The notes beneath the pieces were generated by a model. That model was not told where the DNA came from. It was given only the letters and a program-made list of their open reading frames with translations, and did no database searches. A DNA stretch of 46,802 nt, taken from a virus. The translations under genes were made by a program, and so were the position numbers. This document shows, one piece after another, positions 1 through 46,802 of this stretch (the first letter of the stretch is position 1; every line of letters starts with the position of its first letter). Location: IMG/VR virus record IMGVR_UViG_3300039323_000029, one strand, 5' to 3'.

Positions 1-99
1 GAACAAAGGGGTCAACGATGTTGGTTTTAATCCAGCCACCGGGGTCTGCAAAGAACTCCGTGAGTCCCTTTGTGAAGCCTGCCCACATATCGGCTCCGG
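1..99. repeat. Terminal direct repeat, identical to 46704-46802
   Basis: Base-by-base comparison: gaacaaaggggtcaacgatg...catatcggctccgg is present at both ends. Confidence 0.95.
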
Positions 100-2110
100 C
101 CTGCTTGATGGAAGCCCACTTTTCTTCACCCAGAAGGGCATTGCAGAACGGGTCAATAATGTTGGTCATACACCAGTTGCCAATATCGGCCAGTCCTTCA
201 CCGATGAATTTCAGCAGGTTCAAACCCGTCTGCTTCCAATCCTCTCCGGCAATCTCGTTGTCCCACCAGGTCTTAATGTCAGCACCGATGTTTCCAAAGA
301 AGCCGCCAAGGAATTGTACTGCGGAACGAATAGCCGTGCCAAGGAAGGTGAAGATAGAGGTTGCGATACCTGCCCAGTCGATGTTGGATACCGTGGTCTT
401 GATGTTTTTCCAGAGGTTGGTTCCCATTTCCGACCAGTCGTAGCCGTTCAGCCATTCAGTAGCTTCATCAAAGGCTCCCTTGATACAGTCACTTACCTTT
501 CGTGCAAGCTGTCCCCAGTCGATTTCTCCCAGTGCGCCCAGGATGAAATCAAACTTCAATGTGAACCACCGCACGATGACCCGGCCAATGAAGGACGTAT
601 CCACTTGCTCAAGCGCACTGTTCAGCATGGTTGCCACGTTTGCGCCCAGTTTGTGGAAGTCTACCTCCTTGAGGAAGTAGTAGGCGGTCTGTACCGCCCC
701 GTTGATACCCCAGCCCAGTTTGCTACCCACGGCAGCATAGTCAATGCTGTCAATGACCTCATTTACCTTACTGCCAATCAGCGTACCCAGAGTTTTCCAG
801 TCGGAGTTATCGAAAGCCTGTTTCAGCTTATCAGCAAACTCACTTACGCTATTGTCAATGGGAAGTTCCTCAAACATGGAACCGTAGTCTGCACCGCCAC
901 CGCCGCCACCGCTGGTGTCATCCTTTTGCATGATGATGTTCAATTCATCAATACCCGTGGTAGCGTCACGGATTTCCTTTGCAGCCTTTGCAGCGGAACC
1001 GCCAGCACTTGCCAAAGAGTCACCATAGGATTTTGCGTTCTTCTTCGCAGCCGTAAAAGTGGAAGCGCCGGACAACCGGGCGAACAGCATATTGATGACG
1101 TTCAGGAGGGCAACCACCTTATCAATAACAAAGTCGATTGCCGGGGCAAGTGCGTTAATGATAGGCGCAGCCATAGCGCCCAGACTATTCTTGAGGTAGG
1201 AAGAACTTGTAGCCAGTCTGTCCATGCTCTGTGCGAAAGTACCGCCCATGAGATTGCTATACTGATAGAGGTTGTTAATACCTTCTTTCAGCGCCTTAGT
1301 CAGCGCACTCAAGGCGAAACGGATTGCACGATACATGGCAATACGTTTCAGGCTACTAAACATCTTGCCTAAACCGGAAGTGTTTTGTTTGACTTTCGCA
1401 GCCAAGGCAGAACCCAACTGGTCTTTGATACGGCCAAGAGCGTCCTTTGCTTTCAGTCCGGCTTCCTTCACCTTTGTCAAGGCATTACCCAGCTTATGAA
1501 GTGCGCCAGTACCAAGAGAGAAGCCCTTACTGAATACACCGCCGATACCGCTCAAAACCCGCTTGAGAACATTGGTCTTTGCGGTCACCTGCTCCACGGC
1601 CTGTCCTGCCTGCTGCACTCCGGGTGCAACCTGCTCAACACCGCTGGTAGCGGGACTTACAGGAATAGTACCAGGAGTCGTAGAGGTAGCCCCCGGAACC
1701 ACGCCATTCTTAGGCACGGTTACCTTCGGGATTTTGATATTACTCAAGTCACCCAAGTCACGCAGGGCTTTTCCCATATCCTCAAGCCGCTCAATGTCAG
1801 CCAGGGTAATCCTGTCCATTACATCAGCAATACCGCCAAGCTGCTTTGCAATACTGCCAGAAATTTTAACTTCTCCCAGTTTGCTCACAGACTCCAAGGC
1901 TCTGCCCAGGCTTTCCAGTTTTTCGGTATGGAACCCACTTAACGCCTTATTCAGTTTTTCCAACTGCTTGACGGAAGAACCCAGACCCAGACCGCCCTTC
2001 GTGGCGGCTTTCAACTTGCCCAGGCTTGCCGTTAAAGCGTCTACGCCCTTGACTCCTTCTTCGGCTTTCGTTTCAATTTGAAACTCTAAGCCTTCCATTT
2101 CAATGCTCAT
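1..2110 (-). CDS. Tape measure protein, 5' portion. The ORF runs off the left edge and continues at 46703->45445; 1122 aa in total.
   Basis: Manual minus-strand translation from the ATG at 2110 (ATGA overlap with the upstream stop) stays open to base 1: MSIEMEGLEFQIETKAEEG...KQAGADMWAGFTKGLTEFF. The last residues equal the start of ORF 45445..46791, in frame after overlaying the 99-bp repeat. Lies directly after the tail chaperone pair. Confidence 0.85.
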   Translation of the reverse strand, partial: MSIEMEGLEFQIETKAEEGVKGVDALTASLGKLKAATKGGLGLGSSVKQLEKLNKALSGFHTEKLESLGRALESVSKLGEVKISGSIAKQLGGIADVMDRITLADIERLEDMGKALRDLGDLSNIKIPKVTVPKNGVVPGATSTTPGTIPVSPATSGVEQVAPGVQQAGQAVEQVTAKTNVLKRVLSGIGGVFSKGFSLGTGALHKLGNALTKVKEAGLKAKDALGRIKDQLGSALAAKVKQNTSGLGKMFSSLKRIAMYRAIRFALSALTKALKEGINNLYQYSNLMGGTFAQSMDRLATSSSYLKNSLGAMAAPIINALAPAIDFVIDKVVALLNVINMLFARLSGASTFTAAKKNAKSYGDSLASAGGSAAKAAKEIRDATTGIDELNIIMQKDDTSGGGGGGADYGSMFEELPIDNSVSEFADKLKQAFDNSDWKTLGTLIGSKVNEVIDSIDYAAVGSKLGWGINGAVQTAYYFLKEVDFHKLGANVATMLNSALEQVDTSFIGRVIVRWFTLKFDFILGALGEIDWGQLARKVSDCIKGAFDEATEWLNGYDWSEMGTNLWKNIKTTVSNIDWAGIATSIFTFLGTAIRSAVQFLGGFFGNIGADIKTWWDNEIAGEDWKQTGLNLLKFIGEGLADIGNWCMTNIIDPFCNALLGEEKWASIKQAGADMWAGFTKGLTEFFADPGGWIKTNIVDPFV

Positions 2111-2583
2111 TGTTCACCTTCCCCTCCTTTCTTCTTGTCTTTGAAACGGGAGTTGATAGCCGCCATCATAGCCCGCATAGCTTCCTTGCCATTCTCAAGC
2201 CGCTTCTTCTTGCTTCGTTCCTCCTGCTGCTTACTGCCAGAAGTGGTAATAGGTATAGGTTCGGAACGGAACGGGAACGGCTTGTTTTTCTTGCTCAAAG
2301 GGTTAAAGACAGGGGAAGCGTCCAACAGTGCTTCATAGAAGTAGGCGGCTTGCAGCCACATTTCGGAGTTGCGGCGCTCCCGTTTTAGTTCGTCCGCTTC
2401 CCTGAAATACTTGACCATAGCAGCGTCCCCATCCCAGTATTCGTGATAGGTCATGCCCAGGCTCATGTAGTAACTGCACAGTTCTTCAAATTTGTCACCG
2501 TAACGCAAAAGAGGGGACGGACGGCCTGTGCCGCCGTCCCCAGATTTTCCAGACGGCAAGTCCGTTACCAGCTTGCCATCCAA
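2107..2583 (-). CDS. Tail assembly chaperone, -1 frameshift extension (gpT-like part of a G/GT pair)
   Basis: Overlaps the 3' end of ORF 2565..2894 in the -1 frame. No good own start (TTG). Canonical position between the chaperone and the tape measure. Confidence 0.7.
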   Translation of the reverse strand: MDGKLVTDLPSGKSGDGGTGRPSPLLRYGDKFEELCSYYMSLGMTYHEYWDGDAAMVKYFREADELKRERRNSEMWLQAAYFYEALLDASPVFNPLSKKNKPFPFRSEPIPITTSGSKQQEERSKKKRLENGKEAMRAMMAAINSRFKDKKKGGEGEQ

Positions 2584-2894
2584 TCCACGTTTTTTGCAGC
2601 GTCCTCCGGCTCCTCCATAAGGGACTGAATAGGTTCGTTGTACATTTCTGCCAACTTCTCAATCAGCTTGTCCTTGTTAGGCAGGTGAGAGTAGATTTCC
2701 TCAATCACATCCTGCTTGACGAAACGGTGGTGCGCCTTGAAAGCGCCTGCAAAAAGGGCAGGGAGAAGGGTCATAGGACGGTCATCAATGTTTCTTGCGA
2801 CAAACCCTTCGTCCTCCATCTGCTTGATAGTACGCCGGGTATATTCCAGCGTGTAGTCCTTACCTTCGTAAGTAAAGATAATCTGCTTTGCCAT
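2565..2894 (-). CDS. Tail assembly chaperone (gpG-like)
   Basis: 109 aa, acidic C-terminus, located between the major tail protein and the tape measure. Slippery site near its 3' end. Confidence 0.7.
   Translation of the reverse strand: MAKQIIFTYEGKDYTLEYTRRTIKQMEDEGFVARNIDDRPMTLLPALFAGAFKAHHRFVKQDVIEEIYSHLPNKDKLIEKLAEMYNEPIQSLMEEPEDAAKNVDWMASW
2589..2595 (-). promoter_or_regulatory. Slippery heptamer A AAA AAC for -1 programmed ribosomal frameshifting
   Basis: Minus strand reads GCT GCA AAA AAC GTG in the G frame. A -1 slip gives AAA AAA CGT GGA TTG GAT GGC AAG = ..KKRGLDGKLVTD, which is the 2107..2583 ORF. Confidence 0.7.
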
Positions 2895-2934
2895 TGCTTA
2901 TTTCCTCCAATTCTTGAAATTGTGTGTCAAGGTG

Positions 2935-3378
2935 TTATTCCTCAACAATAACACCAGTAGGGGCAATGGTGATTGCCATGCCACGAACTTCGTTCACGCC
3001 ACCACCAGTGACACGAACATTAAGCTGGCCGGGGAAGTTAAACTTGCCCTCGTCACCAGTGGGAGTGACAGTACCGTCATCATTCTCTGTGCCGCCGAAC
3101 CAAACACCGTACTGCTCAACCTTATTGCGCAGCGCCTTGAGTGCGCTGAACCCGGCCTTTTCGTAGTTGGTGTTGAAGGTCATGGCTTCGTTGCCCTGAA
3201 TACCCATGATGAAGGTCTGCATACGGTCAGACAGAGTGGTAGTTTCCAGCATTTCAGGGTCAGTACCCAGGTCAGGGAACTCCGTAATGTCAATCAGCTT
3301 TTCCCACACCGCTTCGGTTCCTTCCGCAGCGGGAGTTTTCTGGTGCATGAGGAAAGTCATATAAGTGCTTGTAGCCAT
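2935..3378 (-). CDS. Major tail protein
   Basis: 147 aa, immediately upstream of the chaperone pair. Sequence style of TP901-1/phi13-type tail tube proteins. Confidence 0.7.
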   Translation of the reverse strand: MATSTYMTFLMHQKTPAAEGTEAVWEKLIDITEFPDLGTDPEMLETTTLSDRMQTFIMGIQGNEAMTFNTNYEKAGFSALKALRNKVEQYGVWFGGTENDDGTVTPTGDEGKFNFPGQLNVRVTGGGVNEVRGMAITIAPTGVIVEE

Positions 3379-3383
3379 TGTCG

Positions 3384-3779
3384 TTACCTCCTATAAAAAT
3401 ATCGTCCATCGGTCATAACCCGGTATCGGGCTACCATCCGATAAATGCTTGCGTCCTCCATATTCGGAACGGGAGTCATGGCAATTCGCTTGAAGTTCAT
3501 CTTGAAAAGTACTTCATCAATGACCTTCATAATCTCCTTGCACTCTGTTTTCTTACCCTCCGTCTTATTGGAGTACACATTTACTTCAAACATGACCTGC
3601 GCCATTTCAGCGCTCCCGGTCATTCTTTCGGTCACAACGGAGTTATCACTTTGCGTGATACTCACGTGAGGAAAGCCGGACGGGGCTTTTACATATTCTC
3701 CGGCAAGATTGATACCGGGGAACCTCTCACGCAGGACTGTTGCAATCCGGGTATAAACTTCGTTTTCGCAATCCGTCAT
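3384..3779 (-). CDS. Tail terminator / tail completion protein
   Basis: 131 aa; called by synteny between the gp10-like protein and the major tail protein. Confidence 0.5.
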   Translation of the reverse strand: MTDCENEVYTRIATVLRERFPGINLAGEYVKAPSGFPHVSITQSDNSVVTERMTGSAEMAQVMFEVNVYSNKTEGKKTECKEIMKVIDEVLFKMNFKRIAMTPVPNMEDASIYRMVARYRVMTDGRYFYRR

Positions 3780-4306
3780 ACGTAGACCCTCCTTGCTATT
3801 TCCTCAAATTTGTCCTGCAACTCTCTCACAGTCAGGTACATACACATATTGGCTGGGTTACCGTAGGTATGAACCTCTCCGGCGTGTTTTCCTTCCGTGA
3901 TAACCTCACCATTGCTTCCGGGGTTACCTGTGTAACGCCAACCGTTTTCCAATCGGCCAAGGTGGTAACCATAGCCGCCACGTACCATGCCGTGTTCGCC
4001 AGCTTCCGGGTGATTGTCCGGGTACTTTACGCCAGTACCGAACTCAATGAACAGGGTTGCACCGCCAACTGCTACCACTGCCACCTTGCCGTCACCCCGT
4101 TCCTCAACGGAACAGGTAACGTCATTTGTGCCGTCATAGACAGCCTGGGCAAACTTCGCATTGGCAATCTGCACACCTTCATCAGCAAGGGCTTTCAAAA
4201 ACTCTCTGGTTTTATCCTGCAACCACTTCTTGTAGTCGTTGAGTTCCTTGATTGCCCTGTCAATGCTTTTCTCATTGAGTGATACTTTAATTACCCGTTT
4301 CTTCAC
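3776..4306 (-). CDS. HK97 gp10-like head-tail joining protein
   Basis: N-terminal KVSLNEKSIDRAIKELNDYKKWLQDKTREFLKALADEG pattern typical of the gp10 family; synteny. Confidence 0.6.
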   Translation of the reverse strand: MKKRVIKVSLNEKSIDRAIKELNDYKKWLQDKTREFLKALADEGVQIANAKFAQAVYDGTNDVTCSVEERGDGKVAVVAVGGATLFIEFGTGVKYPDNHPEAGEHGMVRGGYGYHLGRLENGWRYTGNPGSNGEVITEGKHAGEVHTYGNPANMCMYLTVRELQDKFEEIARRVYV

Positions 4307-4677
4307 GATACTTTCACCTTACTTACTGCGTAGGAGATAGAGTTAAGGGACTTCGCCACCCGGCGCACCGTGTAGTCGAATATCGGTTTCCCGTTGTCAT
4401 CAAACTCCGGCTCCTTGTCGATGAACAAGACCGTGTTTTCGTCAATGGGACAACTCATATCATCCGTAATAAGAACCTTGTCGTAGGACTCAAAGTTGCC
4501 AAACATTTGTGCCTGTGCATATCCCGTTGCCGGGGATACACTACACTGCATTTTCACGGGGTTATCATAGCCCACGCCATATTCACCCGTTTCATAGCCG
4601 TCTTTGTCCTTGAGGGCAACCCGCTCTTTATACAAGCAGTAGTGAACGGAAGTGAGATTTCGCTTCATCAGCTTCAT
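4303..4677 (-). CDS. Head closure / head-tail adaptor protein
   Basis: 124 aa; called by synteny, 4-nt overlaps with both neighbours. Confidence 0.5.
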   Translation of the reverse strand: MKLMKRNLTSVHYCLYKERVALKDKDGYETGEYGVGYDNPVKMQCSVSPATGYAQAQMFGNFESYDKVLITDDMSCPIDENTVLFIDKEPEFDDNGKPIFDYTVRRVAKSLNSISYAVSKVKVS

Positions 4678-4997
4678 GTCATCACCCCCGCCATCGGAGT
4701 GATACGCCGCAGCAGCGTAGGAGGAATGTCACCATCCTCATAGGAGCGGGATACTCCGTTCTCACTGTGCGCCGTTTCACCTTCTGCGCCACGCTTGTTC
4801 AGCAGGTAGGCGGCTATTTCAACCTGGGTAGTATGGTAGGGGGCAGGGACTTCCTCTGTCCCCGTACCATACGGATAGGCTTTAGAGAGAACCACGCCCT
4901 TTGCCAGGGTGAGGTAGGTAGACAGCACGTCATTATCCGTTTCACCCGTCATGCTTTTCAGCATAGTCAGCTTTTCAGCGTCAGTCATGTTGTCCAC
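4674..4997 (-). CDS. gp6-like head-tail connector (DNA packaging) protein
   Basis: 107 aa directly after the major capsid gene; TYLTLAKGVVLSKAYPYG-type motif region. Confidence 0.6.
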   Translation of the reverse strand: MDNMTDAEKLTMLKSMTGETDNDVLSTYLTLAKGVVLSKAYPYGTGTEEVPAPYHTTQVEIAAYLLNKRGAEGETAHSENGVSRSYEDGDIPPTLLRRITPMAGVMT

Positions 4998-5010
4998 CCT
5001 CCTTCCTTAC

Positions 5011-6027
5011 TTACGCACCAGCACCAGGGAACTCCGCAGCGTTAGCCACGTAGACGGAACGGCTGTAAGTAGGCTTCTCAAAGGCAGTGGAAATGCCAGT
5101 GAACTTGCCGTGATACCATTCAGGGCCGTGGTCAAGACCAATCTGGCCGAAAAGCTGGTACTTCTCACCTGCACCGACCTTTGCCAGGGGTTCCAGGAAG
5201 AAGTTGCCCTTGCCGGGAACAGGCTGGTAGACAGGAGCGATAACGTCCAGGTTCAGGAGAAGCGCAGTGCCAGCAGGCAGGCACTCACCCAGATACAGGT
5301 AGACAACACCCAGAGGGGTGACCACGCTGGACAGCGCAATGCCGTTGATTTCACGGGACGCAGGCACGATGGTCAGGCCATTCTGCACAGCGTCAGCGTT
5401 AATCTGGAACATGGTGATAGCGTCACACCACAGGCACAGGCCGTCAGTAGGAGCGTTTGCGCCGTAAATCTTCTTGACCATATCGGCAATATCCCACAGA
5501 CCCAGGGGCTTGCCCGCCATATCGTTCACGTTGGAAGTGATAGCAGGAACCAGACCACGGGTCTTGTTGGCTTCGGAGTCCTTAGTGGCCTTGTTGAACA
5601 CACCGTTGATGAAGGTGTACTCAATGTCACGGTTAATCTGCTGGATTTTTGCCGCAACCTGGAAGTCCAGTTCGTTCATGGGGTTGGCCTGCTGGTTCTC
5701 AATATTGATACCAGCCAGAGTACCCATGTTGGACTGCTTTGCGTAGGAAATGCCCACAGCAGCCTGGAAAATCTGGGTCACGTTGGTTTTCTGCTCACGG
5801 GTTACCACGGAAGCGTCCGGGGCAGTCAGGGAAGCAGTTTCGGAAATTGCGGGCTGGGAACCATCACCGCCAGCGGTGTATTCCTGGCCAGTAACGAACT
5901 CTACATGGTTCGTGGTTTTCGCCTTGCTACCAATGATGGAAGAAAGCGGAGTACGGGTATTACCCTTGTTGAACAGCATACCGGAATAGTTCAGTACGCC
6001 AAAACTGGTTGCAAAAGTATCAGCCAT
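5011..6027 (-). CDS. Major capsid protein (HK97 fold)
   Basis: 338 aa following the scaffold gene. Conserved C-terminal FLEPLAKVGAGEKYQLFGQIGL block as in SU10/DUF5309-type coat proteins. Confidence 0.8.
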   Translation of the reverse strand: MADTFATSFGVLNYSGMLFNKGNTRTPLSSIIGSKAKTTNHVEFVTGQEYTAGGDGSQPAISETASLTAPDASVVTREQKTNVTQIFQAAVGISYAKQSNMGTLAGINIENQQANPMNELDFQVAAKIQQINRDIEYTFINGVFNKATKDSEANKTRGLVPAITSNVNDMAGKPLGLWDIADMVKKIYGANAPTDGLCLWCDAITMFQINADAVQNGLTIVPASREINGIALSSVVTPLGVVYLYLGECLPAGTALLLNLDVIAPVYQPVPGKGNFFLEPLAKVGAGEKYQLFGQIGLDHGPEWYHGKFTGISTAFEKPTYSRSVYVANAAEFPGAGA

Positions 6028-6052
6028 TGTCAGTTACCTCCAAATTCGTAGT

Positions 6053-6640
6053 TTAGTCATCCGTCTGGTTGGCCGCTTCCTGGGCTTGCAGACGGGTATA
6101 GTAGGCAGCAGCGGTCAGGTTACCGCTTGCCTGCGCTTCGGCAATCTTCTTAGCGTAATCCACGCCACCGCCAGTGCCGTCACCACCCGCAGCAGGGCGG
6201 GGAGTCTTGCGCATTGCGTCAGCCTGGATAGCTTTCTTCTGGACTTCCAGATACTTGTTCTGGTTTGCCAGAACCTTGTCCATGTCACCGTCAACCATAG
6301 CGGTAGCGGTTTCAGTAGCCAGGGTTTCGTCATAGCCCATAGCCAGAAGTTTAGACTTCCTTTCGGTCAGGGCAATGGAGCGCTTCAAATCAGCGTTTTC
6401 CTTTGCCAATCTGTCCTGTTCCTCCTTCTGGGCAGCAGCGGCAGCTTCGTCATCGGACTGCTTACTTCTAAGCTGCTTCTTGTAATCGGCAGCTTCGGAG
6501 TTGGCCTTAGACAGCGCAGCTTTCAGGCGGTTTACCTCTGCGTCATTACCCTGCCCGATGGTTTCAAGGGCAGCGGAAATTTCATCTTCGGTCATACCTT
6601 CCTTGTAGGCTTTACCCAGCAAATCACTCAAATAACTCAT
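6053..6640 (-). CDS. Capsid scaffolding protein
   Basis: 195 aa, Ala/Glu/Lys-rich coiled-coil sequence immediately upstream of the capsid gene. Confidence 0.75.
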   Translation of the reverse strand: MSYLSDLLGKAYKEGMTEDEISAALETIGQGNDAEVNRLKAALSKANSEAADYKKQLRSKQSDDEAAAAAQKEEQDRLAKENADLKRSIALTERKSKLLAMGYDETLATETATAMVDGDMDKVLANQNKYLEVQKKAIQADAMRKTPRPAAGGDGTGGGVDYAKKIAEAQASGNLTAAAYYTRLQAQEAANQTDD

Positions 6641-6760
6641 TTCAAAGTCCTCCTTGCGTTTAATTGTGGCGGTTCACTCCGCACTGTTTTCCGTTTTAAC
6701 CTCTTGTCTTGAGTGTGCGTTTTATAGGTGTTCCCTCACCACTTCAAGCAGGTTCCCCCG

Positions 6761-7351
6761 CTATTCATCAGTTGTCAGTCGCACGATACAGCGGCAGTTC
6801 ACATTGTTTTCCGCTTTTGTAAACTGTCCGGGGTATGGCGCATGGTCACCATCATAGGTGAAAAATTCTTCCTCAAGCGGAATAGACTGGCTTTCCAGAT
6901 AGCGGTGAGTATCCCTCACATCGTTATCTCTCATGGTGAACCAGGTCTTTGTGACTCCAAAACTTCCGTTATCTACATAATCCATACCACCGTCATAGAC
7001 GGCAGCGTTATAGACTCTATGAAATTCGGACTCCACAAGGGTCTTTAGTCCGTCAAGGTCATTTTGCAGAACGTGGTCTGCTACACGGTCAGCATAGGTC
7101 TTGCCGTCAATCACCAGGAAGATTGCGTCCTCCATCTGGTCAACGTCAACTTCCAGTTCATGCCCAAGCATGAGCGCTGCACCTTCAATGCCCTTCGTAT
7201 AGGCATTTATCAGGAAAGAGAGAATGTCATCCGTAATCTGGTTGACACGTGCGGCCAGGTCTTGTCCCGCCGCTTGATAGTAGCTGGTGGAAGTCAGCAA
7301 ATTCAGTTCGTCAAGCGCTGTAAGATAGCGGGAAGCAACTTCATCCATCAT
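6761..7351 (-). CDS. Head morphogenesis protein (SPP1 gp7 / Mu F family)
   Basis: C-terminal ...TKAENNVNCRCIV motif typical of the family; located after the portal. Confidence 0.75.
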   Translation of the reverse strand: MMDEVASRYLTALDELNLLTSTSYYQAAGQDLAARVNQITDDILSFLINAYTKGIEGAALMLGHELEVDVDQMEDAIFLVIDGKTYADRVADHVLQNDLDGLKTLVESEFHRVYNAAVYDGGMDYVDNGSFGVTKTWFTMRDNDVRDTHRYLESQSIPLEEEFFTYDGDHAPYPGQFTKAENNVNCRCIVRLTTDE

Positions 7352-7368
7352 GGTTACCTCAAAAAGAA

Positions 7369-7410
7369 AAGGGACTATGAGCGTACTTCACTCACAGTCC
7401 CATTGGACTA
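7369..7410 (-). terminator. Hairpin plus U-tract element with conserved 5' flank GTCCAATGGG (copy a)
   Basis: Minus strand: GTCCAAT GGGACTGTGAG-tgaagtacg-CTCATAGTCCC TTTTCTTTTT, followed by the RBS and ATG of 7351. Confidence 0.55.
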
Positions 7411-7495
7411 CCCGAACCACTGTCCGGGTTAAACCTTTTCATTTTCCTTCATTTTCAGCTTGCGCTTGATTTCCACGATAGTGACTTTACCCTGC

Positions 7496-8980
7496 TCAAT
7501 CAGCAGTTCCACTCTGCTTCCGTGTTTCAGCAGGGTTTCCATCTGCGCCACCATTTCCTTCGTTATTACCGGGGTCATTACCATCCTCTCCCTTCATCTG
7601 GTTTTGTTTCTCAATCAACTCCTGGGCTTTCTTTTCCTGTTCCTCCACATACTCTGCGCTCAACGCATACGCCAAATCGGAGTCTACGAACAGGCCGCAA
7701 TGCTCAAAAGCCAGACGGGGATGAACCTTCCCGTTCTTCAACAGGAGGTCAAGCACCTGCGCCTTTTGCAGAATGTTTTCGTAGTTACGGCGGGTAAAAC
7801 GGATTTCAATGTTATGCACCTTCAAATCCATTCCCACCAGGGTACGGCAAATATTAAGTACCAGTTTAAGGAACCGCCGTTCCGATTTCTTAAACATCAG
7901 TTCACTGTTCTTCGCCCGTGCTTCTGCGTCCGACCAGCCATCACGCATGATGACCGCAGACCCGGTATCGCTGGTGGAAGAACCGCCATTGCGGTTCGGC
8001 ATACCACAGATAGTCAATACCGTCTGGTACATATGGTCAACCAATGTTTGGGTTTCTCCCTGGTTCAGGGAATTGGTCAGGTAAGCCACTTCCGCTTTCA
8101 ACTGGGGGTCAATATCCTTAAACTTGATTGCACCTTCCTCACGCAGTTTCTTGTAGTCATCGGAAGAAATATCTACGTTATGGAACAGAAGAAGCGCCTG
8201 AATGAACTGTTCCACGCCGTCAATGCGGTTGCTATCGGTTAGGTTGATAGCGTCCAGCAGCGGGACAACCAGTTCAAATGCTCCAATACGGGCAAGGTTC
8301 AGCGGGTATTCGATAATGGGAATGTCACCCAGAATGTGAGGTTCGCACTTCACAACCTTAGACTCCACAATCTCAAAATACTCATACTTAGAATAGCAGG
8401 AGTAGGTGATAACGCCCTTTTCGTCAATCACGTACTTTACACCCAGCACGGGTTTGTTGCCCAAACCGTTATGGTAGACCACAAAGGTGTTGCGTGGGTC
8501 AAGAGTGTAGATTTCAAAGGGAGAGTCATCTTCCTCTCCATCTTCATCAGGAAGAACCATACGGAAAGACGTTCCGCAGATATGGAACCAGTCAGCCAGT
8601 TCCTTGTCCTTTGCAGGTTTTTCCTCTGCAAACACGTACTCATTAAGCTGGTTGATAGCGTCCGCAATACTCTCCGCATTACCACGGGTAACATACTGCA
8701 AAGGCTCACCCATCAGGTAGCCGGACTTGAAGGACACAATCTCGTCAGCACGGTTCTCAACAATCTTATTGGCAATTTCAGGACGCACCAGCTTCACCCG
8801 GTTAAGAATGGGCTGTCTGCCTTTGTAGTAGTGCCACAGATAGTTAATTTCGGAACGGTTCTTCCAGTGGAAAGGAAGCGCCTTACGCAGAATGGTCACT
8901 ACGTTATCAATGGTCACTTCGCTTTCATCGGTCTTAATCATACGCCGACCATGTAGCTGCATAGTAGACACGTGGCGCAC
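7496..8980 (-). CDS. Portal protein (SPP1 gp6-like)
   Basis: 494 aa directly after terL, acidic C-terminal tail. The true start may be the GTG at 8971 or the ATG at 8962 (AGGAGG at 8981-8986). Confidence 0.85.
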   Translation of the reverse strand: MRHVSTMQLHGRRMIKTDESEVTIDNVVTILRKALPFHWKNRSEINYLWHYYKGRQPILNRVKLVRPEIANKIVENRADEIVSFKSGYLMGEPLQYVTRGNAESIADAINQLNEYVFAEEKPAKDKELADWFHICGTSFRMVLPDEDGEEDDSPFEIYTLDPRNTFVVYHNGLGNKPVLGVKYVIDEKGVITYSCYSKYEYFEIVESKVVKCEPHILGDIPIIEYPLNLARIGAFELVVPLLDAINLTDSNRIDGVEQFIQALLLFHNVDISSDDYKKLREEGAIKFKDIDPQLKAEVAYLTNSLNQGETQTLVDHMYQTVLTICGMPNRNGGSSTSDTGSAVIMRDGWSDAEARAKNSELMFKKSERRFLKLVLNICRTLVGMDLKVHNIEIRFTRRNYENILQKAQVLDLLLKNGKVHPRLAFEHCGLFVDSDLAYALSAEYVEEQEKKAQELIEKQNQMKGEDGNDPGNNEGNGGADGNPAETRKQSGTAD

Positions 8981-9010
8981 CTCCTTTCGGACATAGTTTC
9001 ACTTATTGTA

Positions 9011-9039
9011 ATTATACAACTCTCCAATGCTTTTGTCAA
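9011..9039 (-). promoter_or_regulatory. Perfect sigma70-type promoter TTGACA-17-TATAAT in front of the portal gene
   Basis: Minus strand TTGACAaaagcattggagagttgTATAAT (-35 = 9034-9039, -10 = 9011-9016). Confidence 0.7.
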
Positions 9040-9080
9040 GATTGTTGAGCGTATAACCATTGAAGAATTTGTAAATATAA

Positions 9081-10748
9081 TTAAAACGGACGCTGAATAA
9101 TCTCAACCTTCGCTCCTACCAGACCACGGAGTTCATTTTCCAGCAGGGACAGAGAGTCAGGAGCGTCATCATGGGGAACCTTGCCGGAACGGGTATAGGT
9201 CACCACCTGTTTCATAAACTCTGCGTACTGGGAATTGCGGGCATACAGAGAAGGGTCTTTGAAATAGAACTTCTTAATGATGGTATCGGACGCAAACTCA
9301 ATACGGGTTTGCTTGTTACTAATAGTCCGCTTTGTGCGGATATTGCAGTTGTACTTCCTGTCCTCCAACAACTGGGACACATCACGGGCAAAGTAGGAAC
9401 CAGCGTTGTTACTTTCAAAGGTAGCCGCAACTACCCCGTTGTCCATCAATGCCTTTGCACACTCCGGCTTCGTTACTTCTGGGGGAGAGTCATCAAATAC
9501 CACGTCCACAATGTAGACTTCATCACCGTAAACCGCAGCAATAGGCATGGCGCAATAGTCAGCACCCGTGTCCGCAGTATCGCAGACTGCAATCACACTA
9601 TCCGGGTCACGGTCAACTGGGAGTTCAAAATATCTGTTCAGGCTGGCTTCCGGGAACAACAGACCCTTTGCTTCAAAAGGTTGCTGCTGAAACTCACTTT
9701 CAAACTGCTCCGCAGACAGCATTTCACGCTGGTCACGGAAATACTTTGTGGTAAAAATACGCTTACCCTCACGGATATACTCAAAGTTACTCTCGTCAGT
9801 TTCCAGGTCAAGCGCCGGGGTTTCGATGACCTTCATACGCTTGCCTTGCTTTTTCATTTCCTCCTGCAAGCGGCCAATAGGGTCATACAGAGAATAGCGT
9901 GTACCGCAGATGACAATGGGTGTTCCTTCAATGGCACGTCCGATAATATCACCAGAAATGACTTCCCACTTATCGTCAAGCCGCTGTCTGTTCTTTGCTT
10001 CTTCACGACCTTCCACACAGTCATCCAGATACAGCATATTGGTTGCTTCGGAAAGACCTACCTGTCTTGCGTCAATGGAACGGCACATGACCGTAGGGAA
10101 ACGGGACTTATGCAGCAGGTTCAGGATTTTAGTATCTGCATTGGTCTGTACCAGTTTGCTTTCCGGGAAAATGTCATAAAAGTGGTAATCACTGGGGGTT
10201 TGCAGATATTCCAGACAGCCCAGATAGAAAGACTTAACAAGGTCATCACCTGTACCCTCCATCAGGGTAGAGCGGTCAGGATACTTGCCGGACAGCATAT
10301 TGGTGAAGTTGATACCCAACTGGGACTTGCCCGCTCTCTTAGGCATGGAAATAGAGAGGAAGTCCAGCTTTCCGTCAAGGATTTCCTGGTATGCGTCCAC
10401 ATACCGCTTGAGATAGTGACGGCGGGGCTGGTAGAACTTCTTATCCAAAGGCTTGCCGAACTCCACGGCCTGCAAGTATTCATCAAAGAAATGCGGTGCG
10501 TCAAACAGTAGGGAACGGAACAGCAGGTCATTGAACCGCTCTGCCAGAGTGAAGTCCGGCTTATCAACGGCCAGTCGCAGACCGTACCCTACCTGAGTTC
10601 TCATACTCCTGTTCCACTCATGCGCTACGGTAAAGTCTATCTTCTCATACTCTCTGCACAGGGCGAACAGGTCATTGTATGCTTCTATATCCAAAGGCCG
10701 GGACTGTATAACCTGTTCAATCCGGCCTTTCAGTGCAATGTAATTCAT
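9081..10748 (-). CDS. terL: Terminase large subunit
   Basis: 555 aa. Walker A-like SMPKRAGKS, Walker B LYLDDCVEG, C-terminal nuclease-type VCDTADTGADY. Upstream of the portal. Confidence 0.9.
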   Translation of the reverse strand: MNYIALKGRIEQVIQSRPLDIEAYNDLFALCREYEKIDFTVAHEWNRSMRTQVGYGLRLAVDKPDFTLAERFNDLLFRSLLFDAPHFFDEYLQAVEFGKPLDKKFYQPRRHYLKRYVDAYQEILDGKLDFLSISMPKRAGKSQLGINFTNMLSGKYPDRSTLMEGTGDDLVKSFYLGCLEYLQTPSDYHFYDIFPESKLVQTNADTKILNLLHKSRFPTVMCRSIDARQVGLSEATNMLYLDDCVEGREEAKNRQRLDDKWEVISGDIIGRAIEGTPIVICGTRYSLYDPIGRLQEEMKKQGKRMKVIETPALDLETDESNFEYIREGKRIFTTKYFRDQREMLSAEQFESEFQQQPFEAKGLLFPEASLNRYFELPVDRDPDSVIAVCDTADTGADYCAMPIAAVYGDEVYIVDVVFDDSPPEVTKPECAKALMDNGVVAATFESNNAGSYFARDVSQLLEDRKYNCNIRTKRTISNKQTRIEFASDTIIKKFYFKDPSLYARNSQYAEFMKQVVTYTRSGKVPHDDAPDSLSLLENELRGLVGAKVEIIQRPF

Positions 10749-10759
10749 AGTCTACCTCC

Positions 10760-10790
10760 ATAAAAATAGGGACTGCCCGTAGACAGTCCC
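10760..10790 (-). terminator. Hairpin plus U-tract element with conserved flank (copy b)
   Basis: Minus strand: GTCCAAT GGGACTG-tctacggg-CAGTCCC TATTTTTAT, then GGAGG and the terL ATG. Confidence 0.55.
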
Positions 10791-10818
10791 ATTGGACAAG
10801 GCCGTGACCTTTCACGCC

Positions 10819-11067
10819 TTAGTATTCCCATGTAGGGTAAATTACCCACCGTGGGGTATGTTTCAATTTCGGTGTTCGCTTCCTGAACAGCTTTCCCAGG
10901 ATGAACGCTACTAAGGAGAACCCCAGCAGCAATATATCAAGGGCTGGCACGATGGTCAGCCACGCCATAAATTTGATAAACACCCAGCCTACCTTGCAGG
11001 AAAACAGCATGGATTTCCACAGCCGTTCCGCTGCACAGATGACCAGCAAAGTCAAAACGTCTGCCAT
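10819..11067 (-). CDS. Small membrane protein (2 predicted TM helices)
   Basis: 82 aa, two long hydrophobic stretches. Confidence 0.5.
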   Translation of the reverse strand: MADVLTLLVICAAERLWKSMLFSCKVGWVFIKFMAWLTIVPALDILLLGFSLVAFILGKLFRKRTPKLKHTPRWVIYPTWEY

Positions 11068-11082
11068 GCCGCCGCTCCTTCT

Positions 11083-11301
11083 TTAGTCAGTGATGGTGTG
11101 TTCCGTGCCGGAAGCCTTATCCCGCACAATCAGTTCACAGTCCATGCAATCCAGAAAACGGATAAGCATGGAAATCTTCATATCCCGGCTCAAGGCTTGA
11201 CTTACGCCGGATTGACTTTTCATACCTAAGAGTTTGGTTATTTCACCCTGGGTGATTTTCTTATCGCTCATAAGCCCTTTGACAACTTCATTGGCCTGCA
11301 T
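11083..11301 (-). CDS. Small helix-turn-helix DNA-binding protein (candidate regulator of the divergent promoters)
   Basis: KKITQGEITKLLGMKSQSGVSQALSR is an HTH. Start moved to the ATG at 11301, which has a GGGAGG RBS; the track start 11328 sits 7 nt from the -10 box. Confidence 0.65.
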   Translation of the reverse strand: MQANEVVKGLMSDKKITQGEITKLLGMKSQSGVSQALSRDMKISMLIRFLDCMDCELIVRDKASGTEHTITD

Positions 11302-11334
11302 TGTTATATCCTCCCTTTCGGATTTCATGTAAGC

Positions 11335-11363
11335 ATAATATCACGCTTTCATGCTATTGTCAA
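11335..11363 (-). promoter_or_regulatory. Sigma70-type promoter TTGACA-17-TATTAT driving the HTH gene and the downstream terL operon
   Basis: Minus strand cTTGACAatagcatgaaagcgtgaTATTATgc. Confidence 0.65.
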
Positions 11364-11400
11364 GTGCCTTTTTAGATTTTGCGGATTTTTCAAGATGACA

Positions 11401-11488
11401 GGTAGAGCATTTTCATATTTTGCAATAACTTCTTATAGAAGAAGCGCTTCTAAGAAAAGTTATAGGGAAAATGTAGTTTTACTCTACC
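11401..11488. repeat. 88-bp structured element, copy R1 (paralogue of 14384-14471)
   Basis: Same block architecture as R2: GGTAGAG-N9-ATTTTnCnATAACTTCTT-hairpin-TTATAGGGAAAA-N9-ACTCTACC. Confidence 0.8.
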
Positions 11489-11671
11489 CACCCAAGGATG
11501 AACCAAACTTTTTTTTATTTTTGCGGAACTTTCGGGGGTCACCCGCCCGCCCTGGCCGGGGTGCGTTTCCCCCTCCGGGGGTCACGTCCCCGGCTTCACG
11601 GCCAGCGCCCAGGACGGGCGCAGCCGGGGCAAGTCGGCCAGGAAAAACGCCGCCCGCCCTGCATAAAAAAT

Positions 11672-11718
11672 ATCATGTTTACATGATTTCATGCTTGACA
11701 TTATCATGCAAGCATGAT
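11672..11718 (+). promoter_or_regulatory. Two operator-like palindromes ATCATG-N4-CATGAT (11672-11687 and 11703-11718), centres 31 bp apart
   Basis: Read directly. The second lies in the -35/-10 spacer of the plus-strand promoter. A 13/16 related site is at 11324-11339, over the -10 of the minus-strand promoter. Confidence 0.6.
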
Positions 11719-11723
11719 ATAAT
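11695..11723 (+). promoter_or_regulatory. Perfect sigma70-type promoter TTGACA-17-TATAAT for the plus-strand cassette
   Basis: TTGACAttatcatgcaagcatgaTATAAT. Confidence 0.75.
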
Positions 11724-11821
11724 GATACCGTAAACAAGAAGCAGACCCGCAGCACGGCGCAGGCCGTAGGCGCTCAATGCTTCACCATTCAAGAATGATT
11801 AAATATGCAGGAGGTTACAGT

Positions 11822-12223
11822 ATGAATATTTTTGAACAGATGACCGCCCAGCTTGAGGGCAAGAAAGACCGCAGCGCATGGGGACGGGGTGTAAACGTGT
11901 ACGCTCTGGAACTGGTGGAAGAACTGGAAGAACGTGCAGCCTATGAAGGCCGCAACCCTGAACCCGGCCAGGAGTGCCGGGAATGGCTCTTGAACGGCGC
12001 TAATGATTGGAGTCAATACAGTTGGGGCGGCTCCGCTCTCATTTATGATGGTGACATTGCCGAAAGACTTTGCACCCCGTCCGAACTCAAGAAAACCCGC
12101 AACGGTGAGCGCAGACCCAACAGCCGGGAAGAATGGTTAGATGTTCAAGCCCGTGCATTATATCAGGCTTGCAACCGTGTTTCCCGCCTGTATGCCCGTC
12201 TTATGAAGGAGGTAGCAGCATGA
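11822..12223 (+). CDS. Hypothetical protein (133 aa), first gene of the plus-strand cassette
   Basis: ATG at 11822 preceded by GCAGGAGG. The track start 11777 lacks an RBS. Confidence 0.6.
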   Translation: MNIFEQMTAQLEGKKDRSAWGRGVNVYALELVEELEERAAYEGRNPEPGQECREWLLNGANDWSQYSWGGSALIYDGDIAERLCTPSELKKTRNGERRPNSREEWLDVQARALYQACNRVSRLYARLMKEVAA

Positions 12224-12456
12224 AGGATTTAACGCCCGCAACCATCCACGCCGCAGCGGTGGCGGCTCTCCCGGCCAGTGACATAGACCACCACGCCAGC
12301 GACCTTTATATAAAGGTCACCCCAGCAAGCCAGCAGTTATTAAACCGCTTTCAATACCGCCACATGGTCAAGACCTTTGTTGACAATATCGACCATGTAC
12401 AATGGTATGACCTGCCGTTTTGTTATGACCCCAGTATGAAGGAGGTAACCCCATGA
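12220..12456 (+). CDS. Hypothetical protein (78 aa)
   Basis: ATGA start/stop overlap with the upstream gene; GAAGGAGG RBS. Confidence 0.55.
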   Translation: MKDLTPATIHAAAVAALPASDIDHHASDLYIKVTPASQQLLNRFQYRHMVKTFVDNIDHVQWYDLPFCYDPSMKEVTP

Positions 12457-12578
12457 TATATGCAGAATGGACGCTTTACGGGGTGTTTGACAATGCAATC
12501 TTTATCACCTGGGACGAATACCACGCCGCCACATTCAACCCCGATATTATTATATTGGTGGTGCGGGTCATCAGGTAA
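12453..12578 (+). CDS. Hypothetical small protein (41 aa)
   Basis: AAGGAGG-N6-ATG, ATGA overlap with the upstream stop. Translation: MIYAEWTLYGVFDNAIFITWDEYHAATFNPDIIILVVRVIR. Confidence 0.4.
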   Translation: MIYAEWTLYGVFDNAIFITWDEYHAATFNPDIIILVVRVIR

Positions 12579-12583
12579 ACCAC

Positions 12584-12609
12584 AGCCCCGGCCAACCCGT
12601 GCCGGGGCT
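12584..12609 (+). terminator. GC hairpin (possible attenuator) upstream of the FtsK-like gene
   Basis: AGCCCCGGC-caacccgt-GCCGGGGCT followed by TATTT. Confidence 0.35.
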
Positions 12610-12630
12610 TATTTCATAGGAGGATACACC

Positions 12631-13362
12631 ATGCACAAAGAATGGAGAACGCCGCCCGGACAGGTTTATAACCTGTACCGGGATATGCTCAAACAGCCGC
12701 ATTTGCTCATTGCAGGCGCAACGGGCAGCGGTAAATCAGTAGTTATTAACGGCCTTGTATATACGGCCATGTATGACAGCCCCGCCGCCGTGCAATTCAT
12801 CTTAATTGACCCTAAACGGGTTGAATTGGTGGATTATAAGCTGCTCCCGCATACGCTCATGTATGCAAGTGAACCGGGGGAAATGGTGGAAGCCTTAGAA
12901 AAGGCTATGGAGATAACAGAAAGCCGATACAAGGCCATGCAGCGCCAGAGGGTCAAGAAGTACCCAGGCGGGGCGCTGTATGTCATCATTGACGAATTGG
13001 CCGACCTTATGACCACAGCCCGCCGCCAGGTGCAGCCGCTTATACAGCGCCTTGCACAGGTAGGCAGAGCGGCAAACGTGCATATTATAGCCGCCACACA
13101 ATGCCCGCTTGCTACTGTGATACCCACGCCTATAAAAGTAAACTTTGATAGCCGGGTAGCCTTGCGCACCCGCTCCGCACAGGACAGCCGCAATATATTA
13201 GGCTTAACCGGGTGCGAACTGTTACCCCGATATGGTCAAGGCTACTATATGACCCCGGACGGCTTGAAGCTGTACAACATACCCATGCAGCCCCAGGAAG
13301 ATATAAACGCCCTTGTAAAGTATTGGCAGCGCTCCCGGCCACGTTTCCGGCTATTCAAATAA
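12631..13362 (+). CDS. Minimal FtsK/SpoIIIE-family ATPase (motor domain only, 243 aa)
   Basis: Walker A LIAGATGSGKSVVIN, Walker B ALYVIIDELADL, and VHIIAATQ / ALRT blocks typical of FtsK motors. Start at the ATG with an AGGAGG RBS. No TM or gamma domain. Confidence 0.8.
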   Translation: MHKEWRTPPGQVYNLYRDMLKQPHLLIAGATGSGKSVVINGLVYTAMYDSPAAVQFILIDPKRVELVDYKLLPHTLMYASEPGEMVEALEKAMEITESRYKAMQRQRVKKYPGGALYVIIDELADLMTTARRQVQPLIQRLAQVGRAANVHIIAATQCPLATVIPTPIKVNFDSRVALRTRSAQDSRNILGLTGCELLPRYGQGYYMTPDGLKLYNIPMQPQEDINALVKYWQRSRPRFRLFK

Positions 13363-13367
13363 CGCAA

Positions 13368-13397
13368 GCCCCGCCCACCGTGGCGGGGTTTTCCTTT
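13368..13397 (+). terminator. Rho-independent terminator ending the plus-strand cassette
   Basis: CCCCGCC-caccgt-GGCGGGG followed by TTTTCCTTT. Confidence 0.7.
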
Positions 13398-13530
13398 ACC
13401 GTCCAGCGGCCAGCGCCGCCCAGGGTGGTTATTTTATGCCCAGGCGGGCGACTACCCCCGCAAGCCAGAAACGCCCAGAGGGGCGCACAGACGGCCACAG
13501 CGGGCAGGCCAGCCGGAACGCCGCAGGGCA

Positions 13531-13567
13531 TGAGAAAAGCCCCGGCGCAGCCGTAGCCGTGCCGGGG
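13531..13567 (-). terminator. Hairpin plus U-rich tail downstream of terS
   Basis: Minus strand CCCCGGC-14 nt-GCCGGGG CTTTTCTC, 28 nt after the terS stop. Confidence 0.45.
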
Positions 13568-13594
13568 TTGGTGGTGTGGGATGGTGCAAGAGGT

Positions 13595-14251
13595 TTAGCC
13601 CCTGGGGGCTTTCTGTGCCTTTCTGGGAGTTTCCACAGTTTCGACAATAACCCCTTCTGCGCTTTCTGCTCCTTCTGGGAGTTCCAGCACATCAGCAGCG
13701 GGAAGCCCTTCTGTGACTCCATAGGTATTTTCAAGATACTTCTGTTTAAGTGCTTCTGCGTCCTTCTGCTCTCCCAGGGGGTTAGTGTTAGGAGTGAGAA
13801 CCACTTCCTGCTGGTCTTTCAGGCCGTCATAGTTCTTCTGCCAGAATATGCCAGTAACGGGGTTGACCTTGCCGTCCTCCATGAGTCCTTCTCTGTACAT
13901 GGCACAAATCTGTTGCACTTTTTTTACAAAGTCGGTGCGGGCAGGGTTCCCCAAATTCCTATTAGCCCATTCCCATGCTGTACCCTTATCTATACCTATC
14001 GCAGCATACGCCGCCTGATTGCCTATCTTCATATCCCACTGGGCGCAGAGTTCCAGATAACGGGCAAAACGCCGCTCCATTTCCTCCACGTCATTATGGT
14101 CAAGGGGTTCAGTCGGAAGGATAATCTGCATGAACCTAATCTTTCTGGCATTATACCCTTCTGGCAGGTCAGGGTTCTGCTCCACAGGCAGCGGGTTATC
14201 CGTTCTGGCCTGTCTGGGTTTCAGGTCTTTCGCTCCGGGTGTTCGTGCCAT
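13595..14251 (-). CDS. terS: Terminase small subunit
   Basis: 218 aa. HTH-like GNQAAYAAIGIDKGTAWEWANR, then NPVTGIFWQKNYDGLKD (the IF-LKN-fGw-D block common in small terminases). First gene after the replication module. Confidence 0.6.
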   Translation of the reverse strand: MARTPGAKDLKPRQARTDNPLPVEQNPDLPEGYNARKIRFMQIILPTEPLDHNDVEEMERRFARYLELCAQWDMKIGNQAAYAAIGIDKGTAWEWANRNLGNPARTDFVKKVQQICAMYREGLMEDGKVNPVTGIFWQKNYDGLKDQQEVVLTPNTNPLGEQKDAEALKQKYLENTYGVTEGLPAADVLELPEGAESAEGVIVETVETPRKAQKAPRG

Positions 14252-14357
14252 TCTCCTTCACCGCCTTTCTGCCCTTCTGGGGCTTCTGCTCCTTCTGGGC
14301 TTTCTTCTGGGCAGCTTCTTTCTGCTCCCTGTGATACCGTTCAACATAACTTTCCAT
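14196..14357 (-). CDS. Possible Lys/Gln-rich small ORF (53 aa) overlapping the terS start
   Basis: Strong RBS AAAGGAGGAAACGACA-ATG. MESYVERYHREQKEAAQKKAQKEQKPQKGRKAVKENG... Low-complexity sequence, so uncertain. Confidence 0.3.
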   Translation of the reverse strand: MESYVERYHREQKEAAQKKAQKEQKPQKGRKAVKENGTNTRSERPETQTGQNG

Positions 14358-14383
14358 TGTCGTTTCCTCCTTTCTGTGAGGAA

Positions 14384-14471
14384 GGTAGAGTAAAATCGAA
14401 TTTTACTATAACTTCTTCTTAGTACACGCATACTAAGAGAAATTATAGGGAAAACGTGAAAATACTCTACC
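14384..14471. repeat. 88-bp structured element, copy R2 (paralogue of 11401-11488), with an extra ACTCTACC at 14474-14481
   Basis: Block-wise alignment with R1. On the minus strand it contains TTTTCCCTATAAT (-10-like box at 14442-14447) and the hairpin CTTAGTA-N6-TACTAAG. Confidence 0.8.
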
Positions 14472-14482
14472 TAACTCTACCT

Positions 14483-15961
14483 TTAGACGGCTTTCAAGCC
14501 CAGGCCATAGTACACGGTCATGCCTTTAATCAGCCCTTTATCGTGATACCAGCCGGGGTGTGCCGTCACTTCTGCATTAAACTTCTTCATACTGCATACA
14601 TAGTAGCCATTGCTCTTGCACCAGATTTTGTATGCGTCATATATAGCTTTCGCAGTCGTGTGTCCTTCTGCGATATGCTCACACTTTTCTTCAAGGAACT
14701 GCAACACCAGGTCATTGTCCTTCTCATAAGCCTTGACCACCTTCTGCATATGAGCGGGCATTTTCAAACCAAAGCGCTTGTATTTGAAGTAGCCCGCCAC
14801 CAGCCAGGTAAAGATACCCTTCATGGCTTCTGGGCTTTCAAAGAAATCCTTCAAGCCTTTGTCTTGTTCATCGTCCGTGAAGTGTCGGTTGAACTCAATG
14901 ACACGTACACGGTCGGAAGCAAACAGGCTCTTGTCCTTTACGGACGGCAGGTCATTACAGGACAGCCACATTGTAAACTGCGGCTTGAAGGTAATGGCCG
15001 CTTGATACAGTTCACGGGCGGTAATGTCCTCACCACCTGTGTACTGCTTAATGGTAGCTTCGTCCAGCTTGCCCGCCGTATCGGACTCACTCATGGTAAC
15101 GAACCTGCGGCCTTTCAACTTTGCCAGCACGGAAGAAGGTGCTTCTGCGTTCTTCTGCCTTTCTGCCTTACAGATAAGTTCTACCGGGGCAACCGTAGAG
15201 TAGTCACCAAGCAAATGCTGAATAGCGTCCAGCATGGTAGACTTGCCGTTTCTGGTGGTCTTGCCGTGGAGGATAAACATACATTCCTCTTTGCTGGTTC
15301 CCAAAATGGAATAACCAAGCGCCCGCTGCAAGTAGTCAGCCTTTTCCTTGTCATCCTGGGTGACTTCTGCAATGAACTTTTCCCAGCGTTCACAGCGTAC
15401 TTCCTGCAAACTGTATTCAAAGTTCGTCTGCATGGTCAAGAAGTCATCCCACTTATGTTCCCGGAAGGTCATGGACTCAAGGTCATAGGTTCCGTTCTGG
15501 CAGTTGACCAGGTACGGGTGGGTGTCGAACTTGCTTGCTTCAATGCGCAGGTTATCAGCAGCGTCCTTCATCAGGCGGTCACGGAAGCGGCGGTCACCCA
15601 TCTTCGCAACGAAAGCCATATACTGCTTCCGCTTTTCATCATCGGAAATCTCACCACAGTACAGCGCCATCAGCCGGACGAACTCTTTAATCTTTGTACT
15701 CACCAACAGAGAACTCACGTCCTTCTGCCAGCGGCCACTTTCATAGGTGAACCAGGACTTTGCTTCCGGGCAATATCGGGTGTCCTTCTTGTAGCACTCA
15801 CTGAACAAGTCGGCCATGCCCGCTTCATCCCAGCTATACCCAGTGCTATCCTCTTGATAGGACAGTTCAGGCCGGACGCTCTTAATGTAGAACATCTTTT
15901 CACTGATTTCTTCGGACGTGATATAGCGCCCATTGGAGAGTTGGAACAATTCATCAACCAT
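14483..15961 (-). CDS. D5 / P4-family primase-associated SF3 helicase
   Basis: Walker A ILHGKTTRNGKST, Walker B RFVTMSESD, D5_N-like N-terminus. Start at ATG 15961 with an AAGGAGG RBS. Confidence 0.85.
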   Translation of the reverse strand: MVDELFQLSNGRYITSEEISEKMFYIKSVRPELSYQEDSTGYSWDEAGMADLFSECYKKDTRYCPEAKSWFTYESGRWQKDVSSLLVSTKIKEFVRLMALYCGEISDDEKRKQYMAFVAKMGDRRFRDRLMKDAADNLRIEASKFDTHPYLVNCQNGTYDLESMTFREHKWDDFLTMQTNFEYSLQEVRCERWEKFIAEVTQDDKEKADYLQRALGYSILGTSKEECMFILHGKTTRNGKSTMLDAIQHLLGDYSTVAPVELICKAERQKNAEAPSSVLAKLKGRRFVTMSESDTAGKLDEATIKQYTGGEDITARELYQAAITFKPQFTMWLSCNDLPSVKDKSLFASDRVRVIEFNRHFTDDEQDKGLKDFFESPEAMKGIFTWLVAGYFKYKRFGLKMPAHMQKVVKAYEKDNDLVLQFLEEKCEHIAEGHTTAKAIYDAYKIWCKSNGYYVCSMKKFNAEVTAHPGWYHDKGLIKGMTVYYGLGLKAV

Positions 15962-15977
15962 ACGTTTTCCTCCTTTC

Positions 15978-16277
15978 TTACAGATTTTTGCGCAGATTGC
16001 TTGCGATAGCTTCAACCCGCTTTCTGTCAAGACGGGGTTTCGCCAGGGCTTCTTCCAGGCCGTTCATTGTATCCATCAGCATACCGTGATAACCGTCTGC
16101 AATCTTCTCATATTCATCAGGGTCAGCGGTCTTATACTCCGCAATGATTTCCTCAAAGAGTTCTTCGCAGTCCCGGCCAAGGTTCTCCCGGATAATCTTC
16201 TGCAATTTGTCAACTTCGGTTTCCCCGGCAAAGATATACTCCGTGGAACCATTCTCAAGGTAAAGTGTACGTGCCAT
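15978..16277 (-). CDS. Hypothetical acidic protein (99 aa)
   Basis: ORF with compact spacing to its neighbours. Confidence 0.5.
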   Translation of the reverse strand: MARTLYLENGSTEYIFAGETEVDKLQKIIRENLGRDCEELFEEIIAEYKTADPDEYEKIADGYHGMLMDTMNGLEEALAKPRLDRKRVEAIASNLRKNL

Positions 16278-16283
16278 CCTCCC

Positions 16284-16442
16284 TTACCCCCTATTCCTGA
16301 ACATGAGGGCGGTGTACAGCAGACACGCACCCAGCCATTGCAGGCTGGTAGCGTGGTCACCCTTGTCCATGATATTGATAATCAAACTTCCCAGCGCACC
16401 CACTACCATGAGTGCCGGGAACAGAACCTTCATAGTATCCAT
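16284..16442 (-). CDS. Small membrane peptide (52 aa)
   Basis: AGGAGGTAACTGAA-ATG. MDTMKVLFPALMVVGALGSLIINIMDKG...; not in the track (<60 aa). Confidence 0.45.
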   Translation of the reverse strand: MDTMKVLFPALMVVGALGSLIINIMDKGDHATSLQWLGACLLYTALMFRNRG

Positions 16443-16447
16443 TTCAG

Positions 16448-17230
16448 TTACCTCCTGTATCTCGTCACACTGTTACAAATGGTCTGCAACTCCTGGTCAG
16501 GCAGCGGGGGCTTGCAACAGCGCTGGTTCACATAGCATAGTTCTGTATAAATCTGCTGCTTCGTGTATCCAGTGTTGTGCATGGCTCCGGCCAGAGAAGT
16601 GAGTGACAGGTTTCTGCCCCCAGACACAATTTCAGGGTAGTCAGGCCGCAAAAAGACCCTTGTTCCTTCCGGCTTCTTGAACTCCGGGGCGTATATCTTT
16701 TGAACCAGTGGGGACTTGCCGCCAGTCCGCTCCGTTTCTGGGAAATACTTCTGGACTACATAGTCAATGGCTTCCTGGTTCTCAACTATTTCAGGGAAGA
16801 TAACCACCTTGCCCGTCATAATGAAGAAGCGTCTTGCCTTGTAGATTTCCACACCAGCCAGATTGTTCCGGCCAGTGAAGGGGAGGTTTCCCCGCAGCAG
16901 AATGTGAACACCACGTCCACTGCGGGACTTCTCCGTGTATGAACCGCAGGCTTTCATAATGTCTGCGCACAGCGGGGTCATCAGGCCATCTTCAAAACCC
17001 ATGTCAATGTCAATGCCCACAATCCCGTTGTCAGCGAACACAAAGCCAAGGTGGTCATACACACCGCCCTCTACCGCAGCCTGCGCCTGCTCAAAAGTTC
17101 CCCAGGTTTCGGGTGCGGTAGAGGAAGCGGCCTTTCGCTCAAAGGATTTCATAGGGATTTTGGACGTATCCCAGGCACACACCCACTGTTTGAGATTTTT
17201 AAGTTCTTCTGGTATTCTGGAATAATCCAT
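16448..17230 (-). CDS. Bifunctional primase-polymerase (PrimPol) with PriCT-type C-terminal domain
   Basis: GIDIDM (DxD) and SRSGRGVHILL motifs. C-terminal GGRNLSLTSLAGAMHNTGYTKQQI...PLPDQELQTICNS. Start at ATG 17230 with an AAGGAGG RBS. Confidence 0.8.
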   Translation of the reverse strand: MDYSRIPEELKNLKQWVCAWDTSKIPMKSFERKAASSTAPETWGTFEQAQAAVEGGVYDHLGFVFADNGIVGIDIDMGFEDGLMTPLCADIMKACGSYTEKSRSGRGVHILLRGNLPFTGRNNLAGVEIYKARRFFIMTGKVVIFPEIVENQEAIDYVVQKYFPETERTGGKSPLVQKIYAPEFKKPEGTRVFLRPDYPEIVSGGRNLSLTSLAGAMHNTGYTKQQIYTELCYVNQRCCKPPLPDQELQTICNSVTRYRR

Positions 17231-17243
17231 CCCCGTATCCTCC

Positions 17244-18020
17244 TTAACCTGTAATGAGTTCGCTGTACGGAAGTTCTTCAATCCAGGCACAAAGGGTATG
17301 CCACTCGTCCAGCTTGTGGTTCTTGCGGGCATGGTACATATTCTTGAGTACCGCATAGTTTACCTGAACGGTGCGCTTCTGGTTGTAGCTGCTGGGAAGA
17401 AGCTGTATCATCTGCCACCAGAAACGCTTCTTCTGGGCTACGGTGTGCTTTCGCTCTGCGTCTGTCAGGTCAGTACGCTTGAGTTTTTCGGAAGCCACCA
17501 TGTAATTGTTGCGGTAGTGGTTCAGGACTCTAACCACGTATTCCAGACAGGTTGTGGGGTTCTCATAATACTCCATGTCCCCATTACCTTCTACACGGTC
17601 AATGCCGTTGAAAAGGTGTTCATGGCTGAAATCGTCCAGCACAAATTCCTTTGCATGGATTTTGTGCATGGTAGAACAGGAGTCGGCCACCGTTCCCACT
17701 TTGTAGGTATCAAACTCCTTCCACCAATACAGAGGGGCGGTCAGGTCTACGGTGACGGTAATCATGCGCAGGAACTTCCCGTGGTCATTTCCGGCAGCGG
17801 CCAGGGATTTCATCAGGTCAAGGTCGTTTTTGCCGACAATGAACTTATCAACCCTGCAATTATGGTCACTATTCAGTTCACACCCGAAACACCCGCCACC
17901 GGGATACTGGGGTTCCCAGCAGTAGTGACTATCACTCTTTGCCCAGGAGTTCTTAGGATTTCGCATACCCCGGACGGCGGCTTCCCATCCGTAGGTATCG
18001 GTTCTCTCAATCTTAATCAT
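17244..18020 (-). CDS. ThyX-fold (FAD-dependent thymidylate synthase-like) protein with a divergent active-site motif
   Basis: Collinear with ThyX blocks (GNDHGKFLRMITVTVDLTAPLYWWKEF ... VNYAVLKNMYHARKNHKLDEW), but the RHR...S.R motif region reads DTYKVGTVADSCSTMH. Confidence 0.6.
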   Translation of the reverse strand: MIKIERTDTYGWEAAVRGMRNPKNSWAKSDSHYCWEPQYPGGGCFGCELNSDHNCRVDKFIVGKNDLDLMKSLAAAGNDHGKFLRMITVTVDLTAPLYWWKEFDTYKVGTVADSCSTMHKIHAKEFVLDDFSHEHLFNGIDRVEGNGDMEYYENPTTCLEYVVRVLNHYRNNYMVASEKLKRTDLTDAERKHTVAQKKRFWWQMIQLLPSSYNQKRTVQVNYAVLKNMYHARKNHKLDEWHTLCAWIEELPYSELITG

Positions 18021-18207
18021 CGGACTGCTTCTCCTTTCTGTACACTTTCATGTACTCTTTGTAGTCCATACCCTCAAAGCCCGCAGCGGCCTTGAGCGCT
18101 TTCTTCTTTTCGGTGTACCGCTTAGACAGCGGGGTCTTTTCCTCACCGACACGGCAGACGTAATACTGGTTACTGCCTTTCTCCTTCGATACGGTGTACT
18201 CCAACAT
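18013..18207 (-). CDS. Hypothetical basic protein (64 aa)
   Basis: ORF overlapping both neighbours by a few nt. Confidence 0.45.
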   Translation of the reverse strand: MLEYTVSKEKGSNQYYVCRVGEEKTPLSKRYTEKKKALKAAAGFEGMDYKEYMKVYRKEKQSDD

Positions 18208-20348
18208 TACATACTCACCCTTTCCTTGATTTCGGCCATCTTTGCAGCGTTCAGGCGGGTATCGCCGTGGACTCTGCTGTACGACAGGTAACCGTTCATG
18301 CGGTCAATCTTCGTCAGGTTGGCACTGCCACACTTCGGGCAGACTTCCATTTCCAACTGCTGGTGACCACAATCCTCACAATAGGCCAGGGAGAGGTTGA
18401 CTCCCTCATAGAAGCCCTTCTTCATGGCACGGCGTACCAGAGTTCTCACAGCGTCCAGATTGTAGCCAATGGGATAGCGCACATACTGGATTTTCCCGCC
18501 GTTGCACAAATCCCAGAAACGTCCTTCCAGGTCTTGCTTCTGGATAGGGGTGAGTTCTTCGGTGACGTGGCAGTGGAAGGAATTGCTCACGTAGGGGCGG
18601 TCACTTACGTTCTCCACGATACCGTACTTCTTGCGGAACTGCTCAATCTGCAAACCGCAAAGGCTTTCAGCGGGAGTGCCGTAGATAGCATACAGCCATC
18701 CATCTTCCTGCTTGAACTGGGTGACCTTCTTGTTGATGTACTCCATGACCTCAAGAGCGAAAGCGCCGTCCTCCGCAATGGACTTCCCGTTGTACAATTC
18801 CTGCAATTCATTGAGGGCAGTAATGCCAAAGGAAGCGGTCATGGGTTTCAGCAGGGGCTTAATCTTGTCAGTAGGTTTCAGGTGACCACCATACAGACCA
18901 CCTTCGCAGAACTGAATAGGGTTCACGCTTGCCCGCATTTCACCCAGATAGTCGTAGGTACGCTTATGTACCCCTCTAATCATTTCCAGGTAGTAGTCCA
19001 GAACTTCGTAGAAATCCCGGTTCTCCTGTCTGGCCTTTGCCAGTATCATAGGCAGGTGCAGGCTTACAGCGCCTACATTGAAACGGCCAACGAACACAGG
19101 CTTGTCATCATCGTCCGCAGGGGTCATCCCGCCACGTTCATACCACGGGGAGAGGAACGCACGGCAACCCATAGGAGATACCACTCGGCCATACTTCTTG
19201 TACATTTCGGCCACATAGCCGTCACCAGTCAGGGACAGCCAGTCAGGGTACATGGTCTTTGCAGAACACTGGATACCAGCTTCAAACACGTCCTCATTGA
19301 TACAACCCTCACCATGCAGCGCTTCATCGTACAGAAAAACCAGCTTCGGGAACAGCACAGGTTTCTTGTTACCTGGCTTGCCCTGGCCGTTCTGGTGAAC
19401 ACGCAGGAAGGTCTTTGCGGCCATCTTACCAAAGGTGTCCGTAGCCAGACCAAAGGTCATAGTGATAAAGGGATAATCACCACGGGAACTGCCCACGGTG
19501 TTCAGCTTCATTTCGATACCCTGGAAGCCCTGCTCAAACTCACGCTGAACTTTGTTCAGTGCATATTCCCGGCTCAACTGCTGGGCAGTATCATGGTCAG
19601 CGCCCAGGTGGAACGCAGTGTCCATGTATTCTTCAACGTACTTGTCATAGGACTTGACCGCATAAGGGGCAAGGATTTTATCAACCTCCGGGACAGTGAA
19701 GCCGCCGTACTGCTGGGAAGCAGTAGCCAGAATAATATCACCCAGTACGTCAAAGGCCGTATCAAGGGACTTCGGCTCGTTGTACCAGACGTTACCCATT
19801 TCAAAGCCGCCCTCCATCACGTGGCCTACATCACACAGACAGCAGTTGATGGTATCCAGTCGGGCAGACTGGTCATGGATATAGATATAGCCCTCTTTGC
19901 AAGCCTGCAACTCGTCACGGGTCATAAAGAATTTGCGATACAGGCGCTTGTTGAGTTCGTTGAAGATAAGGCAGCGCTTAGTGGCTACCAGTGCGGAGTC
20001 GGTGTTTGCGTTCTCCTTGTCACCGATAAATCGGATGGACTGGGACTGCATGAACACTTCATCCATCATGTGAACAAAGTCTTTCTTGTAGTTGCGGTAG
20101 TCCTTATAGGACTTAGCCACAGCAGGGTTGAAGTTCTCAAGTACCTGCTCCATAATATTGTGCATTTCGGATACAGGGATTTCCTCAAGCCCTTTCTGCT
20201 GAATGGTCTGGATGACGGCGCTCACCAGGTCGTGGAAATCGCTGTCAGTCATGGTAACCATGACACGGGCAGCAGACTTCGTAACTGCGTTCACAATCTT
20301 CTGGCCGTCAAAGGCTTCCAGTGTTCCGTCTTTCTTAATGACTTTCAT
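18207..20348 (-). CDS. nrdD: Anaerobic ribonucleoside-triphosphate reductase
   Basis: N-terminal ATP-cone (VIKKDGTLEAFDGQKIVNAV), C-terminal Zn ribbon CEDCGH..CPKCGS and glycyl-radical motif RMNGYL. Start could also be 20390. Confidence 0.92.
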   Translation of the reverse strand: MKVIKKDGTLEAFDGQKIVNAVTKSAARVMVTMTDSDFHDLVSAVIQTIQQKGLEEIPVSEMHNIMEQVLENFNPAVAKSYKDYRNYKKDFVHMMDEVFMQSQSIRFIGDKENANTDSALVATKRCLIFNELNKRLYRKFFMTRDELQACKEGYIYIHDQSARLDTINCCLCDVGHVMEGGFEMGNVWYNEPKSLDTAFDVLGDIILATASQQYGGFTVPEVDKILAPYAVKSYDKYVEEYMDTAFHLGADHDTAQQLSREYALNKVQREFEQGFQGIEMKLNTVGSSRGDYPFITMTFGLATDTFGKMAAKTFLRVHQNGQGKPGNKKPVLFPKLVFLYDEALHGEGCINEDVFEAGIQCSAKTMYPDWLSLTGDGYVAEMYKKYGRVVSPMGCRAFLSPWYERGGMTPADDDDKPVFVGRFNVGAVSLHLPMILAKARQENRDFYEVLDYYLEMIRGVHKRTYDYLGEMRASVNPIQFCEGGLYGGHLKPTDKIKPLLKPMTASFGITALNELQELYNGKSIAEDGAFALEVMEYINKKVTQFKQEDGWLYAIYGTPAESLCGLQIEQFRKKYGIVENVSDRPYVSNSFHCHVTEELTPIQKQDLEGRFWDLCNGGKIQYVRYPIGYNLDAVRTLVRRAMKKGFYEGVNLSLAYCEDCGHQQLEMEVCPKCGSANLTKIDRMNGYLSYSRVHGDTRLNAAKMAEIKERVSM

Positions 20349-20844
20349 GGAGAATGACCCTCCCTTCCTTGAGTGTGTTTTGTACGTCAATCACCTGCTG
20401 GTTGGTACTGCCAGCCCAGGGGTAATTTACGTCCAGCAGTTCGGCCACGAACTTGCCGTCAACCAGCACGTCCACGAACTTCATCATGTCTGCCATTTCA
20501 GCGTTATCCATGACCTCTGCCCAGGTGTACCCGGTATAAACCCAGATAGTCTTGCCGGGATGATTGTGCTTGACGGACTCCATGATAACCTTTACCGCAG
20601 CACGGTTAGCCGGATGGAGGGGGTCACCACCAGAGAAGGTGATACCTGCAATGTGTTCCTGCTCCAACGCATGGAACAGTTCATCCATATCCTTCAAGCC
20701 AAAGGGAACGCCGTCATTCGGGTTCCAGGTGACAGGGTTCTGGCAGTCCTTGCAATGGTGTTCACACCCTGCTACCCAGAGGACTACCCGCAGGCCGTCA
20801 CCGTTGTTCATATCATCGTAGGTGATGTTGTGATACTTCATCAC
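20335..20844 (-). CDS. nrdG: Anaerobic RNR activating enzyme (radical SAM)
   Basis: CEHHCKDCQN = CxxxCxxC cluster motif, GGDP motif; adjacent to nrdD. Confidence 0.9.
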   Translation of the reverse strand: MMKYHNITYDDMNNGDGLRVVLWVAGCEHHCKDCQNPVTWNPNDGVPFGLKDMDELFHALEQEHIAGITFSGGDPLHPANRAAVKVIMESVKHNHPGKTIWVYTGYTWAEVMDNAEMADMMKFVDVLVDGKFVAELLDVNYPWAGSTNQQVIDVQNTLKEGRVILHESH

Positions 20845-21224
20845 ACGTCACCCGCCTTGCGGTGGGCAGACAACTCTACGTCAAACCCGTCCGGGTAACG
20901 GGCTTTCAGCTTGTCAATGTTCATCTGCATAATCTGGCTCATATCCCAGCCAAAGGAATGACAAATCATGGCGATATACCACAGAATGTCACCAACCTCC
21001 TTCTGGGCATGGTCAATATCAAGGGGCTTCTCATGGAAAATCCACTTCTTGACCATATCGTTGAACTCTCCGGCTTCGCCGGACAGACCCAGACAGCCGT
21101 TCAGGATACCACCTACATCAATGCTGGGGTCATCAAGGTAGTTGTCGGCCATGTTGGACAGACGGTAGGTAGCGTTGCCATCGTTGGTGCGCATGGCAAG
21201 CTGCTGATACTCATTAGCGTTCAT
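20841..21224 (-). CDS. MazG-like all-alpha nucleoside triphosphate pyrophosphohydrolase
   Basis: LSGEAGEFNDMVKK....EVGDILWYIAMI (EExxE/D-type motifs). Confidence 0.8.
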   Translation of the reverse strand: MNANEYQQLAMRTNDGNATYRLSNMADNYLDDPSIDVGGILNGCLGLSGEAGEFNDMVKKWIFHEKPLDIDHAQKEVGDILWYIAMICHSFGWDMSQIMQMNIDKLKARYPDGFDVELSAHRKAGDV

Positions 21225-21345
21225 CTTCGTTTTCCTCCTTCTTTTGCTTCATTTCGGTAGCCACCGCAGCCCCGGTAATGATACCAAGGGCGAACAGCAG
21301 GATACCCATAAAACCAAGGACGGCCAGCAGAATGATAATTTTCAT
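21214..21345 (-). CDS. Small membrane peptide (43 aa)
   Basis: TAAGGAGGACAAGGC-ATG. MKIIILLAVLGFMGILLFALGIITGAAVATEMKQKKEENEDER. Confidence 0.45.
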   Translation of the reverse strand: MKIIILLAVLGFMGILLFALGIITGAAVATEMKQKKEENEDER

Positions 21346-21357
21346 GCCTTGTCCTCC

Positions 21358-21909
21358 TTAGATACCGATAACACGGGACGCAATCATGTCAGCCGTGTGG
21401 GAGTAGAGAACATTGGGATACTGCTCAATAGCAGCGCCCAGGTTGTTCCAGTTCTCCTTGTCATCGTAGGCTCCCATGTGCCAGCGAATACAGAGGATTT
21501 CTTCATCCGTCAGGTCAACAAGGGTTTGGGCAAGGATAACGGACTTGTCACCGTGACCGTTCAAGACCAGGTTCTTCTTATGAGTCCATTCACGGGAGAA
21601 CCCGTCATACTGATACTGGTCTGCCTTGCACAGGTCGTGCAGCATACCTACCAGATAGGGGCTTTCGGGACGTTGCCAATGAAGGTTCAACTGGTCAGTC
21701 AGTTTCAGCAGGGCGGTGGTAACCTCATATGAGTGGTCGAACAGACCGCCACCGTAGTTGCCGTGGTACTTTGTGGACGCAGGTGCGTCAAAGAAGTGCA
21801 TAGCGTCCAGTTCGTCACACAGGCGTTCATGGACTTCTGCGGGATAAACAGCAGAGAACAGCTTGCGGAAGTTCTCAATACGTTCCTGCTTCGTAGTTTG
21901 CTTACTCAT
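21358..21909 (-). CDS. HD-domain phosphohydrolase
   Basis: YHGNYGGGLFDHS and GMLHDLCK motifs (H...HD...D). Confidence 0.8.
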   Translation of the reverse strand: MSKQTTKQERIENFRKLFSAVYPAEVHERLCDELDAMHFFDAPASTKYHGNYGGGLFDHSYEVTTALLKLTDQLNLHWQRPESPYLVGMLHDLCKADQYQYDGFSREWTHKKNLVLNGHGDKSVILAQTLVDLTDEEILCIRWHMGAYDDKENWNNLGAAIEQYPNVLYSHTADMIASRVIGI

Positions 21910-22005
21910 TTTAACACTCCAATCCTTGAAAACTGCAAATATAGATAATAAGCATTGGAGAGTTTGAAGGTAAACTTCGCCCTCTCCTTTGCTTACATCA
22001 GGGGG

Positions 22006-22500
22006 TTATCCCAGGATACTGTTCAGGTCAAAGGGCTTCTTTCCACCAGCGGCGGGCTTGCTCTGGGTAGGAGCGGTAGTCTTAGCAGGGGACTTCTTTG
22101 CAGCAGGAGCGGGGGTTTCGTCATAGCCGTCAGCAGACTCCTTGTCACCCAGACGGGCGAACTTGAGCATTTTGCCGGGTGTACGGTTGGACTCAACTTC
22201 CTCATGCTCCACGTCACAACGGATGAAGCAGCCAACCAAGTCCTCATGGTCGATTTCGGCCAGGGAGAAGTCGTTGAGCGCCACCTTTGCAAAGTAGCTG
22301 AAAGCGTTCAAACCACCCTGGTTGGGTTCGCCGTCCTTATTCAGCAGGGAGAAACGCTCCACGTGCTTCTGGCCGCTGGCAAGCTGCATGGTAATTTCCA
22401 TCTTGCCAAAGTCCTCCTTGTAGTTGACGGCGGTAATCTGGAACACATGGGTTCCTTCCGGGATAAGGGAGAAGCCCTCACTCAATCCAATCTTAGCCAT
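22006..22500 (-). CDS. DUF669-type protein (putative ssDNA-binding partner of the recombination module)
   Basis: MAKIGLSEGFSLIPEGTHVFQITAV... N-terminus typical of DUF669; Pro/Ala/Lys-rich tail. Start at ATG 22500. Confidence 0.6.
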   Translation of the reverse strand: MAKIGLSEGFSLIPEGTHVFQITAVNYKEDFGKMEITMQLASGQKHVERFSLLNKDGEPNQGGLNAFSYFAKVALNDFSLAEIDHEDLVGCFIRCDVEHEEVESNRTPGKMLKFARLGDKESADGYDETPAPAAKKSPAKTTAPTQSKPAAGGKKPFDLNSILG

Positions 22501-22639
22501 TGTATTTTCCTCCTTTAGTAGCGATACGCTTATTGTGGTTTTTGGTAGCCATGTAGCGGGCAATCATACCCAGATTGATGACTACGATTTCTACGAACAG
22601 AGTTGCAAGAACTCCGAACAGAACAGGGTTGATATACAT
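22493..22639 (-). CDS. Small membrane peptide (48 aa)
   Basis: MYINPVLFGVLATLFVEIVVINLGMIARYMATKNHNKRIATKGGKYNG; ATGGCTAA overlap with the next gene. Confidence 0.4.
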   Translation of the reverse strand: MYINPVLFGVLATLFVEIVVINLGMIARYMATKNHNKRIATKGGKYNG

Positions 22640-22647
22640 TAGGTGCT

Positions 22648-23688
22648 TTACTCCTTTCTTTCCTTCGGGGTCAGGCGGTAGGTGACGGTTTCCTTCGTCT
22701 TGTACTTGTCCAGAACCCCATCCTTCTTCATAGCGGCTTCGTCCACCTTGAGGGACGTACTTCTTGCGGTCACCCAGTCAAACCGGGAACCCTTAATGAT
22801 GACCTGCTTGTCACCGTCACGGAACTGCTCAACGCTGGCTTCCTTGATAAGGTCTTTCAGGGTTTTCAGCCGCTTTTCATCTTCGGCAATGCCCGCCATA
22901 ACCTTATCAATCTTGTCCTGCAACTGCTCTGCTTCGGCAATCATAGCGTCAATGTCACTGTCCGGGGACAGGTTATTAGCACGGAGAACCTTGAGGATTT
23001 CAGCGTCCTTCTTCTCGTCATACTTCGGAGAAACGCCGCCCTCCACGTGCTTCTTCCACCAGGCTTCAACCTTTTTGAGGGTCTTGCCCAGGTTCGGGTA
23101 ACGCTCCGATACCTTGAAAGCCCGCTCAAAGGTGTTGTCTGCGGTGACAACAAAGTCCTCCGGCTTGTCATAATCCTTTTCCTCAAGGATGGAACAGACC
23201 ATGATAACGTCATCCACACCCAGCAGGTAGGCGTAAAGTGCAGCCTGCAATGCGTAATACTCCGGGATACCATCTACCCAGTCCTCCGCACGTTTGGTGG
23301 TTTTCATTTCCATCACGGTAGTAGGCTTGCCGTCCTTATCAACGAACAGATAGTCCCACATACCGCCGAAAATGGGTTCATCCTTGAAGAAGTCACCCCA
23401 AGTTTTCTTGAAGTAGTCCGCACCGTACACATCGGTAGGGGTGACCAGGTGCTTCCAGAAATACTTACCCTTCATGTACTCTGCCTGCTTCGGCTCAATG
23501 GCCTTACCAGCCAGGGTGTAGATGGTATCCACAAAAGGTTCCTCATAGGTGCGGGTAATTGCACACCAGGCATTGAACGGTGTAGTCCACTGGTTCAGTC
23601 CCATAATGGCCGCAAATCGTGTACCAGTACACTTTTTGGGTTTGGCCGGGGGAGTGATGGAGATAGTACCATCGTTATTCCATTTCAT
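22648..23688 (-). CDS. YqaJ / lambda-exonuclease-like PD-(D/E)xK recombination exonuclease
   Basis: GTRFAAIMGLNQW..., GGMWDYLF..VMEMKTT (D..ExK), YYALQAALYAYLLG. Confidence 0.8.
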   Translation of the reverse strand: MKWNNDGTISITPPAKPKKCTGTRFAAIMGLNQWTTPFNAWCAITRTYEEPFVDTIYTLAGKAIEPKQAEYMKGKYFWKHLVTPTDVYGADYFKKTWGDFFKDEPIFGGMWDYLFVDKDGKPTTVMEMKTTKRAEDWVDGIPEYYALQAALYAYLLGVDDVIMVCSILEEKDYDKPEDFVVTADNTFERAFKVSERYPNLGKTLKKVEAWWKKHVEGGVSPKYDEKKDAEILKVLRANNLSPDSDIDAMIAEAEQLQDKIDKVMAGIAEDEKRLKTLKDLIKEASVEQFRDGDKQVIIKGSRFDWVTARSTSLKVDEAAMKKDGVLDKYKTKETVTYRLTPKERKE

Positions 23689-23701
23689 GGCTTATACCTC
23701 C

Positions 23702-23824
23702 TTATACGTAGTTACGCCAGTGGCGGGCAAAGAAGGACTTACCGTCCGCACCTTTGCGGTTCATGTGCTGAATACCAGCACGTTTCATATTGTGTCGTGC
23801 GACACTGCGCAGCAGCTTTCTCAT
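23702..23824 (-). CDS. Small Arg/Lys-rich protein (40 aa)
   Basis: ATGA overlap with the upstream stop. MRKLLRSVARHNMKRAGIQHMNRKGADGKSFFARHWRNYV. Confidence 0.35.
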   Translation of the reverse strand: MRKLLRSVARHNMKRAGIQHMNRKGADGKSFFARHWRNYV

Positions 23825-24108
23825 ACTGTCTGTACCTCCTTCTCACATTTTCTTTCGGTGAGTTCCATAATGGCGTAGTTTGCCAAGTCCATCAGGGTAT
23901 CGTCCAAGGTTTCATCAACCTGGGCGGTATGCTCACCGTTACGGGTGAGAGTCATATACCGCTGGAACTTGTCATACAGCTTGCCAAGGGTGTAGTTGGG
24001 AACCTCACGCCTTGCTTTAGCAAAGCTGTCCCCGTAATCTGCGTTCTTACGCTGATACAGAACCTTGATGTTATCGCAGATTTCAGCGTGAACCTGAACC
24101 TTGTCCAT
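23821..24108 (-). CDS. DUF1599-like small all-alpha protein (MazG-related, nucleotide-modification associated)
   Basis: KNADYGDSF....GKLYDKFQRYMTL pattern as recalled for DUF1599. Confidence 0.5.
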   Translation of the reverse strand: MDKVQVHAEICDNIKVLYQRKNADYGDSFAKARREVPNYTLGKLYDKFQRYMTLTRNGEHTAQVDETLDDTLMDLANYAIMELTERKCEKEVQTV

Positions 24109-24110
24109 AG

Positions 24111-25013
24111 TTAATTGCCCTCCTTCAAGAAGGATACCGCTTCGGAGTAGTTGTCGCAGAGAAGTTGCAGTTCACGCTTTTCCCGGCGCTCCTGGTCACA
24201 TACCTGCTGATACAGGGTATCGTCACGGTACATGGTGACCTGCTCCGTAATAAGGTCAGTGATGACCTTCGGTTCCAGTGCGTCCAACTCCCAAGACTCG
24301 TTTCCAAACTTCTGGATATAACCCCAGCAGCGGCTATCCGTCAGTTTGGCCGGGTTGGGTGGTGGAGTGTAGAAGTCAATCTGTTCCATCGTCAGGGCAA
24401 CACGCTTGACCATCACGTCCGCTCCAAACATTTCAAGCCGCTCCTGAATGTCACGGGTCATATCAATGCCGGACGGGTCGTGGTCACCCAAGTGGATGAT
24501 GATACGCTGCTCCCGGTCATCCCTACGGATAAATCTCTGCGCCGCAGCCCACATTTCGGACTGGGAAGTGTAGCCACGGCAGGAGAAGAACGGCACGTCC
24601 AGAGGGCGGCAAGCCTGCCCCACAACGTCCACCAGTGCGTCCTTCTCAACCCATACCTCAACATAGTTAGGCTGTCCCTCCCACTTATCCAGACGGTAGG
24701 AATACTTTGCAGACTCAATTACTTCTGCGGGCGTATCCCAGTGAGAATTGCCACGGAGATTTCGGGTGCGGTCAGTGATTGCATACCAGTCAATCAGTCC
24801 GGCCAGTCGGCCATCGTTGATAAGGTTGCCAATGTTCTTGTAGCTTCTCTCGTTGTTCGGGATATAGCCACGGGCAACCAACTGGTAGTACGCTTGTCGC
24901 AGAGTCAGTTCATAACCCTGCGCCTGATATTCCTGAATAACCTGGTTGACCAGCTTAATCAGGTCAAGGCTGGATTGTCGGAAGTTGATTTCCTTATACT
25001 GAATGTTCGGCAT
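24111..25013 (-). CDS. Stand-alone topoisomerase VI subunit A / Spo11-like protein (Mini-A type): winged-helix 5Y-CAP plus Toprim
   Basis: LTLRQAYYQL (candidate catalytic Tyr), VWVEKDAL (Toprim Glu), LGDHDPSG (DxD). No B subunit nearby. Confidence 0.65.
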   Translation of the reverse strand: MPNIQYKEINFRQSSLDLIKLVNQVIQEYQAQGYELTLRQAYYQLVARGYIPNNERSYKNIGNLINDGRLAGLIDWYAITDRTRNLRGNSHWDTPAEVIESAKYSYRLDKWEGQPNYVEVWVEKDALVDVVGQACRPLDVPFFSCRGYTSQSEMWAAAQRFIRRDDREQRIIIHLGDHDPSGIDMTRDIQERLEMFGADVMVKRVALTMEQIDFYTPPPNPAKLTDSRCWGYIQKFGNESWELDALEPKVITDLITEQVTMYRDDTLYQQVCDQERREKRELQLLCDNYSEAVSFLKEGN

Positions 25014-25024
25014 AAGCAACCTCC

Positions 25025-25792
25025 TTACTCACCATACTGGGCGATAATCTCCGACAGGTTGTCACACAGGGCGGTGCAGGCAGAAGCAGTGATGTTGGTG
25101 AAGCCATCGGTCTTGAGGGCAATCTGCTGTACAAAGTCCTCCTGGGCTTCGTCCTTATCCATCAGTTCCTTGCACAGGGACTTGAGGGAAGCAATCTGTT
25201 CTTCACTGGCAGCGCCATCAGCGGAAGTCAGTTCTTCCTTTGCCTGCTTACGCTCCGCAGCGGTAGCCGGGGCTTTCTTCTTACCTTTCTTTTCGGACTT
25301 TGCAGGAGCGGCAGCTTCGGCAGCGGCGGCTTCCTCCTGGAACTCATTGTTGTCATCGGTGCTGTCATCGGAACCCAGGTTTGCGTCCACATCATCAGGC
25401 TCCGTAATATCCAGCACAGCCATCCACAGGTAGCGGCGCAGATAGGTGATGGAAGAACCAAGCGCCTGCATGGGGTTGGTAACCTCCTTACCCTGATTGC
25501 TCACAATGGGCTTGACCTCACGATAGGGAACGGTGAAGGTCATAGGGGCTTCCTCAATGTTATCAGCGTTGAACACGCTCATAACCGCCTTGTCATCGGT
25601 GAACTCAATGTTGGTAGTCAGGCCAACACGGGCGAAAATGCGGATTGCCGGGGGAACAATATCCTCCAACTCAAAATACTTGAACTCAAGGTGCATATTC
25701 TTACCAGACTTCTGTACCTTCTGGTTCAGGAAGTACAGACGTGCCTTTGCCAACTTCTGGCGCACGTTCATGGTTTCATAGATATTAGCCAT
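25025..25792 (-). CDS. erf: ERF-family single-strand annealing protein
   Basis: MQALGSSITYLRRYLWMAVL block; acidic/Ala-rich linker. Confidence 0.85.
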   Translation of the reverse strand: MANIYETMNVRQKLAKARLYFLNQKVQKSGKNMHLEFKYFELEDIVPPAIRIFARVGLTTNIEFTDDKAVMSVFNADNIEEAPMTFTVPYREVKPIVSNQGKEVTNPMQALGSSITYLRRYLWMAVLDITEPDDVDANLGSDDSTDDNNEFQEEAAAAEAAAPAKSEKKGKKKAPATAAERKQAKEELTSADGAASEEQIASLKSLCKELMDKDEAQEDFVQQIALKTDGFTNITASACTALCDNLSEIIAQYGE

Positions 25793-25806
25793 TGCTATTT
25801 CCTCCT

Positions 25807-26322
25807 TTACTCTACGATGTTCCAGTCATCGGTCAGCATATCAGTCTGGGAAGCCAGCCAACCGACAACGAACTTGTTATCAGCGGTCTTGAGTACAATG
25901 GACTGCCCGGTCAGGTCACCTTCCATATCCTGTACGCAGGACAGGTCTGCGGGAGTGCTGAACTCAATGTCATCAGCCAGGAACAGGAACATACCCTTTC
26001 CATTCCATCCCTCACGGGCAACCTTCTTGCCCTCCTTGATATAGTCCAGCGCAACGCTGAAAGAGAAGTTGGGAACAGGAACCGCAGTAGAGTCAATGGC
26101 CTGCTGGCCGTTTTCCTCTACAACCTCCCAGTCACCCTTCATTACCCACATCAGGTCACGGGGGAACAGACGGTTGGTAGGAACGTCCTGTTCAGCAGAC
26201 GTATCCTCAAAGTGGTTCATCAGCACACCTTCCTGGTTCATATACCAGTAGGCGTTCTTCCAACCCACCAGCTTGATTTTCTTGCCCTCATGCAGGGCGT
26301 TTTCAACAGCAGCGAAAGTCAT
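25807..26322 (-). CDS. Tandem DUF2829 (Tad2-like) protein
   Basis: The C-terminal half FSFSVALDYIKEGKKVAREGWNGKGMFLFL...VVGWLASQTDMLTDDWNIVE matches the DUF2829 signature. The N-terminal half (FAAVENALHEGKKIKLVGW...GDWEVVE) is a degenerate second copy. Confidence 0.7.
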   Translation of the reverse strand: MTFAAVENALHEGKKIKLVGWKNAYWYMNQEGVLMNHFEDTSAEQDVPTNRLFPRDLMWVMKGDWEVVEENGQQAIDSTAVPVPNFSFSVALDYIKEGKKVAREGWNGKGMFLFLADDIEFSTPADLSCVQDMEGDLTGQSIVLKTADNKFVVGWLASQTDMLTDDWNIVE

Positions 26323-26336
26323 ATTACATATCCTCC

Positions 26337-28310
26337 TTAATCGAATAGTGCCAGGGATTTCTTCTTGAGTGAGTTAATCCTTCTGGTGTTCTTCCGGGGC
26401 GGCTTCACACCCAGGAAGTCGTTGATATACTTCTGTGCCAGCTTGAGATACCATTTGCGGTCTACAACCTCAATGGGAAGCTGGTTGTTATTATCCACCA
26501 CGCAATGGGTGGGGAGTCCGGCCACCTTTGCCGGATTGCCTGTAACGGCATGGGTTTTGTAGAGAGTGCCATAACTGCGGTCAGCAGTGGCGTAGACCCG
26601 GTTTACCTTCTGGACGGGAATTTCCTGGTCACCAACCATGTGATAAACACCAGAGTATTTACCGCCAACCTTCGCTATCACCTGAAAGTCAAGGATACTG
26701 GTGCAGTCCTCAATGGTTTTCTCCGGGGGTGTACCGTCTACAAAGTAGTCACGGATTGCCCTTGCAACCACCACGGCGTTGTTGTTGATGTTGAAAGCGC
26801 CGCCAGTCATGTTGTCCCAGGGCGGTAGCCCCATTGTAGTGAAGTCGATATTGCCGTTGGTCAGGATACCACGGACAAGCTGTCCACCCTTCACCTTCGG
26901 CTTACCGCCACCAACGGGGACTTCAACGTAGTTGTTCACGTCCTTCTGGACGATTTTCTGGATGAAATCTTCTTCCAGTTCAAACCCTGTCCTGTCCTGC
27001 CATTCCTGGGTAATCTCCTGCCACTTCGCTTCATCGGAGTTATCAAAACTCACCATGATACCATCCGTATTAAGCTGGATGATTTTGAGGGTAGGACACT
27101 CACGGGTTAGGTGAACGGAGAGTTCCAGTAGAAGAAGCTGTCCAGTGATACACACGCTTCTACCCATCAGGGGGTCATACAGGTCATTGTAGGCCACACC
27201 GTTCCGGCCATTGAGCATTGTACCGTAGGTAGTGTTCAGTACCAGCTTGAGTGCGTTAGCTGTATCCTTATCGCCTGCTTTCTTTGCCTTGACTCTATCT
27301 TCAAGGGTCTGGACAAAGACCTGCGGGGACGGGATATTCCTGCTGCAAAAGCCGTACTGTCTACCTTCGGACAGCGGTATGGTCATCAAGTGCGGATAGT
27401 AGGACGCAACGTCCTTGTTACGAATGGAACGGTCATCCGTGGCAACCTCCACATAGTTAGGAATTGCGCCGTGGATACCTCCATAGGCCAGAGTGATGAT
27501 ACAATCGCCAAGCCGGACTTCAAGGCTTGCGCCCTTTACCTTCTTGCCGTGTTCATCGTAACCACCGAACAGGTCAATGTTGGGGATTGTAGGGTCATGG
27601 AGTCTGTCAAAGAAGTCAAAGACTTCCTGCGGTATGTATTCCCGCAGCAGCTTGTCAGGGTACTCATAATCCCGTTCATCCGTCCAGGGTTTTTTAGGCT
27701 TGACTGCGTTCAGGTACACAGAGGTCAGTTTAGCGTTGGTCATGTACATGGCCTTGCGTTCATCCAACCCCCGGACTCTGCCCAGCGTGGCCTTGTTCTT
27801 GAGGTAGTTTTGTCGCAGCTTGTAGAGAAGTTCCGTAGCGTCCACGTCATACTTACAGTATTTGATGGTCTGCTCCAACTCCGTTGCGGTCAGCTTACGG
27901 GTGATGTTGAAGTCCACTTCGGTTTCCTCAATGGGGATACCCAGGTGTGCTTCAATGCCTTTCAGGGATATGCCATCTTGACAGTCATCCATCAGGTCAA
28001 AGCTATGGAAGAACACCTTGTAGTCACGTAAGTACGGAATGTCCCAGCCGTCAATTTCCTCTACAATGATGAGGTCATTGACCTGCTTTACGGTTTCTGG
28101 GTCTGCGCCAATCATAACGGCCTTGAGTATGTGGTTATCGTAGTGCTTGTTGTTGAAGCCACCCAGGTAAGGTTCCTGCTCCATGAACGCCAGCACTGCG
28201 TCATTGTCGTTATGAATTACCGTATATCTCCCGGTTGCTACCTCTTTGAACACAAACAGCCAATCGTGGGCGAATACCTCACAGTCGAAAATGTAAGTGT
28301 TCGGAACCAA
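26337..28310 (-). CDS. Family B DNA polymerase with 3'-5' exonuclease
   Basis: Exo I FDCEV, Exo II NNKHYDNHIL, Exo III YCKYDVDAT. Pol A DVASYYPHLM, Pol B KLVLNTTYG, Pol C LNTDGI. Start ambiguous (TTG 28310 with a GGGAGG RBS, or TTG 28331). Confidence 0.9.
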   Translation of the reverse strand: MVPNTYIFDCEVFAHDWLFVFKEVATGRYTVIHNDNDAVLAFMEQEPYLGGFNNKHYDNHILKAVMIGADPETVKQVNDLIIVEEIDGWDIPYLRDYKVFFHSFDLMDDCQDGISLKGIEAHLGIPIEETEVDFNITRKLTATELEQTIKYCKYDVDATELLYKLRQNYLKNKATLGRVRGLDERKAMYMTNAKLTSVYLNAVKPKKPWTDERDYEYPDKLLREYIPQEVFDFFDRLHDPTIPNIDLFGGYDEHGKKVKGASLEVRLGDCIITLAYGGIHGAIPNYVEVATDDRSIRNKDVASYYPHLMTIPLSEGRQYGFCSRNIPSPQVFVQTLEDRVKAKKAGDKDTANALKLVLNTTYGTMLNGRNGVAYNDLYDPLMGRSVCITGQLLLLELSVHLTRECPTLKIIQLNTDGIMVSFDNSDEAKWQEITQEWQDRTGFELEEDFIQKIVQKDVNNYVEVPVGGGKPKVKGGQLVRGILTNGNIDFTTMGLPPWDNMTGGAFNINNNAVVVARAIRDYFVDGTPPEKTIEDCTSILDFQVIAKVGGKYSGVYHMVGDQEIPVQKVNRVYATADRSYGTLYKTHAVTGNPAKVAGLPTHCVVDNNNQLPIEVVDRKWYLKLAQKYINDFLGVKPPRKNTRRINSLKKKSLALFD

Positions 28311-28314
28311 TAGG

Positions 28315-29430
28315 TTACCTCCCTTCCTCAAGGATTTTCAGGGAGTTCAGTATCAGGTCGGCAACTTTGCGCTTCGGATACACCGCCCTGAATAGGTGTT
28401 CCAGCATTTTCACAGGGATGGAGTTGCCAGCCATCTTGTAAATCTGGGTTTTGGAAATGCCGTTGTTCATCAGCAGTTCCACGTCAGCGTCAGTGAAGCC
28501 CATCAACCTGAAATACTCCGTAGGAGTCAGTTTGCGGTAACGCTCACCATCGTAAACTTTCACCTCACGTCCCCCCCCTGATACGGTTTTCAAGGTTGGG
28601 CATAGGCCGTCTGGTGAGTAAACCCGGTTCATCTGGTCGTTTCCGTAGTGCTGCAAGTCGGCAATTTGCTTAATTACCACCTTGCACTTCACCACCTTCG
28701 GGTCTTTGTAGTCCCTGGACAGGAGCGTGGGGCATATCCCCCCCCTGTCACCGATATGGCCGGGGTGCGCAGCGTTGTGGGTAATGACGCTTTGGGTTTT
28801 ATCTTCGGATAGATAGAATTGTTCAGGTACTTCATCATCCAGATAGTCACCCATGCAGGTTGTCAGCGGCACGGTAGCGGGGAAGCTAAACTTCCCATCG
28901 TCCACGTCCTTGCGAATTGATACAATCAAGACCCGCTCACGGCTCTGCGGAAGTTCGTAGTCAGCGCAGTTCATAACCTGCCAGTAATTGTTGTAGCCAG
29001 CTTCTTCAAGGCTTTTCAACACAAGGCCAAAGACAGGCTTCATGCTCTTGCTGGTCAAATGCTTCACGTTTTCCGCAATCGCAATTTTGGGACGGGTAGC
29101 TTCTATAATGCGGAGTGCGTCAAAGAACAGGCCGCTTCGGGTTTTCTTACCTTCACTATCCACCAGTCCTTTCTTTTCTCCGGCAATAGAAATGTCTTGA
29201 CACGGGAACCCGTAGGTTATGAGGTCAAGGTTGCGGGGTAACCGGGTTTCATCAATCTTTGTAATGTCACCGTAGTTCATGCTTTCCGGGACTTCGTGGA
29301 GAAGGGCGTATGCTTTACTTGCATACTTGTCAATCTCACAATAGCCAACCAGATTGTAGGCAATCCCCACATTTTCCAGCGCCCTTTCAAAGGCTCCTAT
29401 GCCGCTGAACAGCGATAACACGTTCAGCAT
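28315..29430 (-). CDS. DNA (cytosine-5)-methyltransferase
   Basis: Motifs I LFSGIGAFE, IV GFPCQDIS, VI ENV, VIII QSRERV, X GNSIPV. Confidence 0.92.
   Translation of the reverse strand: MLNVLSLFSGIGAFERALENVGIAYNLVGYCEIDKYASKAYALLHEVPESMNYGDITKIDETRLPRNLDLITYGFPCQDISIAGEKKGLVDSEGKKTRSGLFFDALRIIEATRPKIAIAENVKHLTSKSMKPVFGLVLKSLEEAGYNNYWQVMNCADYELPQSRERVLIVSIRKDVDDGKFSFPATVPLTTCMGDYLDDEVPEQFYLSEDKTQSVITHNAAHPGHIGDRGGICPTLLSRDYKDPKVVKCKVVIKQIADLQHYGNDQMNRVYSPDGLCPTLKTVSGGGREVKVYDGERYRKLTPTEYFRLMGFTDADVELLMNNGISKTQIYKMAGNSIPVKMLEHLFRAVYPKRKVADLILNSLKILEEGR
28571..28578 (-). repeat. G8 homopolymer (C8 on the plus strand) inside the methyltransferase gene
   Basis: cacgtCCCCCCCCTGATAcgg; encodes SGGG. 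Confidence 0.95.
28738..28745 (-). repeat. G8 homopolymer inside the methyltransferase gene
   Basis: atatCCCCCCCCTGtcacc; encodes RGG. Confidence 0.95.
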
Positions 29431-30358
29431 TAAGTACCTCCTTCTTCAATCATTTTCCAGCGGAACCGTCTGTCCGTTGGAACCAACCCCTTATCCTCAA
29501 ACTGGAAGCGCCTATCAAAATCGTGGACTGTTCGTCCATCGGAATGAAACGACACCGGGGAGTCCAAGTCCCACTTCATAAGAAGCGCCCAGAGGTCAGG
29601 GTAGTTCTTTCGGAGTTGCCGTAACTGGTCAACTCCCTGGTTGTGGCAAAACCAGCAGCCGCCACGGGTTGCAGTGGTGTATATGGGTGATAACAGGTCA
29701 TTTTCTTCACACCATTTCCAAGCGTCCGCTTCTGTCCAGCCGATTTCAGCCAGGGGTGACTTCTTAGTCACGCCGTCACAGCGTTCCAGGCGTTTAGGCT
29801 CGTCAATGGCAATCCCCAAATACTCCACCACAGTATGTTTATCAGTCCCCTGCGGGGTGGGACTTTCGGAAAAGACTTCATGGCTCTCCGCAGCGCAGCC
29901 ATCTTTAGGTCGGAGTTGCACCAGTTTCCCTTCCTCATGGGAAAGCCGTAAATCCTGCCCTGTCTGGCCGGAATTGCCTTGTAGAATATCTTTTCGTAAG
30001 TCAATATTGCTTCCGTATTTAAGGTGCTTGCACCACCCGCCGATGGTGAGAGGGAAGCCTTTGATGGTTCCTGGGAATTTTCCGGTCTGCAAGATACCGT
30101 AAAACCGTCTTTCGTAGGTGTCCTGTTCCCCCCCCTGATAGCGGAAATGTGTTCCACTTCAATACCCCATCGTTCCTTAATGATAGCGTCAGCTTTTCGC
30201 TTGAACTCCACCATTGGAGGAAGGTCAGCAGAAATTTCACAGGTTGCCCAGATTTCTGCGTGGACGATACGGTCAAGAGGCCAACCCAGTTTTTCAATGG
30301 CTCCCAGGCAAGCAAGGCTGTCTTTACCGTAACTTAGGAACAGTATGTGTTCGGTCAT
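29430..30358 (-). CDS. PAPS-reductase-family PP-loop protein, split into two overlapping frames at a G8 tract (ORF A 30358->29768, ORF B 30092->29430)
   Basis: N-terminus LFLSYGKDSLA (SGGKDS-type PP-loop). C-terminus GCWFCHNQ...YPDLW typical of phage PAPS-reductase-like proteins. A -1 shift at 30128-30135 joins them. Confidence 0.7.
30128..30135 (-). repeat. G8 homopolymer at the frame junction of the PAPS-reductase-like gene
   Basis: ctgttCCCCCCCCTGATAgcgg. The 0-frame reads ATC AGG GGG GGG AAC; the -1 frame continues GAA CAG GAC ACC TAC. Confidence 0.95.
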
Positions 30359-30963
30359 TTCTTTCCTCCCTCCTGGAGGTTCTTGAACTCCTGAAGAAGT
30401 GCGGCCAGTTCGGGGTCTTTTTCGGACAGCAGTTCGTAGATAGCTGTCTGCTGCAACTGCTGAACCTTCACGTCCATCTTGCGCTTGAGTTCAGCCAATT
30501 TGCGGGCTTTCTCACGGCGTTCCTCATAGGCGGTCATATCCACCTTACAGATGACTTCCCGGCCACAGTGAACTTCGTCCTGTCTGCCATCTTCCAGAGA
30601 AACAACCTTTGCCAGACCCAGGCCGTGGTGACCCGTTTTGACCACTACGGTATCGCCTACCTGAATGGTAGTGTCGTAGAGTGCGTACATATACTTCTTG
30701 CCGTTCTCACCAGCGTCAAGAAACTGTACGCCTACCACAATGAAATCGTCCTGCATTACGTAATCCTCACTTTCGGTTATTTGAATTTCGCTGGGCTTGA
30801 ACCAGAACACCCCGTATTGACTGCTTTTGTTAGTGAAGTTATCTAACTTCACACCCACCGTGTTTTCATAGACACGCAGGACAGTCCCGGCTTCACTGGT
30901 GTATTTGCCCTTATAGCTTGCATACGGGAGAATAGTCACCCGTGCATTGATGGAAACTTCCAT
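30355..30963 (-). CDS. Hypothetical protein with C-terminal coiled coil (202 aa)
   Basis: ATG 30963 preceded by GGGAGG. The track start 30981 would run into the VR2 hairpin. Confidence 0.55.
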   Translation of the reverse strand: MEVSINARVTILPYASYKGKYTSEAGTVLRVYENTVGVKLDNFTNKSSQYGVFWFKPSEIQITESEDYVMQDDFIVVGVQFLDAGENGKKYMYALYDTTIQVGDTVVVKTGHHGLGLAKVVSLEDGRQDEVHCGREVICKVDMTAYEERREKARKLAELKRKMDVKVQQLQQTAIYELLSEKDPELAALLQEFKNLQEGGKK

Positions 30964-30978
30964 GCGTACCTCCCACTT

Positions 30979-30999
30979 CACACCCCATAAAGGGGTGTG
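30979..30999 (-). promoter_or_regulatory. GC hairpin 12 nt downstream of VR2 (DGR target-recognition-type structure)
   Basis: CACACCCC-ataaa-GGGGTGTG. Confidence 0.6.
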
Positions 31000-31002
31000 A
31001 TT

Positions 31003-31569
31003 TTAGATTTTGAAAGCGGGACGCACACCGGGAGCGTAGGAAGCGTAGTAGTAGGTCGCAAAGCCGTCGTCGTCGACATTGGCAAAAAGCGCAGCGGAAC
31101 CCTCCACCTTGTTCTGCAACCAGTACCATTCCCACGTCCCGGTCTTGCTTCCCTGGAACGCAATGCGGTTGCGGCGGTCTTTCATAGGCTCCCACTGTTC
31201 TACGTCATCCGGCTCCTTCTCACCGTAGGGGTTGTAGCCGAAAATCTCACGCTCCGTGGGCAGGCGCAGCAGGTCACCGCTCTCAAAAGCCACCATCTTC
31301 TCACGGATTTCAGCCGGGAAGCGGTCAAGGATTTCAGTGTTGAGCGCCTTACGCAGTGCGCAGGACTTGTACCCTCCACGGTTGGAACTGGTACGGTTCA
31401 TGGAATACTCCTTACGCAGGCAGTCCACCAGAACGAAAATCATGCCGTCCTGCTCCTGCTTTACGGCCAGGGCTTCCACTTCTTCGCCGTCATTGAGGGT
31501 GAAGGTGATAACGTCACCCACGCAGTAGTGACCATCGGCCACTGCTTCGATAGTTCTAAACAACTTCAT
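31003..31569 (-). CDS. Second (remote) DGR target protein, 188 aa, with C-terminal variable ligand-binding (CLec/DUF1566-like) region
   Basis: Last 29 codons are VR2. C-terminus WEWYWLQNKVEGSAALFANVDDDGFATYYYASYAPGVRPAFKI parallels the VR1 target WFWLRDVVSAARFAYVGDSGNANSNSASLAAGVRPAFSIIG. Confidence 0.8.
   Translation of the reverse strand: MKLFRTIEAVADGHYCVGDVITFTLNDGEEVEALAVKQEQDGMIFVLVDCLRKEYSMNRTSSNRGGYKSCALRKALNTEILDRFPAEIREKMVAFESGDLLRLPTEREIFGYNPYGEKEPDDVEQWEPMKDRRNRIAFQGSKTGTWEWYWLQNKVEGSAALFANVDDDGFATYYYASYAPGVRPAFKI
31012..31098 (-). repeat. DGR variable repeat VR2
   Basis: 87-nt alignment to TR: 15 mismatches, 14 at TR adenines (coding strand) and 1 at position 79. Confidence 0.85.
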
Positions 31570-31588
31570 TACTTAGTCCTCCATATTC

Positions 31589-32971
31589 TTATTCAATGAT
31601 TTTGCAGCCACACTTACGGTAGCTGGTGCAGCGCTGCTTGAATGACTTGAGTAGAGAACGGATATTGTCTACGTAGTCATAAACAATAGGTTGCTGCTTG
31701 TCCTTAAAGGTTCTTGCCACCCGGCCTACACTCTGTACAATGACTGCGTAGTCCTTTTGAGGGGTGGTCAGGAAAAGGCGGTCAAGTCTGGGAATATCCA
31801 GTCCTTCCTTCGCCAGGGCGTAGGTTGCGAACAGATACCGTTTCCGGCCAGTACGCATATCCTCAATGGCCTGCTCCCTCTCTGCTTTCTTTGCCTTGCT
31901 GGTCATCGTTCCATCAATGACCGCAGCCTGGGCTTTCAGCGCCGGGGGAAGCATGGAGTAGAGTTCTTTCAGGTGACCCACTCTTTCGGAGAGAACCAGA
32001 TTGTAATGGTCACGGCTCTCCATCAGGTCATCCAGAATGAACTTATTGCGGGCTTCCAGTTCGGTGAGGTAAGAAATCAACTTAGCGTAGTTGACTGTAC
32101 CGTCACTGTTCAGGAAGCTGGCACTCATGCCCACGCCTGTACCTTTCGGGTGAACGTGAACGGTCATCACTCTGGACTTGACCGCTTCGTCCGGGACTGT
32201 CCAAACCACTTCACCAATCATGGCGTATGTGGCCTTGATAAGGCCGTCTGCCCGGTGTACCGTTGCCGATAGACCGTATTTGTGCCTTGCCCGCAGGGAG
32301 TTGAGTACCTTGCTGAACTGGGTTACCGCCGTGGGTGTGCCGCTTACACGGTGACATTCATCCACAATAATGCAGTCCCATTCATCCCTATACTGTTCCA
32401 GGTCAACCTTGCACATCGTCTGGACAGTGGCAAAGGTCATTGACTGGCCTATGTCCACCTTACCTTCGGTGATAGTGCCAAGCAGGTCAGGGTTTATGTA
32501 CTGCGCTGCTCTGGCCTTACTCTGGGTCAGCAGGTCTTTTGTGTGCGTCAACCACAGGGTCTTGACTCCCAGTGCAGCGGCCAGTGCAATTCCCATCTGG
32601 GTTTTACCACTGCCTGCGGGGGATTGCAGGATACCGTAGTGGTTGATAAGCATTGCGGCCACCGCTTCTTCCTGATACTCATACAGCGGGACAGTCCCGC
32701 CAAAGTCTACCTTGACTGGTTTGCGGTACAGTTTCTTCCAATCTCCTTCCAGGAGAGGGAGGATAGACCGTAGACAGCCAAACGGAAGAATGAGGTCATT
32801 GCCGTTCATGCTGTAAAGAAAGAGTTGCTTCGGGGTGTCACCCACCCACAGGTGCATACGTACCTTTTTTTGATAGTCCGGGTTGACCAGTACCAGATTG
32901 CTTTTGCACCAGTCCATAATCTCTTGTGACGGGTCTGTGATTTTGATGGTGCTACCGATTTCCGTCAACAT
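31589..32971 (-). CDS. SF2 DEAD/DEAH-type helicase
   Basis: Motif I QSPAGSGKT, II VDECH, VI QSVGRVAR. Start at ATG 32971 (GGAGG RBS, ATGTTGA overlap). Confidence 0.85.
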   Translation of the reverse strand: MLTEIGSTIKITDPSQEIMDWCKSNLVLVNPDYQKKVRMHLWVGDTPKQLFLYSMNGNDLILPFGCLRSILPLLEGDWKKLYRKPVKVDFGGTVPLYEYQEEAVAAMLINHYGILQSPAGSGKTQMGIALAAALGVKTLWLTHTKDLLTQSKARAAQYINPDLLGTITEGKVDIGQSMTFATVQTMCKVDLEQYRDEWDCIIVDECHRVSGTPTAVTQFSKVLNSLRARHKYGLSATVHRADGLIKATYAMIGEVVWTVPDEAVKSRVMTVHVHPKGTGVGMSASFLNSDGTVNYAKLISYLTELEARNKFILDDLMESRDHYNLVLSERVGHLKELYSMLPPALKAQAAVIDGTMTSKAKKAEREQAIEDMRTGRKRYLFATYALAKEGLDIPRLDRLFLTTPQKDYAVIVQSVGRVARTFKDKQQPIVYDYVDNIRSLLKSFKQRCTSYRKCGCKIIE

Positions 32972-33390
32972 CCCGCTTCCTCCATGAGGTAAATCCACTG
33001 TGAGAAGGACGGATACGTGCGTATGTCATCCTCCGACAGGCTCTTAACCCCGTGCAGTTCCAGCATGGTCAGTTCATCAAATGGCACCATGTAGATTTCA
33101 CCGTCATTCAATCTCATGGCAAAAGCGCAGTAGGCGTTACCACGTGCTTCCCAGAGGGTCATAGCCCCTTCCTGGTTGCACTCAATACGGGAGAGAGGGA
33201 AGCGATTGTTCTCACAATCCTTGCAGTCAATGAGAACCGCAATGTTGCTCTTCGCCGCAATCACGTCTGCGGGTTGCCCAGTCTGGTTCTGTGCCAGGTT
33301 GTGCGCCCACCAGCCACATTCAGCCAGAAGGTCACATAGGTCATTCTCAAAACGAGTGCCAACCGTCCTATTTACGGTTGATGACTTCAT
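32965..33390 (-). CDS. Holliday junction resolvase-like PD-(D/E)xK nuclease (Hjc/RecU type)
   Basis: GTRFENDLCDLL...ADVIAAK..IAVLIDCKD pattern. Start moved to ATG 33390. Confidence 0.55.
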   Translation of the reverse strand: MKSSTVNRTVGTRFENDLCDLLAECGWWAHNLAQNQTGQPADVIAAKSNIAVLIDCKDCENNRFPLSRIECNQEGAMTLWEARGNAYCAFAMRLNDGEIYMVPFDELTMLELHGVKSLSEDDIRTYPSFSQWIYLMEEAGC

Positions 33391-33400
33391 ACCATAACAC

Positions 33401-33544
33401 CTACCTCCATTCGTAGTCCTTGCCGTATTTCTTCTTGTACCATTCCTCAAAGCGCTTCCTGTTTTCTTCGTCCTGGAAGTATGCTTCAACCTTACGGGCA
33501 AGGATGGTACAGAAGGGCGTTTCTTCCAGAAGCACAGTCAGCAT
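33401..33544 (-). CDS. Hypothetical small protein (47 aa)
   Basis: MLTVLLEETPFCTILARKVEAYFQDEENRKRFEEWYKKKYGKDYEWR; fills the gap between its neighbours. Confidence 0.35.
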   Translation of the reverse strand: MLTVLLEETPFCTILARKVEAYFQDEENRKRFEEWYKKKYGKDYEWR

Positions 33545-33545
33545 T

Positions 33546-33770
33546 TTAGTCATCGTGGACGAACACCTTACCCTGTTCGTAATCGTTCAGGATATACTTA
33601 GTGGTCTTTACGATAGCGTCAGCCTTAACGCCAGTTCGGGTTCCGGCAAAGACAGAACTCACTTCCGTTTTGTCGGTAATGATACCCTTTTGACGCAGTT
33701 GGTGGATAAGCCATACGAAAGACAGGCGGTGCTTCTTCAATCGTTCACGAATAGTATCAAGTTCCTCCAC
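33546..33770 (-). CDS. Cro-like small HTH protein, first gene of the early operon
   Basis: GTG 33770 preceded by AAGGAGG. LSFVWLIHQLRQKGIITDKTEVSSVF is an HTH. The track start (TTG 33830) overlaps a promoter. Confidence 0.55.
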   Translation of the reverse strand: MEELDTIRERLKKHRLSFVWLIHQLRQKGIITDKTEVSSVFAGTRTGVKADAIVKTTKYILNDYEQGKVFVHDD

Positions 33771-33811
33771 GTCCGTTCCCTCCTTTCTGTCCTTAATCTT
33801 GTAAACAATAG

Positions 33812-33840
33812 TTGACAAGAAGGAGTTCAATGGTTATAAT
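33812..33840 (+). promoter_or_regulatory. Perfect sigma70-type promoter TTGACA-17-TATAAT pointing toward the repressor/integrase
   Basis: TTGACAagaaggagttcaatggtTATAAT. Confidence 0.7.
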
Positions 33841-33890
33841 GAAGTTGCCACACTTTTATACCATTGAAAACCTACCGGGCTTAAAAATTG

Positions 33891-33906
33891 CCGCCCAGGT
33901 GGGCGG
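33891..33906. terminator. Short GC hairpin flanked by T-runs on both strands, inside the convergently transcribed region
   Basis: CCGCCC-aggt-GGGCGG. Followed by GTTTCTT on the plus strand and CAATTTTTAAG on the minus strand. Confidence 0.4.
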
Positions 33907-33945
33907 GTTTCTTGCGCCCTGTAAACAACTTTTGTTGACATACTC

Positions 33946-33974
33946 ATAATATCAAAGTCAACTTAGATTGTCAA
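33946..33974 (-). promoter_or_regulatory. Sigma70-type promoter TTGACA-17-TATTAT pointing toward the cro-like/early operon
   Basis: Minus strand TTGACAatctaagttgactttgaTATTAT. Confidence 0.65.
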
Positions 33975-34019
33975 GGGGTAATTCAAAGTTTTCTTAGAAA
34001 ATTTTAGGAGGGGTATGCC

Positions 34020-34373
34020 ATGACATTCTATGAGCGATACGAAACATTGTGTACAGAACGGGGTATGAAGCCGCAAACCCAGGAAATTCTTGATATTTTG
34101 GGGGTCACTTCGCCCACAATCTCCGGCTGGAAGAAGGGTTCCAGCCCTAAAATGGAAGCTGTCTGCTGTTTGGCACGATACTTCGGGGTAACCACAGACT
34201 ACCTTATGGGTCTAAGTGAACTTAGAACCCCCGGTATGGTATTGACAGAGGAAGAACTTCTACTGCTCAACACCTATCGCAATTCCAGCACCCAGGGACG
34301 CTTCCGTATTATTCAGGTCTGTATGAATGAAATGGATACCACTGGAAAAGGGGCAACCGTAAATGCCGGATAA
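34020..34373 (+). CDS. CI-like XRE-family repressor
   Basis: HTH QEILDILGVTSPTISGWKKG...LARYFGVTTDYLMG; AGGAGG RBS. Confidence 0.8.
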   Translation: MTFYERYETLCTERGMKPQTQEILDILGVTSPTISGWKKGSSPKMEAVCCLARYFGVTTDYLMGLSELRTPGMVLTEEELLLLNTYRNSSTQGRFRIIQVCMNEMDTTGKGATVNAG

Positions 34374-34400
34374 TTGACTTGAATGAGTGGAGGAAGAACC

Positions 34401-35984
34401 ATGTATGAAGAAATCAAAGAAGTAGCGCTGTATGTACGCTATTCCAGTGCCAACCAGACAGAACAATCCATTGAGGGACAGATACGTGTCTGCACGGACT
34501 TCTGCCAGCGTCACGGGTTCCGTATTGTTGAGATATACGCAGACCGGGCAACATCGGCCAGCAAGGATATTGAAAAGCGTGTAGAGTTCCTACGCATGAT
34601 AAAGGACTCCGAAAAGAAGAATTTTCAGGCCGTCATAGTCTACAAGCTGGACAGGTTTGCCCGCTCCCGCTATGACAGCGCCAACTACAAATACCGTCTG
34701 CGAAAGAATGGAGTACAGCTTATTTCGGCCACGGAGAATATCTCCAATGACCCAGAAGGTATTATCCTTGAGTCTGTGCTTGAGGGCATGGCAGAGTTTT
34801 ACAGCGCAGAACTCTCCCAGAAAATCAACCGTGGCATGAAGGAGTCGGCTTATAAGCATAACTCCATTGGTGGTGTCATTCCTCTGGGGTATAAATCGGA
34901 AGGAAAGAAACTGGTCATTGATGAAGAAACGGCTCCCATCGTCCGGCAGGCTTTTGAAATGTACGCAGAGGGTCATAGTGTTGCGGAGATATGCCGTCTG
35001 TTCAATGCCCGTGGGTATAAGACCTCCAAAGGTACACGGTTCGGAAAGAGTTCTTTCAGCAGAATGTTCCACAATGAGCGGTACATCGGAGTGTACCAAT
35101 ACCATGACTACCGGGCAGAGGACGCTATACCTGCCATCATTGATAAAAAGCTGTTCTATCAAGTGCAAGCCCGCATGAAATCAAATAACCGCAGTCCCGG
35201 CCAGCATAAGGCCAAACACTTCTACCTGCTGTCTGGCAAATTATACTGCGGTCACTGCGGTTCTAAGATGAACGCCAGTAGCAACACCACTTCCGGCTAC
35301 ACCTATTATGAGTGCTATGGAAAGAAAAACCTCCATGTAGACTGCCACAAGCGGAACCTGCGCCAAGACTTCATAGAGGACGTAGTAATCCGTGACGCTA
35401 TGTCATTGCTCACGGATGAAAATATTGAACAAATTGCAGAAGTAGCCATCCGTACCAACCTCCATGACGTGGAAGGTAACACAGATATTCCGGCCATCAA
35501 AGACAGACTACACGAAACAACGCTTTCCCTTTCCAACCTGGTCAAGGCTATTGAAAGTGGACTTGCCCCGGAAACACTGGTCAAGCGTATGGTGGAATTA
35601 GAGAAAGACAAAAAGACCCTGGAAGAAGAACTCAAGCGTGAGGAAAAGAAGGTCATCTATCTGGACAAGGAACAGGTCATCTTCTGGCTGGAACAGTTCA
35701 AAGGCGGGGATATTGAGGATGACGATTTCCGCAGACTGCTGGTGAACCTATTCGTCAACTCCGTTACGGTATGGGATGAAGAAGATGACCACTTCAAGGT
35801 CACCATAGCCTACAACCTTAGTTCTCTCAACGAAAAAACCTACCACCTCAAGAGAGGTGGTAGGCAGTCGGATTTCAACCTCAATGCACCAGCTTTCGGG
35901 ACAAATCCGACAATCCACGGAACCCTGCTATATCACACAACTACGTGCTGCATGAAGCGCCGGAACATCAATCAGGAAGTTTAA
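34401..35984 (+). CDS. int: Large serine recombinase (integrase)
   Basis: Resolvase domain ALYVRYSSANQ...DRFARS, recombinase domain, Cys-rich zinc ribbon CGHCGS...ECYGK, coiled-coil C-terminus. Confidence 0.9.
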   Translation: MYEEIKEVALYVRYSSANQTEQSIEGQIRVCTDFCQRHGFRIVEIYADRATSASKDIEKRVEFLRMIKDSEKKNFQAVIVYKLDRFARSRYDSANYKYRLRKNGVQLISATENISNDPEGIILESVLEGMAEFYSAELSQKINRGMKESAYKHNSIGGVIPLGYKSEGKKLVIDEETAPIVRQAFEMYAEGHSVAEICRLFNARGYKTSKGTRFGKSSFSRMFHNERYIGVYQYHDYRAEDAIPAIIDKKLFYQVQARMKSNNRSPGQHKAKHFYLLSGKLYCGHCGSKMNASSNTTSGYTYYECYGKKNLHVDCHKRNLRQDFIEDVVIRDAMSLLTDENIEQIAEVAIRTNLHDVEGNTDIPAIKDRLHETTLSLSNLVKAIESGLAPETLVKRMVELEKDKKTLEEELKREEKKVIYLDKEQVIFWLEQFKGGDIEDDDFRRLLVNLFVNSVTVWDEEDDHFKVTIAYNLSSLNEKTYHLKRGGRQSDFNLNAPAFGTNPTIHGTLLYHTTTCCMKRRNINQEV

Positions 35985-37491
35985 GGGTCTGGCCTGCGTA
36001 GATGGTGTTACTGGTCAGGTTATTCAGGGTCTTAATCTCCGGCCAGCGGCTACCGTTACCAAGGTTAGCCTTTGCGATACTCCACAGAGAGTCACCACGC
36101 TTCACCTTGTAGGTGACGTAGTTAGGCTCCTGCACAGTATCAGTGGCAACCACAGTACCGCCGCTCTCCGTAGTGATATAAGCGTCCTCAAAACCTGCGG
36201 CCTTGATACGGGCAAGCTGGGCTTCCGCATTGGCCTTGACACTGTAAGCGCCAGTCTGCACCTTATACAGATTGCCAATCTTCTTAACCAGTGCTTCAAA
36301 ACCCTTGCCCTGGATAGCTGCAAGCTGATTGCGGGCATTATCCAGTTTGGAGTATGCACCAACCTGTACACGGTACAGGCCGTCCGTAGCGGGCTTCTCC
36401 GGGGTCACAGTGGCATTGGCATACTTGTCATAGTAAGTCTTGCCGTAACCTGCACGTTTAGCCTGCGCCGCTTCGCTCTGGTCAGCAGGACGCTCATACT
36501 GGGTCATCACAGCGTTGGACGCTTCGGCCACAGAAGTAGCACCGTTGAGGGTGGTCATCAGGGACTTGTAGTTCTGCATTTCCTTCCACATGAAGTCAAG
36601 CTGCATACCCAGGTCACCGATAGACTTACCAACAGAACGGGCATATTCCAGAAGGGCTTCCTTGCGGCTCCAATACGTCCACTGTGCCAGACCGTAGCCT
36701 GCGCTATCCTTGATAAAATTGGTGTATGCTCCACTGTCTACGGCAGCAGTGTAGCCGTCATCGGTGTAGCCCAACTTCTTCTCATAGGTGTTTTGCAGGT
36801 TCGTGGGCTTGAAGCCGGACTCTGCGTAAATGTTTGCCATGATACCCGCCACAGCATAATCATTCAGCCCCTTACCCTTGAAGAAGTTCCAGATAGTGGA
36901 CGGGTTGTCCACAGACTCCACAGGAGCGGAAGGAGTCACAACCTCCGGGGTTTCAGGCTGTTCCGCAGCGGCCAGAATAGCGTTGACTCTCTCCGCAATC
37001 TCACCGTGACGGGAATACAGGTATTCACCGGGGCAAGCCTTGTTTGCAAACCAACGGTGAACGGTCATGTTCTGCTGGTCAACCTTGCCGATAAGGGACT
37101 TGTCCGCTTTCCACAGCAGACGCTTGATACCGTTGCGCTGGCAAATATCGGCTACCAGGGCAATCAGGGCTTCATACGCCTGGTCAGTCACCGCATAGGG
37201 GTGTTTGGTATCGCTGGCTACCTCAATGGTAATAGCCCTGCTGTCATTGGCACGGGAAGAAGTACACCAGGAACGGTCTTTTTCTTCCACGGACAGACCA
37301 ATGGAACCATCCTTACCCACTACGTAATTGGCAGAACACTGTCTGTCCGTAGTGGCAAAGTAGTCACAACCCTGCTTCGCAGTCCACTGGCCGACAATGC
37401 AGTGAATAGTGATGGTGTCAATCTTCTGGTTGCGGGGGCTGGTCTTGTTCTTCGTAATTCTGGTATAAGTTACCAGTGGGCTGTTACTCAT
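35968..37491 (-). CDS. Multidomain endolysin: amidase_2 (PGRP-type), central lysozyme-like region, 2 SPOR repeats, LysM
   Basis: ITIHCIVG...H..ACPG amidase pattern. YRVQVGAYSKLDNARNQL / YKVQTGAYSVKANAEAQL (SPOR). YKVKRGDSLWSIA...GQTLKLP (LysM). Confidence 0.85.
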   Translation of the reverse strand: MSNSPLVTYTRITKNKTSPRNQKIDTITIHCIVGQWTAKQGCDYFATTDRQCSANYVVGKDGSIGLSVEEKDRSWCTSSRANDSRAITIEVASDTKHPYAVTDQAYEALIALVADICQRNGIKRLLWKADKSLIGKVDQQNMTVHRWFANKACPGEYLYSRHGEIAERVNAILAAAEQPETPEVVTPSAPVESVDNPSTIWNFFKGKGLNDYAVAGIMANIYAESGFKPTNLQNTYEKKLGYTDDGYTAAVDSGAYTNFIKDSAGYGLAQWTYWSRKEALLEYARSVGKSIGDLGMQLDFMWKEMQNYKSLMTTLNGATSVAEASNAVMTQYERPADQSEAAQAKRAGYGKTYYDKYANATVTPEKPATDGLYRVQVGAYSKLDNARNQLAAIQGKGFEALVKKIGNLYKVQTGAYSVKANAEAQLARIKAAGFEDAYITTESGGTVVATDTVQEPNYVTYKVKRGDSLWSIAKANLGNGSRWPEIKTLNNLTSNTIYAGQTLKLPD

Positions 37492-37494
37492 AGC

Positions 37495-37758
37495 TTAGTC
37501 CTCCTTCGGGGAAATATAGGTCATGGCCTGCTTAGAGTCGGAGATACCCGCAGTAGTGGGGTCAGTGACGATACCCAGGATAGCCAGCACAGCGAACACG
37601 GCGTTCACCACGTCCAGCAGCTTGTTACCCAGGTCACCCAGGTCAAGGGTAAAGCCGAACACTGCGGCTACCACCTGTACCAGAAGGATGACGGCGGGGA
37701 TAATGGCAATCCAGAAATTCTTGTTCTTGATACGAACAGTCCAGTTAATGTTAGTCAT
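37495..37758 (-). CDS. Holin
   Basis: 87 aa, two hydrophobic helices, directly upstream of the endolysin. Confidence 0.75.
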   Translation of the reverse strand: MTNINWTVRIKNKNFWIAIIPAVILLVQVVAAVFGFTLDLGDLGNKLLDVVNAVFAVLAILGIVTDPTTAGISDSKQAMTYISPKED

Positions 37759-37772
37759 GGTAGTTACCTCCT

Positions 37773-37814
37773 TAAAATAGAAGGGGCTACAAGCGCCGCA
37801 GCGCTCATAGCCCC
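37773..37814 (-). terminator. Hairpin plus U-tract element with conserved flank (copy c)
   Basis: Minus strand GTCCAAT GGGGCT-...-AGCCCC TTCTATTTTA, then AGGAGG and the holin ATG. Confidence 0.5.
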
Positions 37815-37857
37815 ATTGGACTTCCGGGAACCTTTGTCCCCGGTAAATGTGTAGTTG

Positions 37858-38163
37858 TTATACGGGCGGTACAACGTGAGTGCCGTCCAGACCGTCAAGG
37901 CGGTGGTGCGCAGACTTCGTAGACTGCTCCACAATAATCAGCCTGTCCCCCAAGTCCTGAATATCGTTTCTCATGTTGCGCATATCGGACTTAATCTCAT
38001 TTACGCCGTTATTGATATTCTCCAACTTTACAATGAGGGTGGTCATTTCGGACGCTTCTTTCCTGTCATCCGTGGCCTTGTTGCGCCGCAGGCCAGCAAT
38101 GCCCACGGCTCCGGCTACACACAGGGACAGAAAAGAAATGAGAATAGGAACATCAATCTGCAT
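37858..38163 (-). CDS. Membrane-anchored coiled-coil protein
   Basis: N-terminal TM (ILISFLSLCVAGAVGIAGL) followed by heptad-like sequence. Confidence 0.5.
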   Translation of the reverse strand: MQIDVPILISFLSLCVAGAVGIAGLRRNKATDDRKEASEMTTLIVKLENINNGVNEIKSDMRNMRNDIQDLGDRLIIVEQSTKSAHHRLDGLDGTHVVPPV

Positions 38164-38193
38164 TGTGTAGTTCTCCTTTTCTGTCGTGCGACC

Positions 38194-38634
38194 TTACGCC
38201 TGGTATTCCTCCCACCCAGCAGGGTAGGCTTCGGGACTCCATACGTTTCCGTCAATGGTGGAGCGATACAGCTTGCCATTATAGCTTACAATATCGCCAG
38301 TTTCGTATGCGTCAGTGGAACCAAGGGGCTGAACCCATTCAGGGTAACCATCCTCTGTCACGCCTACGGCCTTGTACAGGCTGGTAGCGGTGTCGGGTGT
38401 CCACTGTTCCGCACTGGTATGTTCCTGCAAGACCTGATAAAGCTGGGGGTCACCCACGGCGTTCATGCCATAGGAGAACACGTCCTTCTCCTTGTAGACC
38501 ACGCCCACAGAGTAGGCGGGAAATACAGAAGGGATTTCCAACATCATGTCAAGCTGGGTGTCAGCGTCCATAGTCCCTACAAAGAACTGCAAGGCTTTAC
38601 GCATTTCCAGTGCTGCTTGAGTCATTCCGCTCAT
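38194..38634 (-). CDS. Tail-fibre-associated protein with CBM5/12-like carbohydrate-binding C-terminus
   Basis: YETGDIVSYNGKLYRSTIDGNVWSPEAYPAGWEEY. Confidence 0.55.
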   Translation of the reverse strand: MSGMTQAALEMRKALQFFVGTMDADTQLDMMLEIPSVFPAYSVGVVYKEKDVFSYGMNAVGDPQLYQVLQEHTSAEQWTPDTATSLYKAVGVTEDGYPEWVQPLGSTDAYETGDIVSYNGKLYRSTIDGNVWSPEAYPAGWEEYQA

Positions 38635-38637
38635 AGC

Positions 38638-38949
38638 TTATTCCTCCTTTCCAGTCAGCAATACGGTCATGGCCTGCTCCAACTCCGCAATCCTGCGGGC
38701 GGTAGCTTCCTCCTGCTTCTCCTTTTCGGACTTTACGCCCAGGATGAACCAGGAGCGGCCACCATCCACACGGTTACTGATAAGTACCATATCCGTGTAG
38801 GTTTCAGTGGTCTTGCCATCCGTGATAGTTACGGAAGCAAGGTTGTCCTGAAATACAGAGTCCTCAATGACCCCTTCGGCAATGTAGTTATTGCCGTTCA
38901 GTTCCAGGTTTTCCAGCTTCGTACCGTTGTTCAGGGTGATAGTGTACAT
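38638..38949 (-). CDS. Hypothetical protein (103 aa)
   Basis: ORF. Its first 62 nt overlap the 3' end of the RT ORF. Confidence 0.45.
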   Translation of the reverse strand: MYTITLNNGTKLENLELNGNNYIAEGVIEDSVFQDNLASVTITDGKTTETYTDMVLISNRVDGGRSWFILGVKSEKEKQEEATARRIAELEQAMTVLLTGKEE

Positions 38950-40144
38950 TGTGGTAGACCTCCTTCTTTAGGTTGATATAAAGCGTGTCCATGTTCTCCC
39001 GCTGTTGTTTGCTCATAATACGGTAGTGATTGCGGAACCACGAACCGTACCAATCGTCAAACTCCTTTTCGGTGAGGATATGAACCAACTTCTTCATTTT
39101 CCTTCTCATGTTCGTCAACCTCTTAGGGTTGATTTTCTGTATGACCCGGCCAGTGTCGGTCAGGGCATATTGCACTTGAAGGAACCGCCACAAGCTGGAC
39201 AGCTTGCAGATACGGGTTTTGCGGGTATTTACTGTGATACCCAGTTCGTTTGCAATGGCGATAATGCCTTGCAGTAGTTCTTCAAGGAACTCTTTGTCCT
39301 CATGGATAGCATAGGAGTCATCCATGTACCGTCCATAGAACTTTACGCCCTTGACGATTTTGACATAGTTGTCAATCGGTATAGGATAGATTATCCCAGC
39401 AACCTGCGCTACCTGGTCACCGATGTTCAAGTGCTTATACATGAACTTCTCACCAGTCAGCAGGCTCCTGTCCACGTCCTGATATTCCAGGGAGTTGAAC
39501 ACCCTATCCATGCACCCGGCGTATTCTTCATCCGTCATGTAGGATACATCGACCTTAGAACGGTCAATCACCGCACGTAGGAAGTTCAACGCCCTCTCGT
39601 CATGGACATACTTTTCAAACTGCGCCATCAGGTCATCGTGCCTGATATTGTCGTAGTATTTAGAAAAGTCTATCAGCAGGATATACCCATCATTGGAACC
39701 ATGTTGACGGTAATACCTGCGCAGGTGAGTTACCAGACGCTTCCGGGCAAAGTCTATACCTTTTCCTTTAATGCTTGCGCTATTATCGTAAATAAGGTAC
39801 TTTCTCAACGCAGGGGTCAGCACTTCATCACACAATCCATGCTTTGCCACCCGGTCATGTATCTGTTCGCCTGTAATCCTGCGTACTTTCCCTCTTTCAT
39901 GCAAGGTGAACTCCGTAGAGGGCTGAAAGATAGGGTTACCTGTCAAGTGTTCCTGCTGCAAGCCAGACAGTTCAAACAGAAGGTTCATTTCAAACCGCTG
40001 TACCTGCGGTTTCCAATCACTGCCCTGTTTGGCTCTTAGAAAACTCTCATAGAGTACATTTCCGTCAAATATCTCACGCTGATAACCTCTTTCACCATTA
40101 CTGGTACTCTCGTAAGAGTGGGTGTCGTGTTTAGTATTTACCAT
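38888..40144 (-). CDS. DGR reverse transcriptase
   Basis: YGRYMDDSY (YxDD box) and LNIGDQVAQ (DGR-type I/LGxxxSQ-like motif). Directly downstream of TR. Confidence 0.9.
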   Translation of the reverse strand: MVNTKHDTHSYESTSNGERGYQREIFDGNVLYESFLRAKQGSDWKPQVQRFEMNLLFELSGLQQEHLTGNPIFQPSTEFTLHERGKVRRITGEQIHDRVAKHGLCDEVLTPALRKYLIYDNSASIKGKGIDFARKRLVTHLRRYYRQHGSNDGYILLIDFSKYYDNIRHDDLMAQFEKYVHDERALNFLRAVIDRSKVDVSYMTDEEYAGCMDRVFNSLEYQDVDRSLLTGEKFMYKHLNIGDQVAQVAGIIYPIPIDNYVKIVKGVKFYGRYMDDSYAIHEDKEFLEELLQGIIAIANELGITVNTRKTRICKLSSLWRFLQVQYALTDTGRVIQKINPKRLTNMRRKMKKLVHILTEKEFDDWYGSWFRNHYRIMSKQQRENMDTLYINLKKEVYHNVHYHPEQRYEAGKPGTERQ

Positions 40145-40192
40145 AGTGGAGGGACAATCTCTCCTTTCTCTACCCGCAGACCGCTCAAATGG

Positions 40193-40831
40193 CTATTTAA
40201 CTGCGAAATTGAAATCGGGACGCACACCGTTAGCGTTGGAAGCGTTGTTGTAGTTCGCATTGCCGTTGTTGTTGACATTGGCAAAATTAGCAGCGGAAGT
40301 AGAGATTGCCCCGGTCTTGAATTTGTTGTCTGCTTTTCTCCAACCCTTAATCAGGTTGATTTCCGTCTGTATTGCTTCACCAAACTGCAAATAGGTGTTC
40401 ACATCAACGGGTAGGGTTTCGATAGCATACTGCAATTCCTGTGCAAGGCGGTAGCACTGGCCTATGGCTTCGTCCTGGTGTATCCTTCGCTGAATGAGTT
40501 CTTCCATGCAGGTAGGGTAGATACTGTTTGCAATGAAAACCTCTTTTGTGATTTCCCGCAGACAATCTACAATGACCTGTCTTTCGTCATAGATGAACCA
40601 ATCGTCAAAGGCTTCCCACTTCAATTTCAGTCGGTCATAACGCTCCCGCTCTGCTTCGGACAGTTCAGGATACTTCCTACCGCCAAAGTGCTTCATCAGG
40701 CGCTTTTCGGCCTTTTCGTAACTGTAACCAAAGTCACGCAGAAGCAATTCGGTTATATCTTTGCGTACCTTGTACAGGTGGTGAAATACCTCAAACTGGG
40801 ACGCTTTACGTTTGTTCTTCAATACAGACAT
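40193..40831 (-). CDS. avd: Avd-like accessory variability determinant. The ORF reads on through TR.
   Basis: Helical basic protein between VR1 and TR; IANSIYPT....RRIHQDEAIGQCYRLAQELQYA resembles four-helix-bundle Avd proteins. The last ~35 codons are TR (NVNNNGNANYNNASNANGVRPDF). Confidence 0.65.
   Translation of the reverse strand: MSVLKNKRKASQFEVFHHLYKVRKDITELLLRDFGYSYEKAEKRLMKHFGGRKYPELSEAERERYDRLKLKWEAFDDWFIYDERQVIVDCLREITKEVFIANSIYPTCMEELIQRRIHQDEAIGQCYRLAQELQYAIETLPVDVNTYLQFGEAIQTEINLIKGWRKADNKFKTGAISTSAANFANVNNNGNANYNNASNANGVRPDFNFAVK
40211..40297 (-). repeat. DGR template repeat (TR)
   Basis: Contains 24 adenines on the coding strand, mostly in AAC/AAT codons. Matches VR1 and VR2 except at adenines. 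No GC hairpin downstream of it. Confidence 0.9.
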
Positions 40832-40846
40832 AGTAGTTCTCCTTTA

Positions 40847-40869
40847 CCCCACCCCATTAAGGGGTGGGG
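40847..40869 (-). promoter_or_regulatory. GC hairpin 23 nt downstream of VR1
   Basis: CCCCACCCC-attaa-GGGGTGGGG. Confidence 0.6.
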
Positions 40870-40877
40870 ATTTCCGA

Positions 40878-41768
40878 TTAACCGATAATAGAGAAAGCGG
40901 GACGCACACCGGCAGCGAGGGAAGCGGAGTTGGAGTTCGCATTGCCGCTGTCGCCGACATAGGCAAAACGAGCAGCGGATACCACGTCACGCAGCCAGAA
41001 CCAGTTGCGGTTGGAAATCATGTCAGGCCGGAAAGCGAACAACGGGAACTGGCTCTTATCCACGGTGTACAGGGCAGGGACGGTAGAACCATCGTTACCT
41101 GCACCGAACACCTTACCGCCGTAGCAGTTCTGTTCGGTCATCAGTTCCACGGTAGAGTCATACCAGGAACCGCCAGAGGGCTTACCGTTGGTCACAGCGT
41201 TGCAAAGGTACTGTCTGTGAGTCAGCACATGGGCAGAACCAAACGCCGTATTGATGGTGGTCTTAGCCTGCTCAAGACCCTCCGTGTACATCTTACTGCC
41301 CACGTACCCACCAGTGGTGATCTTGGTGTCGTTCATCACGTGGGTGTACATATTTGCGTCAGGAACCAGAGTGACGTGGTGAGTGGTCATATCCGTGTCA
41401 CCAGCCCGCAGGTAGTAGTCAAATGCAGCGATACGGTAGGTAACACCACCGATAACCCAGTAATCACCGATGTACATATCATCAAAGGTTCCGGCCTTGA
41501 TTGCCGCAAACTGCGCAGCAGTAACGGAAGTACCCAGATTGATACCACGGTAGATAGAGTTATGAGCGCCAGCGCCGCTTGCGGTCACCTTGTCCAGAAT
41601 AGTTTTGTGGGCGGTAATCAGGTCAGCCAAGTCCTTCTTGAGCGCCCCGGCAGGTACCTTCTTGAGTCCGTTGCCGTCATGGATGAACAGCATATCGGAG
41701 TCGGCCACGGCCTGCAACGCCGTGAGGTCAGCCATCTTCTTTGCATTTTCAATGGTCAGGTTTGCCAT
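40878..41768 (-). CDS. DGR target 1: receptor-binding tail fibre protein with C-terminal variable region
   Basis: ATG 41768 with an AAGGAGG RBS. Last gene of the tail-fibre block; VR1 lies in the last ~30 codons. Confidence 0.85.
   Translation of the reverse strand: MANLTIENAKKMADLTALQAVADSDMLFIHDGNGLKKVPAGALKKDLADLITAHKTILDKVTASGAGAHNSIYRGINLGTSVTAAQFAAIKAGTFDDMYIGDYWVIGGVTYRIAAFDYYLRAGDTDMTTHHVTLVPDANMYTHVMNDTKITTGGYVGSKMYTEGLEQAKTTINTAFGSAHVLTHRQYLCNAVTNGKPSGGSWYDSTVELMTEQNCYGGKVFGAGNDGSTVPALYTVDKSQFPLFAFRPDMISNRNWFWLRDVVSAARFAYVGDSGNANSNSASLAAGVRPAFSIIG
40893..40979 (-). repeat. DGR variable repeat VR1
   Basis: 87-nt alignment to TR: 15 mismatches, all at TR adenines. Confidence 0.9.
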
Positions 41769-41772
41769 TTTC

Positions 41773-42399
41773 TTATACCTCCTTGTATTTCCAGTCTGCC
41801 AGAATAACATTACCCAGGTCATCGGTAATGACCGTGAGTTCATCATCGTCCGTGGCAAGCGGCGCAATGAAGCTATTGGTCAGGCACATACCTTCCAGAA
41901 GCAAGATACGCTCCGTGTTGACGGTAATCTGGTTTTGCAGGTTTCCCGCCACATCACCAGAGAGTTGTCCCTTCACCAGTTCAAACCAGGTGTTGAACAC
42001 CTTTTCCTGGGTGTCCTCAAAGGTTTCAATCTCCGTCTTATAGTCGGTCTTGATGGTTTCGATTGCAGCGTCACCTTCCGTTTTCAGGTCAGCAACGTAG
42101 GCTTCAAAGTCTGCGTTGATGAAGTCTGCTTCGGACTTAAAAGCAGCCTTTTGAACGGTAAAGTAATTCTGGAAATCGGTGTACAGGTTCGTGCCGTTTT
42201 CCACCATAGACATGATGGTGTTCAGGGCTTCGTTCATGCGGTTTGCGTCACTTGCCCCGAAAAAGGAATTGTCCCGGTTGCTATACTGGGTTACGTCCTG
42301 AAAGGATACCGTACCGTCCTCATTGGTGATTTCGGTATATCGTTTCAGTCCCGCCCACACAGCGTCCGTGTAGTTAGTGGGAAGCATTTGCCATGCCAT
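41773..42399 (-). CDS. Tail fibre component (208 aa)
   Basis: Called by synteny; helical repeat-like middle region. Confidence 0.5.
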   Translation of the reverse strand: MAWQMLPTNYTDAVWAGLKRYTEITNEDGTVSFQDVTQYSNRDNSFFGASDANRMNEALNTIMSMVENGTNLYTDFQNYFTVQKAAFKSEADFINADFEAYVADLKTEGDAAIETIKTDYKTEIETFEDTQEKVFNTWFELVKGQLSGDVAGNLQNQITVNTERILLLEGMCLTNSFIAPLATDDDELTVITDDLGNVILADWKYKEV

Positions 42400-42828
42400 T
42401 TAGAGTCCCCCTCCTTTCATACCAAAGTTCCATGTGAACATTCTCCTTCCGTTAGTTTGATTGCTCAAGCGGTCATAAAGGTCAAGGATTGCACCTTCCA
42501 GTCGGTTCAGTTCGGCAAAGTCCATTGTGTTGCCGTTCTCAATATAGGTAGGGGCTTTACCGTATGCCCGCTTGAGTGTATTGGAATTGATTGTCACAAG
42601 GTTGGCTTCCAGTTGATTGATTTCATCAGCATAGAAGTAATCCGTAGGGGTGCGGTCTGCGCCCAAGGATACGATGGTGAAGGAGTCGTACAGTTCCACA
42701 GCCATATCCCGCAGGTGGGCAAGGTTATTTTTGATACGGTTGAAGTCGGTAGCATTAAACCTGTCACCTTCATACTGGCCGTTAGCGTTTACACCGCCAT
42801 GCCAGTCTGTCTTAGGGGTCTGCCACAT
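42400..42828 (-). CDS. Tail/baseplate-associated protein (142 aa)
   Basis: Called by synteny; abutting start/stop codons. Confidence 0.45.
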   Translation of the reverse strand: MWQTPKTDWHGGVNANGQYEGDRFNATDFNRIKNNLAHLRDMAVELYDSFTIVSLGADRTPTDYFYADEINQLEANLVTINSNTLKRAYGKAPTYIENGNTMDFAELNRLEGAILDLYDRLSNQTNGRRMFTWNFGMKGGGL

Positions 42829-42829
42829 A

Positions 42830-45061
42830 CTAATCCTCCAATCTCCGGGCGGTAATTTTTCCAGAAAAAGACTGGTTGAAGTTGAGCGTTGCCCGGTAAA
42901 TCGTCACCTTCATATTCTCCCTGAACTCATTTTCCTGGTACACAATATCGTTTACGTCAATCTCCGGGTTACCACGGGTAGTGTACTCATACTCAATGCC
43001 TGCGGAATAATAATCCGCAATCCAGTTAGCAAGGTCTTGTGCCATAGTCATATCGGAGATAAGAGGGTTAGACCATTTCACCGTCTTACCACGGTTCCGC
43101 AGCGTGACGGTAGCATAACGCTCTACGATTTTGTATCTGTAACCCCATACCTCAAATTGGTGGGTTCCCGCCGTGGCGAACTTCGCCGTCACGTAGAAAT
43201 TACCCTGGGCAATGATGGTCACGCCAGTTGTACCCTCATTAAGAGTTGCCCGGTAGCCATAAGACGCAGCGCCCATGTAGAAGGTAATTTCTTCACCTGC
43301 GGCCACGGTCACTTCCTCACTCACAAGGCTTTCTTCCGGGTTGCCAGTCTGGTAACTGTAACACGGTACGATAACTTCTTTGACCAACTCCTGCTTGATT
43401 GCTTTCGGAGAAGAAGTCATGTCACCCTTCGTCATAGTGAAATTGGTTACGTCACCGAAAGCAAAGTGGTTGACCACAATGCGGTTATAAGGGTTAGCTG
43501 TTCCCGTAAACTCAATCTGCATGGTGTCAAAGTCATCAAAGTTGTGGAGGATAACCATATCCTTTTGAATAGTGTCGGTTACCGTGTATTCCTCCACCAG
43601 GTTCCCAGTATTGTAGGTTCTCACCACAATGCCGGAAGGGAGTGCATGGCCGAACACCAGCTTGATACCGTAGTACATACAGATAGCTTCCTGGGTGATG
43701 GTCAGCACAGGGTTGACGGCAAACTTACCGTCTGCGCCGGACTGGGCGCTGGACACGTAGCCCGTGTTCAGTTTGCTATTGCCAAGGTTACGGGGAAGAA
43801 AGTGCATACCTCCATCCACCACGGTATATCCCTGGGCAAAACTGCCATACTCGTCCTTCGTGTCGTTGGTCATAATACTTCCCACCGTGGAGTACGGGGT
43901 TTCGCCGTTGGAACTCACAGTTGCCAGAGGGTTAAAGTTGGACTTAATCTGGATAAGACCATCCCTGGACTGGGAAAGAACACAGCGGCAGGCGTTGGCT
44001 ATAATTTGCAGCGCTTCCTTGCACTTCACACGGGGAATAGGGTTCTTGCTATAAAGGTGTTTCAGTCGGGGGTCAATGTAATACTCCGTCTGTCCTGCGG
44101 CCTGCATGATTTCCACAGCAAGGTCAAAGTAGCTTCTGCCCTGGGCATTGTACATACCCTTGTAAAACTCTGTGTCCATGCTCCTGAACACGTCCTGGCA
44201 GCGGATTGTGGCGGTGTAGTCATCACTCTCCCATTCGGAACACAGAAGGTGGTTACCCTTAATCCATTCGATTTCCCCGCTCTCCGGCAACTGATACCCG
44301 TAGTAAATATCCATTTCCTGTCCCGTTTCCAGAAAGTTGATAGCGGAACTGGGATTATCCACGTTGAAGTATTTGTCGTAGTTCTTGAGTGTGACCGTGA
44401 AGTCAATCTGGGGAATATCCGCACCAATGGGGGATACGTAACTGTTCAAACTGGAACTCATTACAGAGTCGTTGTAGTACACAAGACCGTAGCCGAAACG
44501 GATAGAGTAGATACGCAGGCGGCTCTTGAGGTTCTTCATCTTATAGAACACCAAGGTCAGCTTAGAGGTATCCTCAAACACTTCCTCCGTTGTAAACTCC
44601 GAACTGGTGTTGTCCCGGAACTCTACCGTCCGTCCTCCATCACTCACAATGTCAAAGTCAACCGGGTAGTTCTCACCAAAGTTGATTGTGATACCACGGA
44701 AATCCGTAGGGAGAATGTTCAAGTTGATGGTCAGGGAAAACGTACCATCGGAGATAAGGTTATTGCTCACCAGGCCAGTATCGTAGTACCCGCCCACGGC
44801 TGTACCTCTGGGCAAAAAGAACATGGAACCGTCAACCTTCGTGAAGTTTTCCTCCAACGTAGCGTAGATGGTATCATCTGTTTTCTTACCAAAGAGGTTT
44901 GCCGTGTTGGTGTACCTGGTGAAGTTGCCGTCCTCAATTCTTGCCCTTGCCTGGGCTTCCTGATTGACCAGGCCGAAAGAAAGCATAATGTACGCTCTCT
45001 CACGGAGAGAGGATTTCATACTGGCTTTGTATTCATCCGATACTTTGTACATAATCCTCAC
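42830..45061 (-). CDS. Tail tip / baseplate protein (Tal-like, 743 aa)
   Basis: Large ORF, second after the tape measure. Confidence 0.6.
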   Translation of the reverse strand: MRIMYKVSDEYKASMKSSLRERAYIMLSFGLVNQEAQARARIEDGNFTRYTNTANLFGKKTDDTIYATLEENFTKVDGSMFFLPRGTAVGGYYDTGLVSNNLISDGTFSLTINLNILPTDFRGITINFGENYPVDFDIVSDGGRTVEFRDNTSSEFTTEEVFEDTSKLTLVFYKMKNLKSRLRIYSIRFGYGLVYYNDSVMSSSLNSYVSPIGADIPQIDFTVTLKNYDKYFNVDNPSSAINFLETGQEMDIYYGYQLPESGEIEWIKGNHLLCSEWESDDYTATIRCQDVFRSMDTEFYKGMYNAQGRSYFDLAVEIMQAAGQTEYYIDPRLKHLYSKNPIPRVKCKEALQIIANACRCVLSQSRDGLIQIKSNFNPLATVSSNGETPYSTVGSIMTNDTKDEYGSFAQGYTVVDGGMHFLPRNLGNSKLNTGYVSSAQSGADGKFAVNPVLTITQEAICMYYGIKLVFGHALPSGIVVRTYNTGNLVEEYTVTDTIQKDMVILHNFDDFDTMQIEFTGTANPYNRIVVNHFAFGDVTNFTMTKGDMTSSPKAIKQELVKEVIVPCYSYQTGNPEESLVSEEVTVAAGEEITFYMGAASYGYRATLNEGTTGVTIIAQGNFYVTAKFATAGTHQFEVWGYRYKIVERYATVTLRNRGKTVKWSNPLISDMTMAQDLANWIADYYSAGIEYEYTTRGNPEIDVNDIVYQENEFRENMKVTIYRATLNFNQSFSGKITARRLED

Positions 45062-45429
45062 TCTCCTACGTCAATCAGGTTCACCCGGCAGTTGCGGTAA
45101 TGAGTAGGCATACCGCTGTCATCTACGTAGTAGGGTTCAGCGGTACGGTCACCGCAGTACATCTTAATGGTGATAAGTTTATTGGTTACGGGGTCTGGAA
45201 ACGTGACATACACAAAGAAATGGGAAAGGATGGATAGAATGTTGCTCCATTCCTCTGCGGTCAGCCACGGCCATTCCAGGTTGTTAAGTTTGTACTGGTC
45301 ACGACCAATGCGCTGGCCGACAACCGTACCATTTGCGTCACGTCCTGCGTCAACCAAGGTAGTGACGATAGGTTCTACGCCCCTCTTAGGGGAGGGGAGT
45401 TCATAACCGTTGATTGCCAAATATGCCAT
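45058..45429 (-). CDS. Distal tail protein-like component (123 aa)
   Basis: First gene after the tape measure; short for a Dit protein. Confidence 0.4.
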   Translation of the reverse strand: MAYLAINGYELPSPKRGVEPIVTTLVDAGRDANGTVVGQRIGRDQYKLNNLEWPWLTAEEWSNILSILSHFFVYVTFPDPVTNKLITIKMYCGDRTAEPYYVDDSGMPTHYRNCRVNLIDVGE

Positions 45430-45444
45430 TTTGCTCCCCTCCCT

Positions 45445-46802
45445 TTAAGTAAAGCTGTAACCGTTTGCGTCACGCTGGGTTTGTACAGCGTCCGTAATGG
45501 TGCGATTGCCAATCTGCACAGTAGTCTGTTCCTTCTTGTTGGCCTGCCTGTTCATGTCATCAGCCATCTGGGTCATGGTTCCCTGTACGTACTCCGTGTA
45601 GAAATCGGCCATAGCCCTCTTGAACCCAGCGTAGCCAGGGGAGTCATCAGGTTCATCCGGCAGACCACTTCGTACCTTTTCGGCAAGGGTATCCATCCAT
45701 TCAGTGTGACGTTCCAGAGGAAGCACCGCTTCCTTTCCGGCTTCGCCACCACCCAAGAAAGAGTTACCCAGCATACCGAAAATCTGTGCGCCATCCAGAA
45801 TACCGCCCTTTGCGTTCCACGTCAGGTTAAAGCCGGACGGGTAGGAATAATCCTTACCGAACACTGTTACGGTACTCCATTTGACAGACACTTTCGGAAC
45901 CTTGATACCCAGCGTAGTCCACAGCGTACCCACTGCATTACTCCACCAGGTCTTGACGTTAGACCACCAGGTAGAAGCCTGATTTTGTACGGCAACCTTC
46001 ACAGAGAGGTTACCTACCACACCAGACCACCAGGTCTTGACGTTAGACCACCAGGTAGAAGCCTGGTTCACAACGCTGGTTGTGAAGGACTGAACTGCGC
46101 CGACCTTGCCAGACCACCAAGACTTACAATTACTCCACCACGTAAAGGAGTCGTTCTTCAAACTGGTAGTGAACTGCTGGACTGCACCAACCTTTCCGCT
46201 CCACCAAGTTTTCACGTTGTTCCACCAAGTAGTGGACTCATTCTTCACGGAAGTGGTGAACTGCTGCACGGCTCCGACCTTGCCAGACCACCAGGTCTTG
46301 ACATTGTTCCACCATACGCTGGACTGGTTGGTAACCGTGGTTGTAAACTCCTTCACAGCGCCGACCTTTCCGCTCCACCAGGTCTTAGTGTTGTTCCACC
46401 AAGTAGTGGCGTGGTTCTTCACGTTGGTAGTGAAGGACTGAACTGCACCAACCTTGTTGTCCCACCAAGTACAGACGTTAGACCACCACTCTGCGGCGGT
46501 GTTCTTCACGCCTACGGCAAACTCAACCAGGTCAACGTCCTCAAAGGCTTCCATGAGCGGGTCAAGGATATTGGTCTTAATCCAGGTGCCAATAGCCTTA
46601 AACGGCTTGAGGATACCACCCAGCAGACCTTCCATGATGAAAACGCCAATTTCCTCCATCACGGTAGACGGAGAGTGGATACCGAACAAGTCTTTGAACC
46701 ACTGAACAAAGGGGTCAACGATGTTGGTTTTAATCCAGCCACCGGGGTCTGCAAAGAACTCCGTGAGTCCCTTTGTGAAGCCTGCCCACATATCGGCTCC
46801 GG
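45445..46802 (-). CDS. Tape measure protein, 3' portion (continuation of 2110->1 across the circular junction)
   Basis: The track ORF 45445..46791 begins MWAGFTKGLTEFF, which is internal to the ORF read from 2110; same frame. Confidence 0.85.
   Translation of the reverse strand, partial: GADMWAGFTKGLTEFFADPGGWIKTNIVDPFVQWFKDLFGIHSPSTVMEEIGVFIMEGLLGGILKPFKAIGTWIKTNILDPLMEAFEDVDLVEFAVGVKNTAAEWWSNVCTWWDNKVGAVQSFTTNVKNHATTWWNNTKTWWSGKVGAVKEFTTTVTNQSSVWWNNVKTWWSGKVGAVQQFTTSVKNESTTWWNNVKTWWSGKVGAVQQFTTSLKNDSFTWWSNCKSWWSGKVGAVQSFTTSVVNQASTWWSNVKTWWSGVVGNLSVKVAVQNQASTWWSNVKTWWSNAVGTLWTTLGIKVPKVSVKWSTVTVFGKDYSYPSGFNLTWNAKGGILDGAQIFGMLGNSFLGGGEAGKEAVLPLERHTEWMDTLAEKVRSGLPDEPDDSPGYAGFKRAMADFYTEYVQGTMTQMADDMNRQANKKEQTTVQIGNRTITDAVQTQRDANGYSFT
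45919..46515 (-). repeat. About 6.5 tandem 29-aa (87-nt) Trp-rich repeats within the tape measure
   Basis: TTxVKNxxxxWWxNxKTWWSGKVGAVxxF repeated in the ORF translation. Confidence 0.9.
46704..46802. repeat. Terminal direct repeat, identical to 1-99
   Basis: Base-by-base comparison. Confidence 0.95.

Follow-up and report, generated by a model that had tools for sequence, protein, structure and literature searches.

The locus described here raises the question of what an operon under putative repressor control, whose last gene encodes a minimal FtsK-type DNA motor, is doing between both packaging genes of a gut-bacterial prophage. In the original prediction, the window, i.e. the whole stretch of viral DNA analysed (46,802 nt, IMG/VR record IMGVR_UViG_3300039323_000029), was said to carry a self-contained cassette inserted between terS and terL in opposite orientation, with the layout of a moron-type module. 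All elements named there were found, with coordinates that were exact or off by a few bases, and the points to be settled are whether the unit was inserted and what its motor may serve.

The transcription unit between terS and terL

The interval is flanked on one side by terL (9081-10748, minus strand), the start of the late packaging/structural operon. It encodes a large terminase of 555 aa (PHROG 38, terminase large subunit, 4.3e-47) with its own Walker A (PKRAGKS) and Walker B (LYLDD) motifs and a T7-type RNaseH-like nuclease domain (Pfam, 2.6e-5). On the other side lies terS (13595-14251, minus strand), the final gene of the replication/early-middle operon, for a small terminase of 218 aa (PHROG 606, terminase small subunit, 2.4e-9) in which a Pfam search detected no gamma domain. 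Between them, three small genes, p133 (11822-12223), p78 (12220-12456) and p41 (12453-12578), are followed by FtsK243 (12631-13362), all on the plus strand as originally stated. They are preceded by a sigma-70-type promoter (11695-11723, plus strand; TTGACA-17-TATAAT with a TG extension) with the predicted 12/12 match to consensus; sites with at most one mismatch number five in the whole window versus 0.25 expected. The intrinsic terminator of the cassette (13366-13399, plus strand) has a ten-pair stem (hairpin 13366-13391) followed by UUUUCCUUU (-18.5 kcal/mol), and is convergent with that of terS (13532-13567, minus strand; hairpin 13540-13567 followed by CUUUUCUC, -24.6 kcal/mol). The unit, which has a promoter and a terminator of its own as well as a divergent HTH gene, is self-contained and oppositely oriented, and terS and terL are separated both physically and transcriptionally, in line with what had been proposed. 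That it is the sole plus-strand unit outside the lysogeny module is consistent with the remaining credible plus-strand genes, which are a CI-like repressor (34020-34373) and a serine integrase (34383-35984).

The four plus-strand genes were likewise predicted by independent gene callers on eight public contigs, and for each of them the annotated frame is the best-scoring one (dN/dS 0.15 for p133, 0.29 for p78 and 0.17 for p41). p133 and p78 share an ATGA stop/start overlap, and so do p78 and p41; p78 is translationally coupled to p133, as is p41 to p78. Between p41 and FtsK243 lies a GC-rich hairpin with a weak U tract (12584-12609, plus strand; -19.9 kcal/mol, z -3.5), which was absent from the earlier list of elements, forms the right boundary of the exchangeable block described below and is probably an attenuator.

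The divergent arm starts with HTH81 (11083-11328, minus strand), a small helix-turn-helix protein (dN/dS 0.14) with weak HTH matches to MarR_2 and HNF-1_N in Pfam and to the regulators of PHROG 1373/2339. The promoter predicted for this gene is present (11335-11363, minus strand, 11/12 match, TG extension). It is followed by the co-oriented mem82 (10819-11067, minus strand), for an 82-aa basic membrane protein (maximum KD19 2.51, pI 9.9; dN/dS 0.24), and just before terL the HTH-mem82 unit is closed by a terminator hairpin (10769-10790, minus strand) with a nine-pair stem and then UAUUUUU (-17.8 kcal/mol, z -4.5). Neither mem82 nor its terminator had been listed earlier.

Conservation and turnover of the interval

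Comparison was made with 50 relatives having a TerL 76-100% identical to that of the window. The check named with the original prediction, related phages with contiguous terS and terL lacking the block, gave none among the 50, the interval being 2.6-5.6 kb long. The FtsK gene lies at the same place and in the same orientation, convergent with terS, in 48 of the 51 genomes compared, and its identity (69-98%) tracks that of TerL. The arrangement extends to deeper-branching phage loci, in all eight of which FtsK is convergent with terS, within 0.2-1.9 kb, at 43-67% identity for FtsK and just 26-36% for terS. A block carried at the same site in this way, in an interval whose base composition shows nothing atypical, speaks against an inserted moron. 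A recent insertion was rejected; the FtsK motor is a fixed, conserved feature across the phage lineage. FtsK-less relatives are nevertheless known (L078-L080 and L311/L312, of the same TerL/portal family), and the unit is therefore accessory and not essential. Of the moron-type reading, the accessory status thus stands and the insertion does not, while exchangeable behaviour is found only in the small genes. The unit does resemble lambdoid and other temperate-phage morons (Hendrix/Juhala definition) as an autonomous, counter-oriented promoter-gene-terminator unit between two late-region genes, but differs from them in occupying one site in essentially the whole lineage, with unremarkable composition and only internal small genes that come and go.

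The persistent adjacency of FtsK and terS, kept in the deeper loci despite the divergence of terS, might suggest an accessory of packaging or DNA maturation acting with TerS, where the motor would load at or near pac and aid concatemer processing, or TerS would supply it with the gamma-type DNA recognition that it is missing. The FtsK-HerA superfamily takes in viral packaging ATPases, and FtsK243 matches PHROG 2666, annotated as terminase large subunit (5.5e-13). FtsK parts and TerS have also been combined before, since the Bacillus phages Sam46 and Sam112 fuse an FtsK gamma domain to TerS (PMC8190038); the window instead has the complementary beta motor in a separate, oppositely transcribed gene. 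Such a role is nevertheless improbable. FtsK243 is on the opposite strand under a sigma-70-type, operator-controlled promoter and not among the late genes, TerL has the Walker motifs and nuclease domain described above, and from the FtsK-less relatives with the same TerL/portal family it follows that FtsK is not essential for packaging. The conserved synteny may be mere inherited architecture.

Turnover is confined to the small genes ahead of FtsK, and exchange takes place between near-identical phages. The 99% identity to two relatives, L002 and L163, stops exactly at 11795, at the end of a conserved 5' leader (11724-11795, plus strand) that forms the left boundary of the exchangeable block. 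In L002, 11796-12575 is exactly swapped for three unrelated genes, with flanks that are 99% and 98% identical and identity resuming at 12576, and in L163 the replaced segment is 11796-12440. At least four first genes and at least four second genes occur as alternatives among the relatives; p41 is kept at 68-83% in L016, L032, L033 and L066. The leftward arm also has a variable slot, that of mem82, which in relatives is taken by a TM+Mrr_cat nuclease, a TM2 protein, a Bro-N-like protein or serine recombinases.

The first exchangeable gene, p133, is a member of a large, uncharacterised domain family of phages and MGEs (1131 clusters at 50% identity). It has no Pfam domain, and its AF2 model is helical (pLDDT 80) with no fold match. 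The second, p78, has no family match in Pfam, PHROGs, PADLOC or NCBIfam. None of the small proteins matched anti-defence, defence or host-takeover families in Pfam, PHROGs, NCBIfam, PADLOC or source names, and searches against PDB and BFVD folds gave no known match of these kinds.

The motor and its known counterparts

FtsK243, the conserved anchor gene of the unit, encodes an FtsK/SpoIIIE-type ATPase of 243 aa consisting of the beta (RecA-like) domain only (Pfam FtsK_SpoIIIE 2.8e-34; PHROG 1358, 4e-60), which aligns with residues 162-425 of E. coli FtsK (2IUS, 9e-36). The motor-only description given originally is borne out: GATGSGKS and VIIDELAD are present, and the protein is devoid of hydrophobic segments (maximum KD19 1.33) and of gamma and alpha domains. 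GATGSGKS and (V/I)IDELAD are conserved in 48/48 sequences and Q(I/V)GRAA in 47/48, and the gene is under purifying selection (dN/dS 0.14 vs 0.17 for terS). The best sequence match is the beta motor of chromosomal FtsK/SpoIIIE (E. coli and P. aeruginosa FtsK; PDB 2IUS, 2IUT, 2IUU), with which FtsK243 has the Walker A, Walker B and GRAA arginine motifs in common. It differs from the chromosomal proteins by being without the N-terminal membrane domain, the linker and the alpha and gamma (KOPS/XerD) domains, by having ATQCP for ATQRP (in 48/48 lineage members), and by a short, conserved, basic and hydrophobic C-terminal tail instead. More distant homologues have a C-terminal transmembrane helix.

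High pairwise identity to the E. coli FtsK beta domain in aligned blocks would be in line with manipulation of the host cell cycle or sporulation, the beta-only protein joining or competing with host FtsK/SpoIIIE and altering division or chromosome segregation in the phage's favour. The PHROGs category is 'moron, auxiliary metabolic gene and host takeover', Bacillus phages account for 275 of 401 phage records with relatives, and sporulation control has been proposed for the FtsK/SpoIIIE homologues of gamma-like/W-beta-like phages (PMC4464726, PMC4113786). However, relatives are also found in phages of non-sporulating Mycobacterium, Listeria and Staphylococcus, and the catalytic motifs are strictly conserved, which would be needless for a passive poison subunit. 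Two isolate hosts, Oribacterium and Moryella, are described as non-spore-forming, and the alpha domain, which contributes to FtsK ring formation, is absent from FtsK243. We consider this explanation quite unlikely.

Among known systems, the unit comes nearest to the uncharacterised FtsK/SpoIIIE module (HTH, small ORFs, FtsK) of the W-beta/gamma-like temperate phages of Bacillus (Fah genes 17-22; Cherry gp22). Fah, likewise a temperate siphovirus of a Firmicute, has a small HTH gene and then a membrane/lipoprotein gene on one strand; transcribed away from them are two small ORFs and then the FtsK/SpoIIIE ATPase gene, which is reported to be of the delayed-early class (review PMC4113786). In contrast to the window, where the ATPase has 243 aa, the beta domain only and a terminator directly after it, that of Fah has 429 aa with ~160 extra N-terminal residues and precedes a Replic_Relax protein. 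Moreover, the motor identity to the window protein is just 25%, the HTH proteins are unrelated, and the Fah module is placed between lysis and lysogeny genes instead of between terS and terL.

The Replic_Relax gene (PF13814) that follows FtsK in phages Fah and 274BB002 of Bacillus could point to a remnant of a plasmid- or conjugative-type module for DNA transfer or maintenance, akin to an FtsK-like coupling protein and its partners. Weak matches of FtsK243 to TraB (4.8e-6) and TcpA (PDB 6O1W, 4e-9) go in the same direction, as does the p133 domain, which in homologues is often fused C-terminal to DUF3849, a domain found in Firmicutes mobile elements. Against this, Replic_Relax, relaxase, Rep and secretion-system genes were not found in the interval by Pfam and NCBIfam, the TraB match reaches 25 bits versus a cut-off of 800, and FtsK243 is without an N-terminal membrane anchor and is far nearer to chromosomal FtsK than to coupling proteins. 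An origin of this kind is very unlikely.

Control of the unit and its possible role

The HTH-mem82 promoter repeats the cassette promoter in inverted form (inverted repeat I1, 11334-11364 vs 11694-11724, 31 nt, 84% complementary), and the only other pair of facing near-consensus promoters in the window is that of the main CI switch. Two perfect palindromic operators, ATCATGnnnnCATGAT (11672-11687 and 11703-11718), not named in the original prediction and the only two perfect copies in the window, are placed at the cassette promoter, one upstream of the -35 box and the other inside the -35/-10 spacer, and degenerate operators are found at the HTH-mem82 promoter (11324-11339 and 11340-11355). 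Essentially every relative has an 11-12/12 promoter at the equivalent position, and the two-operator geometry recurs in nearly every one, with different palindromes that switch along with the type of divergent HTH protein. HTH81 is the putative repressor of both mirrored promoters, whose operators speak for tight repression by the HTH protein and against constitutive expression in the prophage.

The spacer between the divergent promoters contains a conserved T-tract/GC-rich core (11508-11583) which recurs in 59 of 81 compared genomes, irrespective of differences in the flanks; in some relatives its T-tract directly adjoins the -35 of the HTH promoter. A ~90-nt near-palindromic hairpin element also lies here (copy 1, 11395-11495) and again upstream of terS, between the primase gene and the 53-aa ORF/terS (copy 2, 14375-14475). 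The copies are 72% identical with compensatory changes (fold z -4.0 and -7.8, respectively), and most relatives have both, one before terS and one before HTH/terL.

The unit can be compared in its working, but not in membership, to the Aca-controlled anti-CRISPR (acr) operons. These likewise combine a strong promoter bearing inverted-repeat operators with a small, locally encoded HTH repressor and with small genes of unknown fold that vary among nearly identical phages, and they lie among packaging/structural genes. However, the HTH gene of the window is divergent instead of following within the operon, a conserved ATPase absent from acr loci closes the operon, and no known Acr was matched (best AcrIC9 at E 0.5, not significant).

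The first suggestion of the original prediction was exclusion or defence. In a superinfection-exclusion or defence module expressed by the lysogen, the ATPase, with or without the small proteins, would block or expel incoming foreign DNA at the membrane. This would agree with an orientation opposing all lytic genes and with the unit's own host-type promoter and terminator, and the tail of FtsK243 together with the transmembrane helix of distant homologues suggests membrane association. In PADLOC, domain-level matches were obtained to SspH (1.5e-27), mad8 (6.9e-25) and HerA, but these reflect the shared P-loop domain only. The FtsK models score higher (119 bits in Pfam, 123 bits in NCBIfam), and Ssp or MADS partner genes were not found. 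The neighbouring arm of relatives has defence-like genes, TM+Mrr_cat with PDC-S02/ZorD nuclease-domain matches, and solitary FtsK copies persist in bacterial chromosomes without phage neighbours (L178, L183). On the other hand, local HTH repression through operators inside the promoter would be unusual for constitutive lysogenic-conversion genes, and the swapping of upstream genes for unrelated ones in differing numbers is unlike a single multi-gene defence system. Exclusion or defence is rather unlikely.

We favour, tentatively and at somewhat less than an even chance, a host-RNA-polymerase-driven, HTH-repressed accessory ("entry burst") operon which combines exchangeable host-interaction genes with a beta-domain-only dsDNA translocase. 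Speaking for it are the conservation of FtsK, the operator-bearing scaffold, the turnover of the small genes, the accessory status of the unit and the delayed-early class reported for the FtsK gene of Fah. The HTH protein would repress both mirrored promoters. When the genome enters a cell without this protein, on infection and possibly on induction, host RNA polymerase would fire both promoters simultaneously, giving a burst of small proteins and an attenuated amount of ATPase; attenuation is assumed because FtsK243 has no promoter of its own and lies behind the weak-U-tract hairpin. Accumulation of the HTH protein would then shut the unit off. The fast-turnover small proteins would most likely be host-interaction or counter-defence factors. 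The ATPase would most likely form a ring and move along double-stranded DNA; lacking a gamma domain, it would do so without sequence guidance. Its target would be phage or host DNA at an early stage of infection.

We infer the timing in this entry-burst proposal from the promoter and operator anatomy only, and counter-defence genes typically evolve fast, unlike this strongly conserved enzyme. Should lysogens contain the HTH protein, the operon could remain silent on induction; should they lack it, the unit would be prophage-expressed, as in exclusion or defence. The deep linkage of FtsK and terS is accounted for by the proposal only as inherited genome architecture. For the phage lineage as a whole, the best reading of the interval is that of a conserved accessory operon on a fixed expression scaffold, and not of a recently inserted moron.

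Layout and conservation of the terS-terL interval

The assembly of the window is circular: its two ends carry the same 99 bp as an exact direct repeat (1-99 and 46704-46802), so that the true genome is about 46,703 bp, and the phage is temperate and siphovirus-like. The minus strand holds nearly all genes, the plus-strand exceptions being the CI-like repressor (34020-34373), the large serine integrase (34383-35984) and the cassette, an operon at 11695-13399 between terS and terL. At the right end of the region lies a D5-type primase gene (14483-16030, minus), followed by terS (13595-14251, minus; PHROG 606) with its terminator (13540-13567, minus; -24.6 kcal/mol). A lysine/glutamine-rich 53-aa ORF (14196-14357, minus) reaches into the start of terS; gene calls on public contigs include it, and it has no family match. 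To the left of the cassette are the genes for the small divergent HTH protein HTH81 (11083-11328, minus) and for the 82-aa membrane protein mem82 (10819-11067, minus), a terminator (10769-10790, minus) and terL (9081-10748, minus), with an SPP1-type portal gene beyond. Neither TerL nor TerS has sequence relatives in the PDB.

At the head of the cassette stand a TG-extended 12/12 promoter (TTGACA-17-TATAAT; 11695-11723, plus) and a leader of 98 nt. The small genes p133, p78 and p41 come next, their stop and start codons overlapping, and a GC-rich hairpin whose U tract is poor (12584-12609, plus) separates p41 from the gene for the FtsK/SpoIIIE-type ATPase FtsK243 (12631-13362, plus), which is preceded by a good ribosome-binding site and followed by a clean terminator (13366-13399, plus). 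The cassette described in the original prediction is real and was accurately observed, since independent calls on eight public contigs give all four ORFs, these are under purifying selection (dN/dS 0.14-0.29), and the annotated frame is the best-scoring one in each case. A 112-aa ORF at 11395-11733 was rejected as a gene (coding score -0.38, overlap with the conserved non-coding spacer), and an Rfam search of 10700-13700 gave no match. Fixed physical genome ends inside the spacer were likewise rejected: the interval is enriched in contig ends, but these are scattered, as expected for a hypervariable region, and therefore give no evidence of fixed termini, and the window assembly is circular.

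The cassette had been read as a moron inserted into the packaging operon, and this reading stands only in part. Relatives were collected as 80 IMG/VR loci fetched by TerL (76-100% identity) and 80 fetched by FtsK. In favour of a moron, the cassette has its own promoter and terminator, and its internal small genes are swapped between phages. On the other hand, the terS-terL interval measures 2.6-5.6 kb in all 50 relatives having both genes and the two are contiguous in none of them; absence from relatives is thus seen for the swapped small genes and not for FtsK. Base composition does not deviate either, the cassette genes having a GC content of 0.45-0.54 vs 0.45-0.56 in sliding windows across the genome. 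A shared position of the block in homologous phages had been named beforehand as speaking against an insertion, and for the ATPase such a position is found: FtsK is at the same site in 48 of 51 genomes (window included), always adjoining terS and on the strand opposite to terL. Its identity (69-98%) declines roughly alongside that of TerL. Integrated copies are found in Clostridia, both Lachnospiraceae and others, and the hosts include Oribacterium and Moryella isolates. A block that looks moron-like in one genome can accordingly be ancient, fixed genome architecture.

The adjacency to terS extends further, to eight distant phage loci (L177, L179, L184 and L313-L317) with FtsK 43-67% identical, terS 26-36% and, where seen, TerL 34%; in all eight a convergent terS-like gene lies 0.2-1.9 kb downstream of FtsK. 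The FtsK gene is nevertheless dispensable, since the relatives L078-L080 (TerL 76%) and L311/L312 lack it and keep the reverse-oriented small-gene operon, including a p133 homologue. Such deep linkage to terS is what recommends a TerS-linked packaging or maturation accessory, but the FtsK-less relatives, the type of promoter and the complete TerL argue against this role, which we regard as improbable.

Outside phages, beta-only FtsK genes also stand alone in Clostridia chromosomes, without phage neighbours (L178, 9998-10732, 58% identical; L183, 9980-10846, 53%), and one of them is directly downstream of recF. On a Mediterraneibacter contig (L177, 9293-10750), a 230-aa serine recombinase with a Resolvase domain is encoded 4 nt upstream of FtsK in the same operon. 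This module is followed by genes for a sigma factor and, apparently, a host ABC-F protein, so a prophage end may adjoin it there.

A predicted switch and an exchangeable gene block

The promoter of the HTH81 gene is an inverted copy of the cassette promoter (31 nt, 84%), 329 bp apart from it. The cassette promoter carries two perfect ATCATGnnnnCATGAT palindromes, one upstream of the -35 box and one within the -35/-10 spacer. No further perfect copy exists in the window; degenerate copies are present at the HTH promoter, and the only other occurrence is a site with two mismatches at 31439. Control by the main CI repressor was rejected, as perfect ATCATGnnnnCATGAT is confined to the cassette promoter, and the motif is lacking from the CI switch region. 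Essentially every relative has the same two-palindrome geometry on an 11-12/12 promoter, with palindromes of different sequence (for example ATCGTG..CACGAT, TCAAGAAA..CTTGA, AAGATATATCTT and ATACAAAAATGTAT). Because these differences follow the type of HTH protein, they show the pattern of a predicted repressor co-evolving with its operators.

Near-consensus promoters, with at most one mismatch, number five in the window vs 0.25 expected. They are the cassette/HTH pair, the CI-switch pair, in which a 12/12 promoter (33812-33840, plus) faces an 11/12 promoter (33946-33974, minus), and a sigma-70-type promoter with a perfect 12/12 match (9011-9039, minus), which precedes the portal gene and lies between it and terL, inside the presumed late operon. 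The cassette/HTH unit is thus predicted to be a second, autonomous switch driven by the host polymerase. At the main lysis/lysogeny switch, a hairpin with a T-run (about 33889-33915) follows the plus-strand promoter by about 50 nt; together they could give rise to a short antisense RNA against the early leftward transcript. Within the cassette, FtsK has no promoter of its own and lies behind a hairpin with a weak U tract, and its expression is therefore probably attenuated relative to that of the small genes.

Two further elements were noted in the non-coding parts of the region. A near-palindromic hairpin element of about 90 nt occurs twice, at 11395-11495 and 14375-14475 (RNA fold z of -4.0 and -7.8, respectively), with 72% identity and compensatory stem changes. 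Most relatives have one copy ahead of terS and one ahead of the HTH/terL unit, so that both halves of the split packaging operon carry the element, which may be a late promoter, an activator-binding site or a leader structure. The untranscribed spacer between the divergent promoters contains, at 11508-11583, the motif CTTTTTTTATTTTTGCGGAAYTTTCG....TCACCCGCCC followed by GC-rich hairpins; it is conserved in 59 of 81 genomes and has no Rfam match, and in some relatives its T-tract abuts the -35 box of the HTH promoter like an UP element.

The genes between the cassette promoter and FtsK vary from phage to phage. The first position is occupied by p133 or by at least three unrelated alternatives, namely an acidic 135-aa protein (poly-Glu tail, pI 4.05), a 125-aa protein and a DUF7447 protein, and at least four further families are found at the later positions. 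In the relative L002 the flanks are 99.0% (9000-11795) and 97.8% (12576-16100) identical to the window, while exactly 11796-12575 is replaced by three unrelated genes; in L163, 11796-12440 is replaced and p41 is retained. From these precise limits, the conserved leader and the hairpin ahead of FtsK act as the boundaries of the exchangeable block. The mem82 slot (10819-11067) is also a hot spot for accessory genes, and relatives encode there a membrane-anchored Mrr_cat nuclease (PF04471, 1.7e-26, with PADLOC matches to the PDC-S02/ZorD nuclease domain), a TM2-domain protein, a Bro-N-like protein and serine recombinases; mem82-equivalent positions are L034 7402-7935, L063 7688-7915, L056 6977-7705 and L010 6768-7571.

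Searches of Pfam, PHROGs, NCBIfam and PADLOC with the five non-ATPase proteins and ten alternative cassette proteins were uninformative, apart from DUF7447/PHROG 4655 for one alternative. A fold search of the PDB and BFVD with an AF2 model of p133 (pLDDT 80) gave nothing significant, and the small proteins of the FtsK arm gave just a non-significant AcrIC9 match by sequence (phmmer) in the PDB. In large databases, p133 and the acidic alternative (c6) have thousands of homologues, all named "hypothetical protein". The p133 family is very large (1131 clusters at 50% identity), its domain is often C-terminal behind DUF3849, on which a literature search found no paper, and relatives are also present among small early-region genes of Parabacteroides phages.

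A motor-domain-only FtsK

FtsK243 matches Pfam FtsK_SpoIIIE (PF01580) at 2.8e-34 (119 bits, cut-off 24), PHROG 1358 at 4e-60 and NCBIfam FtsK at 9e-36, and it aligns to 2IUS, the motor construct of E. coli FtsK, over residues 162-425 of the latter at an E value of 9e-36. Only 16 residues precede this alignment, which starts at query residue 17, and four follow it. The alpha domain is accordingly absent, no Ftsk_gamma Pfam match to the C-terminal winged-helix (KOPS/XerD) domain is seen at E values up to 0.1, and there is no N-terminal transmembrane anchor or hydrophobic segment (maximum 19-residue Kyte-Doolittle hydropathy 1.33). By sequence, FtsK243 thus consists of the RecA-like beta domain only. 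The AF2 monomer model, made from a shallow alignment, is poor (pLDDT 54).

All 48 lineage members have the motifs GATGSGKS and (V/I)IDELAD, and 47 of them have Q(I/V)GRAA. R146 of the QxGRAA motif, invariant in eight divergent homologues with identity down to 41%, is assigned as the arginine finger by alignment with the FtsK proteins of P. aeruginosa and E. coli. Because the Walker A, Walker B and arginine motifs are conserved in the lineage, FtsK243 looks catalytically competent. The ATQRP motif of the FtsK family has become ATQCP in 48 of 48 members (window 13093-13107), and beta-only homologues that are more distant have R, S or A at the same arginine position.

The C-terminus of the lineage (window 13324-13362) is a conserved basic/hydrophobic tail, YWxxxxPR(L/F/I)(R/K)(W/L)(L/F), with RPRFRLFK in the window. 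In the more distant homologues L185 (3949-4872) and L187 (571-1455) a C-terminal transmembrane helix takes the place of the tail. Such features hint at a C-terminal membrane association of the lineage. The FtsK homologue of L177 ends in KKKGFFARLFGM, resembling the membrane-targeting helix of MinD.

A recent capture of FtsK from the host was rejected, the identity to chromosomal FtsK genes being just about 40%. Interference of the phage protein with the FtsK/SpoIIIE of the host has, as a rival reading, a small likelihood in our estimate.

Relation to known systems and proposed working

FtsK/SpoIIIE-like genes are found by tblastn in 401 of 50,697 phage records, all less than 60% identical to FtsK243 and mostly from Bacillus phages, with others from phages of Mycobacterium, Listeria and Staphylococcus. 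DNA translocation or control of sporulation has been proposed for them in reviews (PMC4113786, PMC4464726), and in our literature search no phage FtsK-like protein had a function assigned by experiment. In phages Sam46 and Sam112 an FtsK gamma domain is fused to TerS (PMC8190038); the cassette, with a motor gene beside terS, has by gene position the complementary arrangement.

The closest architectural match is genes 17-22 of Bacillus phage Fah, a delayed-early FtsK module which the cassette resembles in its logic. In Fah, lipoprotein and HTH genes are on one strand and, divergently, two small ORFs, a 429-aa FtsK and a Replic_Relax protein on the other. The cassette shares the layout of a divergent small HTH gene and small ORFs upstream of FtsK, whereas it is without the N-terminal 160 residues of FtsK and without Replic_Relax (Pfam), it lies between terS and terL, and its sequence relatedness is in the motor only (25% identity). 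We read the cassette as a variant of a known, uncharacterised kind of phage module, set apart by its beta-only motor, its fixed terS adjacency across a deep clade and a precisely bounded exchangeable block under a co-evolving predicted repressor/operator switch.

An FtsK-type conjugative coupling protein (TcpA, TraB, Tn916 Orf21) was rejected. The NCBIfam TraB match is 25 bits vs a cut-off of 800, the TcpA match (6O1W, E value 4e-9) is far weaker than that to FtsK, FtsK243 has no transmembrane segment, and the interval contains no relaxase, Rep or T4SS domain (Pfam). That the cassette is the remnant of a transfer or maintenance module seems very improbable. The known FtsK/HerA-like defence systems (Ssp SspH, MADS mad8, HerA-type) were rejected as well, their PADLOC matches being confined to the ATPase domain: the SspH profile has 1766 positions, of which the match spans the final ~190, and the mad8 match reaches 86 bits. 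The other five interval proteins have no PADLOC match, hence partner genes of the Ssp, MADS and HerA systems are absent. Exclusion or defence expressed from the prophage would be an alternative function of the cassette, and one we consider unlikely.

The logic of the cassette also resembles that of Aca-controlled anti-CRISPR operons, with a strong operator-bearing promoter, a local HTH gene and small genes that vary between near-identical genomes; homology of the small proteins to known inhibitors of defence systems was not found in the PDB by sequence or, for p133, by fold in the PDB and BFVD. Taking together the anatomy of the cassette, the conservation of its scaffold and ATPase, the co-variation of operators and HTH type, the exchange of cassettes and the dispensability of FtsK, the best reading, which we hold tentatively, is an HTH81-repressed operon that fires on cell entry and supplies small host-directed proteins and a ring dsDNA translocase. 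HTH81 would repress both mirrored promoters, so the operon would fire at once on entry into an HTH81-free cell and later be shut off. The fast-turnover small proteins would handle the host, by counter-defence or takeover, and FtsK243 would form a ring that translocates along double-stranded DNA, unguided by sequence.

A bolder and quite improbable proposal is that the beta-only FtsK serves the phage as a DNA pump with a functional link to the pac-proximal genome end beside terS. FtsK would then be made in the first minutes from the first-entering DNA, and its conserved basic/hydrophobic tail (in distant homologues, a transmembrane helix) would keep it at the membrane. It would work there either as a second-step transfer motor that draws in the remainder of the phage's own genome, or by freeing this DNA of host defence complexes, with the swappable small genes as the accompanying counter-defence payload. 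If true, this would be the first function assigned to the widespread phage FtsK/SpoIIIE-like genes, and the deep terS linkage would be explained.

Human-gut metagenomes contain the lineage in abundance, and it also occurs as prophages of Lachnospiraceae. Its FtsK gene is a minimal one, with the motor domain only, no invariably present partner gene and natural FtsK-less relatives, and the well-defined promoter/operator switch makes the question of FtsK function experimentally tractable. The locus is at the same time a natural cassette-exchange site, at which near-identical phages differ just in a precisely bounded block of small genes. Such swapping is the signature of an arms-race locus, and the cassette locus is a promising one in which to search gut Firmicute phages for new proteins of host interaction or counter-defence.

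Follow-up and report, generated by a model that had tools for sequence, protein, structure and literature searches.

The gene analysed here lies on the minus strand, at 29430..30358, of a 46,802-nt stretch of viral DNA (IMG/VR record IMGVR_UViG_3300039323_000029; hereafter the window) from a phage of gut Clostridia. It is a PAPS-reductase-like PP-loop gene (PHROG 424) whose extent is given by two ORFs in different frames, by the PHROG 424 matches and by intact homologues. ORF A (frame A, 30358..29768) encodes 196 aa, begins MTEHILFLSYGKDSLA and is closed by a TGA at 29768..29770, the stop of the unshifted product. Its N-terminal domain carries the PP-loop motif SYGKDS (30317..30334), which forms invariant columns in our alignment A2 (S9 Y10 G11 K12 D13 S14). 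Frame A runs into a tract of eight Gs (G8, 30128..30135). ORF B is in the -1 frame relative to ORF A, ends at 29430, and is closed upstream by a TGA at 30161..30159; its first start-type codon is TTG 30092. An earlier reading of this DNA made from its letters alone (the sequence-only reading) had described this closure and start; both stand, except that the TGA lies 23 nt before the tract and not 21. Its coordinates and 196-aa product for ORF A, and its two copies of a motif block in different frames after the tract, were verified on the sequence, but the full-length enzyme it put at ~314 aa was computed as 309 aa when the frames are fused by G9 or by a -1 slip. Intact homologues of 309 aa exist (P0001, P0121 and P0124). 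The overlap in which both frames are open spans 129 codons; of the off-frame open runs within long ORFs of the window, 7 of 2483 reach at least 122 codons. The C-terminal domain (VVEYLGIAIDEP ... GGCWFCHNQ ...; 29430..29831, with CWFC at 29657..29646) is read in frame B. It matched columns 123-254 of a profile HMM built from 12 single-block homologues with 258 bits, and its synonymous:nonsynonymous change counts (S:N) were 60:22 in that frame.

PHROG 424 ("PAPS reductase") matched both halves of the gene, with E-values of 4.8e-11 and 1.2e-20. Searches of Pfam, PF01507 included, gave no match at E ≤ 1 for ORF A, ORF B or the fused protein, NCBIfam gave no usable family assignment, and querying PDB sequences with the family profile returned no match. 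The N-terminus is of the PP-loop superfamily type, with the invariant SYGKDS following a first strand (residues 2-7), and a helix at residues 12-24, in the AlphaFold model. The best Foldseek matches were NcsA and TtuA, which were weak (E ~5e-3, TM 0.31-0.35), and MnmA and QueC were also among the best. The protein thus shares with PP-loop ATP pyrophosphatases the N-terminal PP-loop, and has three conserved cysteines (WC, CWFC); it differs from them in lacking a PF01507 or PDB sequence match and in its weak fold matches. From these fold matches and general knowledge of such enzymes, the cysteine of the motif block (in the near-invariant WC..LK) and those of CWFC may together bind an Fe-S cluster, as in TtuA and NcsA.

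Between the G tract and the C-terminal domain lie the two motif blocks, whose starts are 118 nt apart. Block 1 (YERRFY...GFPLTIGGWCKHLK; YERRFYGILQTGKFPGTIKGFPLTIGGWCKHLK from 30116) occupies 30018..30116 in frame B, and block 2 (YEKIFY...GFPMRKGNWCNSDLKMAALRRAMKS; YEKIFYKAIPARQGRIYGFPMRKGNWCNSDLK from 29998) occupies 29874..29998 in frame A. Read in the other frame, block 1 becomes a low-complexity linker of ~40 aa and block 2 a disordered linker. The alignment of the two blocks proposed by the sequence-only reading was borne out by the HMM of single-block homologues, which matched one block per frame: block 1 in frame B at columns 75-121 (32.7 bits) and block 2 in frame A at columns 79-124 (31.8 bits). 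The family signal is therefore present in both blocks. In alignments A2 and A3 the same near-invariant columns (F, Y, G, P, W, C, L and K) are contributed by either block, and the HMM was matched from end to end by both 309-aa isoforms predicted for the window (442.8 and 431.0 bits).

AlphaFold models gave a similar picture. They cover P0001 and P0007 (contig L003; G8 plus an AA deletion), the latter being the sole protein in which block 2 is joined to the C-domain in a plain ORF; mean pLDDT for the two models was 81 and 83.5. The out-of-frame block 1 stretch of P0007 was disordered (residues 78-112, pLDDT <50), as were residues 132-171 of P0001 (pLDDT <50), which cover most of the frame-B reading of block 2 and the downstream linker. 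In-frame blocks scored mostly 60-89, well over the adjacent out-of-frame stretch. As evidence for the join itself P0007 was downgraded, since it comes from just one contig, which has two further indels, both intergenic.

Substitution patterns followed the same division of frames. Block 1 had S:N of 19:4 in frame B and 3:20 in frame A (binomial p = 5e-10 for 19:4), and block 2 had 14:2 in frame A and 3:13 in frame B (binomial p = 3e-8 for 14:2). For block 2, pN/pS in frame A was 0.02-0.18, pairs of G9 lineages included, and was still 0.03-0.12 between lineages seen as G9. These sequence comparisons indicate that both blocks are functional: purifying selection acts on block 1 in frame B and on block 2 in frame A. 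The sequence-only reading had also offered a decaying mosaic or pseudogene, in which block 2 would be a relic of recombination or duplication in a gene that is being lost. Diverged duplicate blocks and a broken frame do resemble decay, tract lengths that leave the gene off exist (G7 and G10), one relative (L070) has additional frameshifts, and an HNH homing endonuclease inserted in the gene of another (L030) marks it as a recombination target. We nevertheless consider decay very improbable: purifying selection acts on every segment in the frame proper to it, as strongly as on the N- and C-domains, and frame A is open in all relatives. The layout of blocks in several frames also recurs in distant clades, where out-of-frame blocks read in their own frames gave S:N of 7:3 and 9:2 in five sequences, and 10:10 and 11:3 in all seven.

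The G tract is hypermutable and selects the frame. Among 48 near-identical gene copies we found G7 once, G8 in 22, G9 in 19 and G10 and G11 in three each, a sampling skewed by the choice of queries. Four haplotypes, identical across 929 nt, each occurred with more than one tract length, and the tract was the sole recurrent indel among near-identical loci of 4-7 kb. The predicted product changes with its length: 309 aa for G9, 196 or 197 aa for G8 and G11, and 98-99 aa for G7 and G10. The exact 196-aa product of G8 was found on at least 15 gut-metagenome contigs from independent samples and assemblers, and the G9 product P0124, matching the window's fused product to about residue 270, was found on seven; G11 was present on three contigs, and G10 and G7 were also seen. 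Two contigs of one MAG that carry a distant homologue differ solely in the length of an (AG)n repeat at the same position of the gene, by a single AG unit. Tract count alone is not beyond chance, with three G8 tracts in the window against 2.5 expected, so the significance of the tract comes from the comparative data; searching for the tract context by exact pattern contributed just two more relevant contigs. That genes from independent samples, identical in other respects, range from G7 to G11 shows that the toggle suggested by the sequence-only reading operates at the DNA level, as phase variation. The tract is a contingency locus: a mutable repeat within a coding sequence, polymorphic in length, that alters the product.

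Homopolymers are error-prone, and one added G would restore the 309-aa ORF, so the G8 state could in principle be a G9 miscalled in sequencing or assembly. We regard this as highly unlikely, since the identical G8 ORF was recovered in different studies and with different assemblers, and since a constant haplotype, free of other indels, was seen with G10 in three independent samples and with G11 in three. It is also conceivable that G8 is offset by slippage at the tract itself, through a -1 ribosomal shift on A_GGG_GGG_G or through RNA-polymerase stutter, to give the block-1 enzyme. Transcriptional slippage on long homopolymers is known, G_GGG_GGG permits perfect re-pairing of two Gly tRNAs, and such slippage could run beside DNA variation; the peptide ...SAIRGGEQDTYER would then be expected from G8 genomes. 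Against it, RNA folding 3' of the tract gave no structure beyond chance (z = 0.01), selection on block 2 in frame A would go unaccounted for, and DNA length variation is directly seen and suffices. We judge slippage at the tract improbable, if less so than a miscalled homopolymer.

A C5 cytosine DNA methyltransferase gene lies directly adjacent (28315..29430, minus strand; PF00145, 234.5 bits, E = 2.7e-69). It contains two G8 tracts (28738-28745 and 28571-28578), both in frame (ON) in the window, so that the PP-loop and methylase genes together hold three G tracts within 1.6 kb. In relatives the two methylase tracts vary from G6 to G10 and from G7 to G9, splitting the gene. We considered whether they flank an alternative-frame target-recognition segment, which was ruled out by stops in the alternative frames; the methylase tracts therefore act as a simple ON/OFF switch.

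In the PP-loop gene, natural genomes were spread about evenly over all three frame states (14, 11 and 10), and in each state another well-formed block is the one in frame. No close cultured phage was found in the phage collection. In one relative (L244), an alternative block is fused in frame to the C-domain exactly at the junction that in the window is marked by a run of four U residues. This U4 run of the window lies at 29870..29873, just after block 2, and is a candidate slippery site on the evidence of frame signature and codon conservation. Phe is read at the run in all three frames (frame A UCU UUU CCG, frame B GUC UUU UCC). The site-by-site frame signature showed that selection along the gene passes from A to B, back to A and, at the U4 run, to B once more: S:N in frame A was 7:3 up to gene nucleotide 486 and 1:7 beyond, where frame B is favoured. 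After the U-run frame A shows no purifying selection (1:7 and 2:6). The U-run is also kept at synonymous positions. The junction Phe-Ser is encoded by TTT-TCN in 18/18 long-form junctions (TTT-TTG in L080), whereas Phe elsewhere in the C-domain is encoded by TTT and TTC at 33:44.

Six nucleotides 3' of the U-run we identified an H-type pseudoknot (29828..29863, minus strand), formed by stem S1 (29863-29859 with 29849-29845) and stem S2 (29855-29850 with 29833-29828). In the first alignment (A6), MAFFT had split S2 because of a one-codon indel, and the truncated sequences were re-aligned (A7, 21 distinct sequences). In A7, 99.6% of 231 cells are paired, and compensatory double changes occur in 7 of the 11 pairs. 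The covariation score was 0.480 compared with 0.170±0.022 for shuffled alignments, and none of 500 shuffles reached it; slid controls were just 37-54% paired. The G-U pairs are consistent with the sense strand only. S1 is short (5-6 bp), and the spacer between U-run and pseudoknot, 6 nt in the window, is 4-7 nt in relatives. The structure is visible by comparative analysis only: Rfam gave no match to it, and ordinary MFE folding 3' of the U-run gave nothing beyond chance. U-run and pseudoknot together were present in 39/43 long-form relatives and in 0/32 single-block relatives.

The heptamer in the window, G_UCU_UUU, is non-canonical and allows re-pairing by the Phe tRNA only, so the efficiency of any frameshift could be low. 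Inspection of the rest of the ORF A tail found no canonical -1 site. In relatives, canonical G_GGU_UUU and C_CCU_UUU heptamers occur, and the only frame with which they are in phase is that of an alternative block, one base ahead of that of the C-domain. The locus thus combines a spacer within the usual range of about 5-9 nt, a covarying pseudoknot and a change of coding frame at the site, as expected of a frameshift signal. Where selection moves from A to B, the U-run and covarying pseudoknot suggest that recoding occurs a second time, by a -1 ribosomal frameshift that would connect block 2 with the C-terminal domain. The pseudoknot could instead serve some other end, for instance mRNA stability or pausing. 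The sequence-only reading was right that G8 yields a 196-aa product, but this state is probably more than a mere truncation, given the signal at the A-to-B switch, which that reading had not noticed.

Two other readings dispense with ribosomal frameshifting. In the first, the gene would be a contingency locus that is simply turned ON or OFF, or that switches its C-terminus, with G9 encoding the enzyme and G8 only the 196-aa protein. This protein might work by itself or as half of a split enzyme, together with a C-domain fragment started at GTG 29921 within block 2 (preceded by GAGGAAGGG). The tract polymorphism is shown, and selection on block 2 needs just translation of frame A; for the split variant, gene callers do call a 163-aa ORF from GTG 29921 (P0127 and P0129). 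However, each TGG-TGY codon pair for WC yields NTG-GTG in the -1 frame, so this GTG follows automatically and carries no independent weight. A switch of this kind also leaves unaccounted for the synonymous conservation of the U-run, the covarying pseudoknot 6 nt on that is confined to long forms, and the in-phase canonical heptamers of relatives. We consider it unlikely, though the most serious of the alternatives. In the second, block 2 would be an independent small overlapping gene, a 78-aa ORF from TTG 30004 to 29768, translated whatever the state of the tract. This ORF is sometimes called (P0145 and P0146), and it would account for frame-A selection in G9 lineages. Yet it is not obvious what a 78-aa piece of an enzyme core would do alone, selection in frame A ends at the U-run and not at the end of the ORF, and the pseudoknot would again be unexplained; of all the readings we give this one the least credence.

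We therefore favour, as probable though well short of certain, a two-level recoding switch in which the DNA tract picks the frame and a -1 ribosomal frameshift rejoins the C-domain. The DNA level of the switch is shown: slipped-strand mispairing alters the length of the tract at a pace far above that of point substitution. With G9, the PP-loop domain continues in frame B through block 1, block 2 as a disordered linker and the C-domain, giving 309 aa. With G8, as in the window, or G11, ribosomes stay in frame A, reading block 1 as a linker and block 2 properly, and with G7 or G10 they enter the third frame and end in a stub of 98-99 aa, the off state. Ribosomes in frame A would reach the U4 run with the pseudoknot 6 nt on, where tRNA-Phe could re-pair from UUU to UUU one base back. 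This -1 shift into frame B would give a second 309-aa enzyme that uses block 2, in which ...NWCNSDLKMAALRRAMKSF is followed directly by SESPTPQGTDKHTVVEY..., and non-shifting ribosomes would give the 196-aa product. In relatives whose blocks lie two bases ahead of the C-domain frame, a -2 shift, a rarer event, would be needed. Both the frameshift at the U-run and the function of the enzyme are inferred from sequence. The frameshift product should yield the peptide SFSESPTPQGTDK, the block-1 isoform GGEQDTYER, and only the unshifted tail VPPR and GLINILWWSIWGLPLTSLNAWNAVTA. Should the block cysteine belong to an Fe-S site, the switch would swap part of the active site.

We infer that the switching probably lets the phage hedge its bets on a nucleic-acid modification module in the face of host defences. 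A broader proposal, to which we give an even chance, is that gut Clostridia phages carry a new diversity generator, in which a repeat (poly-G, poly-C or (AG)n) picks one of two or three active-site cassettes, one per frame, and a universal "frame-collector" (an all-Phe U-run and an H-type pseudoknot) shifts ribosomes by -1 (or -2) into the C-domain frame, producing heritable, reversible full-length variants. If the two-level switch is real, DNA phase variation and programmed ribosomal frameshifting, as a rule separate subjects of study, are joined in it to swap part of an active site without turning the gene off, an undescribed way of obtaining two enzyme versions from one gene and a compact, recombinase-free means of storing alternative protein versions in overlapping frames. 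Annotation pipelines would then systematically miscall such genes as "frameshifted pseudogenes" or read through junk linkers. The module is widespread in gut phages, with all its modification genes phase-variable, and bears on phage-host arms races and on strain variation in metagenomes. The frameshift element itself is short, well defined and rich in natural covariation.

Our literature searches found no description of a switch in this PP-loop (PHROG 424) gene family, but several known systems share parts of it. Programmed -1 frameshifting at a slippery site followed by an H-type pseudoknot or hairpin is familiar from dnaX, IS911/IS3, the phage tail chaperone G/GT and coronavirus ORF1ab. The signal described here shares with these a U-rich run, a 5-6 nt spacer, a covarying H-type pseudoknot, X_XXY_YYZ heptamers in relatives and a change in the frame under selection. 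Classical -1 signals, however, act on the normal frame and yield a second product at a fixed ratio, and the heptamer of the window is non-canonical. The signal here is in phase with a frame reached only after a change in the DNA tract, and its effect would be to bring ribosomes back into frame, not to take them out of it. With diversity-generating retroelements and shufflons the system has in common the phage-encoded exchange of a short segment on a retained scaffold; it differs in having no reverse transcriptase or recombinase, the reading frame determining which of two or three fixed cassettes is used. Bacterial contingency loci and phasevarions (type III mod) likewise shift frame by poly-G slippage within a coding sequence, in DNA-modification genes and with several tracts per module. 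The locus here is phage-borne, and because two of its three frames have a selected version of an internal enzyme segment it goes beyond ON/OFF switching. Among phages, the A-tract of agt in T2/T4 is a hypermutable homopolymer within a gene (Gomez, Barrick and Waters, bioRxiv 10.1101/2025.10.21.683753), and in T2 this tract, in a DNA-modification gene, hedges between restriction systems for modified and for unmodified DNA (bioRxiv 10.1101/2025.10.21.683753). Campylobacter phages have polyG tracts in receptor-binding genes (Sorensen et al, 2021, as cited in PMC12823448). Like ours, these are hypermutable homopolymers in phage genes, but they act by ON/OFF switching or truncation, with no alternative cassette or re-phasing signal described. 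In Helicobacter canadensis, simple sequence repeats within ORFs vary the C-terminal sequence of proteins and do not silence them (PMC2823697). There the tail is whatever the other frame encodes, whereas here the other frame holds a homologous, selected block, after which the original frame is apparently regained.

ORF A (30358..29768, minus strand, 196 aa, starting MTEHILFLSYGKDSLA) spans a G8 tract (30135..30128). In frame B, the -1 frame, a TGA at 30161..30159 closes the reading frame upstream of the tract; from there it is open over the tract and on to 29430, with TTG 30092 as the first start-type codon. The two blocks are 118 nt apart: block 1 (YERRFY...GGWCKHLK) starts at 30116 and is read in frame B; block 2 (YEKIFY...GNWCNSDLK) starts at 29998 and is read in frame A. 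All these elements of the sequence-only reading were seen in the window, although one added G would fuse the whole gene to encode a 309-aa protein and not the ~314 aa proposed there. The same reading took the blocks for diverged copies of one family motif, and this was borne out: an HMM built from 12 homologues with a single block and no insert matched both block 1 (columns 75–121, 32.7 bits) and block 2 (columns 79–124, 31.8 bits), so each carries the full family signal. G8 runs were not above chance in the 46.8-kb window (3 seen, 2.5 expected). A T8 run at 11509–11516 is the sole other homopolymer of at least 8 nt.

Unrelated human-gut metagenomes, put together by different assemblers, yielded the exact 196-aa ORF A on at least 15 contigs; many of these are near-complete genomes of 46–49 kb. 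Intact homologues, with which a comparison had been proposed, also exist: a search with the fused sequence recovered 309-aa proteins (P0001, 91% identity), and a cluster look-up returned P0124 (309 aa, on 7 contigs), the same as the window's fused product to about residue 270. The look-up also returned P0140, a 197-aa form with one more Gly and a G11 tract, and split forms of the gene in a sister lineage. Among 48 gene copies at least 88% identical, the tract was G7 in 1, G8 in 22, G9 in 19, G10 in 3 and G11 in 3 (sampling biased by the queries). More than one length occurred within 4 of 14 haplotypes, each identical across 929 indel-free columns. In 4–7 kb alignments around the gene, the hypervariable G tract was the only recurrent indel, and A6–A7 runs never varied in length. 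The tract behaves like a contingency locus, and of the ways in which it had been suggested to toggle the product, phase variation agrees with lengths of G7–G11 on otherwise identical haplotypes. We consider a switch at the DNA level very likely.

Purifying selection acts on both frames. Counted on variable sites among haplotypes, the synonymous:nonsynonymous ratio (S:N) was 32:6 for the N-domain in frame A and 60:22 for the C-domain in frame B. Block 1 gave 19:4 in frame B and 3:20 in frame A, and block 2 gave 14:2 in frame A and 3:13 in frame B (binomial p = 5e-10 and 3e-8, respectively). Pairwise pN/pS of block 2 in frame A was 0.02–0.18, and it stayed low between G9 lineages (0.03 for L001–L041, 0.12 for L001–L068) even though block 2 is in frame B in the ORF annotated for them. 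In the AlphaFold model of P0001, the block-1 region had a pLDDT of about 60–87, whereas residues 132–171, most of block 2 out of frame plus the downstream linker, were disordered (pLDDT <50). The model of P0007, which reads block 2 in frame, was the mirror image: residues 78–112 (block 1 out of frame) were disordered and block 2 formed a longer helix. The models thus support each block being functional in its own frame and, together with the selection in frame A, indicate that frame A is translated through block 2 and matters for fitness. A decaying mosaic or pseudogene, the other possibility raised from the sequence, is at odds with each block being selected in its own frame and with the recurrence of the same ORF A on independent contigs; the G8 frame break is neither error nor decay.

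Site by site, the selected frame was A at gene nt 1–223, B at nt 232–349, A at nt 350–486 and B from nt 487. The final switch from A to B falls at a U4 run (29873..29870) that encodes Phe in all three frames. All 18 long-form junctions spell the Phe-Ser pair TTT-TCN, or TTT-TTG in the case of L080, so that at least four U stand in a row. Elsewhere in the C-domain, Phe is TTT 33 times and TTC 44 times, and both codons occur at the remaining invariant Phe positions. Six nt 3′ of the run is a stem of 5–6 bp (S1), and its loop forms a second helix (S2) with a hexamer 11 nt beyond, to give an H-type pseudoknot. Aligned without gaps, 21 distinct sequences had 230 of 231 cells paired, whereas slid-register controls were only 37–54% paired. 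Double compensatory changes were present in 7 of the 11 pairs. One S1 pair showed all four Watson-Crick combinations, and in one S2 pair a synonymous Gln third base covaries with a Thr/Ile second base (11 G-C : 10 A-U). The covariation score was 0.480 compared with 0.170 ± 0.022 for shuffled alignments (reached by 0 of 500). Both stems persist in more distant relatives despite changed sequence (CGGUGA/UCAUCG in L079, GCGGG/CCCGC in L284), and Rfam has no matching family. The G-U pairs are compatible with the sense strand only, which points to an mRNA structure. In locus L003 (Logan ERR13958288), which encodes P0007, the tract is G8 and AA is missing from loop 3 of the pseudoknot. The locus has two single-base deletions besides (positions listed: nt 186, ~3519 and ~3986), both intergenic, and its other genes are intact; these extra changes are probably real variants, not read errors.

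Many relatives carry the canonical heptamer G_GGU_UUU at the run, and L079, L081 and L284 carry C_CCU_UUU. Their phase suits only ribosomes that read one base ahead of the C-domain, in the frame of an alternative block; read in the C-domain frame, they are not slippery. At the window's G_UCU_UUU only tRNA-Phe can re-pair, so frameshift efficiency may be lower there. In the G8 state, a -1 shift at the U-run would yield a 309-aa protein, ...MAALRRAMKSF|SESPTPQGTDKHTVVEY..., and this predicted product matched the single-block HMM end to end (431.0 bits; G9 isoform, 442.8 bits). In U5 junction variants (L080, L081, L263), a ribosome reading one base ahead of the C-domain would meet a stop codon, UAG or UGA, straight after UUU, a context known to favour P-site slippage. 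We infer that ribosomes shift at the U-run, and lean towards a two-level model in which tract length picks the frame and -1 frameshifting then restores the C-domain frame.

Homologues of the short type (about 250 aa) contain a single block and neither repeat tract nor U-run or pseudoknot. Long forms have two to four blocks spread over frames, with a poly-G, poly-C or (AG)n repeat in the variable region in 15 of 20. The U-run and pseudoknot were present in 39 of 43 distinct long-form junctions compared with 0 of 32 short forms. In the P0059 clade, a G tract (G6–G10 across members; G7–G9 among genes 96–100% identical) precedes three blocks, one per frame. The two out-of-frame blocks gave S:N of 7:3 and 9:2 in their own frames and 0:10 and 1:10 in the annotated frame in a five-sequence subset, and 10:10 and 11:3 in their own frames in all seven sequences. 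The three frame states occurred 14 : 11 : 10 in natural genomes, and in each state another well-formed block is in frame. Two contigs of one roe-deer Oscillospiraceae MAG, RGIG4249 (L081, 27090 nt; L082, 27088 nt), differ across the aligned 1.1 kb of the gene region only in the second of their two (AG)n tracts, (AG)11 against (AG)10, which swaps the GFP..WC..LK block in frame; this is evidence of within-sample heterogeneity. In L244, an alternative block is fused in frame precisely at the VF|S junction. In the P0059 clade (L169–L202), a second G tract at gene nt about 700–790 encodes the RGG of the invariant C-domain RGGCWFC; it is mostly G8, with G7 or G9 in some relatives, and is probably a further ON/OFF switch. 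L030 (IMGVR_UViG_3300006349_000059) has an HNH-type homing-endonuclease ORF (about nt 1590–2200) after codon 30 of the homologue, the 5′ end of which is duplicated. Homing and recombination target this gene family.

The protein was unrecognised by Pfam and NCBIfam. PHROG 424 ("PAPS reductase") matched both gene halves, the PP-loop SYGKDS is invariant, and the best, weak fold matches were the [4Fe-4S] PP-loop thiolases NcsA and TtuA; on this basis we assign it to the PP-loop ATP-pyrophosphatase superfamily and not to PF01507. The CWFC motif and the Cys of the block may together form a cluster site, and the enzyme would act in nucleic-acid modification. Relatives are prophages of Oscillospiraceae, Lachnospiraceae and related Clostridia. 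Downstream, a C5 DNA methylase gene (28315–29430, minus strand) contains G8 tracts at 28738–28745 and 28571–28578, which brings the window's three G8 runs together in 1.6 kb of the same strand. In relatives the first is G6, G8, G9 or G10 and the second G7, G8 or G9, and changes split the gene; the frames between the tracts contain stops, so the switching is ON/OFF. Among near-identical genomes the methylase gene is present in L004, L006, L007 and L013 and absent from L005, L008, L010 and L011, where a 657–663 aa gene directly follows the PP-loop gene; it behaves as an exchangeable cassette. In L004–L013, Tad2-like (anti-Thoeris family PF11195) and ERF recombinase genes lie about 3 kb downstream, and DEAD/ResIII helicase and DUF6273 genes lie upstream of the module; these neighbours place the switch in an early, counter-defence phage region. 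Switching would help the phage, probably through bet-hedging of a nucleic-acid modification module against host defences.

Frameshifting by -1 with pseudoknots is a known mechanism. We found no report in the literature on this PP-loop gene family, and none combining a contingency locus, C-terminal switching by simple sequence repeats (SSRs) and pseudoknot -1 frameshifting. Separately, phage contingency loci have precedents in the A-tract of T2 agt (bioRxiv 10.1101/2025.10.21.683753) and, as cited in PMC12823448, in Campylobacter phage polyG, and SSR-driven C-terminal switching has a precedent as well (PMC2823697).

Follow-up and report, generated by a model that had tools for sequence, protein, structure and literature searches.

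Outside vertebrate immunity, DGRs are to our knowledge the only system in nature that directs hypermutation at particular proteins, and those of phages are understood almost wholly as receptor-switching tools. The stretch of DNA analysed here (46,802 nt of IMG/VR virus record IMGVR_UViG_3300039323_000029, hereafter the window) raises the question of what else such a system may diversify. A reading made from the letters and open reading frames alone (the sequence-only reading) had claimed that, besides the target adjoining the DGR cassette, a second and remote variable repeat forms the end of a small gene among replication and DNA-modification genes. Here we ask whether this repeat is a genuine DGR target, and what the protein that carries it might do.

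A two-target DGR

The element is a two-target DGR in a temperate siphovirus-like prophage from the gut, whose host is probably a member of the Lachnospiraceae. Its parts are as follows, beginning with the remote target.

30978–31000, minus strand: GC-rich hairpin/cruciform, 12 nt downstream of VR2 (9-bp stem, 5-nt loop)
31003–31569, minus strand: target gene 2 (TGT2), encoding a predicted 188-aa soluble DUF6273/C-type-lectin-like protein (Pfam, PHROG, AF2, Foldseek)
31010–31099, minus strand: VR2, variable repeat formed by the last ~29 codons of TGT2, with mismatches at TR adenines and AAC-codon variation
31012–31029, minus strand: IMH-like 3′ end of VR2, GGTGTGCGTCCCGCTTTC; the same sequence stands in VR1, and the TR has GATTTC (IMH*-like)
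38888–40144, minus strand: DGR reverse transcriptase (PF00078 RVT_1; phrog_1423, E=6e-57; IGDQVAQ and YMDD motifs)
40193–40831, minus strand: accessory ORF of 212 aa that spans the TR, assigned to the Avd position by position only
40209–40298, minus strand: template repeat (TR), in frame at the 3′ end of the accessory ORF
40847–40869, minus strand: hairpin downstream of VR1
40878–41768, minus strand: target gene 1 (TGT1), 296 aa, in the tail module
40891–40980, minus strand: VR1, variable repeat adjoining the cassette, with 16 mismatches to the TR over 87 nt, 15 of them at TR adenines

The reverse transcriptase lies 65 nt downstream of the TR and gives in NCBIfam only sub-threshold group II/retron matches. 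The accessory ORF has no Avd match in Pfam, PHROG or NCBIfam and no similarity to the Avd of Toutatis; NCBIfam offers no informative name for it, for TGT1, for TGT2 or for their neighbours, and Rfam finds no family in the window. The adenines of the TR sit in AAC, AAT, TAC and GAT codons, so that stop codons cannot arise.

A repeat search of the window recovered a repeat of ~90 nt in three in-register copies, all on the minus strand (31010–31099, 40209–40298 and 40891–40980), with VR2 9.2 kb from the TR. Over an 87-nt stretch of the TR used for comparison (40212–40298; 24 A sites and 63 non-A sites), VR2 carries 15 mismatches, 14 of which fall at TR adenines (Fisher exact p=4.7e-9), the sole exception being a T>G change at the 5′ edge. 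These are exactly the numbers that the sequence-only reading had given; its coordinates for the repeat agree with ours to within 1–2 nt, and the three peptides that it quoted for VR2, TR and VR1 are correct. A 33-nt degenerate pattern matches only VR2, TR and VR1 in the window (shuffles expect 0), and the likeness of VR2 to the TR ends a few bases past the 90-nt repeat on both sides. The proposal that VR2 is a true second target of the DGR, and that it has diversified separately from VR1, is upheld.

The elements that direct a DGR to its target are also in place. An IMH together with a downstream hairpin/cruciform is sufficient for DGR targeting (Guo et al., 2011; PMC3240598), and VR2 has both, in the form of its IMH-like 3′ end and its GC hairpin. 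The IMH-like end differs from the TR at one base, and among relatives GCTTTC is found in 31 of 31 VR copies and GATTTC in 14 of 14 TR copies. The hairpin, located in the 21-nt spacer ahead of the next gene, folds as DNA at -10.6 kcal/mol (z=-4.5 against shuffles), and its stem shows compensatory changes in relatives (CACACCCC/GGGGTGTG vs CACGCCAC/GTGGCGTG). The claim that VR2 has a GC hairpin of its own, as VR1 does, is borne out by the hairpin downstream of VR1 (z=-3.5, with covariation in relatives); the same fold test against shuffles finds none after the TR (z=-0.6).

Variation among relatives

Relatives contributed 17 distinct VR2, 14 VR1 and 15 TR copies to a tally of site variation. The fraction of A-site cells that differ from the TR consensus is 0.66 in VR2, 0.60 in VR1 and 0.00 in the TR, and at non-A sites the corresponding fractions are 0.06, 0.05 and 0.04. 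The adenine-specific variation on which the sequence-only reading had staked its claim is thus present at this locus in relatives (66% of A-site cells against 6% at other sites), and the TR is nearly invariant across 14–15 distinct relatives, with 0% change at its A sites. Two contigs also show co-conversion, their two VRs both carrying a non-A marker specific to their own TR; the marker is GTT/AAT in contig 3300045988_056384 and TTTTGC in contig 3300010260_000162. A TR copy falls within the ±10-kb flanks at only 2 of 80 related loci, a count that is no measure of DGR co-occurrence, since these stored flanks mostly end short of the TR; exact-pattern scans placed a TR on the same contig as VR2 in four long contigs. 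Judged from these relatives, VR2 is an active DGR target in nature, with TR-to-VR transfer ongoing.

One might suppose that VR2 resembles the TR by chance, or that it is a recent duplicate of VR1 made without DGR involvement. Such an origin would account for a shared repeat and nothing beyond it. It is refuted by the bias of the mismatches to adenines (p=5e-9) and by the co-conversion of TR markers, and it is further opposed by the absence of pattern matches in shuffles and by a likeness that stops a few bases outside the 90-nt repeat on each side; we give it practically no chance.

In 30 proteins that are 78–96% identical to TGT2, nearly all variation is confined to columns 161–180, at AAC codons. 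The family is large: three queries returned about 1,800, 1,200 and 180 clusters at 90% identity, and the membership of clusters at this level runs to hundreds or, in some, thousands of sequences. At the variable positions Tyr makes up 23% of residues and Pro, Val and Ile are depleted, which suggests selection. The VR1 and VR2 of one genome share 1.0 of 12 variable residues and unrelated pairs share 1.4 (n=7, weak power), and among these seven the co-variation expected if both proteins bound the same ligand was not found, an observation on the side of a non-virion role for TGT2. The gene itself is dispensable, being truncated in one relative (L118) and deleted in another (L094), a point against the explanation that we prefer below.

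A bare lectin-like protein

TGT2 matches Pfam PF19789 (DUF6273) with 38.8 bits over residues 54–188 (cutoff 23.5) and phrog_21980 with E=3e-28. An AF2 model built from a 129-sequence alignment, itself assembled from three protein searches, reached pLDDT 87.7 and pTM 0.85 (a model from 31 close homologues reached pLDDT 44 only). In Foldseek this model matched DUF6273 phage models (E=8e-13) and the IgA peptidase 9qa6 (E=4e-4), with weak matches only to canonical CTLDs. The N-terminal domain of 9qa6 is annotated as DUF6273 (PMC12402451); IgA recognition by the T. ramosa IgA peptidase does not depend on its DUF6273 domain, so that the peptidase provides no functional hint for TGT2. A PDB sequence search with the TGT2 family profile returned nothing meaningful.

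The highest Kyte–Doolittle mean over 19 residues is 0.92 and the protein is acidic (pI 4.9), from which we infer that TGT2 has no TM segment or signal-like N-terminus. It resembles TGT1 over the C-terminal ~90 aa only (34% identity), and no separate anchoring domain was seen in this comparison or in an informal look at the AF2 model. Homology and modelling together show TGT2 as a predicted single soluble DUF6273/C-type-lectin-like domain, and published models of homologues place its variable residues probably on the C-terminal strands. Both the CLec-type fold class anticipated by the sequence-only reading, here DUF6273-like, and its description of TGT2 as a bare variable domain free of export signals are supported by this analysis. 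DUF6273 domains are also found in tail-collar fibre proteins and in phage proteins annotated as RBPs.

Genomic setting of the second target

The neighbourhood of TGT2 is made up as follows.

28315–30981, minus strand: variable cargo downstream of TGT2, comprising a phrog_3489 ORF, two overlapping PAPS-reductase-like ORFs and a C5 DNA methyltransferase
31589–32998, minus strand: SF2 helicase, directly upstream of TGT2 in the same operon
33946–33974, minus strand: sigma-70-like promoter (TTGACA-17-TATTAT with TG; consensus match only) heading the putative early operon that includes TGT2
34020–34373, plus strand: HTH repressor of the lysogeny module
34383–35984, plus strand: serine integrase of the lysogeny module

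The repressor and integrase module (34020–35984, plus strand) defines the divergent early operon, and a 12/12 plus-strand promoter (33812–33840) opposes the early-operon promoter and precedes the repressor. Within the operon running divergently from this module, TGT2 is the fourth gene of the ORF map and begins after ~2.4 kb, with an RBS (GGAGG) 19 nt after the helicase stop. The position described by the sequence-only reading, outside the tail module with the SF2 helicase upstream and phrog_3489 and PAPS-reductase/methyltransferase genes downstream, is therefore correct; a DNA polymerase gene also lies downstream. The cargo differs between relatives, and no conserved partner gene was found for TGT2, a homologue of the phrog_3489 ORF being found at 0 of 80 related loci. 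A Tad2-like gene stands 4.7 kb downstream of TGT2 in the operon, and methyltransferases or Mom stand near its homologues in relatives. Since methyltransferase and Tad2-like genes are common in phage early regions, their proximity is weak guilt by association.

In all the lineages covered, TGT2 homologues have their place among genes for replication, recombination or methylases (at 80 IMG/VR loci, which show four or more different arrangements, in phages Shimadzu and Fontainebleau, for Toutatis gp24, and in prophages L124 and L126), and structural-module probes (tail protein, tape measure, target 1, endolysin) are next to the gene at 0 of the 80 loci. It lies outside the structural (tail/head) module in the window, and in four cultured phages, too, no structural-module probe is next to it.

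Related phages and comparison systems

The sequence-only reading had implied that this arrangement was new. It is not, as related gut phages are already known to have it: a catalogue of 2017 (PMC5758913) already lists second DGR targets in prophages that do not adjoin the cassette, and the same protein family has been reported as a second DGR target of ‘unknown function’ in Shimadzu (orf43; bioRxiv 10.1101/575076), in Toutatisvirus (bioRxiv 10.1101/2024.10.15.618418) and in the Faecalibacterium phages Lelie and CP11 (PMC11792537). Among 50,697 phage records, megablast found no match to the region. VRs in early regions, which the sequence-only reading had thought worth seeking in related phages, are found in Shimadzu, Toutatis/Lelie and Fontainebleau, and the two-target layout recurs across myoviruses and siphoviruses of four host genera.

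Roseburia phage Shimadzu (LR596903; Cornuault et al., ISME J 2020) encodes a TGT2 homologue, orf43 (33% identity, E=4e-15), which like TGT2 is remote, its C-terminal VR lying 13.9 kb from the TR, and which is flanked in the replication module by a DNA methyltransferase and Erf. Its VR1 belongs to a tail fibre adjoining Avd, TR and RT, and both VRs are diversified in virion reads and mouse-gut isolates (10.1101/575076). Shimadzu differs from the window in being a myovirus of a different host, with no nucleotide similarity, an N-terminus of the homologue ~20 aa longer and a TR of 129 nt; the early-module placement of orf43 is undiscussed in the Shimadzu paper (10.1101/575076). The closest cultured relative of TGT2 is in Acutalibacter phage Fontainebleau (ON453893; 47% identity), which belongs to a different genome family and whose source paper leaves its DGR unmentioned. 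Here we find in it a TR at 35102–35201 and a VR1 at 34387; its VR2 gene stands between those for DNA polymerase I and a helicase, and of the 23 VR2 mismatches 18 fall at TR adenines.

Small, DUF6273-only second targets with a C-terminal VR are likewise found in Toutatisvirus (gp24) and in Lelie and CP11 (their ‘small DGR targets’). The gp24 gene, part of the core genome, lies ~17.5 kb from the TR in the early region, with methyltransferases on one side and replication-initiation/antiterminator genes on the other, and its product is too diverged for a TGT2 match at E<=1e-5; the first target in Toutatisvirus, unlike here, is a Hoc-like/tentaclin protein downstream of the RT. The authors of that work propose receptor binding (10.1101/2024.10.15.618418), and the papers on homologues assume a receptor-binding or adhesion role, which speaks against a non-virion TGT2. 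Small DUF6273-only targets also adjoin tail genes in other phages (PMC10743442), so that small size is compatible with virion attachment.

Bordetella phage BPP-1 (Mtd; PMC3240598) likewise has a TR/VR pair, adenine mutagenesis, and an IMH with a downstream hairpin/cruciform, and its target, as TGT2, has a C-lectin fold and a C-terminal VR. In contrast, BPP-1 has a single, cassette-adjacent target at the tail-fibre tip, equipped with N-terminal trimerisation and anchoring domains, and the accessory ORF here shows no homology to Avd. Bacterial cytoplasmic DGR targets, namely cyanobacterial regulators (PMC7517822) and putative antigen sensors in multicellular bacteria (PMC10907252), offer a precedent for proposed intracellular conflict or signalling roles of DGR-diversified C-lectin-type domains. 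These targets are cellular proteins built of several domains (fusions with NTPases, kinases and the like), likened to TGT2 by description, whereas TGT2 is bare and phage-encoded.

What the second target may do

The TR serves as an invariant master copy from which adenine-mutagenised copies are repeatedly written into VR1 and VR2, altering a tail-module protein in the one case and the C-terminus of TGT2 in the other. We propose that TGT2 would be made early together with the replication genes, would stay in the cytoplasm until lysis and would form no part of the virion, and its hypervariable face, rich in Tyr, Ser, Gly and Asp, would be an evolvable binding site for a macromolecule of the host cell or of a competitor. 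Each genome entering a cell would express its own TGT2 variant, such that selection could act on that variant directly. As to ligands, we would prefer, speculatively, host factors that limit infection, bound in counter-defence or takeover. A fourth gene of a divergent operon, translationally autonomous and packed between helicase and DNA-modification genes, most likely encodes an early, cytoplasmic, non-virion protein: gene order and consensus promoter matches point to early expression, and the conserved early-module placement in several lineages fits a cytoplasmic, non-virion location. This placement would also suit the hypothesis of the sequence-only reading, an evolvable cytoplasmic inhibitor or sensor of host factors such as defence proteins. 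A two-target DGR with an early, cytoplasmic, non-virion evolvable binder is, as a whole, the explanation that we consider best, and we lean towards it by a modest degree.

TGT2 might instead be a conventional extracellular binder, either docked on the virion as a receptor-binding or decoration protein or freed at lysis as a lectin for host-surface or gut glycans. It shares its fold class and its TR with the tail-module target, all functionally characterised phage DGR targets are virion receptor-binding or adhesion proteins (PMC8144416), receptor binding is favoured for homologues in publications (10.1101/2024.10.15.618418; PMC10743442), and DUF6273 has its place in tail-collar fibre and RBP-annotated proteins. 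We nonetheless hold this to be unlikely, if quite possible, as the gene sits in the replication/modification operon in all lineages examined and beside structural-module probes in none, the protein lacks a signal peptide, a TM segment and any anchoring domain, and VR1 and VR2 do not co-vary. This last observation, weak in power as it is (n=7), bears also on a role in receptor masking or superinfection exclusion, in which TGT2, by a logic like that of T5 Llp, would block the phage’s own receptor early, or incoming competitors, and the specificity of VR2 would follow that of VR1. Same-genome repeats would then share more variable residues than unrelated pairs, which they do not; moreover, TGT2 lacks an export signal that would bring it to the cell surface, and its scaffold is only 34% identical to that of TGT1 over 90 aa. 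The early-operon position and the diversification of both proteins from one TR are in keeping with masking, which we judge improbable.

It is also conceivable that VR2 is a neutral passenger, mutagenised without benefit because a DUF6273 gene whose role is independent of variability keeps an IMH and a hairpin. The truncated and deleted copies of the gene would agree with this, as would the persistence of the Toutatisvirus gene in DGR-less phages (10.1101/2024.10.15.618418). Against it, the IMH, the hairpin with its compensatory changes and the reading frame are kept across divergent lineages, the scaffold is strongly conserved and the VR variable, myoviruses and siphoviruses from four host genera share the layout with two targets, and the Tyr-rich, Pro-, Val- and Ile-poor variable positions suggest selection; a passenger is accordingly very improbable to us.

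Returning to an early cytoplasmic binder, one may ask how far it extends beyond the window. In gut Clostridia phages at large, the small second targets with DUF6273 might belong to one conserved class of early, cytoplasmic, DGR-diversified binders, acting as evolvable intracellular effectors, for instance as inhibitors of host defence or of another host factor, with a specificity that the phage could draw anew; this is a generalisation that we offer tentatively and consider doubtful. An abundant second target family among replication and DNA-modification genes, conserved over phages of Lachnospiraceae, Oscillospiraceae and Faecalibacterium, is in any case a gap in the receptor-switching picture of phage DGRs. 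If TGT2 does work inside the cell, phages would own an adaptive-like system of counter-measures, and its class would be a counterpart, on the side of the phage, to the antigen sensors diversified by DGRs that have been proposed in bacteria. Should it be a lectin of the virion or a secreted one, gut phages would be varying two separate binding specificities at the same time. Cultured models are at hand in Shimadzu, Fontainebleau and Lelie, so that the role of TGT2 is open to direct testing.

A second variable repeat in the early operon

The window holds a single repeat family, with three direct copies of ~90 nt that all read on the minus strand; together with the reverse transcriptase and two hairpins, they make up the following elements:

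31010-31099, minus strand: VR2, the variable repeat at the C-terminus of the remote target TGT2 (repeat search)
40209-40298, minus strand: template repeat, TR (repeat search)
40891-40980, minus strand: VR1, the variable repeat of the tail-module target TGT1 (repeat search)
38888-40144, minus strand: reverse transcriptase, RT (RVT_1, phrog_1423, IGDQVAQ and YMDD motifs)
30978-31000, minus strand: GC-rich 9-bp hairpin 3′ of VR2 (fold z=-4.5)
40847-40869, minus strand: GC-rich 9-bp hairpin 3′ of VR1 (fold z=-3.5)

A degenerate 33-mer from the first repeat copy matched the three repeat sites only, with no match in 100 shuffles. The copy at 40209-40298 is taken as the template because it is rich in adenine (24 of the 87 nt compared) and the RT gene begins 65 nt downstream of it. 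Against TR 40212-40298, VR2 carries 15 mismatches, 14 at TR adenines (Fisher p=4.7e-9 for the bias) and the remaining one a T>G at the 5′ edge, and VR1 carries 16, of which 15 fall at adenines; that VR2 resembles TR by chance is exceedingly improbable. The repeat, mismatches, hairpin and coordinates described by the sequence-only reading all proved right to within 1-2 nt.

VR1 and VR2 alike end 3′ in GGTGTGCGTCCCGCTTTC, where TR instead has ...GATTTC, and the sequence 3′ of TR gave no fold (z=-0.6). A difference between the VR 3′ motif (IMH) and its TR counterpart (IMH*), combined with a hairpin or cruciform, is enough to send mutagenic homing to a heterologous gene (Guo et al., PMC3240598). 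Both elements of that system are present at the window VRs, and we are highly confident of how homing works at VR2.

Two other ORFs of the cassette region deserve mention. At the Avd position, a 212-aa ORF (40193-40831, minus strand) is in frame through TR, such that the TR peptide is its C-terminus; Pfam, PHROGs and NCBIfam gave no Avd match for it, it has no similarity to the Avd of Faecalibacterium phage Toutatis, and it may represent a different accessory-protein family. Between RT and a holin-like gene lies another candidate for glycan binding in this DGR/lysis region, a small protein (38194-38634, minus strand) that bears two CBM_5_12 carbohydrate-binding modules.

Rewriting of VR2 among relatives

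In a protein search, TGT2 matched 1,774 clusters (E<=1e-5). Among the best 30 of these (78-96% identical to the window protein), variation is almost confined to alignment columns 161, 164, 166-168, 170, 172-175, 178 and 180, which coincide exactly with TR AAC/AAT/TAC codons, and many rows equal the window protein except at these columns. For the DNA comparison, scanning IMG/VR with exact patterns and adding the related loci yielded 15 distinct TRs, 14 VR1s and 17 VR2s.

Fraction of cells unlike the TR consensus at 24 A sites and 63 non-A sites
Repeat copies; A sites; non-A sites
TR; 0.00; 0.04
VR1; 0.60; 0.05
VR2; 0.66; 0.06

Population heterogeneity at adenine sites only, proposed earlier as a test of VR2, was thus borne out on relatives of the window genome. 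The most telling evidence comes from lineage-specific non-adenine TR markers found in both VRs of one contig: in 3300045988_056384 the TR has GTT and AAT, and both its VR1 and VR2 carry the GTT and the third-position T, and in 3300010260_000162 TTTTGC is common to TR, VR1 and VR2. These shared markers are co-conversion: the remote site has taken them over from TR. Together with the A-site variation and compensatory changes in the hairpin stem (CACACCCC/GGGGTGTG versus CACGCCAC/GTGGCGTG), they establish VR2 as a bona fide, active DGR target.

Some relatives have lost part of this target. In prophage L118 of Lachnospiraceae MAG JAUNDG010000001 (L118:10001-10470), TGT2 is truncated after residue ~141 and the whole VR is gone, with the flanking helicase and PAPS-reductase genes intact. 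Locus L094 (IMGVR_UViG_3300029078_000029) retains, at ~3900-4050, the last ~35 nt of VR2 with IMH and hairpin, the rest of the target gene being deleted; this remnant is an orphan target site. Such copies show that the TGT2 gene is dispensable.

Conserved placement of the remote target

As nt 1-99 are identical to 46704-46802 (an exact 99-nt terminal direct repeat), the window represents a complete, circularly closed phage genome of ~46.7 kb, with the tape-measure gene probably crossing the junction. The nearest genomic match is prophage L118 (94% identity), with farther matches in Moryella, Dorea and Faecalibacterium, and a relative is integrated beside pyrH-frr-cdsA-dxr (920-kb contig). The early operon is headed as follows:

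34020-35984, plus strand: HTH repressor and serine integrase
33974-33946, minus strand: strong divergent promoter-like site (consensus motif)

In the minus-strand operon that starts from this site, TGT2 comes fourth, behind an unknown ORF, a Holliday-junction resolvase and an SF2 helicase. It is followed by another unknown ORF, by PAPS-reductase-like ORFs, a C5 methyltransferase, DNA polymerase and a Tad2-like protein, and distally by Erf, a RecE-like exonuclease, MazG, NrdG/NrdD and primases, the operon ending at ~14.5 kb. The late block is separate and comprises the terminase, portal, head and tail genes, TGT1 together with the DGR, and the lysis genes. An RBS for TGT2 lies 19 nt past the helicase stop. 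On its other side, at most ~40 nt separate the TGT2 stop from the start of the next gene, a stretch that holds just the hairpin and an RBS. Because TGT2 is so tightly packed in the replication operon, it is reasonable to infer, from gene order and consensus motifs only, that it is co-expressed early with the replication genes.

Early-region placement is conserved among 80 IMG/VR loci with TGT2 homologues (51-93% identity). The homologue lies past the helicase, second in the early operon ahead of the resolvase, several kb 3′ of a helicase/polymerase/Erf/exonuclease block, or immediately past an MT-A70 methyltransferase; primases, a MazF-like protein and a 3D-domain protein are among its other direct neighbours. 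Close relatives differ in the gene 3′ of TGT2, which is a C5 methylase, Mom or a PAPS reductase. Structural-module probes (tail protein, tape measure, target 1, endolysin) adjoined the homologue in none of the 80 loci.

Cultured phages likewise place their homologues among replication or methylation genes. Orf43 of Roseburia phage Shimadzu, where we verified a three-copy TR/VR family, is flanked by a methyltransferase and Erf, and Toutatis gp24 has methyltransferases on one side and replication-initiation/antiterminator genes on the other. The homologue in Acutalibacter phage Fontainebleau lies between DNA polymerase I and helicase, and that of a Fontainebleau-like prophage between DNA_pol_A and a VapE primase. 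Fontainebleau (ON453893; L001:7929-8498, L116:17388-18202) carries a three-copy family and two-target DGR that its source paper does not mention (TR at record 35102-35201, VR1 at record 34387), its VR2 having 18 of 23 mismatches to TR at adenines. As a cultured mouse-gut phage with a two-target DGR, it is a ready experimental model.

In early operons of several unrelated lineages (L071:8669-9475; L003 orf40, 30548-31264; L117 gp16, 7828-8358; L124:5127-5765), the small DUF6273 target repeatedly has peptidoglycan-hydrolase-like genes (3D domain or SLT) in its vicinity, directly upstream of it in 12 loci; none was seen in the window's early operon.

The TGT2 protein

TGT2 (31003-31569, minus strand, 188 aa) matches Pfam DUF6273 over residues 54-188 (38.8 bits; curated threshold 23.5) and phrog_21980. 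It is acidic (pI 4.9) and hydrophilic, and its hydropathy profile gave no TM or signal-like segment. An AlphaFold model built from 129 sequences of three subfamilies (pLDDT 87.7, pTM 0.85) matched, among viral models in Foldseek, DUF6273 proteins, some stand-alone at 160-260 aa, and DUF6273 domains in large proteins that bear a tail-collar fibre or receptor-binding annotation. The sole PDB match at E<=0.001 was the IgA peptidase of Thomasclavelia ramosa, in which the N-terminal domain carries the DUF6273 annotation (PMC12402451), followed by a string of weak C-type-lectin matches. The predicted fold is in accord with the literature, where AF2/AF3 models show DUF6273 targets as C-lectin-like domains that present the VR on a surface beta-hairpin (PMC10743442; 10.1101/2024.10.15.618418). 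Resemblance to TGT1 (40878-41768, minus strand, 296 aa) is restricted to the C-terminal ~90 residues (34%), and TGT2 is therefore not a recent TGT1 copy. Across 87 VR2 variants, the 12 variable positions are dominated by Tyr (23%), Asn, Ser, Gly and Asp, with Pro, Val and Ile rare. One Shimadzu-like homologue, P0244 (332 aa), joins DUF6273 and a C5 DNA-methylase domain, either as a real fusion or as read-through of the neighbouring methylase gene.

Possible functions

Many phage-associated DGRs have a second, non-adjacent target in the same prophage (Wu et al., PMC5758913). In Shimadzu, VR2 of orf43 was described as ‘of unknown function’, and diversification of both VRs was shown in virion DNA and mouse-gut isolates (Cornuault et al., 10.1101/575076). 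Faecalibacterium phages Lelie and CP11 carry ‘small DGR target proteins’ with DUF6273, CP11 with population variation at both VRs (PMC11792537), and the Toutatisvirus second target, 17.5 kb from the TR, is core (98.8% of genomes, even without a DGR; Egorov and Atkinson, 10.1101/2024.10.15.618418). The passages cited here take up neither early-operon placement nor an intracellular role. The sequence-only reading knew of no described function for such an arrangement: its active second DGR target in a replication operon, lacking export features, stands, as does the missing description of function, but the arrangement itself is already described and is not novel. The element is no surprise to a DGR specialist; the family raises a clear, experimentally tractable question.

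We rank first, and hold somewhat probable, that TGT2 is a non-virion, early-made soluble binder, given its replication/modification operon placement, which among homologues spans myoviruses and siphoviruses of several host genera, its lack of anchoring or export features, and a VR2 specificity independent of VR1 (co-variation comparison within genomes, n=7). The main rival, a virion-associated or lysis-released lectin, is appreciably less probable but draws on the fact that every characterised phage DGR target is of that kind; for the Toutatisvirus second target, a receptor-binding role was its authors' guess. Receptor masking seems unlikely, and that VR2 is a neutral passenger, in a gene that some relatives have lost, slightly more so. 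A counter-defence role is attractive, if by association only: for an intracellular effector, genotype and phenotype would be directly linked, and a Tad2-like gene and DNA-modification genes lie nearby; we hold it tentatively, as rather doubtful.

Other features of the genome

In the Tad2-like protein (25807-26322, minus strand) of the TGT2 operon, the N-terminal ~85 aa are unmatched and the C-terminal domain is of the Tad2-like (Thoeris anti-defence 2) type (PF11195, E=8e-25). The PAPS-reductase-like gene (29430-30358, minus strand) is split between overlapping ORFs, 29768-30358 and 29430-30092, which differ in frame and match consecutive profile segments of phrog_424; relatives give the same two-part matches. 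A frameshift, pseudogene or sequencing error is possible. Tandem repeats of 87 nt (29 aa) occupy 45927-46503 (minus strand) within the tape-measure-like gene 45445-46791. Finally, a plus-strand island at 11395-14422, between the replication and packaging blocks and opposite to all genes around it, encodes an FtsK/SpoIIIE-like ATPase (12460-13362).

Follow-up and report, generated by a model that had tools for sequence, protein, structure and literature searches.

A two-target diversity-generating retroelement, probably complete, whose accessory reading frame continues through the template repeat

Results

Genes and repeats of the cassette

The window analyzed here is the whole 46,802-nucleotide stretch of IMG/VR virus record IMGVR_UViG_3300039323_000029, and all of the features described below lie on its minus strand. 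[quoted passage not shown] A sequence-only reading had proposed this order and had called the locus a complete diversity-generating retroelement (DGR) in the tail-fibre module; both proposals hold, and every DGR hallmark that is visible in sequence was checked and is present. In a blastn comparison of the cassette with deposited phages, the sole match was a tail-fibre segment of Lactobacillus phage JCL1032.

Target gene 1 (40878-41768, 296 aa) is the last gene of the tail-fibre module, with an AAGGAGG ribosome-binding site before its ATG, and VR1 (40893-40979) forms its C-terminal ~30 residues. Residues 252-293 match Pfam DUF6273 (PF19789) with E = 5e-4 and 20.3 bits, under the gathering cut-off of 23.5 bits, and several homologues have a precomputed PF19789 match. 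Across 34 homologues, variation is limited to SAAxFAxVxxxGxAxxxxASxAxGVRPAF; an AlphaFold model from the same 34-sequence alignment has a pLDDT of 32.7 and is unusable. Target gene 2 (31003-31569, 188 aa) belongs to the replication/recombination module, at a distance of 9.2 kb, and has a helicase gene immediately upstream of it. This protein consists of a single DUF6273 domain (E = 1.1e-9; 38.8 bits, over the cut-off), also matches phrog_21980 (E = 3e-28), and has VR2 (31012-31098) at its C-terminus. DUF6273 has been reported to be C-lectin-like (PMC10743442). The DGR modifies the tips of these two phage proteins. Among 14 viral loci that had sufficient flanking sequence and were searched for another VR, only one (L002) has it.

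The RT ORF (38888-40144, 418 aa) adjoins TR, and its translation contains the two motifs previously picked out, YMDD and IGDQVAQ, with a 39-aa insertion ahead of the latter IGxxxxQ motif. IGDQVAQ aligns to IGSLTSQ of Brt, the RT of Bordetella phage BPP-1, and has A where the DGR motif I/L/V-G-x3-S-Q has S. The protein is collinear with BPP-1 Brt by BLASTP (E = 1e-12, 23% identity) and matches Pfam RVT_1 (E = 2.5e-12) and phrog_1423 (E = 6e-57); its best PDB match is bRT 8ub7, the BPP-1 DGR RT (E = 1.6e-8; group II, E = 1.2e-3). By these comparisons, the RT next to TR appears to be of the DGR type. The ORFs and motifs of the cassette are all intact.

Adenine-specific differences and the direction of transfer

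TR (40211-40297) contains 24 adenines, 22 of them in AAC or AAT codons, where they had been said to be concentrated. Over 87 nucleotides, TR and VR1 differ at 15 positions, all 15 of which are TR adenines as first described (hypergeometric P = 5e-11 for this concentration); the substitutions are to C, G, and T and fall within 40912-40970. VR2 also differs from TR at 15 positions, 14 of them adenines (P = 5e-9), the last being a T-to-G change at TR position 40289. The claim that no other base changes thus stands for VR1, with no difference at any C, G, or T, and fails for VR2. Had a corrected alignment shown mismatches at all four bases alike, this would have spoken against a DGR; it does not. 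Among 61 distinct TR/VR pairs of relatives, 1010 of 1586 adenine positions differ (64%), compared with 74 of 3904 other positions (1.9%), and 14 further genome loci show the same pattern, for about 75 distinct pairs overall. In the relatives, adenines are conserved in TRs and variable in VRs.

Where TR has silent non-adenine polymorphisms, its cognate VRs have them too, and most columns, up to column 82, contain no mismatch; mirrored TR variants are likewise found in L051 and in the genome loci. The pattern indicates that information flows one way, from TR to VR. The 3' end common to the repeats, GGTGTGCGTCCCG, occurs exactly three times in the window (TR, VR1, and VR2), against 0.06 copies expected by chance. 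In TR, this IMH*-like end (40216-40228) is followed by A at 40215, and in VR1, the GC-rich IMH-like element (40898-40910) is followed by a fixed C at 40897. That both VRs have C where TR has A was seen at the outset and tentatively likened to the difference between IMH and IMH*. The relatives agree: at position 40215, every one of the 61 TRs carries A and every one of the 61 VRs carries C, and in these pairs rare variants 3' of 40215 are not mirrored in the VRs. The sole exception to the A/C difference is L089, in which the VR keeps A. The difference marks the end of transfer, as IMH versus IMH* does.

Locus L001 and the window share 98.9% identity over 5 kb. Of the 57 differences between them, 17 lie within 60 nucleotides of VR1; 16 of these are at TR-adenine positions, and the remaining one mirrors a TR change at 40289 that has been copied at 40971. 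Activity in the window genome is read from comparison with relatives.

Pairings around the repeats

A 12-bp RNA duplex brackets TR. Its 5' strand, GGGGCAAUCUCU (40301-40312), encodes the linker G-A-I-S and pairs with 40151-40162; 99.3% of pairs are canonical across 38 sequences, versus 55-64% when the partner is slid, and compensatory changes occur in five loci (L006, L013, L022, L065, and L069). Directly 3' of TR is stem-loop P1 (40173-40207), whose 7-bp stem (40201-40207 with 40173-40179) has compensatory changes at 7 of 7 pairs and 98.3% of cells paired, and whose loop contains the stop codon of the accessory ORF (TAG, 40193-40195). Hairpin P3 (40085-40123), with a UACG tetraloop at 40111-40114, lies inside RT codons ~8-20 and has compensatory changes at 7 of 8 pairs; the window copy carries an extra inserted sub-hairpin. 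Taking P1 and P3 together, compensatory changes are seen at 16 of 18 pairs, and the paired fraction of cells is 98.1%, versus 37-47% in slid controls. The RT ribosome-binding site, GAAAGGAGAG (40159-40168), overlaps the 3' strand of the duplex (40151-40162), and its GAAA also pairs with UUUC at 40211-40214 according to RNAalifold and pair counts; these UUUC/GAAA pairs and the CC/GG pairs are invariant and so draw no support from covariation. A further RNAalifold hairpin, P2 (40148-40164), showed no covariation and was dropped in favor of the covarying long-range duplex with 40301-40312. The template RNA supported by this covariation contains the linker, the accessory stop codon, and the RT start.

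At the DNA level, a hairpin with a 9-bp GC stem, CCCCACCCC/GGGGTGGGG, and the 5-nt loop TTAAT follows VR1 (40847-40869), 9 nt past the target stop codon. Another follows VR2 (30978-31000), with stem (T)CACACCCC/GGGGTGTG(A) and loop TTTAT. In related loci, an 8-9 bp stem with a 5-nt loop follows the VRs and is kept through many compensatory stem changes. The 5-nt loop (YTTRT) does not fit the 4-nt GRNA found in BPP-1, which is the hairpin-loop consensus of Guo et al. 2011.

The accessory protein

The accessory ORF (40193-40831, 212 aa) encodes a core of ~172-177 aa ending in KGWRKADNKF, followed by a short linker and the in-frame translation of TR. Searches of Pfam (E up to 10) and NCBIfam with the window protein and 66 family members matched no Avd model, phmmer and profile searches of PDB sequences found nothing, and hhalign found nothing against BPP-1 Avd or a 24-member bAvd alignment (0.2% probability, family versus family). 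As a control, BPP-1 Avd itself scores E = 7e-36 and 6e-31 with the bAvd models (Pfam PF22296 and NCBIfam NF033474). Against the annotated Avd of Roseburia phage Shimadzu (orf23), hhalign gives a probability of 98.3% (E = 2e-14). The AlphaFold model has a mean pLDDT of 74.8 and four long helices, with the tail below 50. Its local Foldseek matches include 2rld_B (probability 0.98, TM 0.64) and 2gsc_B (probability 0.93), and its top BFVD match is an 'Avd-like protein' (probability 1.0, TM 0.70), all with E-values of at least 0.14. We take 2rld and 2gsc to be structural relatives of Avd (following Alayyoubi et al. 2013). The pI is 7.7 for the core and 8.3 at full length, not strongly basic; bAvd proteins are strongly basic, with a mean pI of 9.5 (Wu et al. 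2018, PMC5758913). The family comprises about 1,200 clusters at 90% identity and 718 at 50%. The label 'Avd-like' originally given to this ORF is consistent with its position, its predicted fold, and its homology to the Shimadzu Avd, and does not extend to any Avd sequence model; as a protein, it may be called Avd-like only by predicted fold and that homology.

Read-through into the template repeat

An oddity remarked on from the start was that the accessory ORF has no stop codon before TR. We find the same: TR is read in the VR frame, and translation ends at TAG 40193-40195. The earlier reading had also raised whether homologues in relatives end before TR. Of 78 viral loci, 77 keep the read-through. 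There are also at least five lineages without the fusion: in L051, L092/L093/L095, L097, L099, and L100 the accessory ORF ends before TR or is out of frame with it. These loci keep adenine-only TR/VR differences and mirrored TR variants; for example, the TRs of L092 and L093 are identical and that of L095 has two differences, and the VRs of all three differ. As the DGR pattern of TR/VR pairs persists in at least five lineages that lack the fusion, the fusion is not required. Among fused relatives, linker indels are all multiples of three, and four loci (L021, L045, L086, and L098) have lost the stop that follows TR, so that their tails extend further. In distant representatives, 13 of 13 TR-containing tails are in the VR frame, though a second TR frame is also open. 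A full-text literature search returned no description of an accessory ORF reading through TR, which may still exist elsewhere.

Discussion

Judged from sequence, the region is very probably a complete DGR of a temperate gut phage of Lachnospiraceae-type Bacillota, functional or very recently so. It is an ordinary member of a well-known kind of DGR, with a few unusual details. A DGR is to be expected here: such elements abound in gut phages of Bacillota, and DGRs that combine one large and one small DUF6273 target have been described before. The DGR of Bordetella phage BPP-1 (mtd-avd-TR-brt, architecture B1; Wu et al. 2018, PMC5758913) has the same gene order of target, accessory gene, TR, and RT, a VR at the 3' end of a tail-module gene, adenine-specific mutagenesis, a GC-rich IMH-type element with a TR/VR difference marking the transfer boundary, a GC hairpin after VR, a template RNA that needs sequence on both sides of TR, and a TR abutting the accessory gene, the BPP-1 avd coding sequence ending exactly at the TR start. 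Unlike in BPP-1, the accessory protein here is about 50 aa longer, near-neutral in charge, and undetected by bAvd models, its ORF reads through TR, and there is a second, remote target. The TR-RT spacer is also shorter, about 65 nt here versus 144 nt in BPP-1, so that the RNA elements here share nucleotides with the accessory stop codon and with RT coding sequence. The two-target DGRs of Faecalibacterium phages Lelie/Toutatis and CP11 (PMC11792537) and of Roseburia phage Shimadzu (LR596903) resemble the present one in combining a large structural-module target with a small target of unknown function, both DUF6273 with the VR at the C-terminus, in phages of gut Clostridia. The Shimadzu Avd, in contrast, is 136 aa long without the ~45-aa insertion, stops about 390 nt before the RT, and is not fused to TR.

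The mechanism we propose would start with a transcript that spans the 3' part of the accessory gene, TR, and the first part of the RT gene and folds into the template RNA, with the 12-bp duplex around TR, P1 after it, and the UACG-capped hairpin within the RT coding region. The RT and the helical accessory protein would copy TR into cDNA, misincorporating opposite adenines, and the cDNA would replace VR1 in the tail-fibre-module gene and VR2 in the small remote gene. The 3' boundary of the cDNA would fall in the GC-rich element GGTGTGCGTCCCG, and two features would label each target site, the fixed C of the IMH position and, a few bases downstream, the GC hairpin. Sequence comparison demonstrates the adenine specificity, the direction (TR to VR) and the end point of transfer, the hairpins, and the pairings within the RNA; the priming of cDNA and the roles of the RNA elements and the accessory protein are inferred from the BPP-1 system. 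Handa et al. (bioRxiv 10.1101/2023.10.23.563531) described two elements of DGR template RNAs, a cPRT-Stop duplex and a stem-loop that binds Avd and is capped by UNCG/GNRA tetraloops. The duplex around TR and the stem-loops after it agree with what has been reported for other DGRs. Downstream of TR here, too, lies a stem-loop of about 9 bp with a bulge and a UNCG tetraloop, and by analogy P3 may be the Avd-binding one; unlike in that work, the elements here overlap coding sequence and the RT ribosome-binding site.

Most likely, the read-through into TR results from packing and is tolerated: TR lies directly against the accessory gene, and its VR frame is by construction free of stops. The linker and stop region appears, from its covariation, to be constrained as RNA rather than as protein, and the TR-encoded tail is most likely dispensable and is predicted to be disordered. 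However, the frame conservation of linker and tail exceeds what pure neutrality predicts and counts against a by-product. Because TR and the VRs share one reading frame, selection on the template and on the peptide are inseparable.

The read-through could instead be a regulatory device, in which ribosomes crossing the 5' duplex strand, TR, and P1 melt the template RNA and free the paired RT ribosome-binding site, so that accessory-protein synthesis, RT translation, and template use are coupled or mutually exclusive. We consider this unlikely. In the consensus fold, the linker strand and the 3' end of TR both pair with GAAAGGAGAG (40159-40168), and the accessory stop codon sits in the loop of P1; the fused state of 77 of 78 viral loci, the in-frame linker indels, and the constant VR frame of distant tails also point this way. 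However, the unfused lineages keep DGR-patterned, apparently diversifying TR/VR pairs, and the UUUC/GAAA and CC/GG pairs never vary and so draw no support from covariation. The unfused variants give no clean test of such a device, since most of them still allow translation as far as the end of the duplex strand (their TGA lies within AUCUCUGAU). Were it to exist, which we rate as a minor chance, translation of the accessory ORF across the duplex, TR, and P1 might toggle a single RNA between an mRNA state, melted, with the RT ribosome-binding site exposed and RT being made, and a folded template state. In the latter, at similarly long odds, the RT site would be sequestered and the RNA competent for cDNA synthesis. 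Such a toggle, if true, would explain why in-frame read-through is kept in about 90% of the lineage though not strictly required.

Two further explanations are much harder to sustain. That the Asn-rich tail encoded by TR functions as a peptide, for example by binding the RT, RNA, or target, or as a degron, would fit the fact that nearly all close relatives have it, as do 13 distant representatives; we nonetheless think it very improbable, as the template role, through the frame shared with the VRs, fully accounts for the tail sequence, covariation beyond GVRPDF follows the P1 RNA stem and not the protein, the tail is predicted to be disordered, several lineages without it keep working-looking DGRs, and in some loci the stop after TR is lost. 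It is just as doubtful that the system is dead in the window genome and that its repeats only bear the mark of past mutagenic homing. Related two-VR Faecalibacterium phages showed no read-level activity in culture (PMC11792537), but the intact ORFs and motifs, the conserved TR adenines, and the 98.9%-identical phage, with its 16 differences at TR-adenine positions of VR1 and a TR point change copied into VR1, argue against a fossil.

That the locus is no DGR at all, its repeats being paralogous C-termini shaped by diversifying selection or gene conversion and its RT that of a group II intron, retron, or defence system, is extremely improbable: the best NCBIfam match of the RT is indeed a group II RT/maturase, at a sub-threshold 55 bits (E = 5.8e-15; cut-off 300), but a bona fide bRT control gives the same kind of sub-threshold match, the best solved-structure match is bRT, an Rfam scan of the whole window at gathering thresholds matched no family, including no intron or retron RNA, the mismatches are adenine-specific and directional, and one repeat keeps all its adenines and lies outside any lectin-type domain.

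The accessory family described here is invisible to current Avd models, and scanners that use these would call such cassettes Avd-less. The TR-encoded tail, moreover, causes accessory proteins to match target-protein families, so annotation can go astray. With a template RNA that is clearly supported by covariation and lies across the accessory stop codon, the ribosome-binding site of the RT, and RT coding sequence, this DGR is a compact natural system for studying how one RNA is shared between translation and reverse transcription, for which the natural variants with fused and unfused accessory ORF and TR are ready-made controls.

A diversity-generating retroelement with adenine-specific repeat differences

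The sequence-only reading described the minus-strand gene order and RT motifs of the cassette accurately: the target ORF (target 1, 40878-41768) with the variable repeat VR1 (40893-40979), a 9-bp GC hairpin after it (40847-40869), a 212-aa accessory ORF (40193-40831), the template repeat TR (40211-40297), and a 418-aa reverse transcriptase (RT, 38888-40144) carrying YMDD and IGDQVAQ. Over 87 nt, TR and VR1 have 15 mismatches, all 15 at TR adenines that are changed to C, G or T (P = 5e-11 for 15 of 15 hitting adenines by chance); 22 of the 24 TR adenines lie in AAC or AAT codons. Three copies of the repeat came up in the window, both in a repeat search and in a search for a 13-mer. The third, VR2 (31012-31098), lies in the 3'-terminal part of a 188-aa ORF (31003-31569, target 2). 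VR2 differs from TR at 14 adenines and by one T-to-G change at TR position 40289, so that the earlier claim of mismatches only at TR adenines holds for VR1 and fails for VR2. At its 3' end, the RT ORF shares 62 nt (38888-38949) with the next ORF (38638-38949; 103 aa, no family match), after which comes a 146-aa CBM5/12 protein (38194-38634).

For comparison, 80 related viral loci and 17 genome loci were retrieved. In 61 distinct TR/VR pairs, TR and VR differ at 1010 of 1586 TR-adenine positions and at 74 of 3904 other positions, the latter mainly at the two repeat ends. Where TRs of different lineages carry non-adenine, mostly silent differences, the cognate VR has the same base, and several polymorphic non-adenine TR columns show zero TR/VR mismatches, as predicted for continuing one-way copying from TR to VR. 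Between the window and its close relative L001 (98.9% identity over 5 kb; contig from IMG sample 3300045988), 17 of 57 differences fall inside 60 nt of VR1; 16 of these are at TR-adenine positions, and the 17th, at 40971, repeats a point change seen in TR at 40289. Overall identity among homologues of target 1 is about 85%, with hypervariability confined to SAAxFAxVxxxGxAxxxxASxAxGVRPAF.

The best solved-structure match of the RT is the DGR RT of Bordetella phage BPP-1 (8ub7, E = 1.6e-8), with group II RTs at E = 1.2e-3. It is collinear with the BPP-1 enzyme Brt (E = 1e-12), IGDQVAQ aligning on IGSLTSQ and preceded in the window by a 39-aa insertion. An NCBIfam search of the RT returned sub-threshold group II-like matches only, as did a bona fide Brt control, and an Rfam search of the window found no intron or retron RNA. 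Adenine-specific differences, mirrored TR variants, the L001 comparison and the DGR-type RT match all support the DGR interpretation. On these sequence comparisons the element is a real and complete DGR, apparently active at the population level, and it belongs to a well-known kind.

Signals at the target sites

The suggestion that an A/C difference near the repeat end separates IMH from IMH* gains support from the relatives. At position 40215 all 61 TRs have A and all 61 VRs have C, while every other TR adenine has mixed bases in the VRs. Over the next four bases on the 3' side, rare variants are unmirrored, but polymorphisms up to two bases 5' are mirrored, which places the transfer boundary at the end of GGTGTGCGTCCCG. 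By this evidence, the A/C difference behaves like the IMH/IMH* distinction. An exception is the VR at 9852 of L089 (a prophage of Oribacterium sp. HCP28S3_H8), which keeps A (GAT, Asp) at the equivalent position and is the sole one of about 75 VRs with A at the IMH position.

In the window, as in related loci, the VRs have a GC stem of 8-9 bp with a 5-nt loop downstream of them, and the stem shows compensating changes between lineages (e.g. CCCCACCCC, CTGCACCCC, TGCGACCC and TTCGCCCC); unlike the VRs, TR has no such hairpin after it. In phage DGRs described so far the hairpin combines a GC stem of 7-10 bp with a 4-nt GRNA loop and sits 4-34 bp away from the VR (PMC3240598); the 5-nt loop is a variant of this. 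In two related loci (L024:9852-9925 and L004:9544-9615), the post-VR1 stems are the same and the loops are reverse-complemented (ACAAG vs CTTGT), in what looks like a palindrome flip; this is of note since the loop sequence matters in BPP-1.

Phage genome and lineage

Positions 1-99 of the window are identical to 46704-46802, and this exact 99-nt repeat implies a circular assembly of about 46.7 kb and probably a complete phage genome. The cassette lies between tail/tail-fibre genes and a holin/endolysin pair (37495-37758 and 35968-37491), and target 2 sits in the replication/recombination module, with a helicase gene immediately upstream and a serine integrase (large serine recombinase, 34383-35984) nearby. 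A tail-module ORF (45445-46791, minus strand) spans the circular junction, has no Pfam match and carries tandem 87-nt (29-aa) Trp-rich repeats (..TWWSGKVGAVQxFTTSVxN..) at 45927-46503; its product is probably the tape-measure protein. At 11400-11488 and 14383-14471, exactly 2983 nt apart, are two pairs of direct repeats (35-39 nt, 77-79% identity), possibly copies of regulatory or intergenic elements.

Genomes of Oribacterium, Dorea, Moryella, Eubacteriaceae and Lachnospiraceae contain related prophages. A second VR within 10 kb turned up only in the closest relatives (L002, L084 and L091). [quoted passage not shown] DUF6273 has been reported as C-type-lectin-like (PMC10743442). Five contigs from this Bacillota phage lineage, all either phage-sized or short (L084, L086, L091, L095 and L096), sit in metagenome-assembled genomes labelled Bacteroidaceae, Spirochaetales, Bacteroides and Akkermansia, probably through mis-binning. 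In Moryella indoligenes DSM 19659 (L094, around 10001-10800), a decayed cassette has lost TR and the RT N-terminus, and the C-terminal part of the RT comes straight after the accessory gene.

The accessory protein

The label "Avd-like" stands as far as position and predicted fold are concerned and finds no backing in bAvd sequence models. Clustering at 90% gives about 1,214 homologues of the protein, and clustering at 50% gives 718. Pfam bAvd and NCBIfam DivGenRetAVD, both of which strongly matched a BPP-1 Avd control, gave no match to it, and profile-profile alignment of the family with bAvd gave a probability of 0.2%. Its core is less basic (pI 7.7) than Avds (9.5 ± 0.7; PMC5758913). The AlphaFold model has four long helices plus an insertion (pLDDT 74.8). 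Foldseek matched it locally to 2rld and 2gsc (probability 0.93-0.98, TM 0.64-0.66) and, as top viral match, to an "Avd-like protein" (probability 1.0, TM 0.70), all with weak E-values. The family also shows clear homology to the protein annotated as Avd in Roseburia phage Shimadzu (hhalign probability 98.3%), in which an insertion of about 45 aa is missing. Because of this combination of absent bAvd matches, weak fold matches and Shimadzu homology, we call the protein Avd-like by position and predicted fold rather than a demonstrated member of the bAvd family. Its TR-encoded tail (40193-40300) yields a match to the target-protein family phrog_21980 (E = 3e-6), which is an annotation trap.

Read-through into TR and the template RNA

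The absence of a stop codon between the accessory ORF and TR, remarked on as an oddity in the sequence-only reading, is real: of 78 complete viral loci, 77 have an accessory ORF that runs on through TR in the VR frame, and every linker-length variant is a multiple of three. Among 77 distant representatives (35-57% identity), 13 have a TR-type tail, in the VR frame in all 13 though a second TR frame is open. As to whether homologues end before TR in relatives, they stop there or are out of frame in L051, L092/L093/L095, L097, L099 and L100, in most cases through a TGA inside AUCUCUGAU read in another frame. In all of these unfused loci TR and VR still differ at adenines only, and TR variants are mirrored; L092 and L093 (a Dorea ammoniilytica isolate) have identical TRs, L095 is two positions off, and the VRs of all three differ. 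The tail is predicted by AlphaFold to be disordered. In BPP-1 the end of the avd coding sequence coincides exactly with the TR start, so the window differs only in the missing stop codon. L021, L045, L086 and L098 no longer have the stop codon that follows TR, and their accessory ORF extends to the RT start.

When 41 relatives were aligned over a stretch that begins at the TR 3' end and reaches into the RT gene, two stems with abundant compensatory changes emerged: P1 (40201-40207 with 40173-40179), with the accessory stop codon in its loop, and P3 (40115-40123 with 40107-40110 and 40085-40088), capped by UACG and lying inside RT codons. Together they are paired in 98.1% of cells, against 37-47% in slid controls, with both-sided changes in 16 of 18 pairs. 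Extending the alignment upstream uncovered a 12-bp duplex (40301-40312 with 40151-40162; 99.3% paired vs 55-64% in slid controls), in which five lineages show compensatory changes. One strand (40301-40312) also codes for the linker residues G-A-I-S, and the other (40151-40162) overlaps the ribosome-binding site of the RT. The duplex and tetraloop-capped stem-loop would correspond to the TR-flanking "cPRT Stop" duplex and tetraloop-capped Avd-binding stem-loop of BPP-1, also predicted in 207 other DGRs (bioRxiv 10.1101/2023.10.23.563531), and they fit the BPP-1 system, in which no fewer than 20 nt of avd and almost all of the spacer are required.

Since folding of the RNA leaves the RT ribosome-binding site paired, the read-through could act in translational coupling or as a switch, a role we consider improbable. 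Pairing in the duplex and P1 constrains the linker and the residues after GVRPDF as RNA, which explains much of the fused ORF's apparent conservation. On the alignment evidence, the read-through is conserved, yet dispensable, and overlapping RNA constraints largely account for it.
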